Under the pieces are notes generated by a model, which was given only the letters and a program-made list of their open reading frames with translations, was not told where the DNA came from and made no database searches. From contig JAJACV010000025.1 in assembly GCA_022601335.1 (NCBI GenBank), positions 1 to 64,000 on the forward strand: a stretch of DNA of 64,000 bases, in the 5' to 3' direction. Source of the DNA: Chlamydiota bacterium. Its GTDB lineage: Bacteria; Chlamydiota; Chlamydiia; Chlamydiales; JAAZZY01. Below are positions 1 to 64,000 of the stretch, in pieces. Made by a program: the position numbers and the translations under genes. The stretch's first letter is position 1. Each line of letters begins with the position of its first letter.

Positions 1-956
1 AACAAGGGGCGCATAAACTCGCTTTAAATCAGCCATTGAGAATAAAAACAGTCTATCAATTTGCCCCTTATATAGGCGTACAGTGGAATTTCTCACCCCC
101 TGCTCTTAATAATAAATCCTACACTCTAAACGGAAAAAGTCCTAAAGCGTGGCTTCCTTATGTTGTTTACTCGGGTGATTTTCAATGTTCTAAACAATTT
201 TGGACTCAGTTTAATGCGGGATTGGGATTTCTCTACTTCAGTGGACTTCAGGGAAATTTAGCATACTCAAAAGACAACACTACAAAAATTATCTTCAATA
301 ATGCTCCTTTAAAAGGACGTCTCTCTTACAACAGAACACCTCTTTTTGATTATCTCATTGGCTTTCAATTCAATCATTGGCTCAAACTCGCTCTCTCTTA
401 TCAACACCAAGGGCAAATCAGTATTCAAAGTAAAGCACTTTCAGCTTTTACAATTGGGCTTCCTGCTTCTGAATTTATTCAATTTACCTCAAACTTAAGC
501 CTAGATGCTCTTTTAGCAAAAGTTTATTTTGAGTTCCCCTTTGCCTCTATTTGGAGAAGCCTTTCAATAAATCCTTACCTCGCTTTGGGAGTGGGACCTG
601 GATGGCAAAGTTGGACCAAAGTTAGAGTTGTTGGCATGGATGGAAACACAAGTTTTTCTTCCGCTTCTGTTAATCTTCGACAAAAGACCTCAGCCAATGC
701 GGTTTGGATGTTTGATATTGGATTTCGCCTACAAAGCGCTTATCCCAATAGCCGCTTCTCTGTCCTAATGGGTTGTAAATACAATCAATGGGGACAGGCA
801 AGAAATATCGGAAAAGGCTCACAACTAGGTGATTTAAATAATCCCCCTCCATTTTTCGCTATAAATAACGAATTTGAAGTACAACTTTTAGTCCCTGTTA
901 GGATAAAAACAGTTTATCAATGGGCCCCTTACTTAGGCGTACAATGGTCTTTTTAA
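1..956 (+). CDS. Putative outer-membrane beta-barrel protein, 5' end outside the window; internally repeated domain with a C-terminal aromatic signature
   Basis: The reading frame is open from base 3 to the stop at 956. The same 18-aa motif RIKTVYQ(F/W)APY(I/L)GVQW(N/S)F occurs at the window start (nt 39-92) and at the extreme C-terminus. The protein ends in Phe, like a beta-barrel OMP signal. The body alternates hydrophobic and polar residues and is rich in G/Y/N/S/T. Confidence 0.4.
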   Translation, partial: QGAHKLALNQPLRIKTVYQFAPYIGVQWNFSPPALNNKSYTLNGKSPKAWLPYVVYSGDFQCSKQFWTQFNAGLGFLYFSGLQGNLAYSKDNTTKIIFNNAPLKGRLSYNRTPLFDYLIGFQFNHWLKLALSYQHQGQISIQSKALSAFTIGLPASEFIQFTSNLSLDALLAKVYFEFPFASIWRSLSINPYLALGVGPGWQSWTKVRVVGMDGNTSFSSASVNLRQKTSANAVWMFDIGFRLQSAYPNSRFSVLMGCKYNQWGQARNIGKGSQLGDLNNPPPFFAINNEFEVQLLVPVRIKTVYQWAPYLGVQWSF

Positions 957-1135
957 CACTGTATATTGTCAATAAATCGACTCTGCTTCATTTGAAACAG
1001 AGTTTCGGTTTAGCATGAAATGCGATTTAAGCTCTTAATTTAAAACCATTTATTTTTTTTCAGATCTTTTCTGGAGTTTTAAACTGCTTCCAGATAGAAC
1101 AAGTTTTTAGGGTCTTGATTGAAAGGAGAATCATC

Positions 1136-2371
1136 ATGCAAGCATCTGATCCATGCGACTTGTTCCATAAGTGTTATCAAAAAGAAGGACTCTTCTCTAA
1201 TGTAAGAGAAGGTAAAGACAATTACTATGCGCAGCCTATTTTAGAAGGCCCTCTAGGACCTCATATGACTTTTAATGGGCAAAAAATGATTGTTTGGTCC
1301 ATTAATGACTATTTAGGTTTGGCAGGACATCCTGAACCAACAGCAAGAGCTAAAGAAGTCCTTGAAGCTTTTGGAACAGCCTATCCAATGGGCGCTAGGC
1401 TCATGAGCGGATTTACTCAAAATCACCAGACTTTTGAAGCTAAGTTAGCTAAATTTGCACAAAAAGAATCCGCTCTTTTATTTAACTACGGCTACTTAGG
1501 CGTACTTGGAGTGATTACAAGTATCATGGGACCTAGGGATACGGTCATTATTGATCATGATTCCCATGCATGTATAGTAGATGGAGCTAAATTAGCTACG
1601 ACTCGCCGCAATCAATTTAGAGTCTTCAGACATAATGATATGGATCACTTAGAGAAGATTTTAAAATCGATTAACCAAGATAGAAAGGGCGGCATTTTAA
1701 TTGTCACAGACGGTATTTATGGAATGACCGGTGAAGTGGCTCCTCTTAAAGAAATCTGCGCCTTAAAAGAAAAATACAACGCCCGTCTTCTAGTTGATGA
1801 TGCTCATGGCATAGGTATTATGGGAGCGACAGGTAGAGGTACTGGGGAACATTTGGGAGTTCAAGATAAAATAGATCTTTACTTTTCTACATTTGCTAAA
1901 TGTTTTGCTGGAATTGGTGGATTTGTTGCAGGAGATAAGGAAATTATTGAACATATTACATGGAATGCAAGACCTGTCATTTTCGCTAAAAACTTACCTC
2001 TTATCTACTCAGATTCACTCTCAGCTACTTTAGATGTTATTGAAAGAGAGCCTGAAAGACGTGAAAAGCTGTGGGAAATTGCAACCTATATGCAAAGGCG
2101 ATTCAAAGAAGAGGGCTTTGATATTGGAAATACTACCTCACCTATTACCCCTGTCTTTTTGAGCATTTCGGGACTAGAAGCAATCAAAGACGCAATCCAT
2201 ATACTAAGAGAAGAGTTTCACATTTTTGCATCAGGAGTCATGTACCCCGTGGTACCAAGAGGTGTTTTTCTCTTAAGACTCGTTCCTAGTTGCAGACATA
2301 CTTTCGATGATGTAAATAAGACTATTGAAGCATTTATACAAATTAAAGAAAGAATTATCAAAAAGCACTGA
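1136..2371 (+). CDS. PLP-dependent alpha-oxoamine synthase family enzyme (Kbl/BioF/SPT-like acyl-CoA:amino acid C-acyltransferase)
   Basis: Family motifs NDYLGL, DDAHG and STFAKCFAGIGGF (candidate PLP-lysine) are present, and the C-terminal YPVVPRG resembles the Kbl motif FYPVVPKG. An AAGGAG SD sits 7 nt before the ATG at 1136. The ORF track's TTG at 1115 is less likely the true start. Confidence 0.75.
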   Translation: MQASDPCDLFHKCYQKEGLFSNVREGKDNYYAQPILEGPLGPHMTFNGQKMIVWSINDYLGLAGHPEPTARAKEVLEAFGTAYPMGARLMSGFTQNHQTFEAKLAKFAQKESALLFNYGYLGVLGVITSIMGPRDTVIIDHDSHACIVDGAKLATTRRNQFRVFRHNDMDHLEKILKSINQDRKGGILIVTDGIYGMTGEVAPLKEICALKEKYNARLLVDDAHGIGIMGATGRGTGEHLGVQDKIDLYFSTFAKCFAGIGGFVAGDKEIIEHITWNARPVIFAKNLPLIYSDSLSATLDVIEREPERREKLWEIATYMQRRFKEEGFDIGNTTSPITPVFLSISGLEAIKDAIHILREEFHIFASGVMYPVVPRGVFLLRLVPSCRHTFDDVNKTIEAFIQIKERIIKKH

Positions 2372-3579
2372 TGACAGAAAAATATTCTGCAATTAAAAAT
2401 CTTGAGTGTTCAAGTTGTAATCGAGTCTACCCAGTAAATCAGATTCGGAACACTTGCAACTGTGGACAACCTCTAGTGGTCCGCTATGACCTGGAAGAAG
2501 TGAAACAGCTCACCTCTCCCCAAAATATTCGCTCAAGAGCTCCTAATATGTGGCGCTACCACGAACTTCTACCTGTATCTCAATCAAAACATGTCGTTTC
2601 TCTTGGAGAAGGCTTTTCTCCCCTTCTACCCCTAAAGAATCTAGGGCTCGAGTGTGGACTTTCAAATCTTTTTATTAAGTACGAGGGCTCCAATGTTGGA
2701 GGGACTTTCAAAGCAAGAGGGGCCTCTTGTGGTCTATCAAAAGCAAAAGAGCTTGGCGCAAAAAAAGTAGCCATAGCCACAAACGGAAATGCGGGTGAAG
2801 CATGGGCTATGTACGCGAGTCGAGGAAGTATTCCCATCACAGTCATTATGCCCAAAGATGCACAAAAAATGCCTCAAATTATCTGTAACTCTATGGGAGC
2901 ATCCACCTATCTTATAAACGGAATGATTTCAGATGCGGGTAAATTCATTGAAAAAAACAAACTTGAAGAAGAGTGGTTTGACGTATCAACTCTCAAAGAA
3001 CCTTACCGTTTAGAGGGAAAAAAAACTATCACCTTCGAAATTATTGAACAACTCGGTTGGACTTTTCCTGATGCTGTACTCTTCCCAACAGGAGGAGGTA
3101 TTGCAATTGCAGCTGCCTACAAAGCTTTTTTAGAGCTTCAACAATTGGGATGGGTCAAAGGCAAACTTCCACGCCTGATTGCGGTACAAGCGCAAGGGTG
3201 TGCCCCTCTTGAGCATGCTTTCTTAGCTAAAAGCCCTACGACTGATTTTTTTCACGGTGCACATACAAAGGCAAGCGGTTTGAGAGTGCCTAAGCCTTTT
3301 TGCGACTTTATGGTTCTAGAGGCCATTTACAAAACACAAGGTCTCGCTTTATCTGTCTCAGACGAAGAAATGTTAGAAGGTGTAAGACGTATTGGCCATA
3401 AAGAAGGGCTTTTCTTGTGCCCTGAAGCTGGAGCTTGTATTGCAGCTCTACAAACACTAAAGGAAAGACAACTCATTGAACCTCACGAAAAAATAGTGAT
3501 ACTTGGCAGCGGAAGCGGTCTTAAGTACCAAGATGTTTTTGTACAAAACGAGCTAACTGTTTTAGATGTCTCTGAATAA
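2371..3579 (+). CDS. PLP-dependent fold-type II enzyme, threonine-synthase-like, with an N-terminal Cys-rich zinc-ribbon
   Basis: The GTFKARGAS lysine motif, a TNGNAGEAWAMYA segment and a Gly-rich FPTGGGIAIAAAY loop match the ThrC/threonine-dehydratase superfamily. The N-terminus carries CSSCN...CNCG. Its start overlaps the upstream stop (TGATG). Confidence 0.6.
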   Translation: MTEKYSAIKNLECSSCNRVYPVNQIRNTCNCGQPLVVRYDLEEVKQLTSPQNIRSRAPNMWRYHELLPVSQSKHVVSLGEGFSPLLPLKNLGLECGLSNLFIKYEGSNVGGTFKARGASCGLSKAKELGAKKVAIATNGNAGEAWAMYASRGSIPITVIMPKDAQKMPQIICNSMGASTYLINGMISDAGKFIEKNKLEEEWFDVSTLKEPYRLEGKKTITFEIIEQLGWTFPDAVLFPTGGGIAIAAAYKAFLELQQLGWVKGKLPRLIAVQAQGCAPLEHAFLAKSPTTDFFHGAHTKASGLRVPKPFCDFMVLEAIYKTQGLALSVSDEEMLEGVRRIGHKEGLFLCPEAGACIAALQTLKERQLIEPHEKIVILGSGSGLKYQDVFVQNELTVLDVSE

Positions 3580-4393
3580 ATTTTACAATAATAAAGTTAT
3601 TTGGATTACTGGAGCTTCGGGAGGCTTGGGCAGACAGCTTGCTATTCACTTATCTAAGTACAATGTAAAACTTATCTTATCCGCAAGACAAGACTTGGAG
3701 TTAAAAGAAACAAAAAAAATAGCAAATCTTCCGGATCACCGCTGTTTAATTATTCCTCTAGATTTAACTTTTCTAAAAGAAGATCAAATCTCCATGATTA
3801 CAGATCGCATTTTACTTAAGTTTGATTCCTTAGATATCCTTATTCATAATGCCTCTCTCTCTCAACGCTCATTAGCTCACGAAACTCTCCTGCCTGTTGA
3901 AAGAAAAATCATGGAAACAAACTATTTTGGCCCTGTGCAGTTAACCAAATATACCCTGCCGACACTTTTAAAAAGTCAAGATCCACAAATTATCATTATG
4001 AGTAGCCTCGCCGGAAAATTTGGTATTCCCTTTAGATCTACTTACTCAGCCACAAAACATGCTTTACATGGTTTTTTTGAATCGATGAAGCTCGAGCTTC
4101 ATAAAAAAATTGACATCTCATTTTTTGTACTCAGTGGGATTCAAACGAGCTCAGCAAAACACGCTTTAAACGCGGATGGTAGTTTCAATAATCAAAATGA
4201 TGTTTGGTATGACAAATTAATGCCTGTCGAGAGTTGTGCAAAAATGATTGTAAAAAACATTCCTAAAAAGAAATCTGAAGTCATTATTGGCCCAGCGGGG
4301 CAATTGAGTTTATTTCTTAAGAAACACTTCCCTTTGATACACAAGCATTGTATGCTTAGGTTTTCTAAAAAAGAGATAAATTCAAGATCTTAA
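3566..4393 (+). CDS. Short-chain dehydrogenase/reductase (classical SDR) oxidoreductase
   Basis: TGASGGLGRQLA Rossmann motif, an NAS segment, a catalytic Ser in MSSLAG and YSATK (YxxxK) are all present. It overlaps the upstream gene by 14 nt. Confidence 0.75.
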   Translation: MSLNKFYNNKVIWITGASGGLGRQLAIHLSKYNVKLILSARQDLELKETKKIANLPDHRCLIIPLDLTFLKEDQISMITDRILLKFDSLDILIHNASLSQRSLAHETLLPVERKIMETNYFGPVQLTKYTLPTLLKSQDPQIIIMSSLAGKFGIPFRSTYSATKHALHGFFESMKLELHKKIDISFFVLSGIQTSSAKHALNADGSFNNQNDVWYDKLMPVESCAKMIVKNIPKKKSEVIIGPAGQLSLFLKKHFPLIHKHCMLRFSKKEINSRS

Positions 4394-4409
4394 AAAGGAC
4401 TGTAACTTT

Positions 4410-5054
4410 TTAAGCGCTCTCTTCCGTTTTCGTCTTGACCCATCCAAGAACATTCGCTATCACATAAAGTGTAGAAAACCATAAATAGCCCAAAACAATA
4501 GCAATCATAAAATAATATGAGCCTAACCCTTTCATAAAAGAGGCGGGTTCCATTAAGTAAAAAATGTTTTGATTCAAGGCAAGGTTATAGAGATAAACAG
4601 ATGCACAATAAACTAAGAAGAAACCCGCTGCTGAATAGATAGACCACCTGCTTAGCTTCTTCTTTTTAACATGAAAAAAGTAGATAGGAAGGATAAGTGG
4701 CACAATGTGCTTTACCCAGTAGGTTACCCAAAATAGAGGGGCTGATCTAAGCATTTGAGCATAGGGATTATTTGGCATAAAACAGATAAGAAAACAGCCC
4801 GTCCAAGCGAAAAAAAACGAAACATCAAACAATTTTTGATTGAATTTGAAAAGTAAAAAAAACTGCATGAACACCACTACGTTGCACAACCAGACAACCT
4901 GAGAGGGCTGGTTAATAAATATATGGTAGAGACAAAAGAATTGAGAAACAATGAGAGTTACCCCTAAAAGTTTAAATATTTTCACTTTAGCAAGGGTCAA
5001 TACGAGTAATAATGAAACATATCCAACAACAATGAGAGTATAAATAGGATGCAT
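4410..5054 (-). CDS. Polytopic integral membrane protein of unknown function
   Basis: About six hydrophobic helices rich in F/W/Y; no recognisable catalytic motif. It is convergent with the SDR gene. Confidence 0.4.
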   Translation of the reverse strand: MHPIYTLIVVGYVSLLLVLTLAKVKIFKLLGVTLIVSQFFCLYHIFINQPSQVVWLCNVVVFMQFFLLFKFNQKLFDVSFFFAWTGCFLICFMPNNPYAQMLRSAPLFWVTYWVKHIVPLILPIYFFHVKKKKLSRWSIYSAAGFFLVYCASVYLYNLALNQNIFYLMEPASFMKGLGSYYFMIAIVLGYLWFSTLYVIANVLGWVKTKTEESA

Positions 5055-5096
5055 AATGAGCTCTTGATTTTTACTTAAGGAGTAAGAAATTGAAGC

Positions 5097-5636
5097 TCAA
5101 TTGTCAAGAAAAAAAGGGCCTTTTTGAATCGTGCTCAAAAGTTGCGCCACAACTTCCTTATCCGTTAAAGAAGTAAGATCAAGCGATGCATCAGCGATTT
5201 GTAAGTATTTTTTTTCTCTTATTTGATACATTTTTTCAAAAGAGCTATCGAAGTTGGCTTGATCCAAATAATTAGGAATACGGCCGAGTGAAAGGGCACG
5301 CTTTGTCTGCTCTTTGCTTCGAATAAGATAGATAAACTTTCCGAGCCTTTTGAGATGATGTAGACAATTAGAATTAAGAACCGTTCCCCCTCCAACTGAA
5401 ATTACCGCATTTGCAACATTCAATTTTGAAACAACTTCTTCTTCTATAAGTCTAAATCCATCTTCACCTAAAGCCTCGTGAATTTCATGAATTTTGAGTT
5501 TTTCTGTATATTTTTTGTGATAGGCTTCAATAATCAAATGATCTGTATCAATGAATGGACATTTCAAAATAGAAGCTATTTCTTTTCCAAAGGTAGTCTT
5601 ACCCACACGCTTAAAGCCATAAAGAATAATATTCAT
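5097..5636 (-). CDS. aroK: Shikimate kinase
   Basis: P-loop GFKRVGKTTFGKE followed by DTD and an overall shikimate-kinase layout. The 4-nt overlap with aroA places it last in the aro operon. Confidence 0.85.
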   Translation of the reverse strand: MNIILYGFKRVGKTTFGKEIASILKCPFIDTDHLIIEAYHKKYTEKLKIHEIHEALGEDGFRLIEEEVVSKLNVANAVISVGGGTVLNSNCLHHLKRLGKFIYLIRSKEQTKRALSLGRIPNYLDQANFDSSFEKMYQIREKKYLQIADASLDLTSLTDKEVVAQLLSTIQKGPFFLDN

Positions 5637-6916
5637 TTCACTTTAATTTCAGCTCCTAAATGAGAGAGATGGTCAACAAAAGAGGGATAACTCTTCTTAA
5701 TACAATGTATATTTTGAATGATTGTTGTTCCTTTTGCAAATAGCCCCGCTATTGTAAGAGACATCGCTATACGATGATCATCATGGCTCTCGACAGTTGC
5801 ATCTCTTAGCTCAGATTTTTTTACAATTAAGCCATCAGGAGTCTCTTCTATCTCCGCATTCATTTTCTTGAGTTCTTTGCAAATACAGCTGATACGATCC
5901 GATTCTTTTTTGCGGGCAATAGCTGCATTTTTAATAGTGGTCGTCCCTTCAGCTAAACAGCCAATGACCGCTAAAATAGTAATCGCATCGATATAATCAT
6001 TTACATCTAATTCGCATCCTTTCAAAGGCTGTGTTCCATCTACAAGCATTTCTTTTTTAGTTGCATTGTAGTTAAATGTAGCTCCCATTTTATTAAGAGC
6101 ATCAAAAAACTTTTTGTCTCCTTGAACCTCATCCATATCAATATTTTTTAACGTAAGTGTCGACTTTGTTGCAAAAGCCGCAGCCACAGGAAAAGCGGCC
6201 GATGAGAAGTCCCCTGGCACTACATATTCAAACGGTTGAAGCGTGTTTTTTCCTTTGATTTTGTAATACGAATACCCTTTTTTCTCAAAGGGAATATGCA
6301 TTCTGTCAAACCAGCTAAGTGTTAAATCTATCCACGGTTTTTCGCCTGCTTTTTTAACCGTAATTTCTGTTTCGCCTTCTAAAAAAGCAGCCAACATTAA
6401 AATACCTGAGACGGGTTGTGAATCTTCTCCTTTAACGGTTACTTTTCCAGCACAAGCAGGCCCTTCGATCACAATAGGGGCACAATCATTTTCAAGGACA
6501 CTTTTTGCACTTGCTCCTAACGCGTTTAAAGCGTCCAATAAAGGTTTTACAGGGCGATTAGTCCTGACGGACTCATCTCCCGTTAAAGTTGTCCTGCCAT
6601 GCCCTAAAGCCGCCAGAGCGCCAATAAACCGAAGCACTTGCCCTGAATTACCTGAATCAATATCTCCTTCAGGTGGATTGAAGGTCCCATTCGTTCCCTC
6701 AATTTCAATAAATTCATTGGTATAGGTTATTTTAGCTCCCATCATTTGACAGGCTTTAAGAGCCTGCTCAATATCGGGAGAATCTAAAAGTTTGTATAAG
6801 CGGCTTTTACCTTTTGCTAAAGAGGCAAAGATAATAGATCGAATGGAATGTGATTTTGAAGTAGGTAAATCAATTTCGCCTTGAAGTTTCGAGGGTTGAA
6901 TAATGATTGAAGTCAT
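5633..6916 (-). CDS. aroA: 3-phosphoshikimate 1-carboxyvinyltransferase (EPSP synthase)
   Basis: LPTSKSHSIRS N-terminal motif, 427 aa, the EPSP-synthase fold signature throughout, and overlapping stop/start with its neighbours. Confidence 0.9.
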   Translation of the reverse strand: MTSIIIQPSKLQGEIDLPTSKSHSIRSIIFASLAKGKSRLYKLLDSPDIEQALKACQMMGAKITYTNEFIEIEGTNGTFNPPEGDIDSGNSGQVLRFIGALAALGHGRTTLTGDESVRTNRPVKPLLDALNALGASAKSVLENDCAPIVIEGPACAGKVTVKGEDSQPVSGILMLAAFLEGETEITVKKAGEKPWIDLTLSWFDRMHIPFEKKGYSYYKIKGKNTLQPFEYVVPGDFSSAAFPVAAAFATKSTLTLKNIDMDEVQGDKKFFDALNKMGATFNYNATKKEMLVDGTQPLKGCELDVNDYIDAITILAVIGCLAEGTTTIKNAAIARKKESDRISCICKELKKMNAEIEETPDGLIVKKSELRDATVESHDDHRIAMSLTIAGLFAKGTTIIQNIHCIKKSYPSFVDHLSHLGAEIKVK

Positions 6917-8364
6917 GGCATGTATTTTTTCATAAGTTTGGTCACATCTGAACTAAGCTTTCGAAACCAAAATCGAAGTTGCAGCTCTCCTTGAGCTATC
7001 CAAAAGGTTTTTCCTGTATAGACTCTGCAGCCTTTCTTTTTTGCTGTTTCAATAAGTTTCGTATTACTAAGCACTACATCCAATATTCTTTTTCCAGAAT
7101 ACAAGCATTTTGCTGGTACAAGAGAAGCCTGAGAGCCCTGTCCACCAACGGATGTAGCTTGAACAAGAATATCATAATCCTCTTTTTTCAAACAATTTAA
7201 TGTTTTAAAAGGTAGGCTATTTACTTTAAGAGAGCGAGCGAGTGCTCTCGCTTTTTTCTCAGTTCGATTAATAAAGGTGACATGAGCCCCTGCTTTTTTA
7301 AGAACAAATCCGATTCCTTTAGCTGTCCCTCCAGCGCCTATTATTAATACTTTTTTTTCAGCAACCCCGCCTTCATTAAAAAGATTGAGAGCTGCCATTC
7401 CATCACTGTTCATTGCTTTTACTACTGAGTTAGAGTAATAGAGTGTATTAATAGCAGAAATGCCTTTTTGATTTTTAGGCATATCTTTTACAAATGAAAA
7501 CAGTGATTCTTTAAAAGGGATTGTGACAGAAGCGCCTAAAAAGCCAAGTTCTTTTAAAAGAGGAATCACTTTTTTTATCTTGTTTTTTTCGACTTCCACA
7601 TTCACATAAACGGCATTCATTTTAAGTTCTTTAAATAAGGCATTATAGACCTTATATCCGGGGCTTTGAGAAATAGGATTTCCAATGAGCCCTAAAAGTT
7701 TCGTTTTAGAATTAAGTTTAGAGTAATTATAAAGTTTTTGGAGATCTTTTAAAGTTAACTGCCCCTTGGCTGTTTTCTCCGTGTCATTTAGAGATGCGTA
7801 GGTATAAGGCTGCTTGCATAAAGGTGCTAAAATCCTGGACAGAGTCCCTTTTTCGCCCATGGCAATGCCTATAAAATCAGGATATTTCTTCATGAGTGTC
7901 AGCATCTTGAGAGCGTCTAAAATTGAGTTTGCAGAGGCTGCGATCTTTACTTTCCAAGGACTCTCTTTTTTCATCTTTGAAATCAAAGTACCTAATCGAT
8001 GCGGCATTTTTTGAAGGTAGTGTTTGGAGAGAATAAGCTTTGTTTTGGGAGATTGTTTTTTTAAATAGGCTATTAAAGAAAAATCTTTTTTGAATTCCAG
8101 ATCTAGGTAGTCTGGTTTTAAATCAATAAGCTCTTTTAAGAAAAGATTTCGTTGAGAAGAACTTCTAGTACAAAAACCGCCTTCATTTTTTGTTCTGAGT
8201 GTGAAAAGGGGGGAGAAATTTTGGTTTAAAGATTGCAGCTGCGTGAGTGTAATTGTTGCAAGAGCATCTAGCCTCACCTCAATTAAATCAGCGTCCTTTT
8301 TTGCTAACTTTATTTTTTTTAACAAAGTAGCGTAATTTTTTTCAGCTAAAGAAACAATAATCAT
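6913..8364 (-). CDS. aroE: Bifunctional 3-dehydroquinate dehydratase (type I) / shikimate 5-dehydrogenase fusion
   Basis: The N-terminal half is DHQase-like. The C-terminal half carries the shikimate-DH motifs GLIGNPISQSPGY and GAGGTAKGI (a Rossmann motif). The 483-aa length fits a fusion, as seen in Chlamydiae. Confidence 0.8.
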   Translation of the reverse strand: MIIVSLAEKNYATLLKKIKLAKKDADLIEVRLDALATITLTQLQSLNQNFSPLFTLRTKNEGGFCTRSSSQRNLFLKELIDLKPDYLDLEFKKDFSLIAYLKKQSPKTKLILSKHYLQKMPHRLGTLISKMKKESPWKVKIAASANSILDALKMLTLMKKYPDFIGIAMGEKGTLSRILAPLCKQPYTYASLNDTEKTAKGQLTLKDLQKLYNYSKLNSKTKLLGLIGNPISQSPGYKVYNALFKELKMNAVYVNVEVEKNKIKKVIPLLKELGFLGASVTIPFKESLFSFVKDMPKNQKGISAINTLYYSNSVVKAMNSDGMAALNLFNEGGVAEKKVLIIGAGGTAKGIGFVLKKAGAHVTFINRTEKKARALARSLKVNSLPFKTLNCLKKEDYDILVQATSVGGQGSQASLVPAKCLYSGKRILDVVLSNTKLIETAKKKGCRVYTGKTFWIAQGELQLRFWFRKLSSDVTKLMKKYMP

Positions 8365-9440
8365 AGTTCACGAATAAAGTGAAGAGCATTTAAAACAATT
8401 TCTTGCTCAACACTTGTACAATATTCTCCATCGAAAGGTAATGCTTGTCCAATAGAATCAATAAGAACAAAACGCGCCTCTTGATTCTTTGATTTTTTAT
8501 CTAAAGCCATATATTCATAGACTTCCTTGATATCAAAGTTTCGTTTTTCAAGAAAGGGCTTTAAAACTTTGACAACTCTATCAAAATGCGTTTTTTTAAG
8601 TAAACTAATCTCTAGCGCCATATAACTTTCTGCAATAACTCCAAAGGCTACAGCGCATCCATGAGGCATTTCATATTTAAAAAACTTTTCTAATGCATGG
8701 CCCACGGTATGACCAAAGTTTAAGATTCGACGCATTCCTTCCTTTTCTTCAAAATCCTCTGCAACTACTTTGAGTTTGATTTCACAGGCTTTTTTAACAA
8801 TTTCTTTTAAAGAGTGTCCCACTTTAAAAAGGCTCTCCCCTAAGAGCTCTATTTGATGAAACAAATCTTCATCACATGTCAAAGCTACTTTAATCACCTC
8901 AACAAGTCCTTCTCCAAGGGATTTAGGGGGGAGAGACTGGAGAAAATCAAAATCAATAATGAGTGTTTGTGGAAGATAAAAAGTCCCTATTAAGTTTTTT
9001 CCATAAGGTGTATTTACTCCTGTTTTCCCTCCGATACTCGCATCAACCATAGCTAAAAGTGATGTGGGCATTAAAACTAAAGGAATTCCCCTGCAATAGG
9101 TAGAGGCTATAAATCCAGCTAAATCTGTTGTAACACCACCACCGAGGCCTATTAAGGTCGTGTCTCGACCGAGTCCTTTTGCTTGCATTTGATCTTCTAG
9201 ACTCTCTTTAACGGATCGACTCTTTGAAGCCTCGCCTTCTGGAAAGGTCAATAAAAAAACTTCTTTGGCTGCTTTTTGAAGAACACCTTGCAGTTTTTTT
9301 CCATAAAGTTCCGCTACATAGTTATCTGCCAGCAAAACAACGGTATTTGTCTTACAAGCGTCTTCAAGGATTCTTGACTCAGTTAAGTCTTCACCCATGA
9401 TAATAGAGGTGTTTTGAAAGGTCATTAGATGTGTTTTCAT
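8361..9440 (-). CDS. aroB: 3-dehydroquinate synthase
   Basis: GGGVTTDLAGFIAS and GGKTGVN motifs; 359 aa. Confidence 0.9.
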   Translation of the reverse strand: MKTHLMTFQNTSIIMGEDLTESRILEDACKTNTVVLLADNYVAELYGKKLQGVLQKAAKEVFLLTFPEGEASKSRSVKESLEDQMQAKGLGRDTTLIGLGGGVTTDLAGFIASTYCRGIPLVLMPTSLLAMVDASIGGKTGVNTPYGKNLIGTFYLPQTLIIDFDFLQSLPPKSLGEGLVEVIKVALTCDEDLFHQIELLGESLFKVGHSLKEIVKKACEIKLKVVAEDFEEKEGMRRILNFGHTVGHALEKFFKYEMPHGCAVAFGVIAESYMALEISLLKKTHFDRVVKVLKPFLEKRNFDIKEVYEYMALDKKSKNQEARFVLIDSIGQALPFDGEYCTSVEQEIVLNALHFIREL

Positions 9441-9496
9441 ATCTTAAAAGAAATACTTTAGATCTCAAATAAATACAATAACTAAGTCGTTTTTTG

Positions 9497-10942
9497 CTAA
9501 AAGAAAAGGTTGCCAAGACCCCAAGCAATCAAGAAATAGATAATCATAGAAAAAAAGTCATTAAATGCGGTGACAATGGGACCCGATGCAACGGCTGGAT
9601 CGACCCCTATTTTAGAAAAGAAAAGAGGAGAAAAGACTCCCAATAGGGTTCCGACAAGACAAGCTCCAAAAAGACCACAACTTACAATAATGCCTATCAT
9701 TGCAGGAGGCACCACAATCAGAGAATTAGAGGATATATCAAGTAAGTAAACGAGAATCCCTGTTATAATTCCAAAAAAGACCCCCGTACCAAAACCAACT
9801 ATAAGTTCATTCACTACAGCTTCACGAGTTCCTTTTGTAGTCAAAGCTCCTGTTGCCATACCTCGCACAAGAATAGTACTACTTTGAATTCCAATATTAC
9901 CTGACATACCTGTAATAAGAGGGACAAAGAAGAGCACAAAGGCTAATAAGACTCCTTCTTGATTTTCAAAGTACGACATACTAAATGCATTCACAAGTCC
10001 AGCAACTAAGGTAACAAACAACCAGGGAGCTCTTGCTAAAAATCTCTTAAGCCTTGGTTCATATTCTCCAATATGCTCATTTGTACCTGCAATACTTGCA
10101 ATTGTTTCATCCGCTATATCTTCTAACGCTTCAACAACGTCTTCATAACAAATTACCCCAATCAATTCATTTTTGCTATTAACAACAGGGAGAGCTGGAA
10201 TTTTATAACGCTCCACAACATCAATAACTTCTTCACGAGTCGCTTCAGGGCCTACTGTATGAGAAATCGGCCGCATTACTTGTTTTAGTTGCAAGCTAGG
10301 CGGATTGACAATAAGATTTCTATCAGGCACGAAGCCTTGAAGTTGCCCCTCTTCATTCATCACAAAAACCCTTCGAGTCATTTCAATGTGGGGATTTTGG
10401 TGGATATAATCTTTGACCTCTCCCATCGAAGTTTCTGCTGAAAATACTAAAAAATCATTGACCATCAATCTCGCAGCGCTATGACAATCCTTTGAGCGTA
10501 GCTCTGTCATCGAAGTGGCTTTTTGAGCATCAATGAGTTTAATTAAACGTCTAAACTTACGATCAGAGACATCATCTAAAACCCAAACAGCTTCATCCAT
10601 TGGCATTTTTTCTAACAGAGGGACCAATTGCACATCTTCTAAGTGTCTGAGAATATAGGAACGTGAACTTGAAGGAATGTTAATTAAAAAACTAACTTTT
10701 TCATTTTCTGAGAGGTTTTCGAAAAGGGAAAGGCTAGCGGACTGTGGGAGAGTAGAAACAGCATAAGCTAAGTCAATGGCATTATGCTCGCTTGCAATTT
10801 TAGCCATTTCGTGGACTTGAACTTCATAAGTGAGTTGATGTAGAGCTCTTTGGAGTTTCTCTCTTAAAATATCATCTACAGTAGATGAGCTCGCCTCTTT
10901 TAGAGTCACATCTTCTCTTTCTTCTAAAACATCATTGCCCAT
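9497..10942 (-). CDS. mgtE: Magnesium transporter MgtE
   Basis: MgtE N-domain, a CBS pair and a C-terminal five-helix TM domain with the PIVTAFNDF motif. An ATG at 10942 (MGNDV) is preferred over the ORF-track TTG at 10996; the start is uncertain. Confidence 0.8.
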   Translation of the reverse strand: MGNDVLEEREDVTLKEASSSTVDDILREKLQRALHQLTYEVQVHEMAKIASEHNAIDLAYAVSTLPQSASLSLFENLSENEKVSFLINIPSSSRSYILRHLEDVQLVPLLEKMPMDEAVWVLDDVSDRKFRRLIKLIDAQKATSMTELRSKDCHSAARLMVNDFLVFSAETSMGEVKDYIHQNPHIEMTRRVFVMNEEGQLQGFVPDRNLIVNPPSLQLKQVMRPISHTVGPEATREEVIDVVERYKIPALPVVNSKNELIGVICYEDVVEALEDIADETIASIAGTNEHIGEYEPRLKRFLARAPWLFVTLVAGLVNAFSMSYFENQEGVLLAFVLFFVPLITGMSGNIGIQSSTILVRGMATGALTTKGTREAVVNELIVGFGTGVFFGIITGILVYLLDISSNSLIVVPPAMIGIIVSCGLFGACLVGTLLGVFSPLFFSKIGVDPAVASGPIVTAFNDFFSMIIYFLIAWGLGNLFF

Positions 10943-11069
10943 ACACCCCCCATCTAAAGACCTATTGATTTTAAGTGTTTTCAATAAAAAAATCAATGTT
11001 AAAGGGCCTCTAGAACAAATGAAAAATAAAATTATAATGTTACATTTTTCAAGAGTGCAACAGGGAAAA

Positions 11070-13142
11070 CTAGCTGTCTTGAGTTTTCTGTCTTAAAAGA
11101 TTAATTTGGATAAATTCTTCAAATTGTTCTGAGTGTCTTAACGATTCAAGAGAATCATCATACATAAGCTGCTCTAAGGGGGGCAGCGCTTCTTTTTGAT
11201 AAGCTATTTGTAAATAATGAATGGCTTCTGAGAGCTTGCCTGTTAAGCAATATAGACAGGAGAGATTGTAGAGGGCTTCTAAACTTCCAAGCGCTAAGGC
11301 TTGCTTTAATTTTTTTTCTGCATCCTCAATTAAATTTTCATACAATTCGACTTTAAGCGGTTCATAGATTAGCTTTGCATATTGAGTTAAGGTAACTCCC
11401 CAAGCATTCCAAATCATTTCATCTTCAGAATCTTCTTGTAAAGCGGCATAAAAATTCTCTGAAGATTTGTTATAAAAATCAACATCATCTAGCAATTCGC
11501 CTAGATGAGCGTAAACAAGAGCTAAATTATAATAAGCGGGTGAATAAGAAGGATCTTTTTTGAGAATAATTTCTAAAATTTGTGCTGATTTCTCATAGGC
11601 CGTTGGATCTTCTTCAAAGCTTCCAAGAAAGTCTAACGCACACGCATAATTGTATAGTAGCTGAGTGGAAGGTGACGTGTTTTTATAAAAATCTAAAGCC
11701 TGCTCATATTTTTCAATAGCTGCTTGGATATAGGTTTTACTATCCATCAAGTCAGCTAAACGCATGAGAGTCATTCCCCAATTATTCCAAAGCTCCGGAT
11801 GATTCTTTTTGACTTCGCTCGCTTTTTTAAAGTGCTCTGAAGCATTTTTAAGTAGCTGAATATCTTTATGGATATCTCCTAAAGCAAACTTAGTTAAGCC
11901 GATTCCATTTAATGCAAAAAAGTGATTTTTTTGGAGTGTCAGTGCATGATTAAACTTTTCAATAGCCATCAGATAAAAATCTGTATCTTCAAAATATTGC
12001 CCTTGAGCATACAGACAAAACCCATAGCGATACCACACATTAGGACATTCTCGACCAAGCTTAAGCGCTTTAGTGATTTTTTTCTCAGCCTCTTTAAGAT
12101 GATCTAATCTTGATGTAAAGGCTCCTAAAATAGTTAAAGCTTCTCCCCAACAGCTCAACGCTTCAGGGTGATCTGGACAAATTTTAAGCGCTTTTGAGTA
12201 TTTCATTGCACTCATTTGAAGATGTTTTACTTCCCCTTTTGTTCGGCCTGAAGTTAAAAAGAGACTGCCCCATCTCATCCACAGCTCAAAGTGATCTTGC
12301 TTAAAGTCTGCGGCACGTGCATAAGCTGAGTGACCCTGAGCTAGATACTGTTCTTGTCCCGTATTTTGATAAAGATGTTGAAAAGTTTGTGCTAAGCTTA
12401 GCCAACCTTCATAATATTTCGGTTGAATCTGTGTAGACTTTTGATAAAAGCTCAGCGCTTTTTCTAAAAAACGGTCATCTCTAATTAATAACCCCATTTC
12501 AGTCCAAGCATTGGCGTAATCTCTCCAGAAAGAGGCTTCATTGCACCCTAGCTTTGCTGTTTTTTCAAACTTTTCGAGAGATCTTTTAATGTCAACGGCT
12601 TCACCAGAATGCTTACCTAAGAAATACCAACAAAGAGCCCAATCCCACAAAAACTTTTTCAGGTATTTAGGATTTTCATTGCACAATTGCGCGGCCTTTG
12701 AATATTTTTCATCTGCTTTTTGAAAGTAATGTGCTTCTTTGTAAACAAGACCTAAATGGACTAAAATATCTCCCCAAATATACCACGCATCACAATTTTG
12801 GCTTTTAATTTCTATCGCATGCTGAATGTGTCTCTCGGCAAGAAGTAAGTATTTTTCACTTCCTTTATGCACCGCATAATCAAAGAGAAAAACCCCTTGT
12901 TGAAATTGTAGTTTAGAACTCAAGGGCGCTATACGCCTGGATACATCAAAGATATGAAAAGCATAACTCTCTCCGCCCAAAATAAGCTGCTTTCCCTCGT
13001 CAAACAGAACCTCTGCAAGCCGTTCTCTTTGTTCTGAATTAAGCTCTGACCAAAAAGAATTTAAATGAGCACTCTCTCGCTGAGCCTTTAATTGGTTCAG
13101 AATCTCTAACGCAAGAATTTGGTACCGATTCGTCTTTTCCAT
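11070..13142 (-). CDS. Large tetratricopeptide (TPR) repeat protein
   Basis: Many degenerate 34-aa W/Y/A/L-patterned repeats (AWY.WG..L, Y..A...Y..A) across 690 aa. Confidence 0.7.
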   Translation of the reverse strand: MEKTNRYQILALEILNQLKAQRESAHLNSFWSELNSEQRERLAEVLFDEGKQLILGGESYAFHIFDVSRRIAPLSSKLQFQQGVFLFDYAVHKGSEKYLLLAERHIQHAIEIKSQNCDAWYIWGDILVHLGLVYKEAHYFQKADEKYSKAAQLCNENPKYLKKFLWDWALCWYFLGKHSGEAVDIKRSLEKFEKTAKLGCNEASFWRDYANAWTEMGLLIRDDRFLEKALSFYQKSTQIQPKYYEGWLSLAQTFQHLYQNTGQEQYLAQGHSAYARAADFKQDHFELWMRWGSLFLTSGRTKGEVKHLQMSAMKYSKALKICPDHPEALSCWGEALTILGAFTSRLDHLKEAEKKITKALKLGRECPNVWYRYGFCLYAQGQYFEDTDFYLMAIEKFNHALTLQKNHFFALNGIGLTKFALGDIHKDIQLLKNASEHFKKASEVKKNHPELWNNWGMTLMRLADLMDSKTYIQAAIEKYEQALDFYKNTSPSTQLLYNYACALDFLGSFEEDPTAYEKSAQILEIILKKDPSYSPAYYNLALVYAHLGELLDDVDFYNKSSENFYAALQEDSEDEMIWNAWGVTLTQYAKLIYEPLKVELYENLIEDAEKKLKQALALGSLEALYNLSCLYCLTGKLSEAIHYLQIAYQKEALPPLEQLMYDDSLESLRHSEQFEEFIQINLLRQKTQDS

Positions 13143-13228
13143 ATAGGTCCTGGAGTATAAAATGAGCGATGCTTTATTACAAATCTTTTTAAAACAAGCT
13201 CTTAATTTAAGGCCTTCATAAAGTCAAA

Positions 13229-14776
13229 TTACGAAATAAGACTATCATGTCCTTGTATTCTTACCCGCATGTGTTCTTGCAGTCTTGTGATTTGTTCTTT
13301 TCCTTTTTCGAAGCAAAGAATTTTGTGAATAGCACTTTCATTAAGAAATAATTCCCTTGCTTCTTCTTCGATTAGATCTGGATCTGTAGCTTTCAAATCC
13401 CACTTAATTTCAGAACCCGCTAAAAGAGACACATAAGAATAATATTGAGCACCATTATCCATCAACATTCCTAGCGGAGGTCTCGCCGGATCTAAAATGG
13501 TTTGTCTTAGAAACTCTAATTTGAAAAGCATTGGTTTTAAATCTTGATTCAATATTTTTTGAGCCTCATGTAGGAGCCCTTGATCTAAAATTGCTTTATA
13601 CGTATTAATAGTTGCTTCTTTTTCTTTCTTTAAACTGAGCATTTGAGTAAGCACAGGTTTTAAAGCGTCTTCCGGTTTCACTGCGTTCATTTTTTTAAGC
13701 ATCTCTAAACTGTTCAAGTCTATCTTATCTTGATGGGGATAATTTCTGGATTTAATTTGATCTTTAACATCTTCTTGGTACTTATTTCTCAATATATTAA
13801 TTTGGTCATATCTTGACACATTCATTGCTTGAGTCAAATTCAATTTATATTCCTCATCAGAAATATAGCTTAACCGATCGAATTCATTTGCAAACTTAAA
13901 GTCTTCTCCAAGCCCTATAAATTCGGAATTAAGCTTTTTTACCCCTTCACCATTCATCATCCATGCGCACATCATACCGAAATAGGAAATCCCTCCTGAT
14001 GCAAGCATTCCAAACGTAGGCAAAATCCACTCTTGAGCCGTTGAAATAACAGATAGAGTCCGTTTGGTCAGATCATTTTCCTTTTGTCCAAACATAAAAT
14101 CTTTACCTACATAGGCAACATAAGCATGTATTCCGCCCCAAAGTGCTGACTTAACTCTATCCATTGCTGAATCTGTACCTATCACAGATACAATTCTTCT
14201 GTATAAACTAGATACGATAGAATCCTGATTTTTAGCTGAATTCCACAAATCATAGCGGCTCTCCATAGAGTCTGAACCTAAAATAATAGATGCACCATTT
14301 GCAATCACTCGATACGAGGAGTAAATCATCGATGCTCCTCCGATTGTCAGAGGAAGGTATTTTGTCATTAAAATTCCCATTACAGATCCAAGAATCATTG
14401 ATGATTTTGAAATTCCTTGAAACTGGATAGCGCTTTGCGTAAATATAAAGCCTGAAATTTTAACAAGTCTCTTCCAAATAGCATAGTCTCTTTCTAAGAG
14501 CTCTACATTAAGAGGAGCTCGCAGATAATGTTCTAATCCAGCTGGCACATTAAACTCTTCTTCTGGTGGAGTCGTTATTTGTTGCTCCATTTCTTGTTCA
14601 AAAGCTTCAAGAAGCCTTTCAAATTGAACTCTTTGCTCCTCCTCTGAGAGAGCGCTAACCTCAGCCTCTTTTGTATTAGAAATGGCGGACGTATCTTCTT
14701 GATCAAGAGGAGGCGATTTCAAGTAATCTGACACAGTGGAAGGATTTAAGTTTGGTGAAGAGTTAGCTGATAACAT
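13229..14776 (-). CDS. Hypothetical protein (orphan; acidic N-terminus, central hydrophobic region)
   Basis: Long ORF with no recognisable family. The N-terminal ~60 aa are S/E/Q-rich, and a moderately hydrophobic segment lies around aa 120-300. Confidence 0.4.
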   Translation of the reverse strand: MLSANSSPNLNPSTVSDYLKSPPLDQEDTSAISNTKEAEVSALSEEEQRVQFERLLEAFEQEMEQQITTPPEEEFNVPAGLEHYLRAPLNVELLERDYAIWKRLVKISGFIFTQSAIQFQGISKSSMILGSVMGILMTKYLPLTIGGASMIYSSYRVIANGASIILGSDSMESRYDLWNSAKNQDSIVSSLYRRIVSVIGTDSAMDRVKSALWGGIHAYVAYVGKDFMFGQKENDLTKRTLSVISTAQEWILPTFGMLASGGISYFGMMCAWMMNGEGVKKLNSEFIGLGEDFKFANEFDRLSYISDEEYKLNLTQAMNVSRYDQINILRNKYQEDVKDQIKSRNYPHQDKIDLNSLEMLKKMNAVKPEDALKPVLTQMLSLKKEKEATINTYKAILDQGLLHEAQKILNQDLKPMLFKLEFLRQTILDPARPPLGMLMDNGAQYYSYVSLLAGSEIKWDLKATDPDLIEEEARELFLNESAIHKILCFEKGKEQITRLQEHMRVRIQGHDSLIS

Positions 14777-14884
14777 TCGGGCTCCTAAAAATATTTTTTT
14801 ATATGATCTGAGATCATTTTCAACTACTTTTGTTAATTTTTAATAAAGATTCAGGACAAGCGTCTAATTATAAATATCTTTAAA

Positions 14885-14925
14885 AAAAACGTATTTTTAT
14901 CAAATCTTAACAATACTATAATAGG
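14885..14925 (+). promoter_or_regulatory. Possible sigma70-like -10 element (TATAAT at 14917-14922) upstream of the 14960 ORF, in an AT-rich divergent intergenic region
   Basis: A TATAAT hexamer lies 38 nt upstream of the ATG. The -35 is weak. This is pattern-based only. Confidence 0.15.
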
Positions 14926-14959
14926 CTTTAGTGAATAAAACTCCAAGCAGGATTTTTTA

Positions 14960-16525
14960 ATGCCAGACAATATTGATTCATCTATTTTCTCATCAGCTTA
15001 TCAGCAGGTTGAACGCGCTTTACATAAAGGTGTAGAAGCGATTCAAACGGACCGCATCTATTTTGCCGCCCCGATTTTAGTATCTGGATTTACAGCCTAC
15101 AGAGCCTGCAAGCACCTCTCTACAGCTCTAATGGGACAGGACTCTATAGAGTATAGAAAAAAGTTGATTGACGACGCTTTCAACGAAAACAATATTTCAA
15201 CTTTAAAGAGATCTCACCTTTTAGCCACTTCATTTTTTGGTTCTATTTCCTTTTCGGGTCGACTGAATGAGCTTGGTAGAGGGTTGGGATATTTGACAGC
15301 CTCTACTTTAGTTATGTATGCTCTACATAGTTACACTATGGACACATCAGCAGATACCGCTAAAGCTGACTCTATGGCTCCTGAGGCTGAAAAGGAAATT
15401 TTTCCAAAGCAACATAACCATGATATTACGTCTAGTGGACTCAAAATTTATGGAAAGCACAAAAAATATATTGACACAGGCCTCCACAGCCCACACACAC
15501 CTAATCTCTCTTATCCAGCACAACAATCGGTAAAACTAGCTGACCAAATTTTAATTGATCAGGAAACCCCAGCTACCACTTTATTTCAACAGACGAGGTC
15601 TGCTCTCTGCTCAGTTGCTTCTCCTTTTCTCAATACAACAAAGCCCTGCTACCCTTCTCCTAAGACGACAGAGACGATGAATTCTAAAGAAATAGCAGCT
15701 GTTTGCCACTCTACAAAAGAAGCCCTCATTCAAAACCATCCTGTTGACTATTATGAAAAAATTGCAAAAACTTCTAAGTTTGTTTGTGATTGGACATGGG
15801 GGGCACTTCCGGGACGCTCTCAGAGTGGAGATTGCCAAGGTCTTGAGAACAACCTCTATAATAAAGACAGTAATGAACTCTCACATCGTTTAAACGAGCT
15901 TGATCAACTTTGTGAAGTGGTTAACGAGCGATCTATTTTACAAGGCCGAGCCAATTATATTGACTCAGACCCTGATAAACTTACAGCTTACACAACGCTT
16001 TACCAGAAACTGATTTCTTCAGCAAATGCATACTCTTGGACAATTTACAAAAGTGTTGATAGATTAGGAGAACCTCATAGAAAATTCTTGGAGTTTTCAA
16101 AAAACTTCCCTCTTTCTTCTAAAGAAACAAACATTGAGACGGTAAAAAACTATCAAAACGTTCTAAACGCTTTAATTCCAGTAAATTCCAAAGATTTTAA
16201 CTCAGAAAATCTACCCATTTTTAGAGAAGCTGCGGCAAACTTTTTTGGTATTTCTCCAGGTTTCACTCAAGGAGAATTCAATACAGCTTATAGAAAGTTT
16301 CAAAAGAGCCACCATGCAGATAATTCAGCTGGAGGAGACTTAAACGAGGCGCTTTACGGCATTGCGGGTTCTTTAAAGGGTCTTTTTGGAAAGAGTGAAG
16401 GATACTCTCAAATAACAGGCTCCTCTCTAGGTCAGTCTATCTATTCTATTCCGACACCTTACAAGGCTATCGAAGGCATCTGGAATAGTTTCTCTGACTG
16501 GTGGAGTGCCCCTTTACAGACTTAA
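14960..16525 (+). CDS. Hypothetical protein with a C-terminal J-domain-like segment (HPD replaced by HAD)
   Basis: C-terminal FFGISPGFTQGEFNTAYRKFQKSHHADNSAGGDLNEA aligns with the DnaJ J-domain consensus (Y.ILGV...A...EI..AYRKLA.KYHPD.N). The rest has no family assignment. Confidence 0.4.
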   Translation: MPDNIDSSIFSSAYQQVERALHKGVEAIQTDRIYFAAPILVSGFTAYRACKHLSTALMGQDSIEYRKKLIDDAFNENNISTLKRSHLLATSFFGSISFSGRLNELGRGLGYLTASTLVMYALHSYTMDTSADTAKADSMAPEAEKEIFPKQHNHDITSSGLKIYGKHKKYIDTGLHSPHTPNLSYPAQQSVKLADQILIDQETPATTLFQQTRSALCSVASPFLNTTKPCYPSPKTTETMNSKEIAAVCHSTKEALIQNHPVDYYEKIAKTSKFVCDWTWGALPGRSQSGDCQGLENNLYNKDSNELSHRLNELDQLCEVVNERSILQGRANYIDSDPDKLTAYTTLYQKLISSANAYSWTIYKSVDRLGEPHRKFLEFSKNFPLSSKETNIETVKNYQNVLNALIPVNSKDFNSENLPIFREAAANFFGISPGFTQGEFNTAYRKFQKSHHADNSAGGDLNEALYGIAGSLKGLFGKSEGYSQITGSSLGQSIYSIPTPYKAIEGIWNSFSDWWSAPLQT

Positions 16526-17833
16526 AGTCGCTAAAGACTTTCGAATGTGGACTTGGCTGTCTAGAAGATCATAAATTTGCTTTGGTGTATGCTTTTCACA
16601 AAACTTCTGAAGGCTGCCACTTTTCTTAATAATAAAATCGACCTCTACAAGTGAAGCTAAAAGCTCTATCAAAGCTTCTTCTTCCAGATCTTTTTTCAAG
16701 TAAATAACAAGCTTAGCTTGAGGGTTTTCTTTTTTTATTTTTTTAAGCTGCCCAAATAAGTAGGGATTTAGCCCCTCTTCTAAAGAGAGATTAATAAGTA
16801 CAAAATCCTCATAATCCAAAATAAATTGAATAATCTTCAAATACTTTTCGCTAAAAACTTTGTTATCTAAATGTCTATTAAGAATAAGTTCTGCGAGTGT
16901 TTTAATCGTAATCTGAGCGCACCCTAAGTGTTCAATCACTTCTCCTGCAGCAAGGTTGCAAAGCATGACCGCTTGATCTAAAGAAATATTATTTGCAATG
17001 GAATGAGTTAAGACGGCAAGCACGGTATCTCCAGCACCAGTTACATCGACAACTTCTCGAACTTTTACTGGATATTCCTTAGCTTCTTGGCGTGTAAATA
17101 AAGCAATGCCCTTACTTGATTGCGTTACCATAATGTTTGGAATTTTACTTGTTTGGTATAAAGTATTTGCTATAACTTCTAAATTAGTCTCTTCATCATG
17201 ACCACTTGCTATTACAGCTTCTTGAAAATTCGGTTTTATTAAATAAGCCCCTTTGTATTTAGTAAAATCGTTTCCTTTAGGATCAACAACAACGGGTATA
17301 TCAAGCTCCTTGGCAGTTTTGAGTAACGCTTGAAGTAAGTTCCTAGTTAAGAAACCTTTTGCATAATCAGAGACTGCAATCGTCAAAACATCCTTTAGAA
17401 TTTTCTTTAGATCTGCAATTATTTTTTGTTCTAGAGAGCTTGTTATTTCTTCCTTTTCTTCGAAGTCGATACGGACAATTTGTTGACTGCCTGCCATAAT
17501 TCTATTTTTAATAGGAGTCTGGTAACCTTTTTGAATATAGAGAGAAGAGGTATCAATTTTTTCAGAGTTTAATTTTTCTAAGAGATCTTCTTTAGCACTA
17601 TCATTTCCTAGCCGCCCTAGAACCGATACTTTAGCTCCAAGCGATACCAGATTAAGAGCTACATTACCCGCTCCACCGGGTAATTTATTAATTTGCTTAG
17701 CATTGACAACCATCACGGGAGCTTCAGGAGAAACTCTTTTGACAGAACCTATTGTGTAGGTATCGAGCATGAAATCGCCCACTACAAGTATGCGCCCTTT
17801 AATGGGTTTGCTAAAAAGAGAAGATAAACTCAT
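16514..17833 (-). CDS. hldE: D-glycero-beta-D-manno-heptose-7-phosphate kinase (HldE/RfaE domain I only) with an unrelated ~120-aa C-terminal extension
   Basis: ILVVGDFMLDTY..PEAPV...PGGAGNVALNL and DVTGAGDT match the ribokinase-like RfaE domain I. The C-terminus lacks cytidylyltransferase motifs. Confidence 0.7.
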   Translation of the reverse strand: MSLSSLFSKPIKGRILVVGDFMLDTYTIGSVKRVSPEAPVMVVNAKQINKLPGGAGNVALNLVSLGAKVSVLGRLGNDSAKEDLLEKLNSEKIDTSSLYIQKGYQTPIKNRIMAGSQQIVRIDFEEKEEITSSLEQKIIADLKKILKDVLTIAVSDYAKGFLTRNLLQALLKTAKELDIPVVVDPKGNDFTKYKGAYLIKPNFQEAVIASGHDEETNLEVIANTLYQTSKIPNIMVTQSSKGIALFTRQEAKEYPVKVREVVDVTGAGDTVLAVLTHSIANNISLDQAVMLCNLAAGEVIEHLGCAQITIKTLAELILNRHLDNKVFSEKYLKIIQFILDYEDFVLINLSLEEGLNPYLFGQLKKIKKENPQAKLVIYLKKDLEEEALIELLASLVEVDFIIKKSGSLQKFCEKHTPKQIYDLLDSQVHIRKSLATLSL

Positions 17834-17835
17834 TG

Positions 17836-18825
17836 TTAATAAATTCTATTGGTCGTGATGTAATTGTTAATATAGTCTGAAATCGCTTCATGAATAGGGG
17901 TAGGATTAAAGTACTGCAATGTTTTTTTAAGTTTATCCATGGAAGCTTTTGTGTAGTTTTGATATTTCGCATTCAAATCTTCTGGCATCTCTCTATATTG
18001 AATATTGGGAGGTGCTCCAATCGCGCTAAACATACCCTTTGCCACATTATTCCACGTGTTTGCTTCTCCACTGCCTACATTGAAGATTCCATAAATATCT
18101 TTTTTCAGTATATCCACGACTAGAGAGGCCGCGTCTTTAACATAGATAAAGTCTCTACACTGGTCTCCATCTTTGAAATTCTGGGGGTCATTGGATTTAA
18201 AAAGCTTAATTAATCCTTCCTTTTTAACGAAAGGAAAGAGGTTATAGATAACCGATGCCATCCGCCCCTTATGATGTTCATTGGGCCCATATACATTAAA
18301 AAACTTAAGGCCCGTCATTTGATTAAGTACCCCTTGGTTTTTAGCCCATAAATCAAAAAGATGTTTAGAAAAGCCATAAGGATTCATTGGCTGCAATTCT
18401 TCAAGGGTGTCATGATTATCGTCAAAACCTCTAGATCCATCGCCATAGGTTGCAGCTGAAGAGGCATAAATAAATCTAATATCATTCTTTAGAGCAAACT
18501 CCGCCAGATTGAGAGTATACCTGTAATTATTCTCCATGAGATAATCAACGTTGGTCTCAACAGTGCTTGAGCAAGCACCCATATGAATAATAGCTTCTAT
18601 TTCGGAGGCTCTATCCGAAACATCGAGCCATGTCATGAGATTTTTTTTATCGATGTACTCAAGGAACTTTTTATTCGATAGATTTCTCCACTTATCAGAG
18701 GATCCTAATTGATCAACCACAACGACATTGCTCATTCCTAGTTCGTTGAGTAAACGAAGAATACACGATCCTATGAATCCAGCGCCTCCTGTGAGAATAA
18801 TTAATTTGTCGTCATAGAGTTTCAT
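17836..18825 (-). CDS. hldD: ADP-L-glycero-D-manno-heptose 6-epimerase
   Basis: TGGAGFIGS, GACSST, YASSAATYG and FNVYGP..HKG.MASV motifs give a near-collinear match to HldD/RfaD. Confidence 0.85.
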   Translation of the reverse strand: MKLYDDKLIILTGGAGFIGSCILRLLNELGMSNVVVVDQLGSSDKWRNLSNKKFLEYIDKKNLMTWLDVSDRASEIEAIIHMGACSSTVETNVDYLMENNYRYTLNLAEFALKNDIRFIYASSAATYGDGSRGFDDNHDTLEELQPMNPYGFSKHLFDLWAKNQGVLNQMTGLKFFNVYGPNEHHKGRMASVIYNLFPFVKKEGLIKLFKSNDPQNFKDGDQCRDFIYVKDAASLVVDILKKDIYGIFNVGSGEANTWNNVAKGMFSAIGAPPNIQYREMPEDLNAKYQNYTKASMDKLKKTLQYFNPTPIHEAISDYINNYITTNRIY

Positions 18826-18834
18826 ATCGTCTCC

Positions 18835-19665
18835 TTAAGAACTATACCATTGATTGAGAGGCCTACTTATATATTGTACCGGGAAAATTTGAACAGTTTT
18901 TTTACTGATTGGCTTATTTTTTCCAATACAAACGAAGGTAGAGCCTGATCCGGTCATAAAAACAAATTCATAACCTTGGTCAAAAAGTTCCTGTTTCAAA
19001 TCCCGCAGTTCTGGAGATAGTGAGTAGGCCGCAGCTTCCAGATCATTTGGATAAACAGGTGAATTATTTTGATAAAAACGCTCTAGTAAATCACTATAAT
19101 CAAATGAATCGATTGAAGACTTAGCCCTTTTATAGACAGCTCGGGTTTGCATCCCTATTTCAGGTTTCACCAGCCACACATTTGAATTTAAAAGAGGTTC
19201 TAGATTGATGACTTTTTCTCCTCTTCCCTCGCAAATAGCAGTACCTTGTGAAAAAAAGAAAGGTGAATCTGAAGTAATAGAAGCAGATAAAACTTGCAAA
19301 TCTTGGGTAGAGAGAGGTTTTTTAAAAAGTTCATTTAACCCCCATAACATAGTAGAGGCATTGCTGCTACCACCACCGAGTCCTCCTTGCATAGGGACTC
19401 TCTTATGTAATCGGATCCGAACAGGTAGATCTATCTTGGTTTTTGTTCTAAAAAGAAACAAGGCTTTAACGATGAAATTTTCATCATTAAAGCCTAAGCT
19501 TTTAACATTGGTCTCATATTGATCTTTCTTTGACAGAGCAATCTCCAGATCATCTCCCAAGCTTATGGCTTGAAAAAGAGAACACAAGTTGTGATAACCA
19601 TCTTCTCTTTTTTGAGCTAATTTAAAAAATAAATTTATTTTAGCAGGTGAAAAGAGTTTGATCAT
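18835..19665 (-). CDS. ispE: 4-diphosphocytidyl-2-C-methyl-D-erythritol kinase
   Basis: N-terminal PAKINLFL-type motif and the GHMP-kinase motif PMQGGLGGGSSNAS. Confidence 0.85.
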   Translation of the reverse strand: MIKLFSPAKINLFFKLAQKREDGYHNLCSLFQAISLGDDLEIALSKKDQYETNVKSLGFNDENFIVKALFLFRTKTKIDLPVRIRLHKRVPMQGGLGGGSSNASTMLWGLNELFKKPLSTQDLQVLSASITSDSPFFFSQGTAICEGRGEKVINLEPLLNSNVWLVKPEIGMQTRAVYKRAKSSIDSFDYSDLLERFYQNNSPVYPNDLEAAAYSLSPELRDLKQELFDQGYEFVFMTGSGSTFVCIGKNKPISKKTVQIFPVQYISRPLNQWYSS

Positions 19666-19670
19666 AAAGT

Positions 19671-20210
19671 TTAGCTATCTTCAGGTTCAACATCCTCTGA
19701 AGGTGCTTCTTCTTTCACTTCTACTTTAGTCTCTTTTTGTTGAGTCAAAACAGCAGATCCTTCTTCAGGTTCAACTTTTAAATTAAAATGTGCTTGAACA
19801 CCCTCTTTCAATTTAAGGTTGACAGTGTGAACACCTATTTGTCTAATCGGATGCTCTAGAGAAACCATTCTTCTCTCAATAGAGATTCCTTCTGCCTGCA
19901 ACAAGTCAACTAAATCTTTAGCTGTAACAGAGCCATACATATGTCCTTCTGCATCGACTTTTACAATTTGTGTTACCACAGTTGTTCGCAGTTTTTGAGC
20001 TATATCTTCAGAATCTTTCTTATCTAGAATAGATTGCTTTGCTCTCTCTTCTTTAAGGCGCGCTTGTATCTTTACAACACTCTTATCGGCAACTAAAGCT
20101 TTTTGCTGAGGTAACAAAAAGTTTCTAGCATAGCCTGGCTTAACGCGAACTAAATCACCCTTTCGACCGACATTATGGATGTCTTCTAGTAATAACAATT
20201 GATTTTTCAT
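19671..20210 (-). CDS. rplI: 50S ribosomal protein L9 (with acidic C-terminal extension)
   Basis: The LLEDIHNVGRKGDLVRVKPGYARNFLLP N-domain is diagnostic of L9. Confidence 0.9.
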   Translation of the reverse strand: MKNQLLLLEDIHNVGRKGDLVRVKPGYARNFLLPQQKALVADKSVVKIQARLKEERAKQSILDKKDSEDIAQKLRTTVVTQIVKVDAEGHMYGSVTAKDLVDLLQAEGISIERRMVSLEHPIRQIGVHTVNLKLKEGVQAHFNLKVEPEEGSAVLTQQKETKVEVKEEAPSEDVEPEDS

Positions 20211-20226
20211 AGTGTGCTCCCCTGGC

Positions 20227-20499
20227 TTATTCTTTTGCTGTATAAGGCAAAATAGCCATATATCTTGCTCGTTTAATTGAACGTGTCAATTTCTTTTGAT
20301 AGTAGGCAGAAACACCTGTAATACGTCGAGGTAATATTTTCCCTCTTTCCGTAATAAATCGAGATAGTAGATTTGAATCTTTATAGTCTATCTCTTTGAT
20401 CCCTTCCGTTTTAAAGGGGCAGCTTTTTTTCTTTTTTCTACCTGGGCCTGCTCCCATTCTTCGTTTTTTCATGAAACTTCTCCTATTCCGTTCCAACAT
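20227..20499 (-). CDS. rpsR: 30S ribosomal protein S18
   Basis: YKD...[31 protein letters not shown] is the S18 signature. Confidence 0.9.
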
Positions 20500-20821
20500 T
20501 ATACGTTAATTCTTCTTGGACTTTATCAGCCCTGAGGGTCATAAATCTCATGAGGTCTTCATGCAAGTGGTATTCTTTCCACAAAGCATTAATCTCACTT
20601 GAATTTAGGCTGAAAAATAGAACAAAATAATGTCCTTCCTTTCTCCCTCTAATACTATAAGCTAGTTTTTGGCGGCCCATGTCATGTTGCTTATGAACTT
20701 CTCCACCTTTTTCAACTATCTCACTTTCAATTTTTTCAATGGCCTTCTTCCTGGCCTCTTCACTTAGAGTGGTACTAATAACGTACATCCCCTCATAAAG
20801 ATGTTTTCTATCTTTTTTCAT
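20483..20821 (-). CDS. rpsF: 30S ribosomal protein S6
   Basis: YEGMYVI N-terminus; about 110 aa; sits immediately upstream of rpsR with a 17-nt overlap. Confidence 0.85.
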
Positions 20822-20839
20822 GAAACCTCATCGATTTTA

Positions 20840-21433
20840 TTAATTCTCACTGTTTTTAGTGTTTGCTCGGTTCATTGCGGCTTCTAACCCTTCTAGAACC
20901 CATAATTTAACAATGTCTTCAGCATCTCCTACAAAAGCGCCTAATTCAGACATTTCTTTTTCCGTAAACTTTTCTAAGACATAGTCTTCAAGCGCTTCTC
21001 TCTTAGGAGAGCCAATTCCCATCTTAAGCCTCGAGTAGTCAGGACCTAAGTGACTTTGTATATGCTTTAGGCCTCTATGCCCCCCTGAGCCACCTTTTGG
21101 CTTAAGTTTCATTATTCCAAAGTCTAAATCAGCATCATCACTGATGACGAGCAAGTTTTCTTTTTTTACTTTATAAAATTGCATGCACTTCTTTACAGCA
21201 AGTCCACTCAAGTTCATAAAAGTACTCGGCTTCAATAAATAAACTGAAGAGTCCCCATCAACCTTAGCAAAATCACCCTCAAATCGAGAAACAGCTTTAA
21301 ACGAAGTTCCCCAGCCTTTGGCTAATTCATCTAACACCAAGAATCCTAAATTATGCCTCGTATACGCATATCGACTTCCCGGATTTCCAAGCCCCACAAT
21401 TAATTTTACAGGACGCTCTTCAATAACTTTCAC
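20840..21433 (-). CDS. pth: Peptidyl-tRNA hydrolase
   Basis: LIVGLGNPG..Y..TRHN.GF motif and a catalytic His. Confidence 0.9.
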   Translation of the reverse strand: MKVIEERPVKLIVGLGNPGSRYAYTRHNLGFLVLDELAKGWGTSFKAVSRFEGDFAKVDGDSSVYLLKPSTFMNLSGLAVKKCMQFYKVKKENLLVISDDADLDFGIMKLKPKGGSGGHRGLKHIQSHLGPDYSRLKMGIGSPKREALEDYVLEKFTEKEMSELGAFVGDAEDIVKLWVLEGLEAAMNRANTKNSEN

Positions 21434-21444
21434 CTTTTATGTCG

Positions 21445-22005
21445 TTATCGTTTTGCAATCACAACAGCCACTTCATTTAAATCAAGAAGAGGCTTTATTT
21501 TCTCAGACAATTCAATTTTTGAAAGTCTCATCGACTGATTGATCGACAATTTTGACACATTTAAATTAAATTCCGTAGGGATGTGTTTAGGCAAACATCT
21601 CACTTTAAGATGTCTAATTACAGGTCTAACAACGCCTCCGAGCTTGACACCTACACAGTCAGCGACTCCTTTAAATCTAAGAGGAATTTTCACGTTAACA
21701 GGAGTGTCTTCCAAGAGGTAAATAAAATCCAGGTGAAGAATCTCATACGTGGATACATGATACTGAATATCCTTTACGAGAGCCTTAAATACCTTGCCCT
21801 CTTCATCCTCTAGAGTAAATATTGTATTAGGTAGCCCCCCTTGAGGAATGGCTCTCAAGTGAGCCTTAAACTCGGGTCCAACAACTTCAATGAGTTTATT
21901 TGGATGATCTTTTGCATAGAGAATGGCAGGAATATTTCCTTCTCGTCTAATGTCATTAACTATTTTTTTTGTTTCAGCAAGTCTAATTTTAACTTTAAGC
22001 TTCAT
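21445..22005 (-). CDS. rplY: 50S ribosomal protein L25 / general stress protein Ctc
   Basis: R...GK...R+.G.IPA.+Y N-terminal pattern; 186 aa; located between pth and prs as in many bacteria. Confidence 0.85.
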   Translation of the reverse strand: MKLKVKIRLAETKKIVNDIRREGNIPAILYAKDHPNKLIEVVGPEFKAHLRAIPQGGLPNTIFTLEDEEGKVFKALVKDIQYHVSTYEILHLDFIYLLEDTPVNVKIPLRFKGVADCVGVKLGGVVRPVIRHLKVRCLPKHIPTEFNLNVSKLSINQSMRLSKIELSEKIKPLLDLNEVAVVIAKR

Positions 22006-22025
22006 TTCTAGGGCTCCAAAAAATT

Positions 22026-22979
22026 TTAAGGGGTGAATAAAGAAGACATTGAATTTTTATATAATACACATCTAATGCCTTCCCCAAATAAGTGTGCAAT
22101 TGATACTTCTTCTATTTTAGAAGATTTTTTAGATGAATCTTGAGCAATCGTATTACTAATCCAAATTTTCTCAATAGGGCTTTTTTCTATGTTTTCTATA
22201 GCTTCTTTAGCAAAAACACCGTGAGTTACTGTAGCAAAGACATCCTTGGCGCCTGCTTTTTTACAAGCCTCTGCGGCTCGGCACAATGTTTTTGCTGTTG
22301 AACACATGTCGTCTACAAAAACAACCGTTTTTTCTTTTACATCTCCAATAATGGGGGAATGCTCTACAGTTTCAGCGTCCAACCTTCTTTTATCTATAAT
22401 TACAAAGTCGGTTTTTAATTGATCTGCCATGGCCTTAACAAGCCGCACACTACCAATATCAGGTGCAGCTATGACGGTACTCTCTAAATTAATATCATGA
22501 GCTTTAATCTTTTGAGCAAGCGCGGGTCTCGCTTGAAGATTGTCTGATGGTATGTCAAAGAAACCTTGAATTTGATCTGTATGAAGATCCATAGTAAGAA
22601 CGCGGCTGGCTCCTGCTGTTTCTAATAGGTTAGCAACGAGTTTGGCTGTAATAGGCACTCGACCTTTGTCTTTACGATCCTGTCTTGAGTAAGCATAGTA
22701 CGGAAGCAAGACTACGATCGACTTCGCTGAAGCTCTTTTAAGAGCATCAATCATAATGAGCAGCTCCATCAAATAGTAGTTAGGTCTATGAGCTAAGCTT
22801 TGCACAATAAATGCAACTTTACCACGTACGTTTTCTTGAATCTGAACGAATATTTCTCCGTCAGGAAATGAATCAACGCGAGCGGACCCCAATTTCATTT
22901 TATTGTGGCTAGCTATAAGCTTCGCAAGTTCTGGATGTGAGGTGCCGCTAAAGAGACACGCTTCTTGATCAATAGACAT
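22026..22979 (-). CDS. prs: Ribose-phosphate pyrophosphokinase (PRPP synthetase)
   Basis: FSGTSHPELA..IA, FPDGEI.V.I.E.VRG, and the PRPP-binding loop VVFVDDMCSTAKT. Confidence 0.9.
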   Translation of the reverse strand: MSIDQEACLFSGTSHPELAKLIASHNKMKLGSARVDSFPDGEIFVQIQENVRGKVAFIVQSLAHRPNYYLMELLIMIDALKRASAKSIVVLLPYYAYSRQDRKDKGRVPITAKLVANLLETAGASRVLTMDLHTDQIQGFFDIPSDNLQARPALAQKIKAHDINLESTVIAAPDIGSVRLVKAMADQLKTDFVIIDKRRLDAETVEHSPIIGDVKEKTVVFVDDMCSTAKTLCRAAEACKKAGAKDVFATVTHGVFAKEAIENIEKSPIEKIWISNTIAQDSSKKSSKIEEVSIAHLFGEGIRCVLYKNSMSSLFTP

Positions 22980-23010
22980 TAAAAAAAAGTGACACTATGT
23001 TTAAACATTT

Positions 23011-23082
23011 TTGGGGTGGTAGGATTCGAACCTACGGTACACGGTACCAAAAACCGTTGCCTTACCACTTGGCTACACCCCA
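23011..23082 (-). tRNA. tRNA-Gln (anticodon UUG)
   Basis: A manual cloverleaf fold gives a 7-bp acceptor stem (U1-A72), a D arm GCC/GGC, an anticodon stem ACGGU/ACCGU with loop UUUUGGU (anticodon UUG) and a T arm GUAGG-UUCGAAU-CCUAC. Discriminator A; CCA not encoded. Confidence 0.8.
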
Positions 23083-23247
23083 ATGAAATTAAAGGTCAAA
23101 ATTTTAAACTAATAAGGGAATTTATTCAAGAAGCTTTCTCATAAGATTTAAATTTTGAATTTTGGACGTAGAAATAATGTAAATTTTTTCTTGAAAAAGA
23201 GACTCTTTTCAATTATTAAAAAATTAAACACGTGGGACTATCTCTGC

Positions 23248-24729
23248 ATGAAAATTTGCCATATTGCCAGCGAAATAAGCCCTATCGCCAAAGTGGGTGG
23301 ATTAGCTGATGTGACTCTAGGTTTGAGCCGAGAGACTCAGAAACTGGGTCACGAGGCATTTGTTGTTATACCCAAGTATAGAAGCCTAAAGACCTCTCAA
23401 ATAGAGAGCTATAGACCTTTGTCGACTAAGATAAAGGTCTATTTTGCAAATAAATGGCATATTTGCCAAGTGTTCACAGGAAAAGTGTGCGGTGTTGATG
23501 TTTATTTCATTGACTCTGAAGGGGTAGAAAAATATTTTGACAGGAGTAAAATTTACGGATATTCCGATGATCCTAAGCGGTTTGCCTTCTTTTCGGCAGC
23601 GTCTACAGAACTTATTTATTCTCTACACGCTCATACAGATATCATTCATATTCACGACTGGCAAACGGCATTGATTGCTCCCATTTTGGAGCAAAAATAC
23701 CGCTCAAAATTACACGCTAGTCTCGTTTTTACAATTCACAATTTAAATTATCAGGGTATTACTCATCAAAATCTACTAAAGAAAATAGGCTTAGATCATT
23801 CCAAAAGCCTTCAAGATCCAACATTTGCTAATAAAATTAATTTAATGAAGGGTGGAATTTACTTTTCAGACTTTGTTACAACGGTTTCTCCGAACTATGC
23901 TGAAGAGATAAAGTACCCGGAATTCGGAATGGGCTTGGACCTGGAAATCCTTAAGCAATCTCATAAAATAGAAGGGATCTTAAATGGAATTGATCCTGAA
24001 ATATGGAATCCCAACCTAGACCAGACACTTGAAAAGAATTATTCTGTAGAAACACTAGATTACAAAGCACTTGATAAAGATCATCTAAGAAAAATTTTAA
24101 AAATGCCTTTAACTCAGAACACTCCCTTAGTCATTTGCATCTGCAGGCTTGTTCCTCAAAAAGGCCTTAGAATGATTAAGAAAGCGATAGATACCGTACT
24201 AAAATTAAACGGACAGTTCATTCTATTTGGTTCCAGTCCTATTGCTAAGATTCAAAATGATTTTGAAATTTTAAAAGACTCTCTTGCCTCAAATAACAAC
24301 ATACGCTTCATCTTTGACTCTTACAATGAAGATTTAGCGCATCAAATTTACGCTGGAGGTGATCTATTGATATGCCCCTCCCTTTTTGAACCCTGCGGGC
24401 TCACTCAATTGATCGCCCTTCAATATGGAACGGTTCCTTTAGTCAGAAAGACAGGAGGTCTTGCAAATACTGTATTTGACATTGAAAAAGATAAAGATCA
24501 TCCGATGGGAGCTAATGGATTTAACTTCACCTCGCCTACTTCCAAGGCGATTGATCAGGCTTTGAGAAGAGCTTTTAAAGTTTTCAGAAAACAACCTGAG
24601 ACTTGGAGACGTCTCATTCAGCACGGAATGCTCATGGACTTTAGCTGGGAAAAATCAGCTAGGCGCTATTTGGAAATTTACAAACTAATTCAAAAAGAGG
24701 GATCTACCTCTTCAAAAAAAGCTTTATGA
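23248..24729 (+). CDS. glgA: Glycogen synthase
   Basis: MKICHIASEISPIAKVGGLADV (KxGGL motif) and overall GT5 glycogen-synthase collinearity. The ORF-track start at 23155 is an in-frame upstream extension and is less likely. Confidence 0.85.
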   Translation: MKICHIASEISPIAKVGGLADVTLGLSRETQKLGHEAFVVIPKYRSLKTSQIESYRPLSTKIKVYFANKWHICQVFTGKVCGVDVYFIDSEGVEKYFDRSKIYGYSDDPKRFAFFSAASTELIYSLHAHTDIIHIHDWQTALIAPILEQKYRSKLHASLVFTIHNLNYQGITHQNLLKKIGLDHSKSLQDPTFANKINLMKGGIYFSDFVTTVSPNYAEEIKYPEFGMGLDLEILKQSHKIEGILNGIDPEIWNPNLDQTLEKNYSVETLDYKALDKDHLRKILKMPLTQNTPLVICICRLVPQKGLRMIKKAIDTVLKLNGQFILFGSSPIAKIQNDFEILKDSLASNNNIRFIFDSYNEDLAHQIYAGGDLLICPSLFEPCGLTQLIALQYGTVPLVRKTGGLANTVFDIEKDKDHPMGANGFNFTSPTSKAIDQALRRAFKVFRKQPETWRRLIQHGMLMDFSWEKSARRYLEIYKLIQKEGSTSSKKAL

Positions 24730-25595
24730 CTCTTTTCAGCTCTTAAGACTCCTGCTAGATAAGGAATCCACTCAAAATTAATCCCTAAAGAAATCGGAGT
24801 TTGCTGACGACTAGGTAATTCAATAACCCGGTGTTCATGAATCATTTTACAACTTCCATCTTCTCTAAAAACACATAACGTCTCAAGTTCATTTTCCATT
24901 AATGAATTCAGTGAAAAAAATCCTTCCTCTATTAACAAGTTTAATTGTTTCTCACTAACTACGACGACTTGAGCTAGGTCATTTAAAATAGAAAGAAGCT
25001 GGCCTTTGTAAGGGGTTAAGTCAATCAAAGTATCTAAAAAAAAGCAGACCGTCGCCTGATTTTTTTTTACGAACTCAATTATTTTAAATGGAAAGTAGCC
25101 CCAAATTAAACTGTGAGCATCTAATAAAAGCAATTCAGGTACCTCAAAAACTTCCCATTGCAGCTCTAAGGGATCTAAATCTAGTGAAGCGCTTAAATGC
25201 AAACACTGAACAAACTCCTTCGAAGGTAATTTAAGCGAAAGCACTTGAGATGTATCTCCAAAAGATTTTAAAAATGAGGTTTCAATATCGACTCTTTTTA
25301 GAGAATTTTCATAAAAACACCCTGCCGCATCCTCTCCTACTTGTCCGACAATTTGAAAACAGAAACCTGTTTGCGCAAGTTCTATTGCCGCTTGAATTAA
25401 GACACCACCAACTGAAAACAAAGGAGGCATCGAAACTTGTGAAATAAGATGTTCTTGAAAAAAAGGCTCCATTACATGCTTAGCGGAGCCATCTAAAAAA
25501 CATTTCTTAATAAAGGAGTCTGAAACCTCAAGTATTTTTTCAACATAGGGAAAAGCTAGAATAAGACCTTGAGGAGAGCCTTTAGCTGCGAGCAT
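24690..25595 (-). CDS. Hypothetical protein, degenerate PfkB/ribokinase-like fold
   Basis: VGGVLIQAAIELAQTGF and QIVGQVGEDAAG resemble the N-terminal PfkB motifs. No C-terminal DTxGAGD motif was found. Its start overlaps the pgsA stop (TAATG). Confidence 0.35.
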   Translation of the reverse strand: MLAAKGSPQGLILAFPYVEKILEVSDSFIKKCFLDGSAKHVMEPFFQEHLISQVSMPPLFSVGGVLIQAAIELAQTGFCFQIVGQVGEDAAGCFYENSLKRVDIETSFLKSFGDTSQVLSLKLPSKEFVQCLHLSASLDLDPLELQWEVFEVPELLLLDAHSLIWGYFPFKIIEFVKKNQATVCFFLDTLIDLTPYKGQLLSILNDLAQVVVVSEKQLNLLIEEGFFSLNSLMENELETLCVFREDGSCKMIHEHRVIELPSRQQTPISLGINFEWIPYLAGVLRAEKSHKAFFEEVDPSF

Positions 25596-26191
25596 TATTT
25601 ATCCTTATTTTGAATCATCTTTTTCACAGCTGAATGGTGAGCATAAAAATAATCAAAGGCGGAATAAACAGTGTAGAGGGCAGCTAAGCTAATAATATAA
25701 ATGCTAATCAGCCTTAAATCTTCCACTTTTAGATATCCCAAGCTAAAAGGAATCAAGAGTAAAACAACAATATAAATAGCCACAGCTTGAATAATTGCTT
25801 TAATTTTTCCACTTGGCCTTGCAGCTAGTGCTATCCCTTTTAAAGCGCAGATAGTACGAAGAGTACTAATCATTAAATCACGATAAAGAAAAATGAAAAC
25901 AAGTAAAAGAGGAAGAGCAATAGCCCCTTGAGTAAAGGCTAGTAAACATGAAATTCTAGAAATACTATCTGCCATAGGATCTACAATTTTACCAAAATCG
26001 CTCACTTGATGATATTTTCGAGCAAAGTATCCATCAAAAGCATCTGTGAGTTCAGAAAAAGTCAAGATGCCGAGTAAAATATACGGAAGAGCTATGAAGG
26101 AAATTCCAACATGACCATGCCAAAGATAAAACACCAAAAAAAGAGGACTGAGAATAATCCGAATGAATGTGAGCGTGTTGGCAATAGTCAA
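25595..26191 (-). CDS. pgsA: CDP-alcohol phosphatidyltransferase (CDP-diacylglycerol--glycerol-3-phosphate 3-phosphatidyltransferase-like)
   Basis: DAFDGYFAR...G...DPMAD matches D(x2)DG(x2)AR...G(x3)D(x3)D. It is a multi-TM protein. Confidence 0.75.
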   Translation of the reverse strand: MTIANTLTFIRIILSPLFLVFYLWHGHVGISFIALPYILLGILTFSELTDAFDGYFARKYHQVSDFGKIVDPMADSISRISCLLAFTQGAIALPLLLVFIFLYRDLMISTLRTICALKGIALAARPSGKIKAIIQAVAIYIVVLLLIPFSLGYLKVEDLRLISIYIISLAALYTVYSAFDYFYAHHSAVKKMIQNKDK

Positions 26192-26308
26192 TTTTAGGTC
26201 CTAATTTAACTTTGGAGGTAAATGTGTATCAAATCATGGTTTTAAATTTCAAGAAAAGTTGAAAAAAGTTACAAAGACATTTCAAATTACCACCTAAAAA
26301 TAAAGCTT

Positions 26309-27187
26309 ATGAAAATAGATTCATTCTCTCAAAAAAAAGATCTCTTCATTTTCCCTCTTATAGCGTCTCTCTTTTGGGTATCGAGTTTAAGCTTATTAAA
26401 GTTTTTAACCTTAAAAACAGCTTTTATCCCTCTCTTATTTTTTTGGTTTGCTCTACGCCTAATAATTAATGGTTTCAAAATATATCAAAAACCTCTTTCT
26501 TCTCTTCGAACTCCCCTGCTTTCCCTACATATTCGCCTTGGGTTTATTTCATGCGCACTCTACGCGTGTCTTTTAGGTGCTCTTAGCGCTATTCCACTTA
26601 TGACAGCTAATGCTATTTATCTTACTTTTCCTCTTTTCATTCCTTGGATCTTAAGATTATGGATAGGAAAAAAATCTCCCCCTTACTGGATTCTTTTTAT
26701 TCTCATCGCTTTAGTTGGAACTTTCGCCTCATTTAATCAAAAATTTGGCCTATCAAACCTAGGAGTCTTTTTAGCTCTATGCTCCGCTCTCCTTCAGGGA
26801 CTGCGACAACTGGGGCAAAAAAGGCTACTTGCAAGTGAGCCCCCTTTTCGCATCTGGTTTTACCAATCCCTCACACCTCTTTTATTATCAAGCATCTTAT
26901 TAGTAGACTCTTGGAAACCTATTAAGATTCCTTTTCTTATACTAACCGCATTAGCAGCTCTGTTCTATGAAGGATCTTCACAGCTTATGAAGTACAAAAA
27001 ACGATCTCTTTCTATCCAAGGACCCCTCTTTACGACTTCTATCTTTACAGCTCTCTTAGCAGATCTCTTAATTTTCGGATCTCCGCCCCCTTTTATCCCC
27101 ATTTTATGCGCCCTTTTAATCTATTTTTCTCTTTTTATAGCTTTTTTTCAAAAAAATATTTTACCTAATCCACTCTTTGAACTATGA
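26309..27187 (+). CDS. Putative DMT-superfamily (EamA-like) transporter
   Basis: About 10 predicted TM helices in two halves; no catalytic motif. Family assignment rests on topology only. Confidence 0.4.
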   Translation: MKIDSFSQKKDLFIFPLIASLFWVSSLSLLKFLTLKTAFIPLLFFWFALRLIINGFKIYQKPLSSLRTPLLSLHIRLGFISCALYACLLGALSAIPLMTANAIYLTFPLFIPWILRLWIGKKSPPYWILFILIALVGTFASFNQKFGLSNLGVFLALCSALLQGLRQLGQKRLLASEPPFRIWFYQSLTPLLLSSILLVDSWKPIKIPFLILTALAALFYEGSSQLMKYKKRSLSIQGPLFTTSIFTALLADLLIFGSPPPFIPILCALLIYFSLFIAFFQKNILPNPLFEL

Positions 27188-27225
27188 GGACATTAAGGCA
27201 CCAATGATTTTGGAAAGGGGGAATC

Positions 27226-27492
27226 ATGAAAAACATATTTACCGATCATCCGCATAGTATTGGAGAAACGTACTTTAAACATGCACTAGAAGCTTTATTT
27301 ATTTCAGCGAGAATGACTTATACTTCAATAGCCATGCTCATCCACGCTGTACTTCCTTTTCTATTCGTAAAAACTGCCAGAAAAACAGTTTACTATTTTT
27401 ACGATCGTTTTCAAAAAAGACTCACTCCTCTAGTCGAAAAAACAAGTTTAGAAGAAACTGAAGCCCTTTTAGAAACTCCTGAAGTAGAATAA
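27226..27492 (+). CDS. Small hypothetical protein (88 aa), partly hydrophobic
   Basis: A strong SD (AAGGGGGAA) lies 5 nt before the ATG. No family was recognised. Confidence 0.3.
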   Translation: MKNIFTDHPHSIGETYFKHALEALFISARMTYTSIAMLIHAVLPFLFVKTARKTVYYFYDRFQKRLTPLVEKTSLEETEALLETPEVE

Positions 27493-27655
27493 CTAGAAAT
27501 TCGACTCCTTATTCTTTACCTACTGTTATTCAAATAGGACTCTATTCTATTTTTATTAGTTATAGAGCCGCACTTCATTAAAAAAGATTCTCTACATGCC
27601 TAATTTCGGTTTTTTTTCACCCAATATATATTAGCTTAGAACAATCTAATTTATA

Positions 27656-27684
27656 TTGACTAATTAGAGTTAATACAATAAAAT
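27656..27684 (+). promoter_or_regulatory. Sigma70-like promoter candidate TTGACT-17 nt-TAAAAT upstream of the ankyrin gene
   Basis: TTGACT at 27656-27661, an exact 17-nt spacer and TAAAAT at 27679-27684 lie 34 nt upstream of the ATG at 27718, in a 225-bp AT-rich intergenic region. Confidence 0.35.
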
Positions 27685-27717
27685 ACTCTCCTTTTTTAAT
27701 AAAACGAAATCCTTGAC

Positions 27718-29787
27718 ATGCTCAAACTTCCTGAATTTACGACAGATCCCAAAACATATCTTAGTGCCAAGAAAGAATTTCAGGGCCCACTATGTTCCTT
27801 TAAGGCTCGTTGTCCACTGAATTCTTCAGTGCATCATCATCATAAATTTGAAGAAAGTCTTATTCATGAGATTATGACTCTACCTCATACTCAAACGAAA
27901 AAATTTACTGAACATATAGAAGAGAATTGCCTTTCTATCAAAAATATAATAACACATTACAAGAAGGATCGCGATTTTTCAAAGATGAAAGAAAAATCGA
28001 ACGACCTAAATACTTACTATGAATTAGTTGAAACTTTAATAAAAGAATTCAACCCTGATCTTAATAGCTCACATACAATAGACGATAAAGAAACTTCAAT
28101 TATTACTGAAATTTCAAGTGATTATAAAGGAGACCAATCAACTTATTTTAAAATAGTTGATTTACTAACCAGTAATAAAGCAGATATAAACAAGACTAAT
28201 TCAATTAGACAAACAGCTCTTCATCAAGTAACTCACAACTGGGGTACCAATAAAGAGGTGAATTATTTACTTGAGCTCAATGCTGATCCTAACATCGCAG
28301 ATTTCCTAGAAACCACTCCTCTTGACAATGCCCTAGCAAAACAAGATTCTGAAATGGTGAACACTCTACTTAAATTCAACGCCGAACCGGGGACCTCTTC
28401 TATACCGGGGACCTCTTCTATAAAGGAGTCAAAGAAAAAAAATGCGGAACGTCTTACTAAGATTGTACATAGCGGCACATCTGAAGAACTAGAAACGCTA
28501 CTTAAATCCAATGTCGATCCGAACTACAAAACTACATATGGCTACTCCCCTCTTCATCACGCTGCCATACGAGGAAATCCTAAGGGCATACAACTTTTAC
28601 TCAATGCGAATGCCGATCCAGAAGCTACATACATGAGTGAAGTAACTCCTTATGACCTAGTTCAGGTTTATGGAGATGAAAAGGCTAAAAATTTGATACC
28701 TAAACCAACCAAAACAAAAACCATACTTCCAAAAAAGATAAGAAATATTGATGAAAATCTTCCAACACAAGCAGAAGACATTAATAAATTGAGAGAAGTA
28801 GAGGATACATGTCTAGAGCCTTTCTGCGAGAAGGTTCATACATATCAACGAAATGTTTTTCACGACATCCTTTATCTAGCAAATCAGGAAAATCCTCCTA
28901 GTGAAAAAATAATCTATAATTCAATCAAATCTCTAATTAAGAATAAAGCTGATGTAAATACAGCCTTAGAGTCTAAAGACTCGAATAAATTCCATCCCCT
29001 TTTTCTAGCAACACACATTTCGATGAGAAATAAGCCATTATCCACACGATTAGTTAAACTCTTGCTTGCTAATAATGCTGATATGAACAAAGGCCCTGGA
29101 TCCGAGCTCGTTGAAGTTGCTACCACACATGAAAACAGCGAACTTTTAGAATTGCTCCTTAAAAACGACCCCCGTTTAATAAACACAACTGATAAAGACA
29201 GCAACACTCTTCTTCAACTGTCTACTCTTAACAAAAAGAGTGAGACTCTAAAAGTCCTTCTTAGCAATAAGCCCTATTTAGAGCGTCCAAAGCCAGATGG
29301 CAGAACCCCTCTTCATTTAACAGCTAAGGTGGGAACAGCTGCAAACCTAAAACTTCTGCTTGAAGCTAAAGCCAGCCCAATAGCTATAGATAAAGACCTA
29401 ATGACTCCCCTTCACTACGCTGCTCGACGAGGAACACATTTAGGCGTACAACTTTTACTCAATGCGAATGCCGATCCAGAAGCCAAAGATATAAATGGAA
29501 CAACCCCTTTTCAACTAGCTAATAGACATGGAACTGAAGAGACCCAAGCCCTTATGAAGAGCTTCAAAAAAAATCCTAACTCCTTGTCTTTTGGAAAGAT
29601 AACAAGAACTTTTGTTTCTTATTCTTTATTTGCTTTAGCTGTCTCTTTAGCATATCAATCCTACTTCTTGGGCGATGATACAGACACGCAATGCTCTGAG
29701 TATCCTCCCGAAAGTGATTTACTAAGAGGGTGGTTTGGTGGAACCCTAGGCACATCTTATGAAGATTGTATTTCAAATTTAAATTAA
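27718..29787 (+). CDS. Ankyrin-repeat protein with a C-terminal transmembrane segment
   Basis: Multiple ANK repeats (TALH.A...G....V..LL..GADPN-type; repeated GIQLLLNANADPEA and GVQLLLNANADPEA). A C-terminal hydrophobic helix reads FVSYSLFALAVSLAY. Confidence 0.8.
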   Translation: MLKLPEFTTDPKTYLSAKKEFQGPLCSFKARCPLNSSVHHHHKFEESLIHEIMTLPHTQTKKFTEHIEENCLSIKNIITHYKKDRDFSKMKEKSNDLNTYYELVETLIKEFNPDLNSSHTIDDKETSIITEISSDYKGDQSTYFKIVDLLTSNKADINKTNSIRQTALHQVTHNWGTNKEVNYLLELNADPNIADFLETTPLDNALAKQDSEMVNTLLKFNAEPGTSSIPGTSSIKESKKKNAERLTKIVHSGTSEELETLLKSNVDPNYKTTYGYSPLHHAAIRGNPKGIQLLLNANADPEATYMSEVTPYDLVQVYGDEKAKNLIPKPTKTKTILPKKIRNIDENLPTQAEDINKLREVEDTCLEPFCEKVHTYQRNVFHDILYLANQENPPSEKIIYNSIKSLIKNKADVNTALESKDSNKFHPLFLATHISMRNKPLSTRLVKLLLANNADMNKGPGSELVEVATTHENSELLELLLKNDPRLINTTDKDSNTLLQLSTLNKKSETLKVLLSNKPYLERPKPDGRTPLHLTAKVGTAANLKLLLEAKASPIAIDKDLMTPLHYAARRGTHLGVQLLLNANADPEAKDINGTTPFQLANRHGTEETQALMKSFKKNPNSLSFGKITRTFVSYSLFALAVSLAYQSYFLGDDTDTQCSEYPPESDLLRGWFGGTLGTSYEDCISNLN
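28387..28422 (+). repeat. Perfect 18-bp tandem duplication (ccggggacctcttctata x2) encoding PGTSSI-PGTSSI inside the ankyrin gene
   Basis: Two identical adjacent copies are seen directly in the sequence; the duplication is in frame. Confidence 0.85.
28540..28625 (+). repeat. About 85-nt intragenic direct repeat, copy 1 (copy 2 at 29407..29483, ~85% identity), with an identical 35-nt core caacttttactcaatgcgaatgccgatccagaagc
   Basis: The 35-mer is identical at 28591-28625 and 29449-29483. Flanking ANK-repeat codons are similar. Confidence 0.8.
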
Positions 29788-29923
29788 AGCTCTAGTCTTG
29801 AAACTATTATGATTTTCTGAACCACCTGGCTAAAAAGCTAAGCGTTTTATTGATTTGATCGAATCAAGAGCCCATTCATTTAATAAAATGAGCCCTATCT
29901 AGATTTTCTTAAAAAAAAATCTT

Positions 29924-31294
29924 TTAAACCTCTCTTTCAACGACGGCTTCTTTGGCCTCTATTTTTTCTGACAACGAACCCTCTTTAACCTGTCCTAGGA
30001 AAGTCGGTAGATCCAGGCCTGCCATTGAAGCTACATCATGCAGCGCTGGAAGAGATTTTACCATACCACTTACAAAGTTAGAGGTAGTCGTTTTTCCATT
30101 TGAGTTTTCTTGCCCACCATCCCAAACTGTAATTTTGTCAATTTTTAAATTTTTAATTGCTTCAGCTTGCAATGAAACCAATTTTTCAAGCTTTTCAACA
30201 AGAAGCATCGTTGATGCTTTTTCTGCGCTATTACCACAAGCTGTTACAAGATCTTGGTAACCTTGAGATTTAGCTTTCAACACATCTGAAATACCTCGAG
30301 CTTCTGCTTGTTTCAAGTTAACAATCGCTTCAGCTTCCCCTTTGGAGTGCAGCACTTCTTGTTGAGCTTTTGCTTGTGCATCAATTTCAATTTTTCTTTT
30401 TTCAATTTCTTTCGGAAGAACTTCTTCTACTTCAAGCCTTTTTTGTTCAGCAACACTTCTTGAAGCTTGAATTTCAATCTGTGCTTTTTGCTTTGCAATC
30501 TCACTAATTTGGTGAGCTTGAGCTTCTTTTTCAGCGAGTGCTGAATTCGCCATAGCCACTTGAGCTTTAGCTAGGTTTTCACCTTCAACACCTTGTGCTT
30601 GAAACGTAGTTACTTGAATTTGTCTTTCTTTGTCCGCTGATGCTTTCCCAATTTCACCTTGTTTCTCTTGCTCTGCCACATCAATTTTAGCCTGATTTAC
30701 TGCACGAGCAATCGCTTTTTTACCAATGCTCTCAATATAATCGGACTCATCTGTAATATCAGTAATATTTACATTAATTAAAGTTAAGCCAATTTTGTGA
30801 AGTTCAGGTTCAATATTATTTTTAATAGAATCTAAAAAGCGCTCTCTATCTTGGTTTATCTCTTCAATACGCAGAGAAGCCACAGTTAATCTTAGTTGCC
30901 CTAAAATAATTTCTGTAGCCATTGACTCAATCTCTTGATTTTTCAGAGTCAGTATACGAACAGCGGCGTGATTCATTACTTCTCTATCCGTTCCTATTGC
31001 AACGGTAAAAGTACTTGGCACATTAATTCGAATGTTTTGCTGAGAAAGAGCCCCTTTTAAAGGAATATGTATCGTTCTAGGTGTTAAGTCAAGATAAGCA
31101 CTGTCTTGAATAAGAGGCCAAACGAAAGTTCCTCCGCCATGATAACATTGGACTGTTTTTTCATTAGCAATACGTCCAAAAACGACTAAAACTTTATTTG
31201 AGGGACATCTTTTATAAATTCTAGCTAAAAAAAGAATCACTGAAAATAAAGAGACGATAAAAATAACGACTCCCATTGATGCATAATTTGTCAT
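29924..31294 (-). CDS. Flotillin-like SPFH/band-7 protein (YqiK/FloT family)
   Basis: N-terminal TM, an SPFH domain (VVFGR...V..GG..FVWP) and a long Ala/Glu/Gln/Lys-rich coiled-coil with EA-repeats. Confidence 0.8.
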   Translation of the reverse strand: MTNYASMGVVIFIVSLFSVILFLARIYKRCPSNKVLVVFGRIANEKTVQCYHGGGTFVWPLIQDSAYLDLTPRTIHIPLKGALSQQNIRINVPSTFTVAIGTDREVMNHAAVRILTLKNQEIESMATEIILGQLRLTVASLRIEEINQDRERFLDSIKNNIEPELHKIGLTLINVNITDITDESDYIESIGKKAIARAVNQAKIDVAEQEKQGEIGKASADKERQIQVTTFQAQGVEGENLAKAQVAMANSALAEKEAQAHQISEIAKQKAQIEIQASRSVAEQKRLEVEEVLPKEIEKRKIEIDAQAKAQQEVLHSKGEAEAIVNLKQAEARGISDVLKAKSQGYQDLVTACGNSAEKASTMLLVEKLEKLVSLQAEAIKNLKIDKITVWDGGQENSNGKTTTSNFVSGMVKSLPALHDVASMAGLDLPTFLGQVKEGSLSEKIEAKEAVVEREV

Positions 31295-31304
31295 AAAAAT
31301 TTTC

Positions 31305-31862
31305 CTATTTTACACGTCTCACTATAACGGTTTTGTTGTCTATAATTTTAATAATTTCTACAGATTGAAAAGAAGGTATCTCTCGGTTGTCAATAGAGAC
31401 CGCGTCCAGCTCTCGACAGAAATCGTCAATAATAACTTGGACGACACCTCTTTTGTTCTCTCGTATAGCCTGATACACTTTAGCTTGTTTGCCAACACTA
31501 TTTTGAATATTAAAGATGGTTCCTCTGCTCATCATTTTCTTAGCGCTTTTAAATAAATATCGTGTCGATACTAAAAAAGCGATTCCACAAACAACCCCTA
31601 TAAGAATAGAGGTAAAGGAAGAAAAAGCAAATTGTCTAGCTCCTGCAAGTCCTCCCCATCCAAACATCATCAAAAATCCAAAAATAGTATTCAAAGAAAA
31701 AAATTGAAAAGCATGGTCACTTCCATGGTCTGAGATTCCATCTAAGGAGTCTGAGTCTACAGCACCTAAAAGACTGAGTAGAAACAACAACAAATAGACA
31801 GCACTACCCGTCCAGGCGCATATTGAAAAAACGGACGTGAAATCAAAAAACTGAAAATTCAC
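31305..31862 (-). CDS. NfeD-like membrane protein (YqiJ-type partner of flotillin)
   Basis: Hydrophobic N-terminal half plus a C-terminal soluble OB-like beta domain. Sits immediately upstream of the flotillin gene on the same strand with a 10-nt gap. Confidence 0.6.
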   Translation of the reverse strand: MNFQFFDFTSVFSICAWTGSAVYLLLFLLSLLGAVDSDSLDGISDHGSDHAFQFFSLNTIFGFLMMFGWGGLAGARQFAFSSFTSILIGVVCGIAFLVSTRYLFKSAKKMMSRGTIFNIQNSVGKQAKVYQAIRENKRGVVQVIIDDFCRELDAVSIDNREIPSFQSVEIIKIIDNKTVIVRRVK

Positions 31863-32027
31863 AAATACCCCCCTGCTTTACCACGAGGATTTTAGCTATG
31901 AAATTCAATCTTGTCAAGCTAGAATAGGTATTGTTGCGGAAACCTTAACACCTAAAAAACTTGCTGTATTTTCAAAACATAACCTATTCTTTTCGTAATT
32001 TTACATCTTCGATCTAAGGAAATAGCT

Positions 32028-33413
32028 ATGACAACATTTGAGACTAGAGTGAAAGCTTTTACAAACTTTTATTCGAGGGCAGCTCAGGAATATGAACCTT
32101 CTTGTGCCGAAGATATTTCCAAGAAAGAATTTCAAACACTTGCTGCCTATGCATCTCGCCTGACTGAACATGCCCTTAGTGATCAACCGTTGACAAAGCT
32201 TACAGCTGAGAGTTTAGACGACATTAAAGCCCCTTTTGACAAAACCTTTCAATTATTAAAAGATCCCTTCAGATCTAGAAAAAAAGATCTAGAGCAAATT
32301 ATTTATGAAATTTATGGAACCACTCTTGTTATCGAGGACAAAAAGAAAGATCCTCTTAACAATAAAGGACCTTTTTGCAACAACTGCAAGATATTCGACG
32401 TGCAAGCTGAGCGTTTACGAGAATCTCTTTTAGTCGACAATAATGGCAATCCCTCAAAATACATGCCTATCAGAAAGCTTCTTTCAGATAAAGAAAGCCT
32501 CTACTCACTTGTTGCTCTTAGATATCTAATAGAGCAAAGAGAGGACAGCGAAGCCACTGAAACTTTAATTGCTGCTAGTTCCTCAGGCAACCTGGCCGCT
32601 ATAGAGCTAGCTCTTAAAATGAACGCTGATATTAATGGAACTACTTCTAATCAAAAGCTTCCTCCCTTAGCTACCGCTGCCCAATCACAATCCTTAGCTG
32701 CAATTGAAAGACTCTTGCAAGTAGATGAAATTGATGTTAACTTAAACTTTCCTCTTTGCCGAGCCACAGCAAATATTGATCCCTGCCCTAAAACAATAAA
32801 GTTATTAGCCCAAGATTCGAGAACCAAGTTGGAGCTCCAATACAAGAGAAATCCTTTGACTTCCGAAATCAAAGAAACCGCTCTCTCGTTTGCCACACAC
32901 CCCTTTATTAAAGATAAAACAATCGATCCAACAGAATCTCTGCGCGTTCTCATAGATCTTGATCGTATAGATCTGAATATGACTAATTCTGATGGAAGCA
33001 CAGCGCTTCTAAAAGCCATACATCAGAACAATCCCGAAGCTGCGGAGCTTTTATGCAAAGCGAAGTCCTTTAATGTAAATTTAGCTGATCATGGAGGAAT
33101 CTCTCCCTTATTCTTAGCTCTTCATCATGACAGCAGTAAATTCCTAGGCTATCTTGTCAGTAGAGAGGACTTAGATATCAATAGACTGGATCTCGATCGA
33201 CATTTTCACTTTTCGGATGACATTAGATCCAAAAAGTCTGCTTTAATGCTGGCTATTGAAATGCGTAAAGAAGAACATGCTCACTTTATTCTTTCTCATC
33301 CAAAATTAGATGTAAACTATCGAACAGAAGAGAAGTCGACTTTAGATTTTGCAGATAGCAGACCTAAGACATCTGAGTTAATACAGCAACACCCAAATTT
33401 CAAAAGTATTTAG
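32028..33413 (+). CDS. Ankyrin-repeat protein
   Basis: Repeated TALL.A...N..A...LL motifs (e.g. GSTALLKAIHQNNPEAAELLCKA, SPLFLALHHDSSKFLGYLV). Confidence 0.75.
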   Translation: MTTFETRVKAFTNFYSRAAQEYEPSCAEDISKKEFQTLAAYASRLTEHALSDQPLTKLTAESLDDIKAPFDKTFQLLKDPFRSRKKDLEQIIYEIYGTTLVIEDKKKDPLNNKGPFCNNCKIFDVQAERLRESLLVDNNGNPSKYMPIRKLLSDKESLYSLVALRYLIEQREDSEATETLIAASSSGNLAAIELALKMNADINGTTSNQKLPPLATAAQSQSLAAIERLLQVDEIDVNLNFPLCRATANIDPCPKTIKLLAQDSRTKLELQYKRNPLTSEIKETALSFATHPFIKDKTIDPTESLRVLIDLDRIDLNMTNSDGSTALLKAIHQNNPEAAELLCKAKSFNVNLADHGGISPLFLALHHDSSKFLGYLVSREDLDINRLDLDRHFHFSDDIRSKKSALMLAIEMRKEEHAHFILSHPKLDVNYRTEEKSTLDFADSRPKTSELIQQHPNFKSI

Positions 33414-33449
33414 CTTTACTTACTCTTTGAGTTGTATTAGGATATTTTC

Positions 33450-34034
33450 ATGTTAATATTAGCTTCATCTTCCCCAAGACGAAAAGAAATTTTAGATTTC
33501 TTTTCTATTCCATACAAGCAAGCCAACCCTCCGTTTGATGAGGATACTTTACAATTTCAGGGAGATCCTAAAGCGCTTGTCAAAGATCTTTCGAAAGGGA
33601 AAGCGCTTAGCTTAGTCAAAAGATTTCCAAAAGATATTATCTTAGCTGCAGACACACTCGTTTATTATGAAGGAAGCATTTTAGGTAAGCCTAAAAGCGT
33701 TGAAGACGCTATTAAAATGCTAGAGATGCTTCAAGGTAAATGGCACCAGGTTTTTACTGGAATCACTGTTTTAAATCCGAGCCATCAAATTACAGATGTA
33801 GAAGAGAGCCGCATTTTATTTAAAGATTGCTCTGAATCTGAAATTAAAAAATATGTCTCTAGTATCCACTGTTTAGATAAAGCCGGTTCCTACGCTATAC
33901 AAGGAGCTGGAAATATCCTAATTGAGAAAATGGAGGGGTGCTTTTATAACACTTGCGGATTACCTATAAATGCGTTAGAAAGGTCTTTAAAAGTTTTAGG
34001 CCTCAGTTTATGGAATTATCTAAAGTCACCTTAA
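33450..34034 (+). CDS. maf: Maf-like nucleoside triphosphate pyrophosphatase
   Basis: LILASSSPRRKEIL N-terminus, DT.V motif and YAIQG; 194 aa. Confidence 0.85.
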   Translation: MLILASSSPRRKEILDFFSIPYKQANPPFDEDTLQFQGDPKALVKDLSKGKALSLVKRFPKDIILAADTLVYYEGSILGKPKSVEDAIKMLEMLQGKWHQVFTGITVLNPSHQITDVEESRILFKDCSESEIKKYVSSIHCLDKAGSYAIQGAGNILIEKMEGCFYNTCGLPINALERSLKVLGLSLWNYLKSP

Positions 34035-35764
34035 TTGCTCTAGCTAGCTGCGCATTATGTACAAGTTGCGCGCTCAAACAACAAGAAATGAGTGAAGCTG
34101 ATAGTAGACTGCTTCAAAAAAGTCTTGAAACCTCGATGACTCCCACTTCTCTTGAGACAGAAGATACTCTTTCATTTTACTCAGCACTCCCACGTAGTAC
34201 AAAAGAAGCTTTAACGTCTTATAACCAAATGTACCAATACGGCGGTATGCATGATTACGATTATCTGCAAAAACTTGGCATCCGTTTTCTAGAAGAATCG
34301 TTAAGTGAATTCGACCCAGAATCGCAGCTACTAAGTATTTATGGAGCCTCCATTGCCAAAAACAACAAACTTCTTCCTATTTTAGAAAAAGCCCTTTCAA
34401 GTGAGCATCCTCAAGTGCAGATAGCCGCTATACGCGCTTTATCTGACTATCACGACGATGACGCAGATCGCATCCTTGTCAAAGGGATGCAGTCTAATTA
34501 CCTCGAAGTTTGTTTTGAAACAGCTTTTGTGCTCGCCCTCAATAAACATCCTGAGGCGATGGGCTATATCGAATCTCTTATGAATAAAGTTCCGGACCCA
34601 TTTCATTATTTATTTCCCACTCTTTATGCTATTTTAGACACGCCTCAGTCATCAAAGTCGTTAAAGAAGTTTTTCCAAAGCCCTGACCAAACTGTGCGCG
34701 TCGAAGCTATTTTATCTGCGGCTCGAGTCAGCCGCTATGATTTACTCCCTTCTATCCGATCTTTATCTCTACACCATGAAATAGCTGAGCAAGAAGCGTG
34801 CGCTTTTACTTTAGGACACCTACAGGATGAAGCTTCCGTATCAACCCTTGAAGAACTCATGAAAAGCCCTTCCGAGTACGTAGCGCTCTCGGCTATGCTT
34901 GCTCTTTATAAGCTAGGAAGATCTGAAGTTATTTCTGACATAGAATCCCTAGCCACACAAGGCAACATTTTTGCTATTCAAATCCTTCGAGATTGCCACT
35001 GCGACGAAAAAATTCTAGAAGCTTTGGCCTATCACCCACAAGAACAAGTACGACTCAATGCGGGACTCGCTCTTCTAAAAAAGAAAAACCCACTATGCTT
35101 AACTGAAGTGCGTCAAATTTTAGTTCCCAATCAATCTCAACTATTTGTCGTTCCCGCTCAATCTCCTGGTAAAGCGCTGGCTGCAAAAAAATGGACTTTA
35201 GCCTCTCCGAGTACATTGCGATCCAACCCTTTTATTAAAGAAATTTCCAACCAAGTAAGACGAGAAATTTTAACAGAGTGTTTAGAACTACCTGAAAGCC
35301 TGTTCTTAACCTTAGCTTCTGAAATTGTAGACTCTGGAGACAATGATTTAATTCCAGATGTCATAGCCCTGGTACAATCTTTAAAAACCTCCAATGCCAT
35401 TGCTCTTTTAAAAGAGTGGCAAAGAAAGGTCGGTCATCCGTATGTCAGAGCATGGAGCAACTTAGCTCTTTTCAATTTAGATCAAAACGGTCCTTGGAAG
35501 GAAAACATTATCTCTTGGGTTAAAAAACAAAAATATCACCCTATGATACGCCTCAAGCCTATTGTCCCTTGGAGTAAAAAATCTTCGTCTTCAAAGTTTG
35601 AACTTACAGCAGAAGAAAAATCTCAATTACTTATTCAATCCTACTTAGCAATAGCCCTTCGACAAGAAGAGGGTGGCATTGAGATGATTCTTTCCCATTT
35701 AGATGCCCAAAACTCTAAAAACAAGTATGCGCTTGCAGGGATTCTTATCAAAGCAACCGAGTAA
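34010..35764 (+). CDS. HEAT-repeat (PBS-lyase-like) protein with an N-terminal lipoprotein-type signal
   Basis: The signal/lipobox-like stretch LIALASCALCTSC follows the ATG at 34010. Repeated HEAT-like units recur as VQIAAIRALS, VRVEAILSAA and VRLNAGLALL. The gene overlaps the maf 3' end by 25 nt. Confidence 0.6.
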   Translation: MELSKVTLIALASCALCTSCALKQQEMSEADSRLLQKSLETSMTPTSLETEDTLSFYSALPRSTKEALTSYNQMYQYGGMHDYDYLQKLGIRFLEESLSEFDPESQLLSIYGASIAKNNKLLPILEKALSSEHPQVQIAAIRALSDYHDDDADRILVKGMQSNYLEVCFETAFVLALNKHPEAMGYIESLMNKVPDPFHYLFPTLYAILDTPQSSKSLKKFFQSPDQTVRVEAILSAARVSRYDLLPSIRSLSLHHEIAEQEACAFTLGHLQDEASVSTLEELMKSPSEYVALSAMLALYKLGRSEVISDIESLATQGNIFAIQILRDCHCDEKILEALAYHPQEQVRLNAGLALLKKKNPLCLTEVRQILVPNQSQLFVVPAQSPGKALAAKKWTLASPSTLRSNPFIKEISNQVRREILTECLELPESLFLTLASEIVDSGDNDLIPDVIALVQSLKTSNAIALLKEWQRKVGHPYVRAWSNLALFNLDQNGPWKENIISWVKKQKYHPMIRLKPIVPWSKKSSSSKFELTAEEKSQLLIQSYLAIALRQEEGGIEMILSHLDAQNSKNKYALAGILIKATE

Positions 35765-35838
35765 ACTCTTAACTATTCATTTACTCATTGTTTTGCTAAA
35801 CTCCGTGGAAAATTTCATGCGAGATTAAATTAATTAGC

Positions 35839-37941
35839 GTGCGTTGTTTCTGTTTTGCATTTCTCCTTATTTTGTTACCTCTAAGCCTTTTTGCAGAAGA
35901 GTCTTCGGATGTGCATGTCGATCTACAGTCCCCTATGTATGAAGACGGCGTTCTAACAACTGATAATGGCGGAGTTATTGAAGGTCCGAATATCCGCATT
36001 CAAGCGAAGAAAATTACCTATGTAAAAAGAGATGACCAGTGGACAGTTCGAGCACAAGAAGACCTCATCGTTCATTATCAAGGATATTGTTTTACTGGCA
36101 ATGAAGCAGAGTACGATTTTTTAAATAAAAAGGGGCTTATAGATGAGGGAAGAACTCAAATAGGCAGTTGGTACCTAGGCGGTCATACGATATTTCTAGA
36201 ACCGAGAGGAAATTACAGATTCAAGGGACTCTACCTCACAACTTGTGAAAGGGAAAAAAGCCTGTGGCAACTCCATGTTCAAGAAGGCACTATTGAGGAA
36301 GGTAATTTACTAAAGGCTAAAAACCTACAAGTAAAAGTGTTTCAACTACCTATCTTTTGGTTTCCCTATTTCTGGGCCAATTTATCTACTCTCCAAGACC
36401 TTATTGCAAAATATGAGTTTATAACAGGTGGAACAACAGGCGAGCGATTGGGAATGCGTTATCAAATTTACTCGTGGAGAAATACACGCGTTTTTCTACA
36501 AGCGGACTATTGGTTTACGCGCGGCCCTACCACATCACTGCAATTCGACTATGAAAATGCAAAAAATTTCACCACCTTTAAAGGAAATAATTTCATAGCT
36601 TTTGATTACCATGGAGCTCACCCTTATGGAATTTTTAGAAATCGCTTCGTAGGAGAATTTCAAGCTAAATTATTTGATCAACTTGAAATCGAAGGAGCTT
36701 ACGACAAACTCAGTGATAGCAATGTTCTAGAGACTTATTTTAATCGCGATTATTTCCTTCAAATAGAGCGCAGAACCAGGCTCCAGATGCGCCTTCAAAA
36801 AGACCAGTGGATCGGATTTTTAAGAACAGAGGCACGGATTAACCCTTTTGATGTAGTGAGTCAAGAACTCCCCTATTTTCAATTTGATCTTAAACCGTTC
36901 ACTTTATTCTCAACGCCTCTAGTCGCTGACCTTTCATTTAACGCCGGCTATCTTGATTACGTATACGGCAACATTATTGTAAATTCTCCTCACAACTTTA
37001 GATCCCCTCGAGTTGAGATCTACCCGAGGCTTTACCTCCCCTTTCATCTAGGGCCTATCTCTATTACACCTAGAGCAGAATATATAGGAATTGGGTACGG
37101 ACAAAGTCTCGTTGGACATGCCGTCTGGAGTTCTTTGGGAGAATTAGGCGCCCTCGCCAATATATCCGCCTCAAAAAAAATATCCCCATCGCTCAAACAT
37201 ATTGTTGAGCCTTATACAGAATATACTTACTACTCCAAACCAACCATTCCATTTGAAAACCACTACCTTTTTAATTTCAGAGATTCCTATGTGAAAATCA
37301 ATCAATTAAAATGGGGCCTTAGAAATTCTCTCTACTACAAACTCTCTGAACAGATTTACACACCTTTATTTTTAGATATTTACACCTATGGTTTTTTCAA
37401 TAATACGACTATAGGCGCCTTTGTCCCTAAATTATATTTAGAACTCTCTTCAAAGTGGCCTAGTTTATATGTAGAAATGTGGGGAGGATATAACTTTCAA
37501 CACAACGTCATAGATTCAGCAAATGCAAAATTAGCTTATACCTTTAATGAAGATTTAGCCTGTAGTTTTTCATTTAGACATAGAAGCCGCTATGATTACA
37601 AGAAAGCTGACCACGACAACTATTTTTTAGATGTTTTTCGATCTCAAGCAGATTTGCTCGCGTCCCCTCTGTCTGATAGACGTGACATTTTTCTTACTTC
37701 TGTCTATTGGAAACCTTTAAAGAAGCTCATTTTAGAGTTCAAATCAAGAACGGGGTGGCACCGAGTTGAAGCCCCTTTTTATAACGAACTTTTTTTCACG
37801 GTGACCGTTCTCTTGCCATGCAACTGGAGATTCATATTTAACCCCCGCAGAACAGTCGTTGAGGGTTGGCGCTGGGATTTCAGATTTGAGCTAGGTGAAG
37901 CCCCTCCTAAAGAGGCTTCAGCGCCCTTTGTTTTTTGGTAA
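35839..37941 (+). CDS. lptD: LPS-assembly outer-membrane protein LptD (OstA family)
   Basis: Signal peptide, then an N-terminal OstA-like jellyroll. The motif TTCE...LWQL...VK.FQLPIFWFPY is collinear with E. coli LptD TSCLPGSDTW...FKVGPVPIFYSPY. A long C-terminal barrel ends in the aromatic FVFW. Confidence 0.7.
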   Translation: MRCFCFAFLLILLPLSLFAEESSDVHVDLQSPMYEDGVLTTDNGGVIEGPNIRIQAKKITYVKRDDQWTVRAQEDLIVHYQGYCFTGNEAEYDFLNKKGLIDEGRTQIGSWYLGGHTIFLEPRGNYRFKGLYLTTCEREKSLWQLHVQEGTIEEGNLLKAKNLQVKVFQLPIFWFPYFWANLSTLQDLIAKYEFITGGTTGERLGMRYQIYSWRNTRVFLQADYWFTRGPTTSLQFDYENAKNFTTFKGNNFIAFDYHGAHPYGIFRNRFVGEFQAKLFDQLEIEGAYDKLSDSNVLETYFNRDYFLQIERRTRLQMRLQKDQWIGFLRTEARINPFDVVSQELPYFQFDLKPFTLFSTPLVADLSFNAGYLDYVYGNIIVNSPHNFRSPRVEIYPRLYLPFHLGPISITPRAEYIGIGYGQSLVGHAVWSSLGELGALANISASKKISPSLKHIVEPYTEYTYYSKPTIPFENHYLFNFRDSYVKINQLKWGLRNSLYYKLSEQIYTPLFLDIYTYGFFNNTTIGAFVPKLYLELSSKWPSLYVEMWGGYNFQHNVIDSANAKLAYTFNEDLACSFSFRHRSRYDYKKADHDNYFLDVFRSQADLLASPLSDRRDIFLTSVYWKPLKKLILEFKSRTGWHRVEAPFYNELFFTVTVLLPCNWRFIFNPRRTVVEGWRWDFRFELGEAPPKEASAPFVFW

Positions 37942-37949
37942 GAGAAAAA

Positions 37950-38423
37950 CTATTTCTTCTTACGCGGCTTTTCAGCATCTTCCATTAATTTTCTTTTGAA
38001 AATCGCATCAATAGAGAGCATTCCTGGTCCAAAAAAGAGGACGACTAATGATGCAAACAGGAAAGAAAAAGGTGGAGCAGAGAAGAAATAAGCCGGATCT
38101 CTGAAAAAGCTGTAGAATTGAGCCGGGTGGGCTACGATATAAGCCGCAAACATAATGACCGCTGTACAAGCAGCTCCTATTCTAGAGAGAAATCCAAAAA
38201 ATATTAAAATCCCTCCTATTAACTCTACAAGTGTGACAAGATAAGCCACTGTTGTAGAAACACCTAATTGATTCATAAAATCTATAAAAGGAGCCATATC
38301 TGTAATTTTATAGAATCCGCCTATAAAAAAAAGAAATCCCCAGTAGACTCTAACAATTAATAAAAGTATTGATTGAAACGCATTTGTGGTATAGTACCAA
38401 CATTTGAAAAAATTGCTATCCAT
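37950..38423 (-). CDS. DoxX-family membrane protein
   Basis: Four TM helices with the LLRVYWGFLF pattern typical of DoxX. Confidence 0.65.
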   Translation of the reverse strand: MDSNFFKCWYYTTNAFQSILLLIVRVYWGFLFFIGGFYKITDMAPFIDFMNQLGVSTTVAYLVTLVELIGGILIFFGFLSRIGAACTAVIMFAAYIVAHPAQFYSFFRDPAYFFSAPPFSFLFASLVVLFFGPGMLSIDAIFKRKLMEDAEKPRKKK

Positions 38424-38545
38424 AAAAACCTTTAAATTTTTATATTACCTCAATACTTGTCCTTATAGGAACAGAAGCATTTATGAATACCCTTTTTTTT
38501 AAATATCTTTTAAACTTTAATTAACCTATTTACACCAAGCTGTCT

Positions 38546-40099
38546 ATGCCCGAATCATCTACACCCTTTCAAAACCCGCTTTCAGAAGGTTCTAGAAGCT
38601 CAAACCCTATTGATCCCTGTATTCTAGTTATTTTTGGCGTAACAGGTGATTTAGCCGCTAGAAAGTTAATGCCTGCTCTTTATAATCTCGCTAAAGAAGG
38701 GCAACTACCCATGCACTTCTCCTGCGTCGGCTTCGCAAGGCGTGAGAAAACGGATGAAGGATTTAGACAAGAGATGCGCACAGCGGTAGAAAAACACTCT
38801 CGCTCACAACCTCTTGATGAATCTGTCTGGAAGAACTTTGAGAGCAAACTTTTTTACCACCATTCAGAATTTGACAACGACGAGGGGTATGCAGCACTAG
38901 AAAAATCGCTTGCTTCCTTAGATGAAAAGTTTAAGACTCTTGGAAATCGAATTTATTACCTAGCGACTCAGCCGAGCTTTTTTACAGGTATTATTGAAAA
39001 ATTATCCAAGTACAAATTGATTTACCCTTACTCTGATGATCAAAAACCTTGGTCTCGAGTCATTATAGAAAAACCTTTTGGTCATGACTATCAATCGGCC
39101 CTAGCACTTCAAGATCATATTTCTAAATTCCTAAGTGAGAAGCAAATTTATCGTATTGATCACTATTTAGGAAAGGAAACGGCTCAAAACATCTTAACCT
39201 TTAGATTTTCTAATCTTATTTTTGAAGCGATTCTCAACCACCGCTATGTAGACCATGTCCAAATAACAGCTTCTGAAGACATAGGCATAGGAACTCGAGG
39301 ACGTTTTTGGGAAGAAACGGGCCTCTTAAGAGATATGATACAAAGTCATTTGATCCAATTAATGTCTCTTATTGCTATGGAGCCCCCTGTTAACTCAAAG
39401 GCTGATTCCATTCGAAGTGAAAAAGTTAAGGTACTTGAGGCCATTCGAGAAATTCCACTAGATAAGATCGACGAACATGTCATTCGAGGTCAATATGAAA
39501 AAGGATTTGTAAGGGGTGAAGAAGTCAAAGGATATCATGAAGAAGATCTAGTCGATCCTAATTCCAATAGAGAAACCTTTGTAGCCATGCAGCTTTTCGT
39601 CGATAATTGGCGCTGGGCAAACGTCCCTTTCTACCTTAGAAGTGGCAAAAGGCTCCCTAAGAAATGTACCGAAATTGCGATTGTATTTCACCGTGTTCCT
39701 GATATTTTGCATGCACATAAAAATGCCAATTACGACCAAAATGTTTTATCTATTAGAATTCAACCCAATGAAGGCATTTCCCTCAACATGAACTGCAAGG
39801 TTCCTGGAATTTCCACACCGGTTCAACCAGTCAAAATGGACTTCAAGTACGACACGTATTTTGGACTCACACCTCCTGAAGCTTATGAAAGATTAATTTG
39901 TGATGCTGTTTCAGGTGACCCAACTCTCTTTGCTAGGGAAGACGAGGTTCTAACTTCATGGAAACTAGTCTCCCCTATTTTAGAGTACTGGGAAAAACAA
40001 AGTTCTAATACTCCCCCAAACTACTCGGCTGGGAGTTGGGGACCCAAGGAAGCTGATGAACTGCTTTTAAAATCAAATCGATCATGGAGACTGATCTAA
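38546..40099 (+). CDS. zwf: Glucose-6-phosphate 1-dehydrogenase
   Basis: NAD(P)-binding motif FGVTGDLAARKL, the active-site nonapeptide RIDHYLGKE, and the EKPFG motif. Confidence 0.9.
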   Translation: MPESSTPFQNPLSEGSRSSNPIDPCILVIFGVTGDLAARKLMPALYNLAKEGQLPMHFSCVGFARREKTDEGFRQEMRTAVEKHSRSQPLDESVWKNFESKLFYHHSEFDNDEGYAALEKSLASLDEKFKTLGNRIYYLATQPSFFTGIIEKLSKYKLIYPYSDDQKPWSRVIIEKPFGHDYQSALALQDHISKFLSEKQIYRIDHYLGKETAQNILTFRFSNLIFEAILNHRYVDHVQITASEDIGIGTRGRFWEETGLLRDMIQSHLIQLMSLIAMEPPVNSKADSIRSEKVKVLEAIREIPLDKIDEHVIRGQYEKGFVRGEEVKGYHEEDLVDPNSNRETFVAMQLFVDNWRWANVPFYLRSGKRLPKKCTEIAIVFHRVPDILHAHKNANYDQNVLSIRIQPNEGISLNMNCKVPGISTPVQPVKMDFKYDTYFGLTPPEAYERLICDAVSGDPTLFAREDEVLTSWKLVSPILEYWEKQSSNTPPNYSAGSWGPKEADELLLKSNRSWRLI

Positions 40100-40680
40100 T
40101 AAGATAACTAGATCTGTTAGAAGAAACTCATAAAGAAAACAAGCAACAAAGAGCCTGTTTATTCAACAAATCCAGATAAGCTACCGTTACTTTAAATCTA
40201 TTCATATCTACTTATTCAATATTATGAATAGCACGCAGGCCTAACAGCTCTTCCTACGTATTCGCCAGAAGGAATTCCACCTCCAACTATCGAGAGTTTT
40301 TGACTATCCTTTGAGGATCTTGTTGCCCGATAGAGCATGACATATGCAGCTCTCTCTTTCAAAAACGAAAAAGGTTTTTTACAAACAATCTTAAACGGAG
40401 CTTTGCGTTGAAATTATTCAGGAAATTGAAGACTCTCCAGAGGGAATACAATCAGTAGAAATTACACAACGCAAAATAAAAACTTTAAATATTCTTTAGA
40501 ATCCATGGATTCAAGGATCAAATTTGAAATTAAAGATGAAAAAAAACCGAATAATCTATACACTACTTTCCTAATGCTCCCAAAGTGGGAGCACTCCCTA
40601 GCACGGGAAATTTGCTATCAAGAAACAAGCAAACATTATTATAATACTCTTGCGACTCTATCACGCATTCAAGGACTTAT

Positions 40681-41448
40681 ATGAGCTTAGATGACATTCA
40701 AAAAAACATTCACTCTTTTGATGAGAGAAGAGACCTCGCACTAGCTGGAGATTACGAAGAAACGCTTTCCTTCTGCGTTGATTATTTTCTTCAAAAAGCA
40801 AACGAAGCTATTGCTAAAAAAGGTTTCTTCACAATAGCTCTTTCTGGGGGAAACACACCTAAAGCCATACTAAAGAAACTGACTCAGCCTGAACACGTCT
40901 CTAAAGTGGACTGGGACAAGATTTATTTTTTCTTTGGAGATGAGCGAAGCGTTCCACCTGATCATAATGACAGCAATTATAAGATGGTAATGGACACAGC
41001 CCTTACTTTGTTAGATGTTCCACCGGAAAACATTCACAGAATGGTTGCTGAAATAGACGGAGATACAAACGCAGAGCTGTATGAAAAACTCATTCGTGAA
41101 AAAGTTCCTGAAGGTCGTTTTGACTTAATTACTTTAGGAATGGGCGACGACGGCCATACAGCTTCCCTGTTCCCCAAAACACAAGCTCTGACTATTGAAG
41201 ACAAATGGGTTGTTTTAAATGAGGTTCCTCAAAAAGAAACCTCACGGATGACCTTTACCTACCCTCTGATCAATCAAGCTCACAACATTTGCTTCTTTGT
41301 CCTTGGAAAAGGAAAAGAAGACAGAGTCGCCTCTGTTTTACAAGGTGAATATCAACCTCTTCTCTATCCCTCTCAAAAAATAGGCACTTCACAAACTCAC
41401 GCTCTTTGGATCTTAGATCAAGACGCCGCAACCCAATTGAAACTATAG
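40681..41448 (+). CDS. pgl: 6-phosphogluconolactonase
   Basis: FTIALSGGNTPK motif and GDDGHTASLFP. Confidence 0.85.
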   Translation: MSLDDIQKNIHSFDERRDLALAGDYEETLSFCVDYFLQKANEAIAKKGFFTIALSGGNTPKAILKKLTQPEHVSKVDWDKIYFFFGDERSVPPDHNDSNYKMVMDTALTLLDVPPENIHRMVAEIDGDTNAELYEKLIREKVPEGRFDLITLGMGDDGHTASLFPKTQALTIEDKWVVLNEVPQKETSRMTFTYPLINQAHNICFFVLGKGKEDRVASVLQGEYQPLLYPSQKIGTSQTHALWILDQDAATQLKL

Positions 41449-42461
41449 TGCTTGTACTCGGTATTGAATCTACTTGTGATGAAACAGCTGTTGCTCTTGT
41501 TGAATCGGGCAAAACTATTTTATCCAATATTATCTATTCTCAAAGTGAAGAGCATGAGAAATATGGTGGAGTTGTTCCTGAACTTGCAAGTAGAAAACAC
41601 TTAGATGTCATCATCCCCGTTCTAAAAGAAGCTTTAGAGAAAGCAAATAAGACTTTGGATGATATTGACTTAGTCGCTGCTGCTAGAGGACCCGGCTTAA
41701 TGGGGGCTCTTTTAATAGGTTTAAATGTAGCAAAAAGTTTAAGTCTGGCTCTAAATAAACCCTTTGTCGGCGTAAATCATTCTGAGGCTCACCTCTACGC
41801 TTCAATGATGCCCAATGCTCCAGAAAAATTCCCCTGTCTCGGAGTACTTCTATCAGGAGGCCACACTGCGTTGGTCCATATTGATGAAAAACGTAGATAC
41901 CGCATACTCGGGACAACTGTTGATGATGCTATTGGCGAAGCTTTTGATAAAGTAGCATCCCTTCTAGGCTATCCCTACCCAGGGGGACCTTTTGTTGAAA
42001 ATCTTGCTTTAGATGGAGATCCTTACAAATACTCTTTTAATGCAGGTCAGGTTAAAAAAAATCCTTTAGATTTTTCTTTTAGCGGCCTCAAAACAAATGT
42101 ACTCTACACAATTAAAGGTCAAAACAACAACAAGGCCAGAGATCCTTTGAGTGAGCAAGAAAAACACGATATTGCAGCATCTTTCCAAAGAGCCGCTTTT
42201 TCTGATGTTGTCAATAAAACTTTATTAGCTTTAGACAAGACTCCCTATAACGCTTTAATTTTAGGAGGAGGCGTTACATCCAGCAGAACACTTAAAAAAA
42301 TGTTTTCAGAAGCGCTCCCCGACCTCCCTCAGTTTTGGCCAACAAAAGCCCTAGCTACTGACAACGCTGCCATGATTGCTGGACTCGCTTTCCACCAGTT
42401 TAAAAACGAAGCTGATTCCCTCCATTTAAAAGCTTCTCCACGAATTCCTCATTTAATCTAA
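41448..42461 (+). CDS. tsaD: tRNA N6-adenosine threonylcarbamoyltransferase TsaD
   Basis: LVLGIESTCDETAVAL N-terminus, an HSEAH metal-binding motif and GG.T motifs. A GTG at 41448 (overlapping the pgl stop, TAGTG) is preferred. An in-frame upstream ATG at 41406 is an alternative start. Confidence 0.85.
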   Translation: MLVLGIESTCDETAVALVESGKTILSNIIYSQSEEHEKYGGVVPELASRKHLDVIIPVLKEALEKANKTLDDIDLVAAARGPGLMGALLIGLNVAKSLSLALNKPFVGVNHSEAHLYASMMPNAPEKFPCLGVLLSGGHTALVHIDEKRRYRILGTTVDDAIGEAFDKVASLLGYPYPGGPFVENLALDGDPYKYSFNAGQVKKNPLDFSFSGLKTNVLYTIKGQNNNKARDPLSEQEKHDIAASFQRAAFSDVVNKTLLALDKTPYNALILGGGVTSSRTLKKMFSEALPDLPQFWPTKALATDNAAMIAGLAFHQFKNEADSLHLKASPRIPHLI

Positions 42462-42527
42462 ATTTGCTTGTAGAAAAATCTAACAATACCTTATAATGTC
42501 ATTTTAAATTTATTATTGAGATTTGAA

Positions 42528-42677
42528 ATGGCACGAGAAAATATAAAGTTAAAGAGTGAAGAAAGCTCTGAGTACTATTACACTACTAAGAACAAGACAC
42601 AGACTCCTGAGAGACTTTCTATGAGAAAGTTCGACAAGAAACTTCGCAAGCATGTGATTTTCAAAGAGACTAAATAA
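42528..42677 (+). CDS. rpmG: 50S ribosomal protein L33 (49 aa; below the ORF-track size cutoff)
   Basis: Manual translation gives MARENIKLKSEESSEYYYTTKNKTQTPERLSMRKFDKKLRKHVIFKETK. This matches the L33 consensus (..[27 protein letters not shown].K). Confidence 0.8.
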   Translation: MARENIKLKSEESSEYYYTTKNKTQTPERLSMRKFDKKLRKHVIFKETK

Positions 42678-42720
42678 TTTTAGAGAACTGCCTCCTTTCA
42701 GCGCGCTTTGCGCGCGCATC

Positions 42721-42756
42721 AAACGCCTTTTCTTAGAAAGGGCGTTTGTTTTTAAA
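42721..42756 (+). terminator. Rho-independent terminator after rpmG
   Basis: A 12-bp stem AAACGCCTTTTC / GAAAGGGCGTTT (one G-U) with a 4-nt loop is followed by GTTTTT. A GC palindrome GCGCGCTTTGCGCGCGC lies just upstream at 42700-42718. Confidence 0.6.
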
Positions 42757-42767
42757 ATGAGATTGAC

Positions 42768-44852
42768 ATGTTTGAACTGTCGTTAATCAAAAAATACCTT
42801 CACCCAAGATGGAAGCAGCTCTCTGTTTCTATTGTTTCTATTGTTTCAGTTTTAGTTATTGCTTTAGTTGTTTGGCTCATTTTAGTCTTTTTATCCGTTA
42901 CAAATGGCATTGAGAAAAAGTGGACAGAAAAACTTGTTGCACTAAGCGCTCCGATGCAAATAACCCCCACAGATGCTTACTATCAATCCGACTACTATCA
43001 ATTTGACGGTATTTCCTACTTAGCAGACTATTCTTATAAAACAATTGAGGAGAAGCAAACGTCTTCCCTTTCATACGACCCCTCTGTTGATGAAGAACCA
43101 AAAGGCAACTGGATACCTACTGAAGGAAAAGATTTAGTCAAAGAGGTTTTTGAATCTATCAGCTCCACAAAAGGACTTGGAAAGCTTTCAGCATGCGACT
43201 TTGAAGTCTCCGTCTCCAACGCACGCTTTCGCTTGCTGAGATCCTCTGACACGTGTGATCTTGGCCAGGGAGCCAATTCTCAAAGCTTTTTAAATCAAAT
43301 AGCATACCTATCTTCTTTTGACTCCCAAAATGAGCGACTGCAAAATATCCTTCTAGAACCTTCAATGAAAGATTTAACAAATGTTTTCTCACTATTGGGA
43401 TCTTCTGGTGAAAATATTCAACAAGATCAGCCAGAGAAAGACCCTCTTGTATCACACAAAGATTTTCAATCTCGCCTAAAAACTTTTTTGCAACATGTTG
43501 AAATAACACACCTAAGAGTCAGCGATAAAGGCTACCTTTTTCATAAGGATTTTTTTCCAAAAAAAGGGAAGTTGAAAGCCGTTTTAATTAATAATAACAC
43601 ACTAATTGTCCCTCAAAGTACACAACAACTTGCAGAACTAAAGAAAAGCTACGAGCTTTTAAACTTAAAAGCTGAAATAGCACAAATTGATTTAGGTCAA
43701 AATACGCTACTCGTTGATAGAACAAAAACGCCTCTTTCCTCTTATTATCTCTCTTTAAATCAGGATACCCAACTTCCAGCAAAACTTATTACCTCCTCGA
43801 TAAAAAGCGCTATCTATCCAGGGCACTTAAAATTTTGCTTAGATGCTAAAATTCAAGGATTGAGCTTTACGGGAGAAATCCCCTTTCACAATTTAGAAAT
43901 AGGAAATGTAAAAGTGAACCAAGACAGTGTCAAGCCCTCTCCATTTTGGGCTTATTGCACTCAATCAGATTCTAACAAAAAACTTTTTCTACCTCAAGAT
44001 CCCCAAGCTGGAGAAGGTGTTCTCTTACCTAAAATGTTCAGGGATCAAGATGTTTTAATGGGTGATAGAGGTTATTTTTCTTATCAAACAAACACAGCAT
44101 CTTCTCTTCAAGAAATGCGCATCCCTGTATTCGTCGCTGGCTTCTATGACCCAGGCCTCATACCGAATGCGGGTAAAATTATTCTAGCTCCCAAAAAAAT
44201 CATCTCATCTATTAATGCTTCCATAAATGTAAAAGACTCTTTAATAGGTAATGGCATTAATGTCTGGTTCGACAACATTCATCAAGCTCATCAAGTCAAA
44301 GAAGCTCTTACGCAAGCTTTTAAAAAGCGAGGCATTGAGCCGTTCTGGGAAATTAAAACGTACCGTGAGTACGAGTTTTCAAAAGACTTTATAGAACAAG
44401 TATCGTCCGATAAAACAATCTTTTCTCTCATTGCCGTTTTGATTATTGTTGTGGCCTGCACAAATATTATCTCCATGCTTATTCTACTCGTAAACAATAA
44501 GAAAAGAGAAATCGGTATCTTAGAAGCTATGGGGGCTTCAAAAAGAAGCATTGCTGTTATTTTTGGCGGATGCGGCCTAGTCATAGGTCTACTTAGTAGC
44601 GCTCTCGGCACTATTGGCGCTTATTTTACTCTAAAAAACATTCACCATCTCATTAATTTTATAAGTAAACTACAAGGTCATCAAGCCTTCAATCCCGCTT
44701 TTTTTGGAGATACGCTTCCAACAGAACTTAACTTAGAAGCTTTTAAGTTTGTTTTTATAGCTACCCTTATCATGTCACTGCTAGCAGGACTCATTCCCGC
44801 TATAAAAGCAATGCGCTTAAATACAACTGATATCTTAAGGAGCGAGCGCTAA
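42768..44852 (+). CDS. FtsX-family ABC transporter permease (LolC/LolE-like) with a greatly expanded periplasmic domain
   Basis: An N-terminal TM helix is followed by a ~530-aa extracytoplasmic region and a C-terminal FtsX 3-TM domain (IISMLILLVNNKKREIGILEAMGASKRSI). The stop overlaps the ATPase start. Confidence 0.65.
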   Translation: MFELSLIKKYLHPRWKQLSVSIVSIVSVLVIALVVWLILVFLSVTNGIEKKWTEKLVALSAPMQITPTDAYYQSDYYQFDGISYLADYSYKTIEEKQTSSLSYDPSVDEEPKGNWIPTEGKDLVKEVFESISSTKGLGKLSACDFEVSVSNARFRLLRSSDTCDLGQGANSQSFLNQIAYLSSFDSQNERLQNILLEPSMKDLTNVFSLLGSSGENIQQDQPEKDPLVSHKDFQSRLKTFLQHVEITHLRVSDKGYLFHKDFFPKKGKLKAVLINNNTLIVPQSTQQLAELKKSYELLNLKAEIAQIDLGQNTLLVDRTKTPLSSYYLSLNQDTQLPAKLITSSIKSAIYPGHLKFCLDAKIQGLSFTGEIPFHNLEIGNVKVNQDSVKPSPFWAYCTQSDSNKKLFLPQDPQAGEGVLLPKMFRDQDVLMGDRGYFSYQTNTASSLQEMRIPVFVAGFYDPGLIPNAGKIILAPKKIISSINASINVKDSLIGNGINVWFDNIHQAHQVKEALTQAFKKRGIEPFWEIKTYREYEFSKDFIEQVSSDKTIFSLIAVLIIVVACTNIISMLILLVNNKKREIGILEAMGASKRSIAVIFGGCGLVIGLLSSALGTIGAYFTLKNIHHLINFISKLQGHQAFNPAFFGDTLPTELNLEAFKFVFIATLIMSLLAGLIPAIKAMRLNTTDILRSER

Positions 44853-45529
44853 TGCTAAAAGCCACACACCTTAAAAAATCTTTTTTTGCACCCACGCATT
44901 GTGACATTCTAAAAGACATTAATCTTGAAGTACACCCGTCTGAAACAGTTGCCATTATGGGCACTTCGGGAGTTGGGAAAAGCACTCTACTTCATATATT
45001 AGGAACTTTAGAGACATGTGATAGCGGATTATTAGAAATAGCTCACCAGCCTCTTCCCAAGAATCTCAGTAAGCTGCGTAATCGACATATAGGTTTTATC
45101 TTTCAGTCTTTTTTCCTTTTAGACCATTTAACTGTGCTAGAAAATATTCTTCTACCTGCTAAAATTGCTCGATTTTCTATTTCTACAAACTCAAAAGCTT
45201 ACCAAAGAGCTCTTAATCTTTTAAAGAAGCTTCATCTAATGGATAGAAAAGACCATTTAGCAAAAACATTGTCAGGAGGTGAAAAACAACGCACTTGCAT
45301 AGCTAGAGCACTTTCAAATAATCCCAATCTGATCTTTGCCGATGAGCCTACAGGAAACTTAGATCAAAAAACATCCAGAGATATTCAAAAACTACTTTTA
45401 AGTACTGTTAAAGAAGAAGGGAAATCTCTCATTCTTGCAACTCATGACGCGGACTTTGCCAAAAAGTGCGACAAAGTTTACCTACTTAAAGACGGAAAAT
45501 TGTGGAATCTAGATCTTTCATTTAAGTAG
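44852..45529 (+). CDS. ABC transporter ATP-binding protein (LolD-like)
   Basis: Walker A GTSGVGKST, signature LSGGEKQR and Walker B LIFADEPTGNLD; 225 aa. Confidence 0.75.
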   Translation: MLKATHLKKSFFAPTHCDILKDINLEVHPSETVAIMGTSGVGKSTLLHILGTLETCDSGLLEIAHQPLPKNLSKLRNRHIGFIFQSFFLLDHLTVLENILLPAKIARFSISTNSKAYQRALNLLKKLHLMDRKDHLAKTLSGGEKQRTCIARALSNNPNLIFADEPTGNLDQKTSRDIQKLLLSTVKEEGKSLILATHDADFAKKCDKVYLLKDGKLWNLDLSFK

Positions 45530-46940
45530 AGCGCTCTTTTAACGCTATTGTTTCAAAGCAGAGCTCTAACGAATGCGGTTTACTATCAGGCAATTTTGGT
45601 ATAATTTGCGCATACTCTTTAAAGTTTTCTCTAAGACGATCGGCAGCAATTTTTTGCAGATCAGACGCCGAAAGCTCCTTTAAATCTTCAAGACCCGAAA
45701 TAACTGATGAAAACGACTGCTTAATTTCCTCATAAGCACTCCCCTGCAAGTCATCCGAAGTTAAGCTGTGTGTTTGATGAAACAAATCTTCCACATGCCC
45801 TTTAGCTCCGTACAAAGCTCCTATCACAAAGGAAAGTCTCCAAAACCGCTTTTGGTAATCGTCACCATAAAAATGAATGATTTTTTCTCGAGCAATTTCT
45901 TTTTTTTCTAGAGCTTTAATACAAGCTGCAGCTGTGACAGAGCTTAGCATAGCTGATGTCATCCCTGTCGATAAAAGAGGATCTATAAAAACCGCTGCAT
46001 CCCCCGCTAAAAAATAATTATCCCCGGCCCATTTAGTGGTGCGGTAACTCCAGTCTTGCGTTTGTTGAACACTTGATACTAAGTAAGCTTTTTCAAGAAG
46101 AGACATAAATATTTGAGATTGTTCCAGCGATTCTTTATACAATACTTTTTTATCTTTCTTTTTTTTCTCTTCATTATAAAATTTTTGAGAAAGAACAACT
46201 CCTACACTAAATGTTTTGTCATGAAGAGGAATACCCCAAATCCAGCCATTTGGAATAGAGCTTAGAACAATAGGATTTTCAAGATCTTTGGTATAACCTT
46301 GTATTCCATGAAAGTCTTTTAAAGTGTGTGAAGGTTTTGCTTTTAACCAGTAACCCCAAAGGGCTACATTTTGAAAGGCATTTAAAGGTTTTTGAGAATC
46401 TAAATAACGCCTCGCTAAAATAGCCGCACGTCCACTAGCATCTATCAGGTAGTCACAGACTACCCTTTTAACGTCGCCCTTATGAAGCACCGAAACAGAT
46501 TCAACACAATCTCCATTAAACTCAATGCTTTCTACTTTTGTCTCTTCATACACTCTCACTCCGCACTCTCGAGCTCTTGTCAAAAGAAGGTGATCAAATT
46601 CAGAGCGAATAACATGATAAGTATATTGCCCGCTTTCTCCCCAATTAATTAACCATCGCTCATTCCAGTCAAATAAAACACCGCCTTTTCTCTTACATCC
46701 CAAAGAGATAACTCTTTCTTCTAAATCGAGTTGTTGCAGTATCCAAGGAAGTGAGAGGATTCCCGATTCGCCTATATGGTATCTAGGATGACAATCTTTC
46801 TCGTAAAGAGAAACCTCAAAACCCGCTTTAGCAAGAAGTATAGCAGCAGTAGATCCGGCAGGACCGCCGCCAATAATAACAATTTTTTTTGGTTCTGACA
46901 TCTTAGTTAAACAAAATTTATCAAAATATTTTCTAAACAA
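45522..46940 (-). CDS. FAD-dependent oxidoreductase of the flavin-dependent (tryptophan-type) halogenase family
   Basis: GxGxxG reads IVIIGGGPAGSTAA. The halogenase-family motifs GWIWGIP (WxWxIP) and FIDPLLSTG (Fx.Px.Sx.G) are both present. Confidence 0.55.
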   Translation of the reverse strand: MFRKYFDKFCLTKMSEPKKIVIIGGGPAGSTAAILLAKAGFEVSLYEKDCHPRYHIGESGILSLPWILQQLDLEERVISLGCKRKGGVLFDWNERWLINWGESGQYTYHVIRSEFDHLLLTRARECGVRVYEETKVESIEFNGDCVESVSVLHKGDVKRVVCDYLIDASGRAAILARRYLDSQKPLNAFQNVALWGYWLKAKPSHTLKDFHGIQGYTKDLENPIVLSSIPNGWIWGIPLHDKTFSVGVVLSQKFYNEEKKKKDKKVLYKESLEQSQIFMSLLEKAYLVSSVQQTQDWSYRTTKWAGDNYFLAGDAAVFIDPLLSTGMTSAMLSSVTAAACIKALEKKEIAREKIIHFYGDDYQKRFWRLSFVIGALYGAKGHVEDLFHQTHSLTSDDLQGSAYEEIKQSFSSVISGLEDLKELSASDLQKIAADRLRENFKEYAQIIPKLPDSKPHSLELCFETIALKERST

Positions 46941-47722
46941 ATAGAAAGCTTAATAGAGCGCTCGAATCCCAAACGTGTTTTTTCCAGACTCTTTTGAAAC
47001 TGCTTATAACTTAAAGGAAGTGTCTGCTGTAAACTTAAAAACCATTTTTCCACTTGTAAAAACAGATTTTTAGCCTCCTCATCAAATTGCATTTGCTCTT
47101 CAAAAGACTTCTCTTTTTTTGAAAAAATTTCCTTTTCTAAAGAGTCTAAGATAGAACTGCAGGTTTTGTTCAATTCATGATAGGAAAATTTAGGCCAACT
47201 TTCAAGAAATTGAGATAGCATGACCTGATGTTTTTTTTCAGACTCAACAAGCTCTTCTTTCTGAAAAATCACCTTTTGAAATCGTGAGACAAGAGTGGGC
47301 AACAGCGCATCGAGAGAGCCAACCATTAAAATAAAGTAAGAAGATTTCACAGGCTCTTCAATTGTTTTCAAAAGAGCATTTGCAGCAGCCTCTTGCATAC
47401 GCTCTGCACCCTTTAAAACAAAAAACTGAGAAGGAGATTCATGAGGATAAAGTTGACTTTGACTAGAGAGTCCTCTTATTTGCTCGATAGTATAAACGCC
47501 TGATTTAGAAGACGGAGTTAGAAGAGAAAAATCAGGGTGGTTACCTGATAACATTTTTTCTAATCCTTCCTCTGAAGCACCTTGCATTTGAAGCACTTTT
47601 TGAGCAAATAGCTTAGCGCAATCAAGCATCTTCTCTCTATTTGATCCTATAAACAGAAGCGCCTGAGGAATTTTTTCTCCCTGCAGTATTTGTTCTAAAA
47701 ATTTTTCGTGCTTTTGCATCAT
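46907..47722 (-). CDS. holB: DNA polymerase III delta-prime subunit
   Basis: AAA+-like N-terminal segment (ALLFIG) and clamp-loader delta-prime architecture; 271 aa. Confidence 0.7.
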   Translation of the reverse strand: MMQKHEKFLEQILQGEKIPQALLFIGSNREKMLDCAKLFAQKVLQMQGASEEGLEKMLSGNHPDFSLLTPSSKSGVYTIEQIRGLSSQSQLYPHESPSQFFVLKGAERMQEAAANALLKTIEEPVKSSYFILMVGSLDALLPTLVSRFQKVIFQKEELVESEKKHQVMLSQFLESWPKFSYHELNKTCSSILDSLEKEIFSKKEKSFEEQMQFDEEAKNLFLQVEKWFLSLQQTLPLSYKQFQKSLEKTRLGFERSIKLSICLENILINFV

Positions 47723-47727
47723 GGCAT

Positions 47728-48354
47728 CTACTTTCTTAATATAGCTCGTACAGGGCTTGCTTCAAATCCTTTGAGTTTCAAAGGCAAGGCAACCAGCTCA
47801 TAAACCCCTTTTGGGACCTCTTTCAAGTAAAGGCATTCTAGAACAGCCATTTTATATTTACTAGCACATTTCTGACTTAAAATACTTGAACAGTCTTTAT
47901 ATAGGTCTATTCCAGGTGTGTCAATCCCTACTAAAATGACTCCCTTTTCGTGAAGATACTCAATAGCATTTGGATCCAACGCAGCATAGTCTTCAGGGAA
48001 GGGATTTTGTTGATTTGCCGTATTTGTTTTAATAAGAACTCGAGGTGTTTGAAAATGATTCGGCAGTTGATCTGGTGTCACTTTGCTCAAAGGATTTGCT
48101 TGAATCTCAATCACTTCACAAGGTCCGATAAAGTAATCCAACCCCAGATCAACGACATCCAAACCTTCCGTCTCTGTCATTAAGGGACTGTTGACATGAG
48201 CACCTAAGTGGCTGGTAGATTTAAAAGCTGAGAGATTTACCCCATGCCCTTTTTCAATTTCAAGCTTAGGAAGCTTTTTTAAGGGCATATCATTTGGCCA
48301 CACACAAAATTTTTCGTCAATTTGTGGTGATATATCAAACAAAGCTACATTCAT
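47728..48354 (-). CDS. Cyclase-family protein (putative arylformamidase / kynurenine formamidase-like)
   Basis: The HLGAHVNSP segment fits the HxGTHxDxP metal-binding motif of cyclase/KynB proteins, with D replaced by N. The 208-aa size is appropriate. Confidence 0.5.
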   Translation of the reverse strand: MNVALFDISPQIDEKFCVWPNDMPLKKLPKLEIEKGHGVNLSAFKSTSHLGAHVNSPLMTETEGLDVVDLGLDYFIGPCEVIEIQANPLSKVTPDQLPNHFQTPRVLIKTNTANQQNPFPEDYAALDPNAIEYLHEKGVILVGIDTPGIDLYKDCSSILSQKCASKYKMAVLECLYLKEVPKGVYELVALPLKLKGFEASPVRAILRK

Positions 48355-48423
48355 AATAAAATCGGATTTTTTGAGTATGATACAAAAAATCCGATTTTAT
48401 CTAACTGTTTTAAGACATCTATT

Positions 48424-49422
48424 TCAATTTTTACCGTAAAAAGCGGCTAATGACTTATCATTATCTGATGCTTGAAAAAAGGTTTTTCCTCCTTGCTGCT
48501 CGAGATATTCAATGAGTGCCGTATTTCTCGGGTGCAGTGTTTTAACAACCGTTAACGGAGAGGCTATGGGATCTAACTGTATTTCACTGTGACCGGCTCT
48601 AACAACTCCGATATTCCCCCCTCCACTACAGGGAGCTTCTGCCCAAGCACTCCAATCACTATTGCTCCAATAATCACTTTCATAAATAGTTCGTTGAGCA
48701 AGCTTCATTTCAGATTGATTCACTTTATTCACGTCATAGCCCTTTTCTTCTAAGAGAAAGCGGACACAATCTAAATTACCTGCTGCACAGGCTAGGTGAA
48801 GCAAGTTCTTATTAAAAATAAAGAGATCTTGATCTAAAAAGATCTCTGGATGTTTCTCTTGAAGATATTGAGCGCCTTCAAACCAACCGTCTTTAAAAGA
48901 ATTATATATCATATAAACAGAGAAATAATAAGCGGTATTTTTATCATTATCTTCAAAATCATTCCACCCCAAACCATAGTCATAAGCAACTATATCTTTT
49001 ATATCTTCAATCAGATCTTTTTTGTAATGACTGAAAAGCAGCAGCATCTCCAAATTTTTACTTTTAGAGACTAAACTAAAAGGACTAATATGCCCGACTT
49101 TATCATCCCATGCAGAAGTAAATAAAGTTTCTGGAGTGTTCTTTAGAAGATGATCGGCAATATCTACAAATCCCTTTTTAACAGCAAAGTGAAGAGGAAT
49201 ATAATTTTTTTTATTGCCAACACTTGGATCTATTCCATAAGAAATAAGTAATTTAACAGCTTCAAAATTATTTTTTTTACAAGCTAAGTGCAGGGCATTA
49301 TCCCCTGCATTATTTGAATAATTAGGATCTATTCCTAAAGATTTAAGCTTTATTTCAGCTTCATTAGGTTTCAAAAATGTATAAGAATCTGAATAACTTT
49401 GATAACGTGAGTTTATTTCCAT
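48424..49422 (-). CDS. Ankyrin-repeat protein
   Basis: GDNALHLACKKNNFEAVKLLISYGIDPSV...IPLHFAVKKGFVDIADHLL and NLLHLACAAGNLDCVRFLL are clear ANK units. Confidence 0.7.
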   Translation of the reverse strand: MEINSRYQSYSDSYTFLKPNEAEIKLKSLGIDPNYSNNAGDNALHLACKKNNFEAVKLLISYGIDPSVGNKKNYIPLHFAVKKGFVDIADHLLKNTPETLFTSAWDDKVGHISPFSLVSKSKNLEMLLLFSHYKKDLIEDIKDIVAYDYGLGWNDFEDNDKNTAYYFSVYMIYNSFKDGWFEGAQYLQEKHPEIFLDQDLFIFNKNLLHLACAAGNLDCVRFLLEEKGYDVNKVNQSEMKLAQRTIYESDYWSNSDWSAWAEAPCSGGGNIGVVRAGHSEIQLDPIASPLTVVKTLHPRNTALIEYLEQQGGKTFFQASDNDKSLAAFYGKN

Positions 49423-49449
49423 AGTAACAACCTTAGAAGTTAATTGAGA

Positions 49450-49992
49450 TCAGGATAAAATTACATTCCAAGCATTGTTTATAGTACTCATGGCAATATA
49501 ATGAGCTGTGCCTGCCAGAAGAGCACTATAAGCTACGGGCTTTGGAAATAGGCCGCAAGCATAAAGAATTATGGAACCACCTACATATTTAGTCGAAATG
49601 ACCTCAAATACTGCTGCCGGCACCTTTGATTCGGAAAGTGTATGATAGAGAGAGGTCGTTCCCTCTACCAATCCATTAGCTGTTTCCTGAAGATAAGGCA
49701 GCGCTTGTGAAAAAACAGCTTTTATAGGGTCTAAGCAATCTTGAATATTTAGAGGTCGGTCAGGTCTTGCAAAACCAACTAAATCACATGCAGAATGATA
49801 ATTTTCATAGGATGAACAAGTAGAGATCGTTGACTCTAAAGCTTTATTTGCAAATGCTACGCTCCCAGCCAGAGCACCCACAGTCAGTAACGTGTACCCT
49901 AAAGTTTTATAAGGGTTCTCCTTGGCGTACTGGATCCCTTCATTTACATTTTTATAAACTAAATTTGATAAACCACTAACTAAACTAGTCAT
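49450..49992 (-). CDS. Hypothetical small membrane protein, paralog A (tandem duplicate of 50513..50914)
   Basis: The N-terminal ~80 aa are about 75% identical to paralog B, including the TM helix TLGYTLLTVGALAGSVAFA. Nucleotide identity over that region is about 85-90%. Confidence 0.4.
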   Translation of the reverse strand: MTSLVSGLSNLVYKNVNEGIQYAKENPYKTLGYTLLTVGALAGSVAFANKALESTISTCSSYENYHSACDLVGFARPDRPLNIQDCLDPIKAVFSQALPYLQETANGLVEGTTSLYHTLSESKVPAAVFEVISTKYVGGSIILYACGLFPKPVAYSALLAGTAHYIAMSTINNAWNVILS

Positions 49993-50129
49993 TTTAAAAC
50001 CTTTGTAAAATAAATCAATATAACCAATATTAATATATAAACATTAAGATTTTATAAACTAAAACCTGTTTAAAATAACTACGACTCCAATTCATAACCC
50101 TGAAGTTAAACAGAGCTTCTTTACCCAAA

Positions 50130-50450
50130 AAATTTGCTAAAGTATGAAGAAAAAGCTTCACCTATACATTCTTCGAAGGATTTCTCTCCGCTGCTTCCAA
50201 ATCCCGAACTAACAGAAAGGTCTGTTGCCCAGGGATAATCAGAACATTGCATATATGTGTATAATCCCAGCGATCCAAAGAGAACAGGAAGCCCAAATCT
50301 ACCAGCTAGGCTGCGAATCATTTGAAAGTGACCTGCTAGTAAGAGCAGAGCGACCTCTACATGCCCCCTGTCTTAAAGCCGCATATAAAGCTCGTCCTCT
50401 ATCAGGATAAGACCTTCGCAATCTTGGTCACAGAGCTGCCAAGCGAAGTC
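50130..50450 (-). pseudogene. Decayed partial duplicate of the thymidylate kinase (tmk) 3' region
   Basis: Collinear nucleotide similarity to tmk: 50396-50450 matches 51305-51360 (tggtcacagag.tgc...aagtccatt), and 50165-50215 matches 51100-51150 (cttcgaa...tttctct...gctgc...caatc). Only short broken ORFs remain. Confidence 0.45.
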
Positions 50451-50512
50451 CATTACTTAATAACTATTTTTTAAAGTATGCATCATGAATGCTGCCATTG
50501 TTGCAGACTCCA

Positions 50513-50914
50513 TCAATAAAAAGCCTCGAGCAAGACTCCATCAATAAAAAGCACTGGGACTGCGTATGTCAGAACTTTTAGATATGTCGAAACGGCTACC
50601 TTTGTGGTTGCAAATAATGCTGTCGCTGATAAGTTTAATATGGAAACTGCGTGATCAAAATAAGTTTTTGGATTTAATTTTTCGGGCCTTGAAAAACCGA
50701 CTAAATCACATGCAAAATGATAATTTTCATAGGATGAGCAAGTAGACATTGTTGATTCAAAAACTTTATTTGCAACTGCTACGCTCCCAGCCACAGCACC
50801 CACAGTCAGCAACGTATAGCCTAAAGTTTTAGCAGGGTTCTCTTTGGCGTCCTGGACCGCTTCATTTACGTCTTTATAAACTGAATATGTGAAATTACTA
50901 ATGGAACTAGTCAT
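50513..50914 (-). CDS. Hypothetical small membrane protein, paralog B (possibly 3'-truncated)
   Basis: Paralog of 49450..49992. Its 3' end contains a direct 19-nt repeat (gactccatcaataaaaagc x2, around 50496-50545) and the ORF is 47 aa shorter than paralog A. Confidence 0.4.
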   Translation of the reverse strand: MTSSISNFTYSVYKDVNEAVQDAKENPAKTLGYTLLTVGAVAGSVAVANKVFESTMSTCSSYENYHFACDLVGFSRPEKLNPKTYFDHAVSILNLSATALFATTKVAVSTYLKVLTYAVPVLFIDGVLLEAFY

Positions 50915-51065
50915 AAAAAACCTTTATTTAACACGTTAACCTTAAATCATTTTAGCTTTTAAACATTAAGATGATATAAAGCTTTAATAATAAAATAACA
51001 CAAAACATTATATTTTAGTTATTTAAGATGATGCAAACCACGCATTATTTTATAAATTTTCTGTC

Positions 51066-51704
51066 TCATTTTTGTAATACAGCTCTGAGAATGCCTCTAG
51101 CGCCTTCGAATACTTTTTCTTTTGTTTCGGCTGCATCAATCAGAAAAATTCTACTAGGTTGTTCTTGAGCTAAAATTTGATACCCTTCATGGACTTTTTC
51201 ATGAAAAGAGAGGTTTAAGTCTTCGAGTCGATCCCACTCCTTCTCCATTTTCTGAATACGCTTCAACCCTTTACTTGGATCTAAATTCAAAATAAAAGTT
51301 AAATCAGGAGTAAGACCTGAGCAAGCCTGGTCACAGAGTTGCTGTGCTAAGTCCATTCCAAGTCCTCTAGCATGTCCTTGATAAGCAATACTGGAATCGT
51401 TGAATCGATCGCAAAGAACCACACAGCCTTGTTTCAGACTTGGTAAAATAATTTCTTGAATATGTTGAACTCTCGAGGTCAGAAAAAGAAGCAGCTCCGC
51501 CATAGGAGAGATTTCAGTGCCTTTTTGATGAAGAAGAAGCTCTCGTACTTGCTCACCAAGATCCGTACCCCCTGGTTCTCTTGTTTTCACAACATCGCAC
51601 CCTCTTTCTTCGAAAAACAGGCGGATGCTTTCAATTAGAGTGGTTTTTCCAGAGCCCTCTCCTCCTTCAAAGGTGATAAATAACGGCTTATTCTTTTGAC
51701 TCAT
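51066..51704 (-). CDS. tmk: Thymidylate kinase
   Basis: P-loop FITFEGGEGSGKTT, the DRF motif (LCDRFNDSS) and a lid region. Confidence 0.9.
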   Translation of the reverse strand: MSQKNKPLFITFEGGEGSGKTTLIESIRLFFEERGCDVVKTREPGGTDLGEQVRELLLHQKGTEISPMAELLLFLTSRVQHIQEIILPSLKQGCVVLCDRFNDSSIAYQGHARGLGMDLAQQLCDQACSGLTPDLTFILNLDPSKGLKRIQKMEKEWDRLEDLNLSFHEKVHEGYQILAQEQPSRIFLIDAAETKEKVFEGARGILRAVLQK

Positions 51705-54180
51705 CTTGAGCTAAAACTTCTGTTGTTTCACTTTCTTCTTCTTCATCTTCAGATGAAATTTTCTGAACGGCTGAAATGGAGTCCCCATCGCGTAAATTTA
51801 CGAGATTGACACCTTGAGTCGCTCGCCCCATAACTCTGAGATTATCCATTCCAAATCGTATGGTCTGCCCTTGTTTGGACATCATTAAAACACTCTCATG
51901 GTCTTCGATTGAAAGCGCCCCTAAAACACAGCCATTCCGGTCATTCGTAATAATTGAGCGGACACCCACTCCGCCACGGTGTGTTTTTCTAAAACTATCT
52001 ACATTAGATCGTTTTCCAAAGCCATTTTCACATACAATTAAAATTTGCTCATCGCCATTGACGACCTCGCAAGCAACGACTAAGTCTTTGTCTGATTTTA
52101 AAGAAACACCTTTTACTCCACGCGCTGTACGTCCCATAGCCCTTACTTGATCTGCATCAAATCGAATAGCCATACCTTGTTTCGTAAAGAGCATTATTTG
52201 CTGGTCATCTCCAACGAGATTGGCATTCATAAGAGAGTCGCCCTCATCAATAGTGATAGCATAGATTCCTTTGCGTCTAGGATTTGCATAAGATTGAATT
52301 TGGGTTTTTTTAACAATTCCATTAACGGTAGATAAGAAGACATAGTGGCCCTCTTGATCAAAGCTAGATACTTTTAGAATGGTAGCTATTTTTTCACCCG
52401 GTTGTATATCTTCTAAAAGATTAATTAAAGGTCTTCCTTTAGAGCGCCTTCCGGACTCAGGAATTTGCCACACTTTAATCCAATAGCAACGACCAAGCGA
52501 TGTGAAAACCAGTAAATAGTCATGCGTATTAGCCACATAAATGCTTTTGAGAGAGTCATCTTCTTTTTTTAGATCAAACCCTATAACTCCACTTCCACCA
52601 CGCCTTTGTTCTCTGAAGGTATCCATCGGCATTCGTTTAATATAATCATCTTGAGAAATGGTTAAAATCACCGGTTCATTGGTAATTAGATCTTCAATAT
52701 TCAAGTCTCCTTCTGCCGCAATGATCTTAGTTCTACGAGGTGTTTTATCGACAGAGCGCACTTGCTCTAATTCTTCAATAATAATTTCTCGAACCAGCTG
52801 CTCACTAGCCAAAATTGAAGTTAAATACTTAATTTTTTCTAAGAGTTTTTGGTACTCATTATTAATTTTATCTTGTTCAAGCCCCGTGAGCTGATAAAGC
52901 TTAAGATCCAATACAGCATTCGACTGTCTTTCACTCAGATCATAGAGTTCCATAAGAGCTGATTTTGCTTCCTCTCTTGACGCTTTTGATCGAATGATTT
53001 TTACCACTTCATCTAAGTGATGTAGAGCTTTTAAATACCCTTCTAAGATATGCGCTCTATCTTCTGCTTTATTAAGTTCATAACGAGTTCTTCGTCTTAT
53101 CACTTCAATGCGGTGTTCCACCCAAGCGATAATGAATTGTTTGATATTCATGACTCTTGGCAGCCCTTTATCCAAAGCGAGCATATTACAGCCAAATGTA
53201 ACTTGTATATCCGTGTATTTATAAAGCTGATTAATGATCACATCAGGCACTTCATTGCGTTTAAGATCAATAACCACTTGAAGACCCAGTTTATCAGAAT
53301 CATCTCGAATATCACTGATCCCAGTAATTACTTTATTATGAATAAGATTCGCTATTTGCGTGATTAAACGTGCTTTATTGACGTTATAAGGTAGTTCCTT
53401 AATTAAAATTTTGGAGCGATCTCCATTTTCTTCCACTTCAATCTTAGATCTTAATGTAAATTTACCACGACCGGTATGATAAGCTTCTTTTATTCCGCGA
53501 TACCCACAAATAACTCCCCCAGTAGGAAAGTCTGGAGCTGGCATAATCTCCATAATCTCTTCAATGGTGGTTTCTGGATTTTCTATCACTTTTTGAGTAG
53601 CGCTCACAAGTTCTTGTAAGTTTTGAGGAGGAATATTTGTGGCCATCCCAACAGCAATTCCAGATGATCCATTACAAAGTAGATTTGGAAATTTAGAAGG
53701 AAAAACAACCGGTTCCATCTTGGTTTCATCATAGTTGGGAACAAGATCTACCGTTTCTTTCTCCAAGTCCTCCATAAGAAGAACAGAGGGCTGAGTTAAA
53801 CGAGCTTCAGCATAACGCATCGCGGCAGGAGGATCTCCATCAACAGAGCCAAAGTTACCCTGGCCATTGACAAGCATATAGCGCATACACCATTCTTGAG
53901 CCATGCGCACAAGTGTCGGATAAATAACCATTTCTCCGTGCGGGTGAAAGTCCCCGGAAGTATCTCCACAAATCTTAGCGCACTTACGGTGTTTTCCACC
54001 GGGAGACAATCCAAGTAATCGCATTGCATAGAGAATTCTTCTCTGCGATGGCTTTAAACCATCGCGGGCATCGGGCAAAGCTCTTGAAATAATGACAGAC
54101 ATGGAGTAGCGAAGATAGCTCTCCTTCATTTCGTCTTCAACATTCCTCGGAATAATGTTTTCAAATTTACTCGGTAACAT
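51688..54180 (-). CDS. gyrA: DNA gyrase subunit A
   Basis: GLKPSQRRILYAM, AMRYAEARLT and an active-site Tyr region; 830 aa; overlaps the gyrB-side neighbours. Confidence 0.95.
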   Translation of the reverse strand: MLPSKFENIIPRNVEDEMKESYLRYSMSVIISRALPDARDGLKPSQRRILYAMRLLGLSPGGKHRKCAKICGDTSGDFHPHGEMVIYPTLVRMAQEWCMRYMLVNGQGNFGSVDGDPPAAMRYAEARLTQPSVLLMEDLEKETVDLVPNYDETKMEPVVFPSKFPNLLCNGSSGIAVGMATNIPPQNLQELVSATQKVIENPETTIEEIMEIMPAPDFPTGGVICGYRGIKEAYHTGRGKFTLRSKIEVEENGDRSKILIKELPYNVNKARLITQIANLIHNKVITGISDIRDDSDKLGLQVVIDLKRNEVPDVIINQLYKYTDIQVTFGCNMLALDKGLPRVMNIKQFIIAWVEHRIEVIRRRTRYELNKAEDRAHILEGYLKALHHLDEVVKIIRSKASREEAKSALMELYDLSERQSNAVLDLKLYQLTGLEQDKINNEYQKLLEKIKYLTSILASEQLVREIIIEELEQVRSVDKTPRRTKIIAAEGDLNIEDLITNEPVILTISQDDYIKRMPMDTFREQRRGGSGVIGFDLKKEDDSLKSIYVANTHDYLLVFTSLGRCYWIKVWQIPESGRRSKGRPLINLLEDIQPGEKIATILKVSSFDQEGHYVFLSTVNGIVKKTQIQSYANPRRKGIYAITIDEGDSLMNANLVGDDQQIMLFTKQGMAIRFDADQVRAMGRTARGVKGVSLKSDKDLVVACEVVNGDEQILIVCENGFGKRSNVDSFRKTHRGGVGVRSIITNDRNGCVLGALSIEDHESVLMMSKQGQTIRFGMDNLRVMGRATQGVNLVNLRDGDSISAVQKISSEDEEEESETTEVLAQDESKE

Positions 54181-54197
54181 ACAGGTCGATTCTCCGT

Positions 54198-56744
<2,547 letters not shown>

Positions 56745-57086
56745 TTATCCAATTCGAAATAGAATGTCTTTGATAGCAGCTTTAGGGAATTTTTCCCTTA
56801 TCTTTTTTAATAAAATTATTTTTTCTTTGAAAGTGAGTATACTTAAGAGAGTGGAATTAGAAACCCTCACTTCTAAAACACCCTCGTAAAAACGATGTGC
56901 TTTGGTCATAGGGGCCAACTTAGGCCCTATAATATCAGGCCAAGCAATTAAAATAAGATCCATTCTTTGGTCGCAAGATTTAGTCATCTTTTGCAAAAAA
57001 ATTGGACAAAGATCGGAAATAGTCTTACTTGTAGTGTGTGTTTTTTTTCGAAAGAACATGTACCTTTTAAAGTAAAAAACCCTCAA
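56745..57086 (-). CDS. DUF721-family protein (DciA-like) immediately upstream of gyrB
   Basis: Small basic protein in the conserved position between replication genes and gyrB, with a Y.EGVL.V.V.NS..L-type pattern. The start could be 57086 or the in-frame ATG at 57059. Confidence 0.45.
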   Translation of the reverse strand: MRVFYFKRYMFFRKKTHTTSKTISDLCPIFLQKMTKSCDQRMDLILIAWPDIIGPKLAPMTKAHRFYEGVLEVRVSNSTLLSILTFKEKIILLKKIREKFPKAAIKDILFRIG

Positions 57087-57464
57087 AAAGAGGGCTTTAT
57101 ATTCCCATTTTTCTACCCCAAATTGTACACAAAAAAAGGGTATAAAACAATGTGTTTTTTTAAAAAAATGACGCGATTTTTACGTTTCATTAGAACGTCT
57201 TTTTTCGCATATTTTTTTAACAGACCTACGCCAGCCTTCTGCTGTTTGAGTCCGCTTTTGCTTTCGCTTTGTAGATGTTTTTTCTGATGCCGATTTAGTC
57301 GTAACCTTTGAAGATTTCACCTTTGATAGCCTCCTGATAAAGATTTAATTTCAAATGATTATTAATTTTTGAATTTTTAATTAAATTTTCACTTAAACAG
57401 TAGTAACCCTTTTTGGCTACAAAAAACTAATATTTTTTAAATAAAAAATTTTACAGAAATAAAT

Positions 57465-58973
57465 CTAGTACCCGCCTTGCGAGTCAATTAAATCTTCTAG
57501 AAAGGCAAGAACCAAGCGTACTCCGACACCTGTAGCTTTGGTTGTATGATAGTCTTTTGGCTCGGACAGATAGGCTGTACCTGCAATGTCCAGGTGCGCC
57601 CAAGGAGTAGATTGAACAAACTCTTGTAGAAAAAGACCTGCAACTGCGGCTGCTGGGTAAGCGCCCCCAGTTGAAGCATTTTTCAAATCTGCAAGACTCG
57701 ATCTTAAAGCCACTTTATAATCTTCAAAAAGAGGAAGCTTCCAAAGAAGTTCACCACTTTTTTTTCCAGATACAATCAGCTTTTTTGCAAGACTTGAATC
57801 GTTTGACATAAGGCCTGACATTTTATTACCTAAGGCGGCTATTACACCCCCTGTTAGGGTCGCTAAGTCAATCAGGTGCTTTGGATGAAGATTTTTTTCA
57901 GCATAAGCTAAAGCATCAGCTAAAATAAGCCTTCCCTCCGCATCTGTATTTGTAATTTCCACAGTATTTCCATGATAACTCTCATACACATCTCCTGGCT
58001 TATAAGCTTTATCACTAATCGCATTTTCACAAGCGGGAATCACCCCAATTATATTGATAGGCAAATCCAATTGAGCGACAGCATGCAGTACGCCTAGCAC
58101 AGCGGCAGCCCCACCCATATCGCATTTCATGTGAACGATAGTACCTTTGGCCGCTTTAAGTTGAATGCCACCTGTATCATAAGTCACACCTTTCCCAACG
58201 AGAACAGTGGCTTTTTTATCTGCAGGATCCCCTTTGTAATTAACCATGATCAAAGCCGGGTTTGCTGAGCTTCCCTGGTTAACCGCAAGTATTAATTTCA
58301 AATTTTCTTTTTCAAGGCGTTTTTTATCAAAAACGAGGGTGGATATTTTTTTAAATTTTTTCTGAAAATCGAAGGCTATTTCGGATAATTTATCTGCATT
58401 AAGCGTATCTGCATTTTCATTTACTAGGTCTCTCGCTAAATTAACTCCTTCACAAATCGATGCATGCTTTTTAAGCAATGGTTTGAACTCATTTTCCAAC
58501 CCAATGAACCGGATCATTTTTAATTGGGGGTGTCTTTTTTTTGTCGTATTTTTAAGTTTTGTAAAGACATAGCTTGATAAAAAAAAGCCTTCGCACAAAC
58601 CTCTTAGAGATTCCTGTTTTGAAAGTTTTTTAAATTCAGGAAACAGAACGTTGACACTTTTAAAGCCACGTTCATGCGAAAATCGAGTCAACACAGCACA
58701 TGACTTTCGAAGATCCTCTGTACAAGCTTTTGATTCGACCCCCAGCCCTAGCAGCGCGAGCCTTGGCTCTTGCTGCCTCGTGGGATGCAAAATAAAGATC
58801 TCCCCTAAATGCCCCCTGAAATCACCCAATTCAATAATTTTTTTAATTTCTTTTTGGAAAAGGGAGGTTTTAAAAAGGCTGAACGGCCCTCCCTGCTTTT
58901 TTTGACAGAAGGGAAGTACGAGTAAATCAGCCTTAGGGCGTTCTTGTAGAGATTTAATCTGAATAATTTTCAT
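57465..58973 (-). CDS. pepA: Leucyl aminopeptidase (M17)
   Basis: NTDAEGRL signature with metal ligands (VGKGVTYDTGG and DMGGAA). Confidence 0.9.
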   Translation of the reverse strand: MKIIQIKSLQERPKADLLVLPFCQKKQGGPFSLFKTSLFQKEIKKIIELGDFRGHLGEIFILHPTRQQEPRLALLGLGVESKACTEDLRKSCAVLTRFSHERGFKSVNVLFPEFKKLSKQESLRGLCEGFFLSSYVFTKLKNTTKKRHPQLKMIRFIGLENEFKPLLKKHASICEGVNLARDLVNENADTLNADKLSEIAFDFQKKFKKISTLVFDKKRLEKENLKLILAVNQGSSANPALIMVNYKGDPADKKATVLVGKGVTYDTGGIQLKAAKGTIVHMKCDMGGAAAVLGVLHAVAQLDLPINIIGVIPACENAISDKAYKPGDVYESYHGNTVEITNTDAEGRLILADALAYAEKNLHPKHLIDLATLTGGVIAALGNKMSGLMSNDSSLAKKLIVSGKKSGELLWKLPLFEDYKVALRSSLADLKNASTGGAYPAAAVAGLFLQEFVQSTPWAHLDIAGTAYLSEPKDYHTTKATGVGVRLVLAFLEDLIDSQGGY

Positions 58974-58976
58974 TAC

Positions 58977-59399
58977 TTAAAAAGGGATTTCATCATCTGT
59001 GTTTGAAGATTCAGATGCTGGCTGGGAAGCTACTGCAGCCGTTTTTTGAGCAAAGTCACCTTGTTTTCCCTCTGAAGAGCTTGAACCTTTTCCAAAAGGA
59101 CTAAATTTGATTACATCTGCTACGATATCTAAGGAAACTTGAGGTCTGCCCTCTTTATCTGTATAGATTTCAGGCTTACCCATCTCTCCAATCACTATTA
59201 AGGGACTTCCTTTTTTGAAATAGGGAAGAATTTTGTCAAAACGATCTCCCCAAATAGTCACTCTCCACCAAATAGTCATATCTTGCCCCCCTTTTCTAGA
59301 GTGAGCTGCAAGCCTTAGTGTCACTACTTTTTGACCAGTTGCAGTAAATCGTTCTTCTGGATCGGCACCTAAATGTCCCGCTATTTGTAACCAATTCAT
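58977..59399 (-). CDS. ssb: Single-stranded DNA-binding protein
   Basis: OB-fold N-domain, a Gly/Ser/Gln-rich linker and an acidic tip ending DDEIPF. Confidence 0.9.
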   Translation of the reverse strand: MNWLQIAGHLGADPEERFTATGQKVVTLRLAAHSRKGGQDMTIWWRVTIWGDRFDKILPYFKKGSPLIVIGEMGKPEIYTDKEGRPQVSLDIVADVIKFSPFGKGSSSSEGKQGDFAQKTAAVASQPASESSNTDDEIPF

Positions 59400-59540
59400 A
59401 CAGAGTCTCCCTGGGTTGGGTTAAGAATATTTTGATCTGACAAGATCTGGATACTATGCGCGAATCTATGAGAATATTTCAAGAAAAAGAAGTTGCAAGA
59501 GATACTTTTTTAAGTTCTCTTGCAACGAAGTAAAGACAAA

Positions 59541-60077
59541 TTAAATTTTTAAGATGTTTTGGCCAGGAGAGGGAGGAGGCTGTCCTCCAGGGCCACCCGA
59601 TGGAGGTAATCCTCCAGGTCCTATTCCTCCAGTCCCAGGCCTAGGAATTTCGACTTCTTTGCCTTCCATGACAGCTTTAGCTATTTTACGCCATTTCTCA
59701 ACAGTCTCAACATAAAGCGGAGCAAAGCCTCTTAAAGCCTGCATACTCGCATGCTCCATATCTAAAACACAGTGCAATAAAATCAGTTCTTCTTTAACAG
59801 CCACACCGACTCCACCGCCGGCCATCTGGCCTCCTAACATAGATCCTTCGAGTAACTTCTCATACAGCCTTAAACGAATTTTAGAATCTTTAGGCAGCCC
59901 ATCAATAATTGGTGAATAGATATAAAGTCTTTTTGAGTTTGGCTCATAAGTCATATGCATTGAAAATTCATCATCAATACCCAAAATACATGTATTATTT
60001 TCATCAAACTCTAGACCCTCAAGACCTAGCTCTTTTCCAAATTCGACCAAGTTTTCTTTGGCATTTTCTAACGACAT
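59541..60077 (-). CDS. Type III secretion class I chaperone-like protein (SycE/CesT/Scc1-like) with a Gly/Pro-rich C-terminal tail
   Basis: The start at 60077 (MSLENAK) is preceded by an AAGGAAGGG SD. LVEFGKELGLEGLEFDENNTCILGIDDEF...L is collinear with chlamydial Scc1 LLTELGTQINSPLTPDSNNACIVRFGYNN. The protein is acidic, about 150 aa plus a tail. Confidence 0.5.
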   Translation of the reverse strand: MSLENAKENLVEFGKELGLEGLEFDENNTCILGIDDEFSMHMTYEPNSKRLYIYSPIIDGLPKDSKIRLRLYEKLLEGSMLGGQMAGGGVGVAVKEELILLHCVLDMEHASMQALRGFAPLYVETVEKWRKIAKAVMEGKEVEIPRPGTGGIGPGGLPPSGGPGGQPPPSPGQNILKI

Positions 60078-60233
60078 AATTCCCTTCCTTAGTGGCTCAA
60101 TAAATTTAGTGGGTGGATGGTAACAGAGGATTTGATATCTCTGCAATCAATTTTTGAATTTAGACTGATAGATCTAGTTAAATACGGTCCCCTATCTTAA
60201 ACATCAGGCACTCAGTTAAGGCGCAGGGAGGAG

Positions 60234-61250
60234 CTATAGAATAAGCATGGCATCGCCATAAGAGAAAAATTTAAACTGTTTCTCTATCGCGGTTTGGTAA
60301 GCTTTTTTTGCAAGAGATTCTCCCATAAAAGCACAAATTAAAATAAAAAGAGAAGATTTAGGAAGATGGAAGTTTGTAAGCAGGTGATCTACATATTTAA
60401 ATCGATAGCCGGGTTGAATAAATAAAGAGGTTTTATTCCTCCCTGTCTCTATGAATCCTTCTGAATTTGCAGCGGACTCCAAAGCCCTTAAGGTGGTTGT
60501 CCCCACGCAAATAGAACGCCCTAGTGTTTTTTGATTCAAGTTGGAAGCAACTTCTTGAGACACATGAAACACTTCTTCATGCATCAAATGCTTGTTTAAA
60601 TCTTCATCCACAATAGATTGAAAGGTTCCAAGTCCCACATGGAGAGTGAGCATTTCTTGTTGTATGCCCTTTTCTGCCAATTCTTTTAGTAGTTTTGGGG
60701 TAAAATGAAGTCCCGCAGTAGGTGCTGCAACAGAACCTCTAGATTGAGCATAAACAGTTTGATAACTCTCTTTATCTTTCGGATCAGGAGTTTCCCGTTT
60801 TATGTAAGGAGGAAGTGGGATGATCCCAATTCTGTCTAATTCATCCATTAGATTTTTACAATCAAACTGGACCACCTTATAAGATTCTAGATCCTCAATA
60901 ACGCGTCCTGTTAATCGATCTGAAAAAAACAGTTCTGTTCCTAGTTTTAGTTTTTTCCCTGGCTTTGCCAGCACTTCCCAACAATTATGCCCTCGCTCTT
61001 TAGTCAAAAGTAATTCAAGACGTCCTCCTGCTTTTCTTTTCCCAAGAAGGCGCGCTGGAAACACTTTTGTATCGTTGAAAATGAGGGAATCTTCAGGGTC
61101 AAGAAATGAAAGGAGATCTTTAAAAGCTATTTCAAAGATCTCCTCTGTCTTACGGTTAATAACCATTAACCTCGACTCATCTCTTTGACTCCTCGGGTAC
61201 TGAGCAATCAGCTCATCGGGAAGATCAAAGTTAAACTGTGAAAGAAACAT
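60234..61250 (-). CDS. queA: S-adenosylmethionine:tRNA ribosyltransferase-isomerase
   Basis: FDLPDELIAQYP..RD.SRL N-terminus and GTTT.R.LES motif. Confidence 0.9.
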   Translation of the reverse strand: MFLSQFNFDLPDELIAQYPRSQRDESRLMVINRKTEEIFEIAFKDLLSFLDPEDSLIFNDTKVFPARLLGKRKAGGRLELLLTKERGHNCWEVLAKPGKKLKLGTELFFSDRLTGRVIEDLESYKVVQFDCKNLMDELDRIGIIPLPPYIKRETPDPKDKESYQTVYAQSRGSVAAPTAGLHFTPKLLKELAEKGIQQEMLTLHVGLGTFQSIVDEDLNKHLMHEEVFHVSQEVASNLNQKTLGRSICVGTTTLRALESAANSEGFIETGRNKTSLFIQPGYRFKYVDHLLTNFHLPKSSLFILICAFMGESLAKKAYQTAIEKQFKFFSYGDAMLIL

Positions 61251-61251
61251 T

Positions 61252-62454
61252 TTATTTTTTAGTATTCATAAAATTGATTTTAATATCTGGAAAAAAAGCT
61301 TCTAGGATTTCAGCTGCATTCTTTCCTCTTTTAGCCATCTCTTGTGCACTAAAAAGGCAAAGCCCAGCTCCTGGTCCTTCACCATACCCAACAAAAGAGA
61401 AACTTTTGTCAGAATATTGTACTGAAAAATCTGTACTTTTCAAGTTATTTTCGCCCAGCATCGCTTGAAATTTCATGATATCTAGATCTAAAGAATTTTC
61501 TTGGTTTTCAAAACGGATCCCATAAACTTTACCTGAATCAACATCGGTGTAAAGTTCGTATTTGGCAATACCTTCCCAACCCAATTTCTTTGCTAAATCT
61601 TCCATATGAATCGCATATCTCCATCGAGAGTCCGCTCTATTTGCTTGAGCTAAAGGAGACTCTACTCCTTTATGAGAAGTAAACCCCTCTTTTCGATGAA
61701 CAACATGGTATGGGACTGTCTTGCCTGCACAATGTCCTGTGTAAGTGGCATCAAAAAAGCCATCTTGAGTTCCATAACGATCCGATTTCATCACCAAGTG
61801 ATGCGTCATAGCTACAGCCTCATCAACTCCATTCCTTCTAGAACAAACACAAGAGCCTTGATACCCTATTTCTCTGCCATCAAGATGCCAGAATGAAGAT
61901 TCATTTCGAGTGGAGTAAAAGTAAGCCTGAGTTCTAACTACAATAGATAAAGCTGCAAGAACTTCAGGGTGCAGTTGCGAGTTGATTTTTGGATTTAGCA
62001 TGGAACTTACAAAGTCTTCGATAGGTAATACGTTGACAATACTAAGGGTACTTCCTACCTGGTAAATATATAAATCACCTGAATATTGAATACCATTTAA
62101 GAGGATGTAGGTATCTTCATTTTTTGGAACAACGGCAACTTGAAAAACACCTGGATATTGTTCACCCCACGCAATTCCATCAAGAGTAGGTCTCAATAAA
62201 AACTGTTTATCTAAAACTCCCTTTGCAACTTTATTTCCCTCTTTGGGATCAAAAATTTGGTACCCTCCTCTAATCTCGAGGTTTGCAGCGTCTATATCCT
62301 TATAAAGAAGCACTTTGACCAATCCTAAGTTAGAAGCTTGCTCAATCTTAACATGACGAGTAGGCAAAGTCTCAGCTCTAACGACCGTTGTTATGCTCAA
62401 TAATAAAAATAGACCTATAAAGGCTCTTAAACGCATAGTATACCTCTTATACAA
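61252..62454 (-). CDS. Secreted SpoIID/LytB-domain protein (putative peptidoglycan-remodelling enzyme)
   Basis: Signal peptide present. EDFVSSML...EVLAALSIVVRTQAYFY resembles the SpoIID core EEYL.GVV..EMP...EALKAQAVAARSYALY. The similarity is moderate. Confidence 0.45.
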   Translation of the reverse strand: MYKRYTMRLRAFIGLFLLLSITTVVRAETLPTRHVKIEQASNLGLVKVLLYKDIDAANLEIRGGYQIFDPKEGNKVAKGVLDKQFLLRPTLDGIAWGEQYPGVFQVAVVPKNEDTYILLNGIQYSGDLYIYQVGSTLSIVNVLPIEDFVSSMLNPKINSQLHPEVLAALSIVVRTQAYFYSTRNESSFWHLDGREIGYQGSCVCSRRNGVDEAVAMTHHLVMKSDRYGTQDGFFDATYTGHCAGKTVPYHVVHRKEGFTSHKGVESPLAQANRADSRWRYAIHMEDLAKKLGWEGIAKYELYTDVDSGKVYGIRFENQENSLDLDIMKFQAMLGENNLKSTDFSVQYSDKSFSFVGYGEGPGAGLCLFSAQEMAKRGKNAAEILEAFFPDIKINFMNTKK

Positions 62455-63454
62455 CTTTATTTTTGTTCTTTAAGTGCTCATAAGCTAACGCTGTCACTTC
62501 TCTCCCTCGGGAGGTTCTTTTAATAAATCCCTGCATGATTAGATAGGGTTCATAGACCTCTTCTAGCGTTGAAGATTCTTCTCCCAACGCAACGGCCAAA
62601 GTATTTAACCCAACAGGTCCCCCGTTATAATGATCTATGATAATAAATAAAATCTTTTTATCAATTTCATCTAAACCCTTGTCGTCTATAGCAAGCATTT
62701 TCGAAGCTTTTTCAACAATACCCTCAGTAATTACACCATTAGCTTTAATCTGAGCATAATCTCTCATCCAACGAAAAAGGTTATTTGCAATACGGGGAGT
62801 TCCTCTGGATCGCTTGGCAATTTCAAGGGCAGCCTTATCATTTAGTTTCGTTTTTAAAATAGCCGCTGATCGCTTTACTATTTCTTTCAGTGTTTCAGGT
62901 TGATAAAAATCGAGTCTGAAGTTCAAAGCAAAACGCGATCGCATGGGCGCTGTTAGCAACCCTTGTTTTGTAGTCGCTCCAATTAAAGAAAAGGGATTTA
63001 ATTTCACTTGCACTGAGCGTGCATGTGGGCCACTATCTATAATTAAATCCAAGGTGTAGTCCTCCATAGCTGGATACAGATATTCTTCTACGACGCGATT
63101 CAATCGATGAATTTCATCTATAAATAGTACGTCTCCGGGCTGCAAATTTGTTAAAATCCCCGCTAAGTCACTTGGTTTTTCAAGAATGGGCCCTGATGTA
63201 GTCACCAAATTGGCACCCATCTCTCTAGCAACAATAGCAGCCAGTGTACTTTTTCCAAGTCCCGGAGGTCCACTGAAAAGAGCATGTCGAAGTACATCTT
63301 TTCTTTCCTTTGCAGCTCTAATAAATACATCTAGTCTTTCTAAAATCTGAGCCTGTCCTGAAAATTCATAAAGTCTTTGAGGGCGAAGAGGCTCTTCGTA
63401 ATTCTGATCTCTTTCTTGTAGGGGAGATAAAGGAGGTTCTTTCGAGTTTTCCAT
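62447..63454 (-). CDS. ruvB: Holliday junction branch migration helicase RuvB
   Basis: Walker [12 protein letters not shown] and DEIHRL. The start at 63454 (MENSKEPP) is preferred over the upstream in-frame ORF-track start at 63532. Confidence 0.9.
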
Positions 63455-63550
63455 ACTGAATCTGTAATAAATGTAGAAATAAATGGGGTTTGTTTCTATT
63501 TTAGTCGAAATAAACAAATTAATGGAATCCAAAAAAAATCGGAGGATAAA

Positions 63551-64000
63551 ATGTCGATTAAATCAGATCGATGGATAAGAAGAAAAGCTCTTAAAGACAA
63601 AATGATTGAACCTTTTGTTGATACGCAAGTAGCCTTAATCGAGGATTCAAAAGATTTACAGACATCTAACACAACCTCTTCAACACAATTGCTAGAACAC
63701 CCTCAAACTTCTTCAAAAAAAGCTATTTCTTATGGTCTTTCCTCTTATGGATACGATCTACGGGTCTCTGATAAATTTAAGGTGTTTACTAATGTGCATA
63801 ATTCCATAGTAGACCCAAAGAATTTTCAAGAGAATTCTTTTGTTGATATTCAAACAGATGTTTGTATCGTACCTCCCAACTCCTTTGCTTTAGCTGTCAG
63901 TGTTGAGTACTTTCGGATTCCTAAAAATGTACTTACGATTTGTCTAGGCAAATCAACTTATGCACGCTGTGGTATTATTGTGAATGTTACCCCTTTTGAG
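63551..64000 (+). CDS. dcd: dCTP deaminase (3' end beyond the window)
   Basis: [22 protein letters not shown] matches the Dcd N-terminus (MSIKSDKWIRRMA..GMIEPF). A GGAGGA SD lies 8 nt upstream. The ORF runs to the window end. Confidence 0.8.

Follow-up and report, generated by a model that had tools for sequence, protein, structure and literature searches.

A candidate capnine-type sulfonolipid module with a threonine synthase-like enzyme in an uncultured Chlamydiota lineage

The capnine/sulfobacin pathway of Bacteroidota comprises a cysteate synthase (CapA/Cys), a cysteate-C-fatty acyltransferase (CFAT/SulA/CapB), a keto reductase (CapC/KCR), and N-acylation (PMC9304779, PMC11211663). The known 3-ketocapnine reductases are diverse short-chain dehydrogenases (SDRs) that are not clustered with the CFAT genes, and in C. 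gleum and A. finegoldii they are scattered. The archaeal cysteate synthase (TIGR03844) acts in the coenzyme M pathway of Methanosarcinales and evolved from threonine synthase (ThrC) (Graham et al. 2009, cited in PMC12172450). This ThrC-derived enzyme and the CBS-like CapA catalyze the same reaction, the formation of cysteate from phosphoserine and sulfite.

In this study, we compared these systems with a locus in the window, the whole 64-kb stretch of DNA analyzed here (Table 1). Three plus-strand genes encode an alpha-oxoamine synthase (AOS), a fold-type-II PLP enzyme (PALP), and an SDR. The enzyme logic and the order of the chemistry are like those of the Bacteroidota pathway; a fold-II PLP enzyme adjoins the AOS as in CapA-CapB of Flavobacteriaceae, and an SDR would serve for keto reduction in both. 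However, the three genes overlap in one operon, and the PALP, a ThrC-like protein with a Zn ribbon from the PRK08197 family, belongs to neither the CapA (CBS/CysK-like) nor the TIGR03844 type. The window also adds a TMEM164-like candidate acyltransferase, and the host phylum, Chlamydiota, is of obligate-intracellular type. We favor, with moderate confidence, the view that the locus is a module for a capnine-type sulfonolipid in an uncultured Chlamydiota lineage; the assignment to Chlamydiota follows the names given by NCBI to identical proteins. The PALP would replace the phosphate of O-phospho-L-serine with sulfite (beta-replacement) to give L-cysteate. The AOS, judging from homology, a diagnostic residue, and phylogeny, would condense L-cysteate with a fatty acyl-ACP or acyl-CoA to 3-ketocapnine and CO2. 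The SDR, judging from adjacency and SDR homology, would use NAD(P)H to reduce the 3-keto group to capnine. Speculatively, the TMEM164-like protein might then N-acylate capnine via an acyl-cysteine intermediate to a sulfobacin-like lipid. A search of the 64-kb window for a sulfite source revealed no PAPS reductase, and the module itself contains no gene for an acyl carrier or ligase.

Table 1. Coordinates of the locus features in the window
Feature	Position	Strand	Remarks
AOS ORF	1136..2371 (TTG alternative 1115)	+	411 aa; ORF list
PALP ORF (Zn-ribbon ThrC-like)	2371..3579	+	402 aa; ORF list
SDR ORF	3566..4393	+	275 aa; ORF list
TMEM164-like ORF, convergent	4410..5054	-	214 aa; ORF list
Hairpin, 10-bp stem	980..1003	+	terminator scan flagged minus strand; palindrome reads both strands
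AT-rich leader	1004..1135	+	Shine-Dalgarno AAGGAG 1124-1129, 7 nt 5' of ATG 1136

The ORFs, their families, and both overlaps described in an earlier sequence-only reading were confirmed, with Pfam matches to Aminotran_1_2 (1.7e-43), PALP (1.2e-59), and adh_short (4.6e-37). Direct reading of the sequence showed that the AOS/PALP junction is TGATG (1-nt overlap) and the PALP/SDR junction is ATGTCTCTGAATAA (14-nt overlap), and that the SDR and TMEM164 genes have convergent stops 16 nt apart. The two overlaps suggest translational coupling and a single transcript for the trio. The AOS starts at ATG 1136, which is preceded by the Shine-Dalgarno sequence, and not at TTG 1115. Of the flanks described earlier, the convergent polytopic membrane protein stood and belongs to the TMEM164 family, whereas the upstream outer-membrane-protein gene (ORF 36..956, the end of an 875-aa gene) gave only faint outer-membrane beta-barrel Pfam matches. 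The hairpin probably ends this upstream gene and sets the 5' limit of the module leader, but terminator-like sites across the region were not more numerous than in shuffles, so that it is weak evidence. Promoter-like sites in a scan of the region were likewise not above shuffles, the leader showed no significant RNA structure (fold z-score -0.57), and no riboswitch was matched in Rfam at E<=1 across positions 1-6000.

About 20 related chlamydial protein clusters conserve the trio, and its members are never separated. Independent contigs show the trio again with identical overlaps, so the gene order is not due to chance. The AOS-PALP pair was retained in all chlamydial loci. It was also found in locus L003, without the aro context of the window, and in locus L105 (68% GC), whose AOS forms a single fusion protein with a fatty-acyl-AMP ligase (FAAL) and ACP.

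We compared the AOS with Spt, Kbl, and BioF using profiles and solved structures. The closest solved relatives were the 'Cysteate-C-fatty acyltransferase' 28eh (413.6 bits) and A. finegoldii SulA 7u7h (384.7 bits), and the AOS was 47% identical to both. The Thermus AOS (251 bits, 38% identity), Spt (241 bits; SmSpt, 33% identity), Kbl (about 213 bits), and BioF (about 164 bits) scored lower. In addition to the PLP-lysine K255, the protein carries Lys285, which matches Lys281 of SulA, the only active-site difference of SulA from Spt (PMC9304779). The residue at this site was Lys in 96 of the 96 members of the clade holding the CFATs and the chlamydial proteins, Ala in Spt, Thr in the Thermus AOS, and Asn in AOS paralogues. 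In a neighbor-joining tree, the window protein fell in this all-Lys clade, the chlamydial proteins lying in a sister group to the characterized Bacteroidota CFATs and not inside them. As Lys281 has been demonstrated to play a structural role rather than to bind the sulfonate (PMC9304779), the lysine marks the clade but does not prove the substrate. A genuine CapB orthologue adjacent to CapA scored just as the window AOS did and likewise fell short of the NCBIfam cutoffs, indicating that NCBIfam has no CFAT model. These results suggest that the AOS is most likely of the CFAT/SulA/CapB type, and not an Spt, Kbl, or BioF.

In other phyla, the position next to this type of AOS very often holds a TIGR03844-type or CapA-type cysteate synthase. 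Bacterial members of the archaeal-type TIGR03844 family lie directly upstream of the AOS in nine loci (487 bits, cutoff 325), and CapA lies directly upstream in Flavobacteriaceae (624 against a cutoff of 600 in the one tested of about 10 loci). The PALP occupies this cysteate-synthase position, so the ThrC-like gene, which in the earlier reading fitted neither canonical pathway, does fit a capnine-type pathway. The protein belongs to the threonine-synthase superfamily, with the PLP-lysine K114 in GGTFKARG and the substrate loop TNGNAGE. The N-terminal zinc ribbon claimed for it was present (C13-x2-C16-x12-C29-x-C31) and conserved among 13 sequences, in which C29 and C31 were invariant and C13 and C16 at least 90% conserved. 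The superfamily and the N-terminal Cys-rich segment are shared with the archaeal cysteate synthase, but the active-site motifs all differ (TNGNAG in the window against SAGNTG, PTGGG against VGSGTG). The PALP scored 79 bits on TIGR03844 (cutoff 325), and no CapA-type model was among its best 25 matches. Should the PALP make cysteate, it would represent an independent recruitment from ThrC.

The PALP passed the NCBIfam 'threonine synthase' equivalog PRK08197 (512 against 303). It could thus be a true threonine synthase or a user of O-phosphohomoserine, forming for example homocysteate, whose product the AOS would condense with a fatty acyl group to an undescribed sphingoid-like base. A possibly related cyanobacterial enzyme, described as a 'unique ThrC' and bearing an additional N-terminal domain, is reported to convert O-phosphohomoserine to threonine, but its Vmax is very low, at 0.0176 umol/mg/min (PMC12172450). 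No motif was found that distinguishes PALPs linked to an AOS from those that stand alone in cyanobacteria, and the structural role of the SulA lysine leaves room for another substrate. A neighboring SKI-fold kinase encoded on the minus strand, if a homoserine kinase, would supply O-phosphohomoserine; among models it matched marginally best the one for Desulfovibrio-type homoserine kinases (91.6 bits, cutoff 197). However, this gene sits within aroB-aroDE-aroA-aroK, where no other gene is a candidate for the shikimate kinase. PRK08197 also accepts PALPs from within FAAL/PKS clusters, so the threonine synthase label carries little weight. Moreover, the same PALP subgroup adjoins GAD/CSAD-like decarboxylases (363/347 bits) in three loci and, in another, a racemase that matches the model of the cysteate racemase CuyB best. 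The substrates of these families are small acidic amino acids and not threonine, and AOS proteins of the same clade adjoin genuine cysteate synthases elsewhere. We therefore consider a module not based on cysteate unlikely, and the predicted reaction of the PALP is O-phospho-L-serine plus sulfite to L-cysteate.

The locus had been read as a candidate for de novo sphingolipid synthesis, with Spt and 3-ketodihydrosphingosine reductase separated by an unrelated ThrC-like gene. Such systems share with the window the fold, the PLP chemistry, nearly identical active sites, and the condense-then-reduce logic, and the best NCBIfam match of the AOS was an Spt model. However, all three Spt models were missed widely (311.6/640, 282/500, and 208/670), the diagnostic residue of the AOS is Lys instead of the Ala of Spts, and the SDR reached 80 against a cutoff of 400 on the KdsR model. 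The coupled PALP, presumably an amino-acid-forming enzyme, would also be left unexplained. The long-chain amino-ketone logic was upheld, but a sphingoid base is very improbable: with the AOS grouping with the CFATs (414/385 against 241-251 bits; 47% against 33% identity), the predicted product is the sulfonolipid base capnine. The SDR is of the classical type (TGASGGLG and YSATK; nearest family PRK06181) and is closest to 11beta-HSD1-type reductases of lipophilic ketones. Homologous SDRs flank the AOS in three other loci (146-167 bits; 35% identity, E 3e-60). Because the known 3-ketocapnine reductases are diverse and unclustered, sequence by itself does not suffice to assign the SDR; its adjacency and these homologues point to a 3-ketocapnine (dehydrocapnine) reductase.

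Each of the three families has a possible connection with threonine, and JGI automatic annotation names many AOS relatives 'glycine C-acetyltransferase'. Interconversion of threonine and glycine by Kbl, an SDR-type threonine dehydrogenase, and an ordinary threonine synthase is nevertheless highly improbable. The Kbl models were not passed (298.5/460 and 259.7/493), the AOS is nested in the CFAT clade, the fusion in L105 implies a long-chain substrate and not acetyl-CoA, and the trio is confined to its about 20 clusters and not general to Chlamydiae. The known threonine dehydrogenases of SDR type belong to the extended, GalE-like SDRs, whereas the window SDR is a 275-aa classical one. BioF for biotin can practically be dismissed: the NCBI name of the identical protein includes 'BioF/Kbl', but the BioF model (298 bits, cutoff 426) and the chlamydial BioF model PRK05937 (129.5 against 399) were not passed, and neither the annotated parts of the window nor the related loci showed any bio genes.

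A TMEM164-family acyltransferase homologue travels with the module. The convergent gene, which follows the minus-strand aro genes as the last of their series, encodes a polytopic protein that matched Pfam TMEM164 (2.1e-12) above the gathering score over almost the full profile. Homologues formed only 10 clusters in the database, and for at least six of these the longest contig has the same length as that of an AOS or PALP cluster. In L003, BLASTP matched the convergent gene (E 3e-21), and in two loci three small ORFs lie between the TMEM164 gene and the SDR. Human TMEM164 is a transacylase that forms C20:4 ether phospholipids through acyl-Cys123 (PMC12830759). The window protein has conserved W-x-C-N and Y-W-x-K-H motifs; the Cys is conserved, and the Y-x3-H spacing is that of Tyr177/His181. 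It is, however, much shorter, Asn and not His follows the Cys, and no equivalent of Glu106 was identified. Speculatively, it is a candidate for capnine N-acylation, the capnine amine being a hypothetical acceptor.

A full-text literature search found no report of sulfonolipids in Chlamydiota. If the proposed pathway is true, these lipids, so far known mainly from Bacteroidota, would also be made in Chlamydiota, and a ThrC-like enzyme would apparently stand in for the usual cysteate synthase.

The three-gene set and the minus-strand membrane protein beside it were recovered as the sequence-only reading had described them, with agreement between the ORF listing and the Pfam families. The genes encode an alpha-oxoamine synthase (AOS), a threonine-synthase (ThrC)-like fold-type-II PLP enzyme with a Zn-ribbon (PALP), and a short-chain reductase (SDR). 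Both gene overlaps were borne out in the sequence, one of 1 nt ('TGATG') and one of 14 nt ('ATGTCTCTGAATAA'), and the N-terminal Cys cluster of PALP is present as a conserved C-x2-C...C-x-C. AOS starts at the ATG at 1136, behind a consensus Shine-Dalgarno AAGGAG, and the TTG at 1115 is not the start. The G+C content of the module is 0.36-0.44, and that of the flanks about 0.33-0.41. No riboswitch or structured leader was found at the module, and promoter and terminator scans did not rise above shuffles.

Coordinates of the module genes in the window and of related features in other loci
Feature	Location	Strand	Basis or remark
AOS	window 1136-2371	+	ORF listing; Pfam PF00155, 1.7e-43
PALP, fold-type-II PLP enzyme	window 2371-3579	+	ORF listing, family confirmed by Pfam
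Classical SDR	window 3566-4393	+	ORF listing; Pfam PF00106, 4.6e-37
Polytopic membrane protein, TMEM164 family	window 4410-5054	-	ORF listing; Pfam
SKI-fold kinase	window 5097-5636	-	aro operon
Paralogous large genes, 867 and 875 aa	L001:3191-8469; window 36-956	+ (window)	
trpE beside module	L001:352-2958		chlamydial
trpE beside AOS	L012:1-2201		unrelated locus
Three small ORFs	L007:10007-11960	-	123, 170, 153 aa
Orphan Zn-ribbon ThrC-like gene	L094:9273-10607		Bacteroidetes MAG
Glyoxalase-fold gene	L003:10432-11460; L012:2624-3685; also L015, L017, L018, L019, L024, L034, L044, L045, L051, L088		
Divergent AOS paralogue	L017:3343-4545; L018:5384-6667; L019:3269-4537; L051:8413-9780		Spirochaete loci
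FAAL-ACP-AOS fusion locus	L105:1059-6329		68%-GC contig
Decarboxylase-PALP pair	L103:6343-8997; L104:916-3670; L110:4529-7221		FAAL/PKS/P450 clusters; L110 cyanobacterial

Proteins identical to those of the module are also encoded on a metagenome scaffold and by a MAG that NCBI labels Chlamydiae/Chlamydiota. Close protein clusters number about 20 each for AOS and PALP (55-82% identity), and their equal-sized longest contigs suggest that the two share contigs. Every longer contig read keeps the AOS-PALP-SDR order, with junctions just as tight. In the chlamydial contigs, the trio is flanked by aroC on one side and by TMEM164-aroK-aroA-aroDE-aroB on the other, and trp genes join aroC in contigs L001 and L007/L008. 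The locus L003 belongs to a more distant relative (AOS 58%, PALP 55%) and lacks the aro genes. It keeps AOS-PALP and carries a two-domain glyoxalase-fold gene where the SDR would be, and a TMEM164 homologue (31% identity, E 3e-21) is again present in convergent orientation. This arrangement indicates that AOS and PALP form the conserved core, to which the TMEM164-like gene is attached, and that the aro neighbourhood is the synteny of one lineage.

A functional or evolutionary tie of the aro/trp neighbourhood to the module was therefore dropped; these genes are absent in L003 and in the high-GC locus L105. trpE adjoins the module in chlamydial loci and AOS in the unrelated L012. With an identity of only 40% between the TrpE proteins, the shared position seems coincidental rather than the mark of a block transferred to both. 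In the lineage of the window, the module is separated from trpE/aroC by two large paralogous genes, of which only the second (875 aa) gives faint outer-membrane beta-barrel Pfam matches. In other lineages, the same slot is taken by a gene with ankyrin repeats or by one of 390 aa. The window ORF of this slot has a nearly identical 19-residue motif at both ends (RIKTVYQFAPYIGVQWNF / RIKTVYQWAPYLGVQWSF).

The sequence-only reading had proposed an amino-ketone or amino-alcohol (sphingoid-base-like) module, with a logic like that of serine palmitoyltransferase (Spt) plus 3-ketodihydrosphingosine reductase or of Kbl plus a threonine dehydrogenase. Among solved structures, AOS ranked closest to two cysteate-C-fatty acyltransferases (CFAT; SulA/CapB) of the sulfonolipid pathway, namely CFAT 28eh at 413.6 bits and SulA of Alistipes finegoldii (7u7h) at 384.7. 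Thermus AOS (251), Spt (241), Kbl (213) and BioF (164) followed, with 169 and 118 for the remaining families (ALAS and CqsA were also compared). Identity was 47% to both CFATs, 33% to Spt and 33-38% across the non-CFATs. The PLP lysine is K255 ('STFAK'), the counterpart of SulA Lys251, and all 102 of 102 aligned AOSs have Lys there. A second lysine of SulA, Lys281, is replaced by Ala in Spt, and the K281A mutant is 1000-fold less active (Radka et al., PMC9304779). AOS has K285 in 'IFAKNLP' at this position, invariant in group A1. In the 102-AOS alignment, the clade that unites the chlamydial proteins with both solved CFATs has Lys at this site in all 96 members; the residue is Ala in Spt, Thr in Thermus AOS and Asn in four AOS paralogues. 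The AOS phylogeny, a neighbor-joining tree, placed the chlamydial clade inside this all-Lys clade, within the group sister to the Bacteroidota CFATs. That sister group also holds Spirochaetota, WOR-3 and other sequences.

AOS stayed under every curated NCBIfam cutoff (Spt 311.6/640, 282.1/500 and 208/670; ALAS 231/339; CqsA 195/428). A genuine CapB orthologue, located beside a CapA that passes its model, gave the same sub-threshold profile; the failed cutoffs thus only reflect the absence of a CFAT model. The Spt identity was abandoned on account of the failed Spt models and the Lys where Spt has Ala. Kbl was rejected at 298.5/460 and 259.7/493 on curated models, with a classical SDR as partner (nearest PRK06181 and 11beta-HSD1), and BioF at 298/426.45 and 129.5/399, where none of the annotated neighbours is a bio gene. 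AOS is probably a CFAT-type enzyme, in line with every sequence criterion that could be tested. It is predicted to join L-cysteate and a fatty acyl thioester into 3-ketocapnine, and members of the same subclade adjoin genuine cysteate synthases.

We then examined the neighbours of CFAT-type AOSs. At least 80 non-chlamydial loci came from a search of species-representative genomes with the AOS alignment, with no Chlamydiota among the matches listed, and the flanks of 94 loci were searched with the module proteins. A cysteate synthase of the TIGR03844 type lies directly upstream of AOS in 9 of the 94 loci. The only one of these tested, in L012, scored 487 against a cutoff of 325 on the TIGR03844 model and has a PAPS reductase adjacent. 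In about 10 Flavobacteriaceae loci, a PALP of ~350 aa lies directly upstream of AOS, and the single one tested was CapA, the second known type of cysteate synthase (624 vs 600, NF053679). SDRs homologous to that of the window flank AOS in three loci (L015, L045 and L088), with PRK06181 as the common best family; the window SDR and the L045 SDR are 35% identical (E 3e-60). The published pathway has four steps: cysteate synthase, CFAT, 3-ketocapnine reductase (KCR), and then N-acylation (PMC11211663). The cysteate synthases and SDRs found beside CFAT-type AOSs match this pathway.

Other genes were also observed beside CFAT-type AOSs. A two-domain glyoxalase/VOC-fold protein of ~350 aa adjoins AOS in 12 of the 94 loci scanned, from several phyla. 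It matched no specific curated family, and a PDB sequence search gave no structurally solved relative; possibly it is a component of sulfonolipid clusters that has gone unrecognised. In Spirochaete loci, a further AOS paralogue lies next to the glyoxalase-fold gene and not far from the CFAT-type AOS; this paralogue is divergent (200-223 bits) and has Asn where SulA has its Lys. In the Bacteroidetes locus L094, an orphan Zn-ribbon ThrC-like gene lies directly downstream of the CFAT-type AOS. Its product is under all curated models (PRK08197 160 bits, cysteate synthase 109 bits) and represents another ThrC-fold lineage in the same position.

The fold of PALP, judged from its sequence, is certainly ThrC-like; a fold match would not separate substrates. 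PALP passed the NCBIfam model PRK08197 'threonine synthase' (512.3 vs cutoff 303). Its motifs TNGNAG, EPYRLEGKKT and PTGGG are common to PRK08197 and unlike those of canonical ThrC and TIGR03844, and canonical ThrC structures gave just 145 bits. PALP is outside both known cysteate synthase families: it scored 79.1 vs 324.9 on TIGR03844, with different motifs, and the CapA model (NF053679) was absent from the best 25 NCBIfam matches, in which CysK-type models reached <=47 bits. The PRK08197 model was also passed by PALPs from fatty-acyl-AMP ligase (FAAL)-ACP-AOS, PKS + decarboxylase, and NRPS clusters, so the 'threonine synthase' label is weak evidence of function. As PALP is a PRK08197 member far from the TIGR03844 and CysK/CapA types, its function must be judged from context.

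In L105, AOS is the C-terminal domain of a 1104-aa FAAL-ACP-AOS fusion, and a PALP 53% identical to that of the window starts 4 nt after the fusion gene, followed by an Rce1-like membrane protease. In L103, L104 and L110, PALPs with 53-55% identity to the window PALP lie directly downstream of a PF00282 decarboxylase. The L103 decarboxylase, the sole one compared with solved structures, was closest to GAD65/67 (363 bits), cysteine-sulfinate decarboxylase (CSAD, 347) and GADL1 (329); DABA decarboxylases (210) and aromatic ones (about 120) were far lower. CSAD and GADL1 decarboxylate cysteate to taurine. The decarboxylase-PALP pair appears to be a cassette for the synthesis of an acidic amino acid and its subsequent decarboxylation, possibly of cysteate to taurine. 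In L014, a racemase follows PALP; its best curated model was the cysteate racemase CuyB at 98.8, below the cutoff of 190, and it passes an Asp-type racemase subfamily model. Small acidic amino acids are the substrates of all three partner families of PALP, two of which include enzymes that use cysteate. The context-linked PALP subgroup is set apart from Firmicute-type PRK08197 by 14 positions, including Glu143 (vs Ala) right behind the substrate loop. The motif comparison found no substrate-settling difference between AOS-linked PALPs and the rest of the subgroup, and the Geobacillus PALP and several cyanobacterial ones are stand-alone genes in uninformative contexts.

PALP holds the cysteate-synthase position by a CFAT-type AOS, and related PALPs have acidic-amino-acid enzymes as partners; from this, PALP is inferred to supply AOS with cysteate. 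We give about an even chance to PALP being a cysteate synthase that converts O-phosphoserine and sulfite to cysteate. The ThrC fold would then have been recruited to this reaction a second time, independently of the archaeal case. No sulfite-forming gene was found within the window, and there is no PAPS reductase homologue anywhere in the 64 kb.

The alternative is that PALP is a threonine synthase. Neither hom nor thrB was found in window 1-38 kb (9.4-38 kb holds housekeeping genes only) or in any related locus, where PALP is accompanied by enzymes of lipid or natural-product synthesis. A cyanobacterial 'unique ThrC', which carries an additional N-terminal domain, forms threonine from O-phosphohomoserine and also deaminates threonine; its Vmax is very low (0.0176 umol/mg/min), and the organism also has a canonical ThrC2 (PMC12172450). 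This activity counts against the cysteate reading if that protein belongs to the PALP subgroup; stand-alone cyanobacterial relatives match the subgroup signature at 11/14 positions, Glu143 included. In the mSystems 2025 'moonlighting ThrC' paper, cysteate synthase appears solely within the reference list. The SKI-fold kinase of the window, if a homoserine kinase, would give O-phosphohomoserine to the adjacent ThrC-like enzyme. It scored 91.6 bits on a Desulfovibrio-type homoserine kinase model (cutoff 197) and 87 and 85 bits on shikimate kinase models, and no model was passed. Because it sits in the aro operon, it is probably AroK, a shikimate kinase.

The SDR has the motifs TGASGGLG and YSATK in its translation, which correspond to NAD(P) binding and the Ser-Tyr-Lys of the classical type. 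It is nearest to reductases of lipophilic ketones (11beta-HSD1-type) and scored 80/400 on the KdsR model. Characterised KCRs are polyphyletic and diverse, with 21-27% identity to Tsc10p, and their genes are not clustered with CFAT genes. The assignment of the SDR as a candidate 3-ketocapnine/dehydrocapnine reductase therefore rests on its operon membership and on the homologous SDRs that accompany CFAT genes in other loci.

The membrane protein passed the TMEM164 Pfam model (47.5 vs gathering 25, profile positions 14-214/217) and was under the cutoff for the NCBIfam TP0381 subfamily (19.2/75). The human TMEM164 transacylase works through an acyl-Cys123 intermediate and requires Tyr177 and His181 (PMC12830759). 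Four divergent TMEM164-like sequences share an invariant Cys (W-x-C-N) and Y-W-x-K-H. No equivalent of human Glu106 was identified, and a PDB sequence search with the TMEM164-like protein gave no useful match. Only 10 TMEM164-like clusters were found among 5.8 billion proteins, and in at least six of them the longest contig is the same size as that of a cluster of AOS or PALP. The TMEM164-like gene also runs in line with the aro operon. In the L007/L008 lineage, three small ORFs with no Pfam match lie between the SDR and the TMEM164-like gene. The sulfonolipid literature surveyed names no enzyme for N-acylation. That the TMEM164-like protein N-acylates capnine is plausible, if speculative and rather doubtful, and it is proposed as a candidate for this step.

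Taken as a whole, a sulfonolipid (capnine/sulfobacin-type) reading of the module is somewhat probable. The module would work like the Bacteroidota capnine/sulfobacin pathway: PALP would feed cysteate to AOS, AOS would form 3-ketocapnine from cysteate and a fatty acyl thioester, the SDR would reduce 3-ketocapnine to capnine, and the TMEM164-like protein would N-acylate the capnine. Chlamydiae are thought to take sphingolipids from the host. Sulfonolipids have so far been reported mainly from Bacteroidota; our full-text literature search returned no report linking them to Chlamydiae, and the published gene surveys consulted concern human microbiomes. They are structural analogues of sphingosine-1-phosphate and ceramide-1-phosphate (PMC9304779), induce choanoflagellate rosettes (PMC3463246) and modulate TLR4/MD-2 in mammals (PMC11525784).

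A broader reading, which we offer tentatively as an unlikely conjunction, is that the Glu143-signature PRK08197 subgroup is a third independently evolved family of synthases for cysteate or a related sulfo-amino acid. It would feed CFAT-type enzymes in Chlamydiota and a high-GC bacterium, and CSAD-like decarboxylases for taurine in cyanobacterial lipid clusters. With the TMEM164-like protein as N-acyltransferase, an intracellular chlamydia would make its own mimics of sphingosine-1-phosphate and ceramide-1-phosphate beyond host sphingolipids. Apart from this broader reading, the genomic partners of the 'threonine synthase'-annotated subgroup suggest that its product is an acidic or sulfonated amino acid, which could correct many annotations. 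The assignment could also explain the second cyanobacterial 'ThrC' and bring to light a taurine-forming cassette within natural-product clusters. If the sulfonolipid reading is true, the phylum would gain a self-made, host-active outer-membrane lipid, a concrete candidate for host manipulation.

Follow-up and report, generated by a model that had tools for sequence, protein, structure and literature searches.

The window analysed here is the 64,000-nt stretch JAJACV010000025.1:1-64000 of assembly GCA_022601335.1 (Chlamydiota bacterium); the chlamydial source suggested in a preliminary description agrees with the deposited records, which list a Chlamydiae/Chlamydiota bacterium MAG. Within it, holB is flanked by two accessory genes, and all three ORFs are co-oriented on the minus strand, as that description had it (Table 1). 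In the order of transcription, Pfam assigns them to Cyclase (PF04199), DNA_pol3_delta2 (PF13177) and Trp_halogenase/FAD_binding_3, and the earlier placement of the two accessory genes in the cyclase and halogenase superfamilies is borne out by Pfam, NCBIfam, PDB sequence matches and Foldseek. HolB itself is divergent, since it scores only 121 bits against TIGR00678 (cutoff 181); it carries the PF13177 domain and is encoded downstream of tmk. The backbone upstream of the unit consists of dciA, gyrB, gyrA and tmk at 57059-51093, and gyrB-gyrA-tmk precedes holB in the window and in relatives alike.

Both junctions of the trio differ slightly from those first described. The 34-nt overlap between holB and the FAD gene is an artefact of choosing the longest ORF, which opens with a TTG at 46940. 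In all likelihood, the true start is the ATG at 46901, on which the deposited record and one independent assembly agree and which fits the N-termini of all homologues; an exact sequence look-up with the 472-aa form that begins at the TTG gave no match. With this start, only CTAAG separates the holB stop TAA (46907-46909) from the ATG, which makes the junction a gap of 5 nt. The gap between the cyclase-family gene and holB, previously counted as 6 nt, is also 5 nt (ATGCC). The proposed operon-like spacing thus stands, and it is conserved in relatives. Judged from this spacing, the three genes are most likely co-transcribed. The hairpin that abuts the first ATG folds with a dG of -21.8 kcal/mol (z -5.85, with 0 of 200 shuffles as stable) and resembles a terminator or a 5' boundary element; its position is not conserved in relatives, and a promoter/terminator scan gave a result at chance level.

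Table 1. Features of the holB unit, in coordinates of the window
Feature	Coordinates	Strand	Basis or remark
Flavin-dependent halogenase-family gene, 459 aa	45522..46901	-	Pfam, PDB sequence matches, Foldseek; deposited as MCH9633836.1
Fx.Px.Sx.G tunnel motif, FIDPLLSTG, residues 305-313	45963..45989	-	Invariant in 109 homologues
WxWxIP motif, GWIWGIP, residues 219-225	46227..46247	-	W220, W222 and P225 invariant in 109 homologues
Lys72 codon (PrnA K79, RadH K74, CmlS K71)	46686..46688	-	RadH/CmlS alignments; invariant in 109 homologues
GxGxxG dinucleotide-binding motif, GGGPAG, residues 11-16	46854..46871	-	Invariant in 109 homologues
holB (DNA polymerase III delta-prime, 271 aa)	46907..47722	-	PF13177, 114 bits; best NCBIfam model TIGR00678
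KynB-derived cyclase-family gene, 208 aa	47728..48354	-	PF04199, 53 bits; deposited as MCH9633838.1, 'Kynurenine formamidase'
Gln161 codon, replacing KynB Zn ligand His161	47872..47874	-	Alignment to KynB
Degenerate metal motif HLGAHVNSPLM (canonical HxGxHxDxPxH)	48178..48210	-	Asn55 for bridging Asp56, Met59 for catalytic His60
19-bp hairpin	48355..48401	-	Abuts ATG of KynB-like gene; 22 nt past ankyrin gene stop

Recurrence of the unit in Chlamydiota

The same trio is tightly packed in five divergent Chlamydiota assemblies (loci L001, L051/L052, L053, L055 and L058), where its junctions range from -11 to +5 nt, and chance arrangement is not an issue because the order is the same in independent genomes. 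As for co-occurrence with holB in related genomes, which had been put forward as a check, in 10/10 chlamydial loci examined holB precedes the halogenase gene directly or with only an SDR gene between them. Five of these ten halogenase-bearing loci also contain the KynB-like gene, and wherever the contig is long enough for a judgement, the degenerate KynB-like gene belongs to the holB-halogenase unit. No cyclase-family gene adjoins the halogenase homologue in any of 45 non-chlamydial loci. Mean pairwise identities are 58.5% for the KynB-like protein, 51.7% for HolB, 67.2% for the halogenase and 68.2% for LolD, and the KynB-like protein is thus more conserved than HolB. The halogenase was rightly placed outside the chlamydial core: a motif-based scan of 185,579 species-representative genomes, in which diverged copies could be missed, found it in only five chlamydial genomes, all of them MAGs.

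The FAD protein and its halogenase relatives

The product of the downstream gene is recognized by Trp_halogenase (PF04820) at 104 bits (cutoff 21) and by FAD_binding_3 at 87 bits. Its best PDB sequence matches are RadH, FasV and CmlS (E ~1e-49), the first two at 30-31% identity. An AF2 model (pLDDT 84.9, the C-terminal 90 residues being of low confidence) retrieves in Foldseek 14 top hits that are all characterized phenol, pyrrole or polyketide halogenases (TM 0.70-0.77), and RadH (8gu0), FasV (8zop) and CmlS (3i3l) share its fold with TM 0.74-0.77. Among NCBIfam models, that of the CmlS halogenase (NF033113) scores highest, although the protein does not qualify as a CmlS equivalog, with 225 bits against a cutoff of 900 and a match limited to model positions 3-356 of 570, short of the C-terminal winged-helix domain. 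A 37%-identical relative from Amycolatopsis is encoded in an aromatic-amine/phenol-type biosynthetic cluster together with a flavin reductase. Both the alignments and the predicted structure place the FAD protein in the flavin-dependent halogenase family, grouping with the phenol, pyrrole and polyketide enzymes RadH, FasV, CmlS and PltA; the deposited name of MCH9633836.1, 'Kynurenine 3-monooxygenase', is misleading. Unlike RadH, FasV and CmlS, the FAD protein is encoded outside a biosynthetic cluster, inside a chlamydial housekeeping operon, and its C-terminal region (~370-459) is distinct, clade-conserved and poorly modelled.

The GxGxxG, WxWxIP and Fx.Px.Sx.G motifs quoted in the preliminary description are all found in the sequence, and the catalytic Lys, whose absence was to count against a halogenase, is present as Lys72 within KRKGG (46680-46694). 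These four elements are shared with RadH, FasV and CmlS, and FIDPLLSTG is identical in FasV. K72, D307 and L310 align with K74, D325 and F328 of RadH, each of which is experimentally essential in that enzyme. WxWxIP and Fx.Px.Sx.G had been taken as hallmarks of tryptophan-type halogenases; they are generic to flavin-dependent halogenases. PrnA, RebH and PyrH belong to the same superfamily and have the flavin module, the catalytic Lys and WxWxIP in common with the FAD protein, but a peptide probe against the PrnA and RebH chains places Leu310 at the position of their catalytic Glu (E346 and E357, respectively), and the FAD protein is ~70 residues shorter, with only the Rossmann N-terminus aligning. 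Homology to the Trp-binding module was rejected, since PrnA and PyrH align only over ~residues 14-111 (E ~1e-4) and tryptophan halogenases rank 43 or lower in the structural comparison; the 'tryptophan-type' label gives way to the phenol/pyrrole/polyketide type favoured by the structure. Kynurenine 3-monooxygenase was rejected as well, as its chains match only the N-terminal part, to ~residue 182 (E 1e-6 to 6e-4).

Halogenating activity is suggested by this set of residues, but the motifs do not prove it, because the WxW element, with both of its Trp residues, is also kept in QhpG (7ctq), a non-halogenating peptidyl-tryptophan dihydroxylase with a halogenase-like fold structurally closest to CmlS. 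That the FAD enzyme is itself a non-halogenating monooxygenase of the QhpG/LodB kind, with a small aromatic molecule or a peptidyl residue as its hydroxylation target, is unlikely but deserves weight: the NCBIfam QhpG model matches with 171 bits (E 4e-50), the LodB and GoxB models match too, and neither a flavin reductase nor a biosynthetic cluster was found in the 22-64 kb of the window that was scanned. However, all of these scores lie under the curated cutoffs (QhpG 171 against 240 bits, LodB 105 against 400 bits), and the sequence match to QhpG (E 3e-6) and its structural rank of 47 are far weaker than the matches to true halogenases. The partner genes qhpADC, lodA and goxA are absent from the same 22-64 kb, and in 109 homologues there is no variation in the catalytic Lys or in the complete Fx.Px.Sx.G motif, which speaks for a halogenase.

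The KynB-like protein and its degenerate metal site

Sequence comparison identifies the product of the upstream gene as a descendant of bacterial kynurenine formamidase (KynB). Its best PDB match is PaKynB 4cob (E 1.4e-37 over residues 4-207), and full-length homology at the same length extends over BaKynB (4cz1/4co9), PaKynB and BcKynB (4cog) with E 1e-37 to 1e-28; the equivalent of Trp20, a substrate-contacting residue in KynB, and a C-terminal ASPVRA segment are retained. The TIGR03035 score of 175.2 bits is under the equivalog cutoff of 223.05. In BaKynB, the binuclear Zn site is formed by His50, His54, Asp56, His161 and Glu173, with His60 as the catalytic residue, and across 336 KynB sequences D56 and H60 never vary, while H161 is found in 99.7% (PMC4243253). 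The protein of the window reads H49-L-G-A-H53-V-N55-S-P-L-M59, plus Q161, and three of the six catalytic and metal residues are thus replaced (D56→N, H60→M, H161→Q). The HxGxHxxxP site of the preliminary description is therefore literally there (HLGAHVNSP), whereas the complete KynB site, HxGxHxDxPxH plus His161, is missing; that description had itself made its linkage argument depend on a functional metal site.

The replacements are not peculiar to the window. D56, H60 and H161 are lost in 6/6 chlamydial orthologues, where position 60 is Met or Ile and never the catalytic His, whereas all six residues are kept in 115/115 of the nearest non-chlamydial homologues. H50, H54 and E173 are still present in five of the six; the L055 orthologue is further degraded and keeps only His50, with C54, V56, M60, Q161 and K173 at the other positions. 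From these residue states, the protein appears to have lost its amidase activity and would be unable to work as a binuclear-zinc amidase.

A mononuclear metal site may nevertheless exist in these proteins. It is conceivable, though improbable, that the KynB-like protein remains an enzyme in which a remodelled site (His49, His53, Glu173, perhaps Asn55 and Gln161) acts on the aromatic substrate of the halogenase, for example in arylamine deformylation or deacylation before or after halogenation. The three ligands kept in most orthologues, the higher conservation relative to HolB and the confinement of the judgeable degenerate genes to the holB-halogenase unit would all fit such a role, and related isatin hydrolases work with one Mn in the same motif (PMC6117287). 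The loss of His60 throughout, the L055 orthologue, the half of the halogenase-bearing chlamydial loci that are without a KynB-like gene and the 45 non-chlamydial loci described above all weigh against it.

Interpretation of the association with holB

Taken as a whole, the unit is probably best explained as a phenol-type halogenase and a degenerate KynB homologue inserted at holB, in an association that is positional. According to this account, the dciA-gyrB-gyrA-tmk-holB string of an uncultured environmental clade of Chlamydiota would have acquired two extra genes packed against holB. The downstream product would be a flavin-dependent halogenase of the two-component type, in the phenol/pyrrole/polyketide class, and, given the lack of a surrounding biosynthetic cluster in the scanned 22-64 kb, an orphan. 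By analogy with the mechanism of the family, FADH2 from a reductase that is encoded elsewhere and acts in trans would react with O2, and halide attack on the flavin hydroperoxide would yield hypohalous acid. This would pass through a tunnel whose walls include the GWIWGIP and FIDPLLSTG segments and reach Lys72, the residue expected to direct electrophilic halogenation of an electron-rich aromatic. The searched literature, however, reports no halogenated chlamydial metabolite. The upstream KynB descendant is without the bridging Asp, its catalytic His and one of the Zn-ligand His residues; since the gene is under purifying selection, its product is most likely a non-catalytic ligand-binding or partner protein, or one with a different chemistry.

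The linkage to an essential replication gene, from which co-transcription had been deduced, holds as regards packing and co-occurrence. It more likely reflects an insertion site in the conserved gyrB-gyrA-tmk-holB string than a tie to replication, and insertion into a compact, constitutively needed operon would imply no role in replication or in tryptophan catabolism.

A more specific version, in which the KynB homologue now serves the halogenase as a non-catalytic partner that binds aromatic ligands (for substrate capture, delivery or sensing) and the two jointly halogenate an arylamine or phenol taken from the host or the environment, we regard as a long shot. If true, a host-dependent chlamydial lineage would possess a two-protein halogenation module that lies outside any biosynthetic cluster and is fixed in a replication-gene operon.

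The model of the preliminary description, in which a tryptophan-type halogenase is paired with a working kynurenine formamidase and both act on tryptophan-derived substrates, perhaps in answer to host tryptophan catabolism, can draw on the Pfam name 'Trp_halogenase', on KynB enzymes as the best PDB matches of the cyclase, on the retained Trp20 equivalent and on deposited names ('kynurenine 3-monooxygenase', 'kynurenine formamidase') that suggest a similar view, but it is highly improbable and largely refuted by the residue states: the E346 equivalent is Leu, tryptophan halogenases and KMO align over no more than the N-terminal Rossmann region (E 1e-4 to 1e-6), the replaced KynB residues are invariant or nearly so in genuine KynB, the TIGR03035 score is too low, half of the halogenase-bearing loci are without the KynB-like gene, and the scanned 22-64 kb contain no kynurenine-pathway gene, neither tryptophan dioxygenase (TDO, kynA) nor kynureninase (kynU) being found. 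The suggested link to tryptophan breakdown, for which no supporting evidence emerged, does not hold, because the KynB-like gene is without the catalytic metal site and the halogenase is of the phenol type.

A halogenase and a degenerate amidase homologue are not known as neighbours of holB. Mixed company for holB is familiar from the pabC-mltG-tmk-holB-ycfH operon of E. coli, in which it is co-transcribed with functionally unrelated genes; what differs in the chlamydial unit is the identity of the passengers.

Class of the FAD enzyme

The best-supported reading of the minus-strand trio is that a halogenase gene and a derivative of the kynurenine formamidase (KynB) gene were inserted, and are expressed, in the tmk-holB region, the link to holB being positional. 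The former would encode a phenol-type orphan halogenase and the latter a catalytically degenerate protein, both placed in a compact housekeeping region and probably expressed together with it in one clade of environmental chlamydiae. The preliminary description had proposed a tryptophan-type halogenase, a cyclase with a metal site as in kynurenine formamidase and, as a suggestion, a tryptophan connection; the motifs it quoted are all in the sequence, and the tryptophan/kynurenine interpretation fails residue-level tests.

The FAD enzyme scored best against the NCBIfam model of the CmlS halogenase (225 bits, far under the equivalog cutoff), and its best PDB sequence matches were RadH, FasV (8zop) and CmlS (E ~1e-49), followed by Mpy16, PltA, CndH, ChlB4 and Bmp2. 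PrnA, PyrH and kynurenine 3-monooxygenase (KMO) align with the Rossmann N-terminus only (E 1e-4 to 1e-6). An AlphaFold2 model built on 109 homologues had a mean pLDDT of 84.9; confidence was low in residues 373-438 and nowhere else. On this predicted fold, the best 14 Foldseek matches in the PDB were all characterised phenol, pyrrole or polyketide halogenases (TM 0.70-0.77), and the tryptophan halogenases ranked 43rd or lower.

The defining motifs of flavin-dependent halogenases, as taken from the literature, are present together with Lys72, and all are invariant in the 109 homologues. Lys72 aligns with RadH K74 and CmlS K71; K72, D307 and L310 are the counterparts of RadH K74, D325 and F328, which are experimentally essential. 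When the position of the PrnA catalytic Glu was mapped by a peptide probe of the PDB, E346 (RebH E357) proved to be the residue directly before the Ser of the ESTG segment, where the FAD enzyme has a Leu (FIDPLLSTG), identical to FasV. With the catalytic Lys present and the tryptophan-type Glu absent, the enzyme is, as judged from its residues, a halogenase-family member of the non-tryptophan class. It is unlikely to be a QhpG-like hydroxylase instead of a true halogenase: QhpG was its second NCBIfam model (171 bits, under the cutoff) and came 47th in the Foldseek ranking. A KMO, as the deposited name has it, was rejected because only the Rossmann N-terminus matches KMO.

A 37%-identical homologue from Amycolatopsis anabasis (locus L056, VTHK01000015.1) belongs to a cluster (7525-18132) encoding a DeoC aldolase, DHQS-II, an arylamine N-acetyltransferase, AMP-ligases, an aldehyde dehydrogenase, an amidohydrolase and a fusion of flavin reductase and FAD monooxygenase. 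From its Pfam content, the cluster seems to resemble a 3-amino-4-hydroxybenzoate-type or -derived natural-product pathway, and this context would fit phenols or arylamines as the substrate class of this halogenase family. Since no PKS/NRPS, carrier protein or flavin reductase was found in the scanned 22-64 kb of the window, the chlamydial halogenase appears to be an orphan.

Flavin-dependent halogenases are usually tailoring enzymes of secondary-metabolite clusters in free-living microbes. The chlamydial enzyme is intact, adjoins an essential replication gene across the clade and is conserved to the same degree as its housekeeping neighbours; a halogenase so fixed is predicted to have a physiological role, in halogenation or related chemistry, in these chlamydiae. 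The searched literature describes no such role in these organisms and has nothing relevant on a halogenase or KynB in chlamydiae. Within that literature, this is the first chlamydial case of a flavin-dependent halogenase, and it adds a new clade to a known family.

Replaced metal-site residues in the KynB-like protein

The KynB-like protein is homologous to bacterial kynurenine formamidases over its full length (4cob, E 1.4e-37) and reaches 175 bits against TIGR03035, for which the cutoff is 223. The binuclear zinc site of the reference enzyme BaKynB consists of His50, His54, Asp56, His161 and Glu173, and His60 forms a hydrogen bond with the bridging hydroxide; in 336 KynB sequences His54, Asp56 and His60 are strictly conserved and the other three residues are 99.7% conserved (PMC4243253). 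The window protein has His49, His53 and Glu173 at the positions of His50, His54 and Glu173, and Asn55, Met59 and Gln161 at those of Asp56, His60 and His161. In an alignment of 121 homologues (115 non-chlamydial and 6 chlamydial), all six catalytic or ligand residues are kept in 115/115 non-chlamydial sequences, and in 6/6 chlamydial ones Asp56 has given way to N or V, His60 has become M or I, and Q replaces His161. The most divergent pattern is that of the orthologue at the chlamydial locus L055, in which His50 alone is kept. Given the loss of Asp56, His60 and His161, the protein cannot, on sequence grounds, be a canonical KynB.

The KynB-like protein is not decaying: six assemblies carry an intact gene, and at 58.5% the mean pairwise identity is above that of holB (51.7%). 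Wherever the contig is long enough to tell, the degenerate KynB-like gene is located inside the holB-halogenase unit. A conserved cyclase-halogenase module outside the Chlamydiae was ruled out, as tblastn of the KynB-like protein found no cyclase-family gene beside halogenase homologues in 45 non-chlamydial loci. The protein may serve as a binding partner, may still work as a remodelled enzyme, or may be unrelated cargo.

By its residues, it represents a known family in a new, catalytically degenerate form. Its metal centre has been lost sharply and in this clade specifically, and it is more conserved than the adjacent essential gene, which makes it a tractable example of neofunctionalisation or of how a pseudoenzyme forms; the findings are moderately relevant to the genomics of chlamydiae and to research on halogenases and pseudoenzymes, and no long-standing question is opened. 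The deposited automatic names, 'Kynurenine 3-monooxygenase' (MCH9633836.1, and also MCH9633140.1 of a related MAG) and 'Kynurenine formamidase' (MCH9633838.1), fail the residue-level tests and are both misleading. Taken at face value they would create a false kynurenine pathway for these chlamydiae in metabolic reconstructions, with consequences for studies of tryptophan and host interaction in Chlamydiae.

Gene layout and transcription signals

Coordinates of the unit and of other features in the window
Feature	Coordinates	Strand	Details
KynB-like ORF	47728-48354	-	208 aa; Pfam Cyclase (PF04199)
holB ORF	46907-47722	-	271 aa; Pfam DNA_pol3_delta2 (PF13177)
FAD enzyme, longest ORF	45522-46940	-	472 aa; Pfam Trp_halogenase/FAD_binding_3
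FAD enzyme gene from ATG 46901	45522-46901	-	459 aa; record MCH9633836.1
Hairpin	48355-48401	-	19 bp: 18 Watson-Crick pairs and one G-U; dG -21.8 kcal/mol, z -5.85
Sigma-70-like match	47738-47765	-	TTGAAG-16-TATATT
Halogenase/lolD overlap	45522-45529		8 nt
dciA-gyrB-gyrA-tmk	57059-51093	-	same strand as unit
Insert	48424-50914	-	ankyrin-repeat protein and two small proteins
Two paralogous small proteins	49450-49992, 50513-50914		hydrophobic segment
tRNA	23011-23082		Rfam
Ankyrin, HEAT and CesT genes	27718-29787, 32028-33413, 48424-49422, 33953-35764, 59541-60146

The three co-oriented genes described earlier are present in a mechanical ORF list. The 34-nt overlap reported between holB and the FAD enzyme gene depends on a TTG at 46940, and the ATG at 46901 is favoured. 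The holB stop TAA (46907-46909) is followed by CTAAG and then by this ATG; the resulting 459-aa product has been deposited for a Chlamydiae/Chlamydiota MAG, is also called in an independent assembly and agrees with the N-termini of all close homologues. An exact look-up of the 472-aa form gave no match, so that a wrong start codon was suspected. With ATG 46901 as the start, both junctions of the unit are 5-nt gaps.

Junctions range from -11 to +5 nt across the five genomes that carry the trio, and this spacing, although indirect, is the strongest evidence at hand that the unit is probably co-transcribed. The hairpin begins 22 nt past the stop of the ankyrin gene and its final base stands just before the KynB-like ATG, leaving zero room for a promoter or ribosome-binding site. 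With an A-tract and a U-tract, it resembles an intrinsic terminator. Its position is not conserved upstream of the orthologous genes: nothing significant was found at L051, L001 and L055, and L053 has a different strong hairpin ~80 nt upstream. When 45300-48600 was scanned for promoter and terminator consensus sequences, the counts equalled the shuffle expectation and speak neither for nor against internal signals. The KynB-like ORF contains at its 3' end a sigma-70-like match that lies ~16 nt before the holB start codon and could be holB's own promoter, such matches in the region being at shuffle expectation. The Rfam scan of the whole window found no riboswitch or leader near the unit, its sole match being one tRNA. 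The halogenase gene and the convergent lolD (+) share 8 nt at their 3' ends, with no intergenic room for terminators, and an 8-nt overlap is likewise present in L053 and L055.

Neighbourhood and recurrence of the unit

In the window, dciA-gyrB-gyrA-tmk is followed by a ~2.7 kb lineage-specific insert (an ankyrin protein and small paralogous proteins) and then by the three genes, with convergent lolD, lolCE, rpmG, tsaD and pgl downstream. The halogenase gene follows holB in 10/10 chlamydial loci examined. The complete trio occurs in the window, L001, L051/L052, L053 and L055; the window's own locus is also covered by a separate assembly, L058. L003 and L054 have holB-halogenase only, and in L002, L004 and L005 an SDR gene stands between holB and halogenase and the KynB-like gene is missing. 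The chlamydial halogenases form one long-branched clade in a neighbour-joining tree without support values, and the basal position of the L055 protein, from a trio-bearing locus, suggests an ancestral trio from which the KynB-like gene later disappeared. When one genome per species was scanned by motif, the halogenase turned up in 5 chlamydial MAGs and in no other chlamydial genome; the remaining matches were at most 36% identical, except for a 40-residue fragment (residues 7-46, 60%) in the Verrucomicrobiota MAG L050.

The SDR, a short-chain dehydrogenase (adh_short, 162 bits; L002 2528-3445, L004 5106-6005, L005 5106-6005) with a signal-peptide-like hydrophobic N-terminus, comes from three chlamydial species, exactly those in which this unit has no KynB-like gene beside the SDR, and may be an alternative halogenase partner there. 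The stretch from tmk to the KynB-like gene or holB is a hot spot for lineage-specific, effector-like insertions: besides that of the window, there are two eukaryote-like C2H2 zinc-finger proteins and two proteins without a Pfam match in L053 (3402-7844), and several small ORFs and an AIM24 gene in L054 (2768-6033). In L051 the KynB-like gene comes directly after tmk, 111 nt on. The halogenase gene of L052 (GCA_900162855.1, FUWD013243720.1) is split (265 + 188 aa), and gyrB, pepA, lolCE and pgl are also fragmented there; all are intact in the near-identical JGI contig L051, and the breaks are more likely assembly frameshifts than pseudogenisation. The window also encodes three ankyrin-repeat proteins, a HEAT-repeat protein and a CesT-family type III secretion chaperone, in keeping with a host-associated chlamydial lifestyle.
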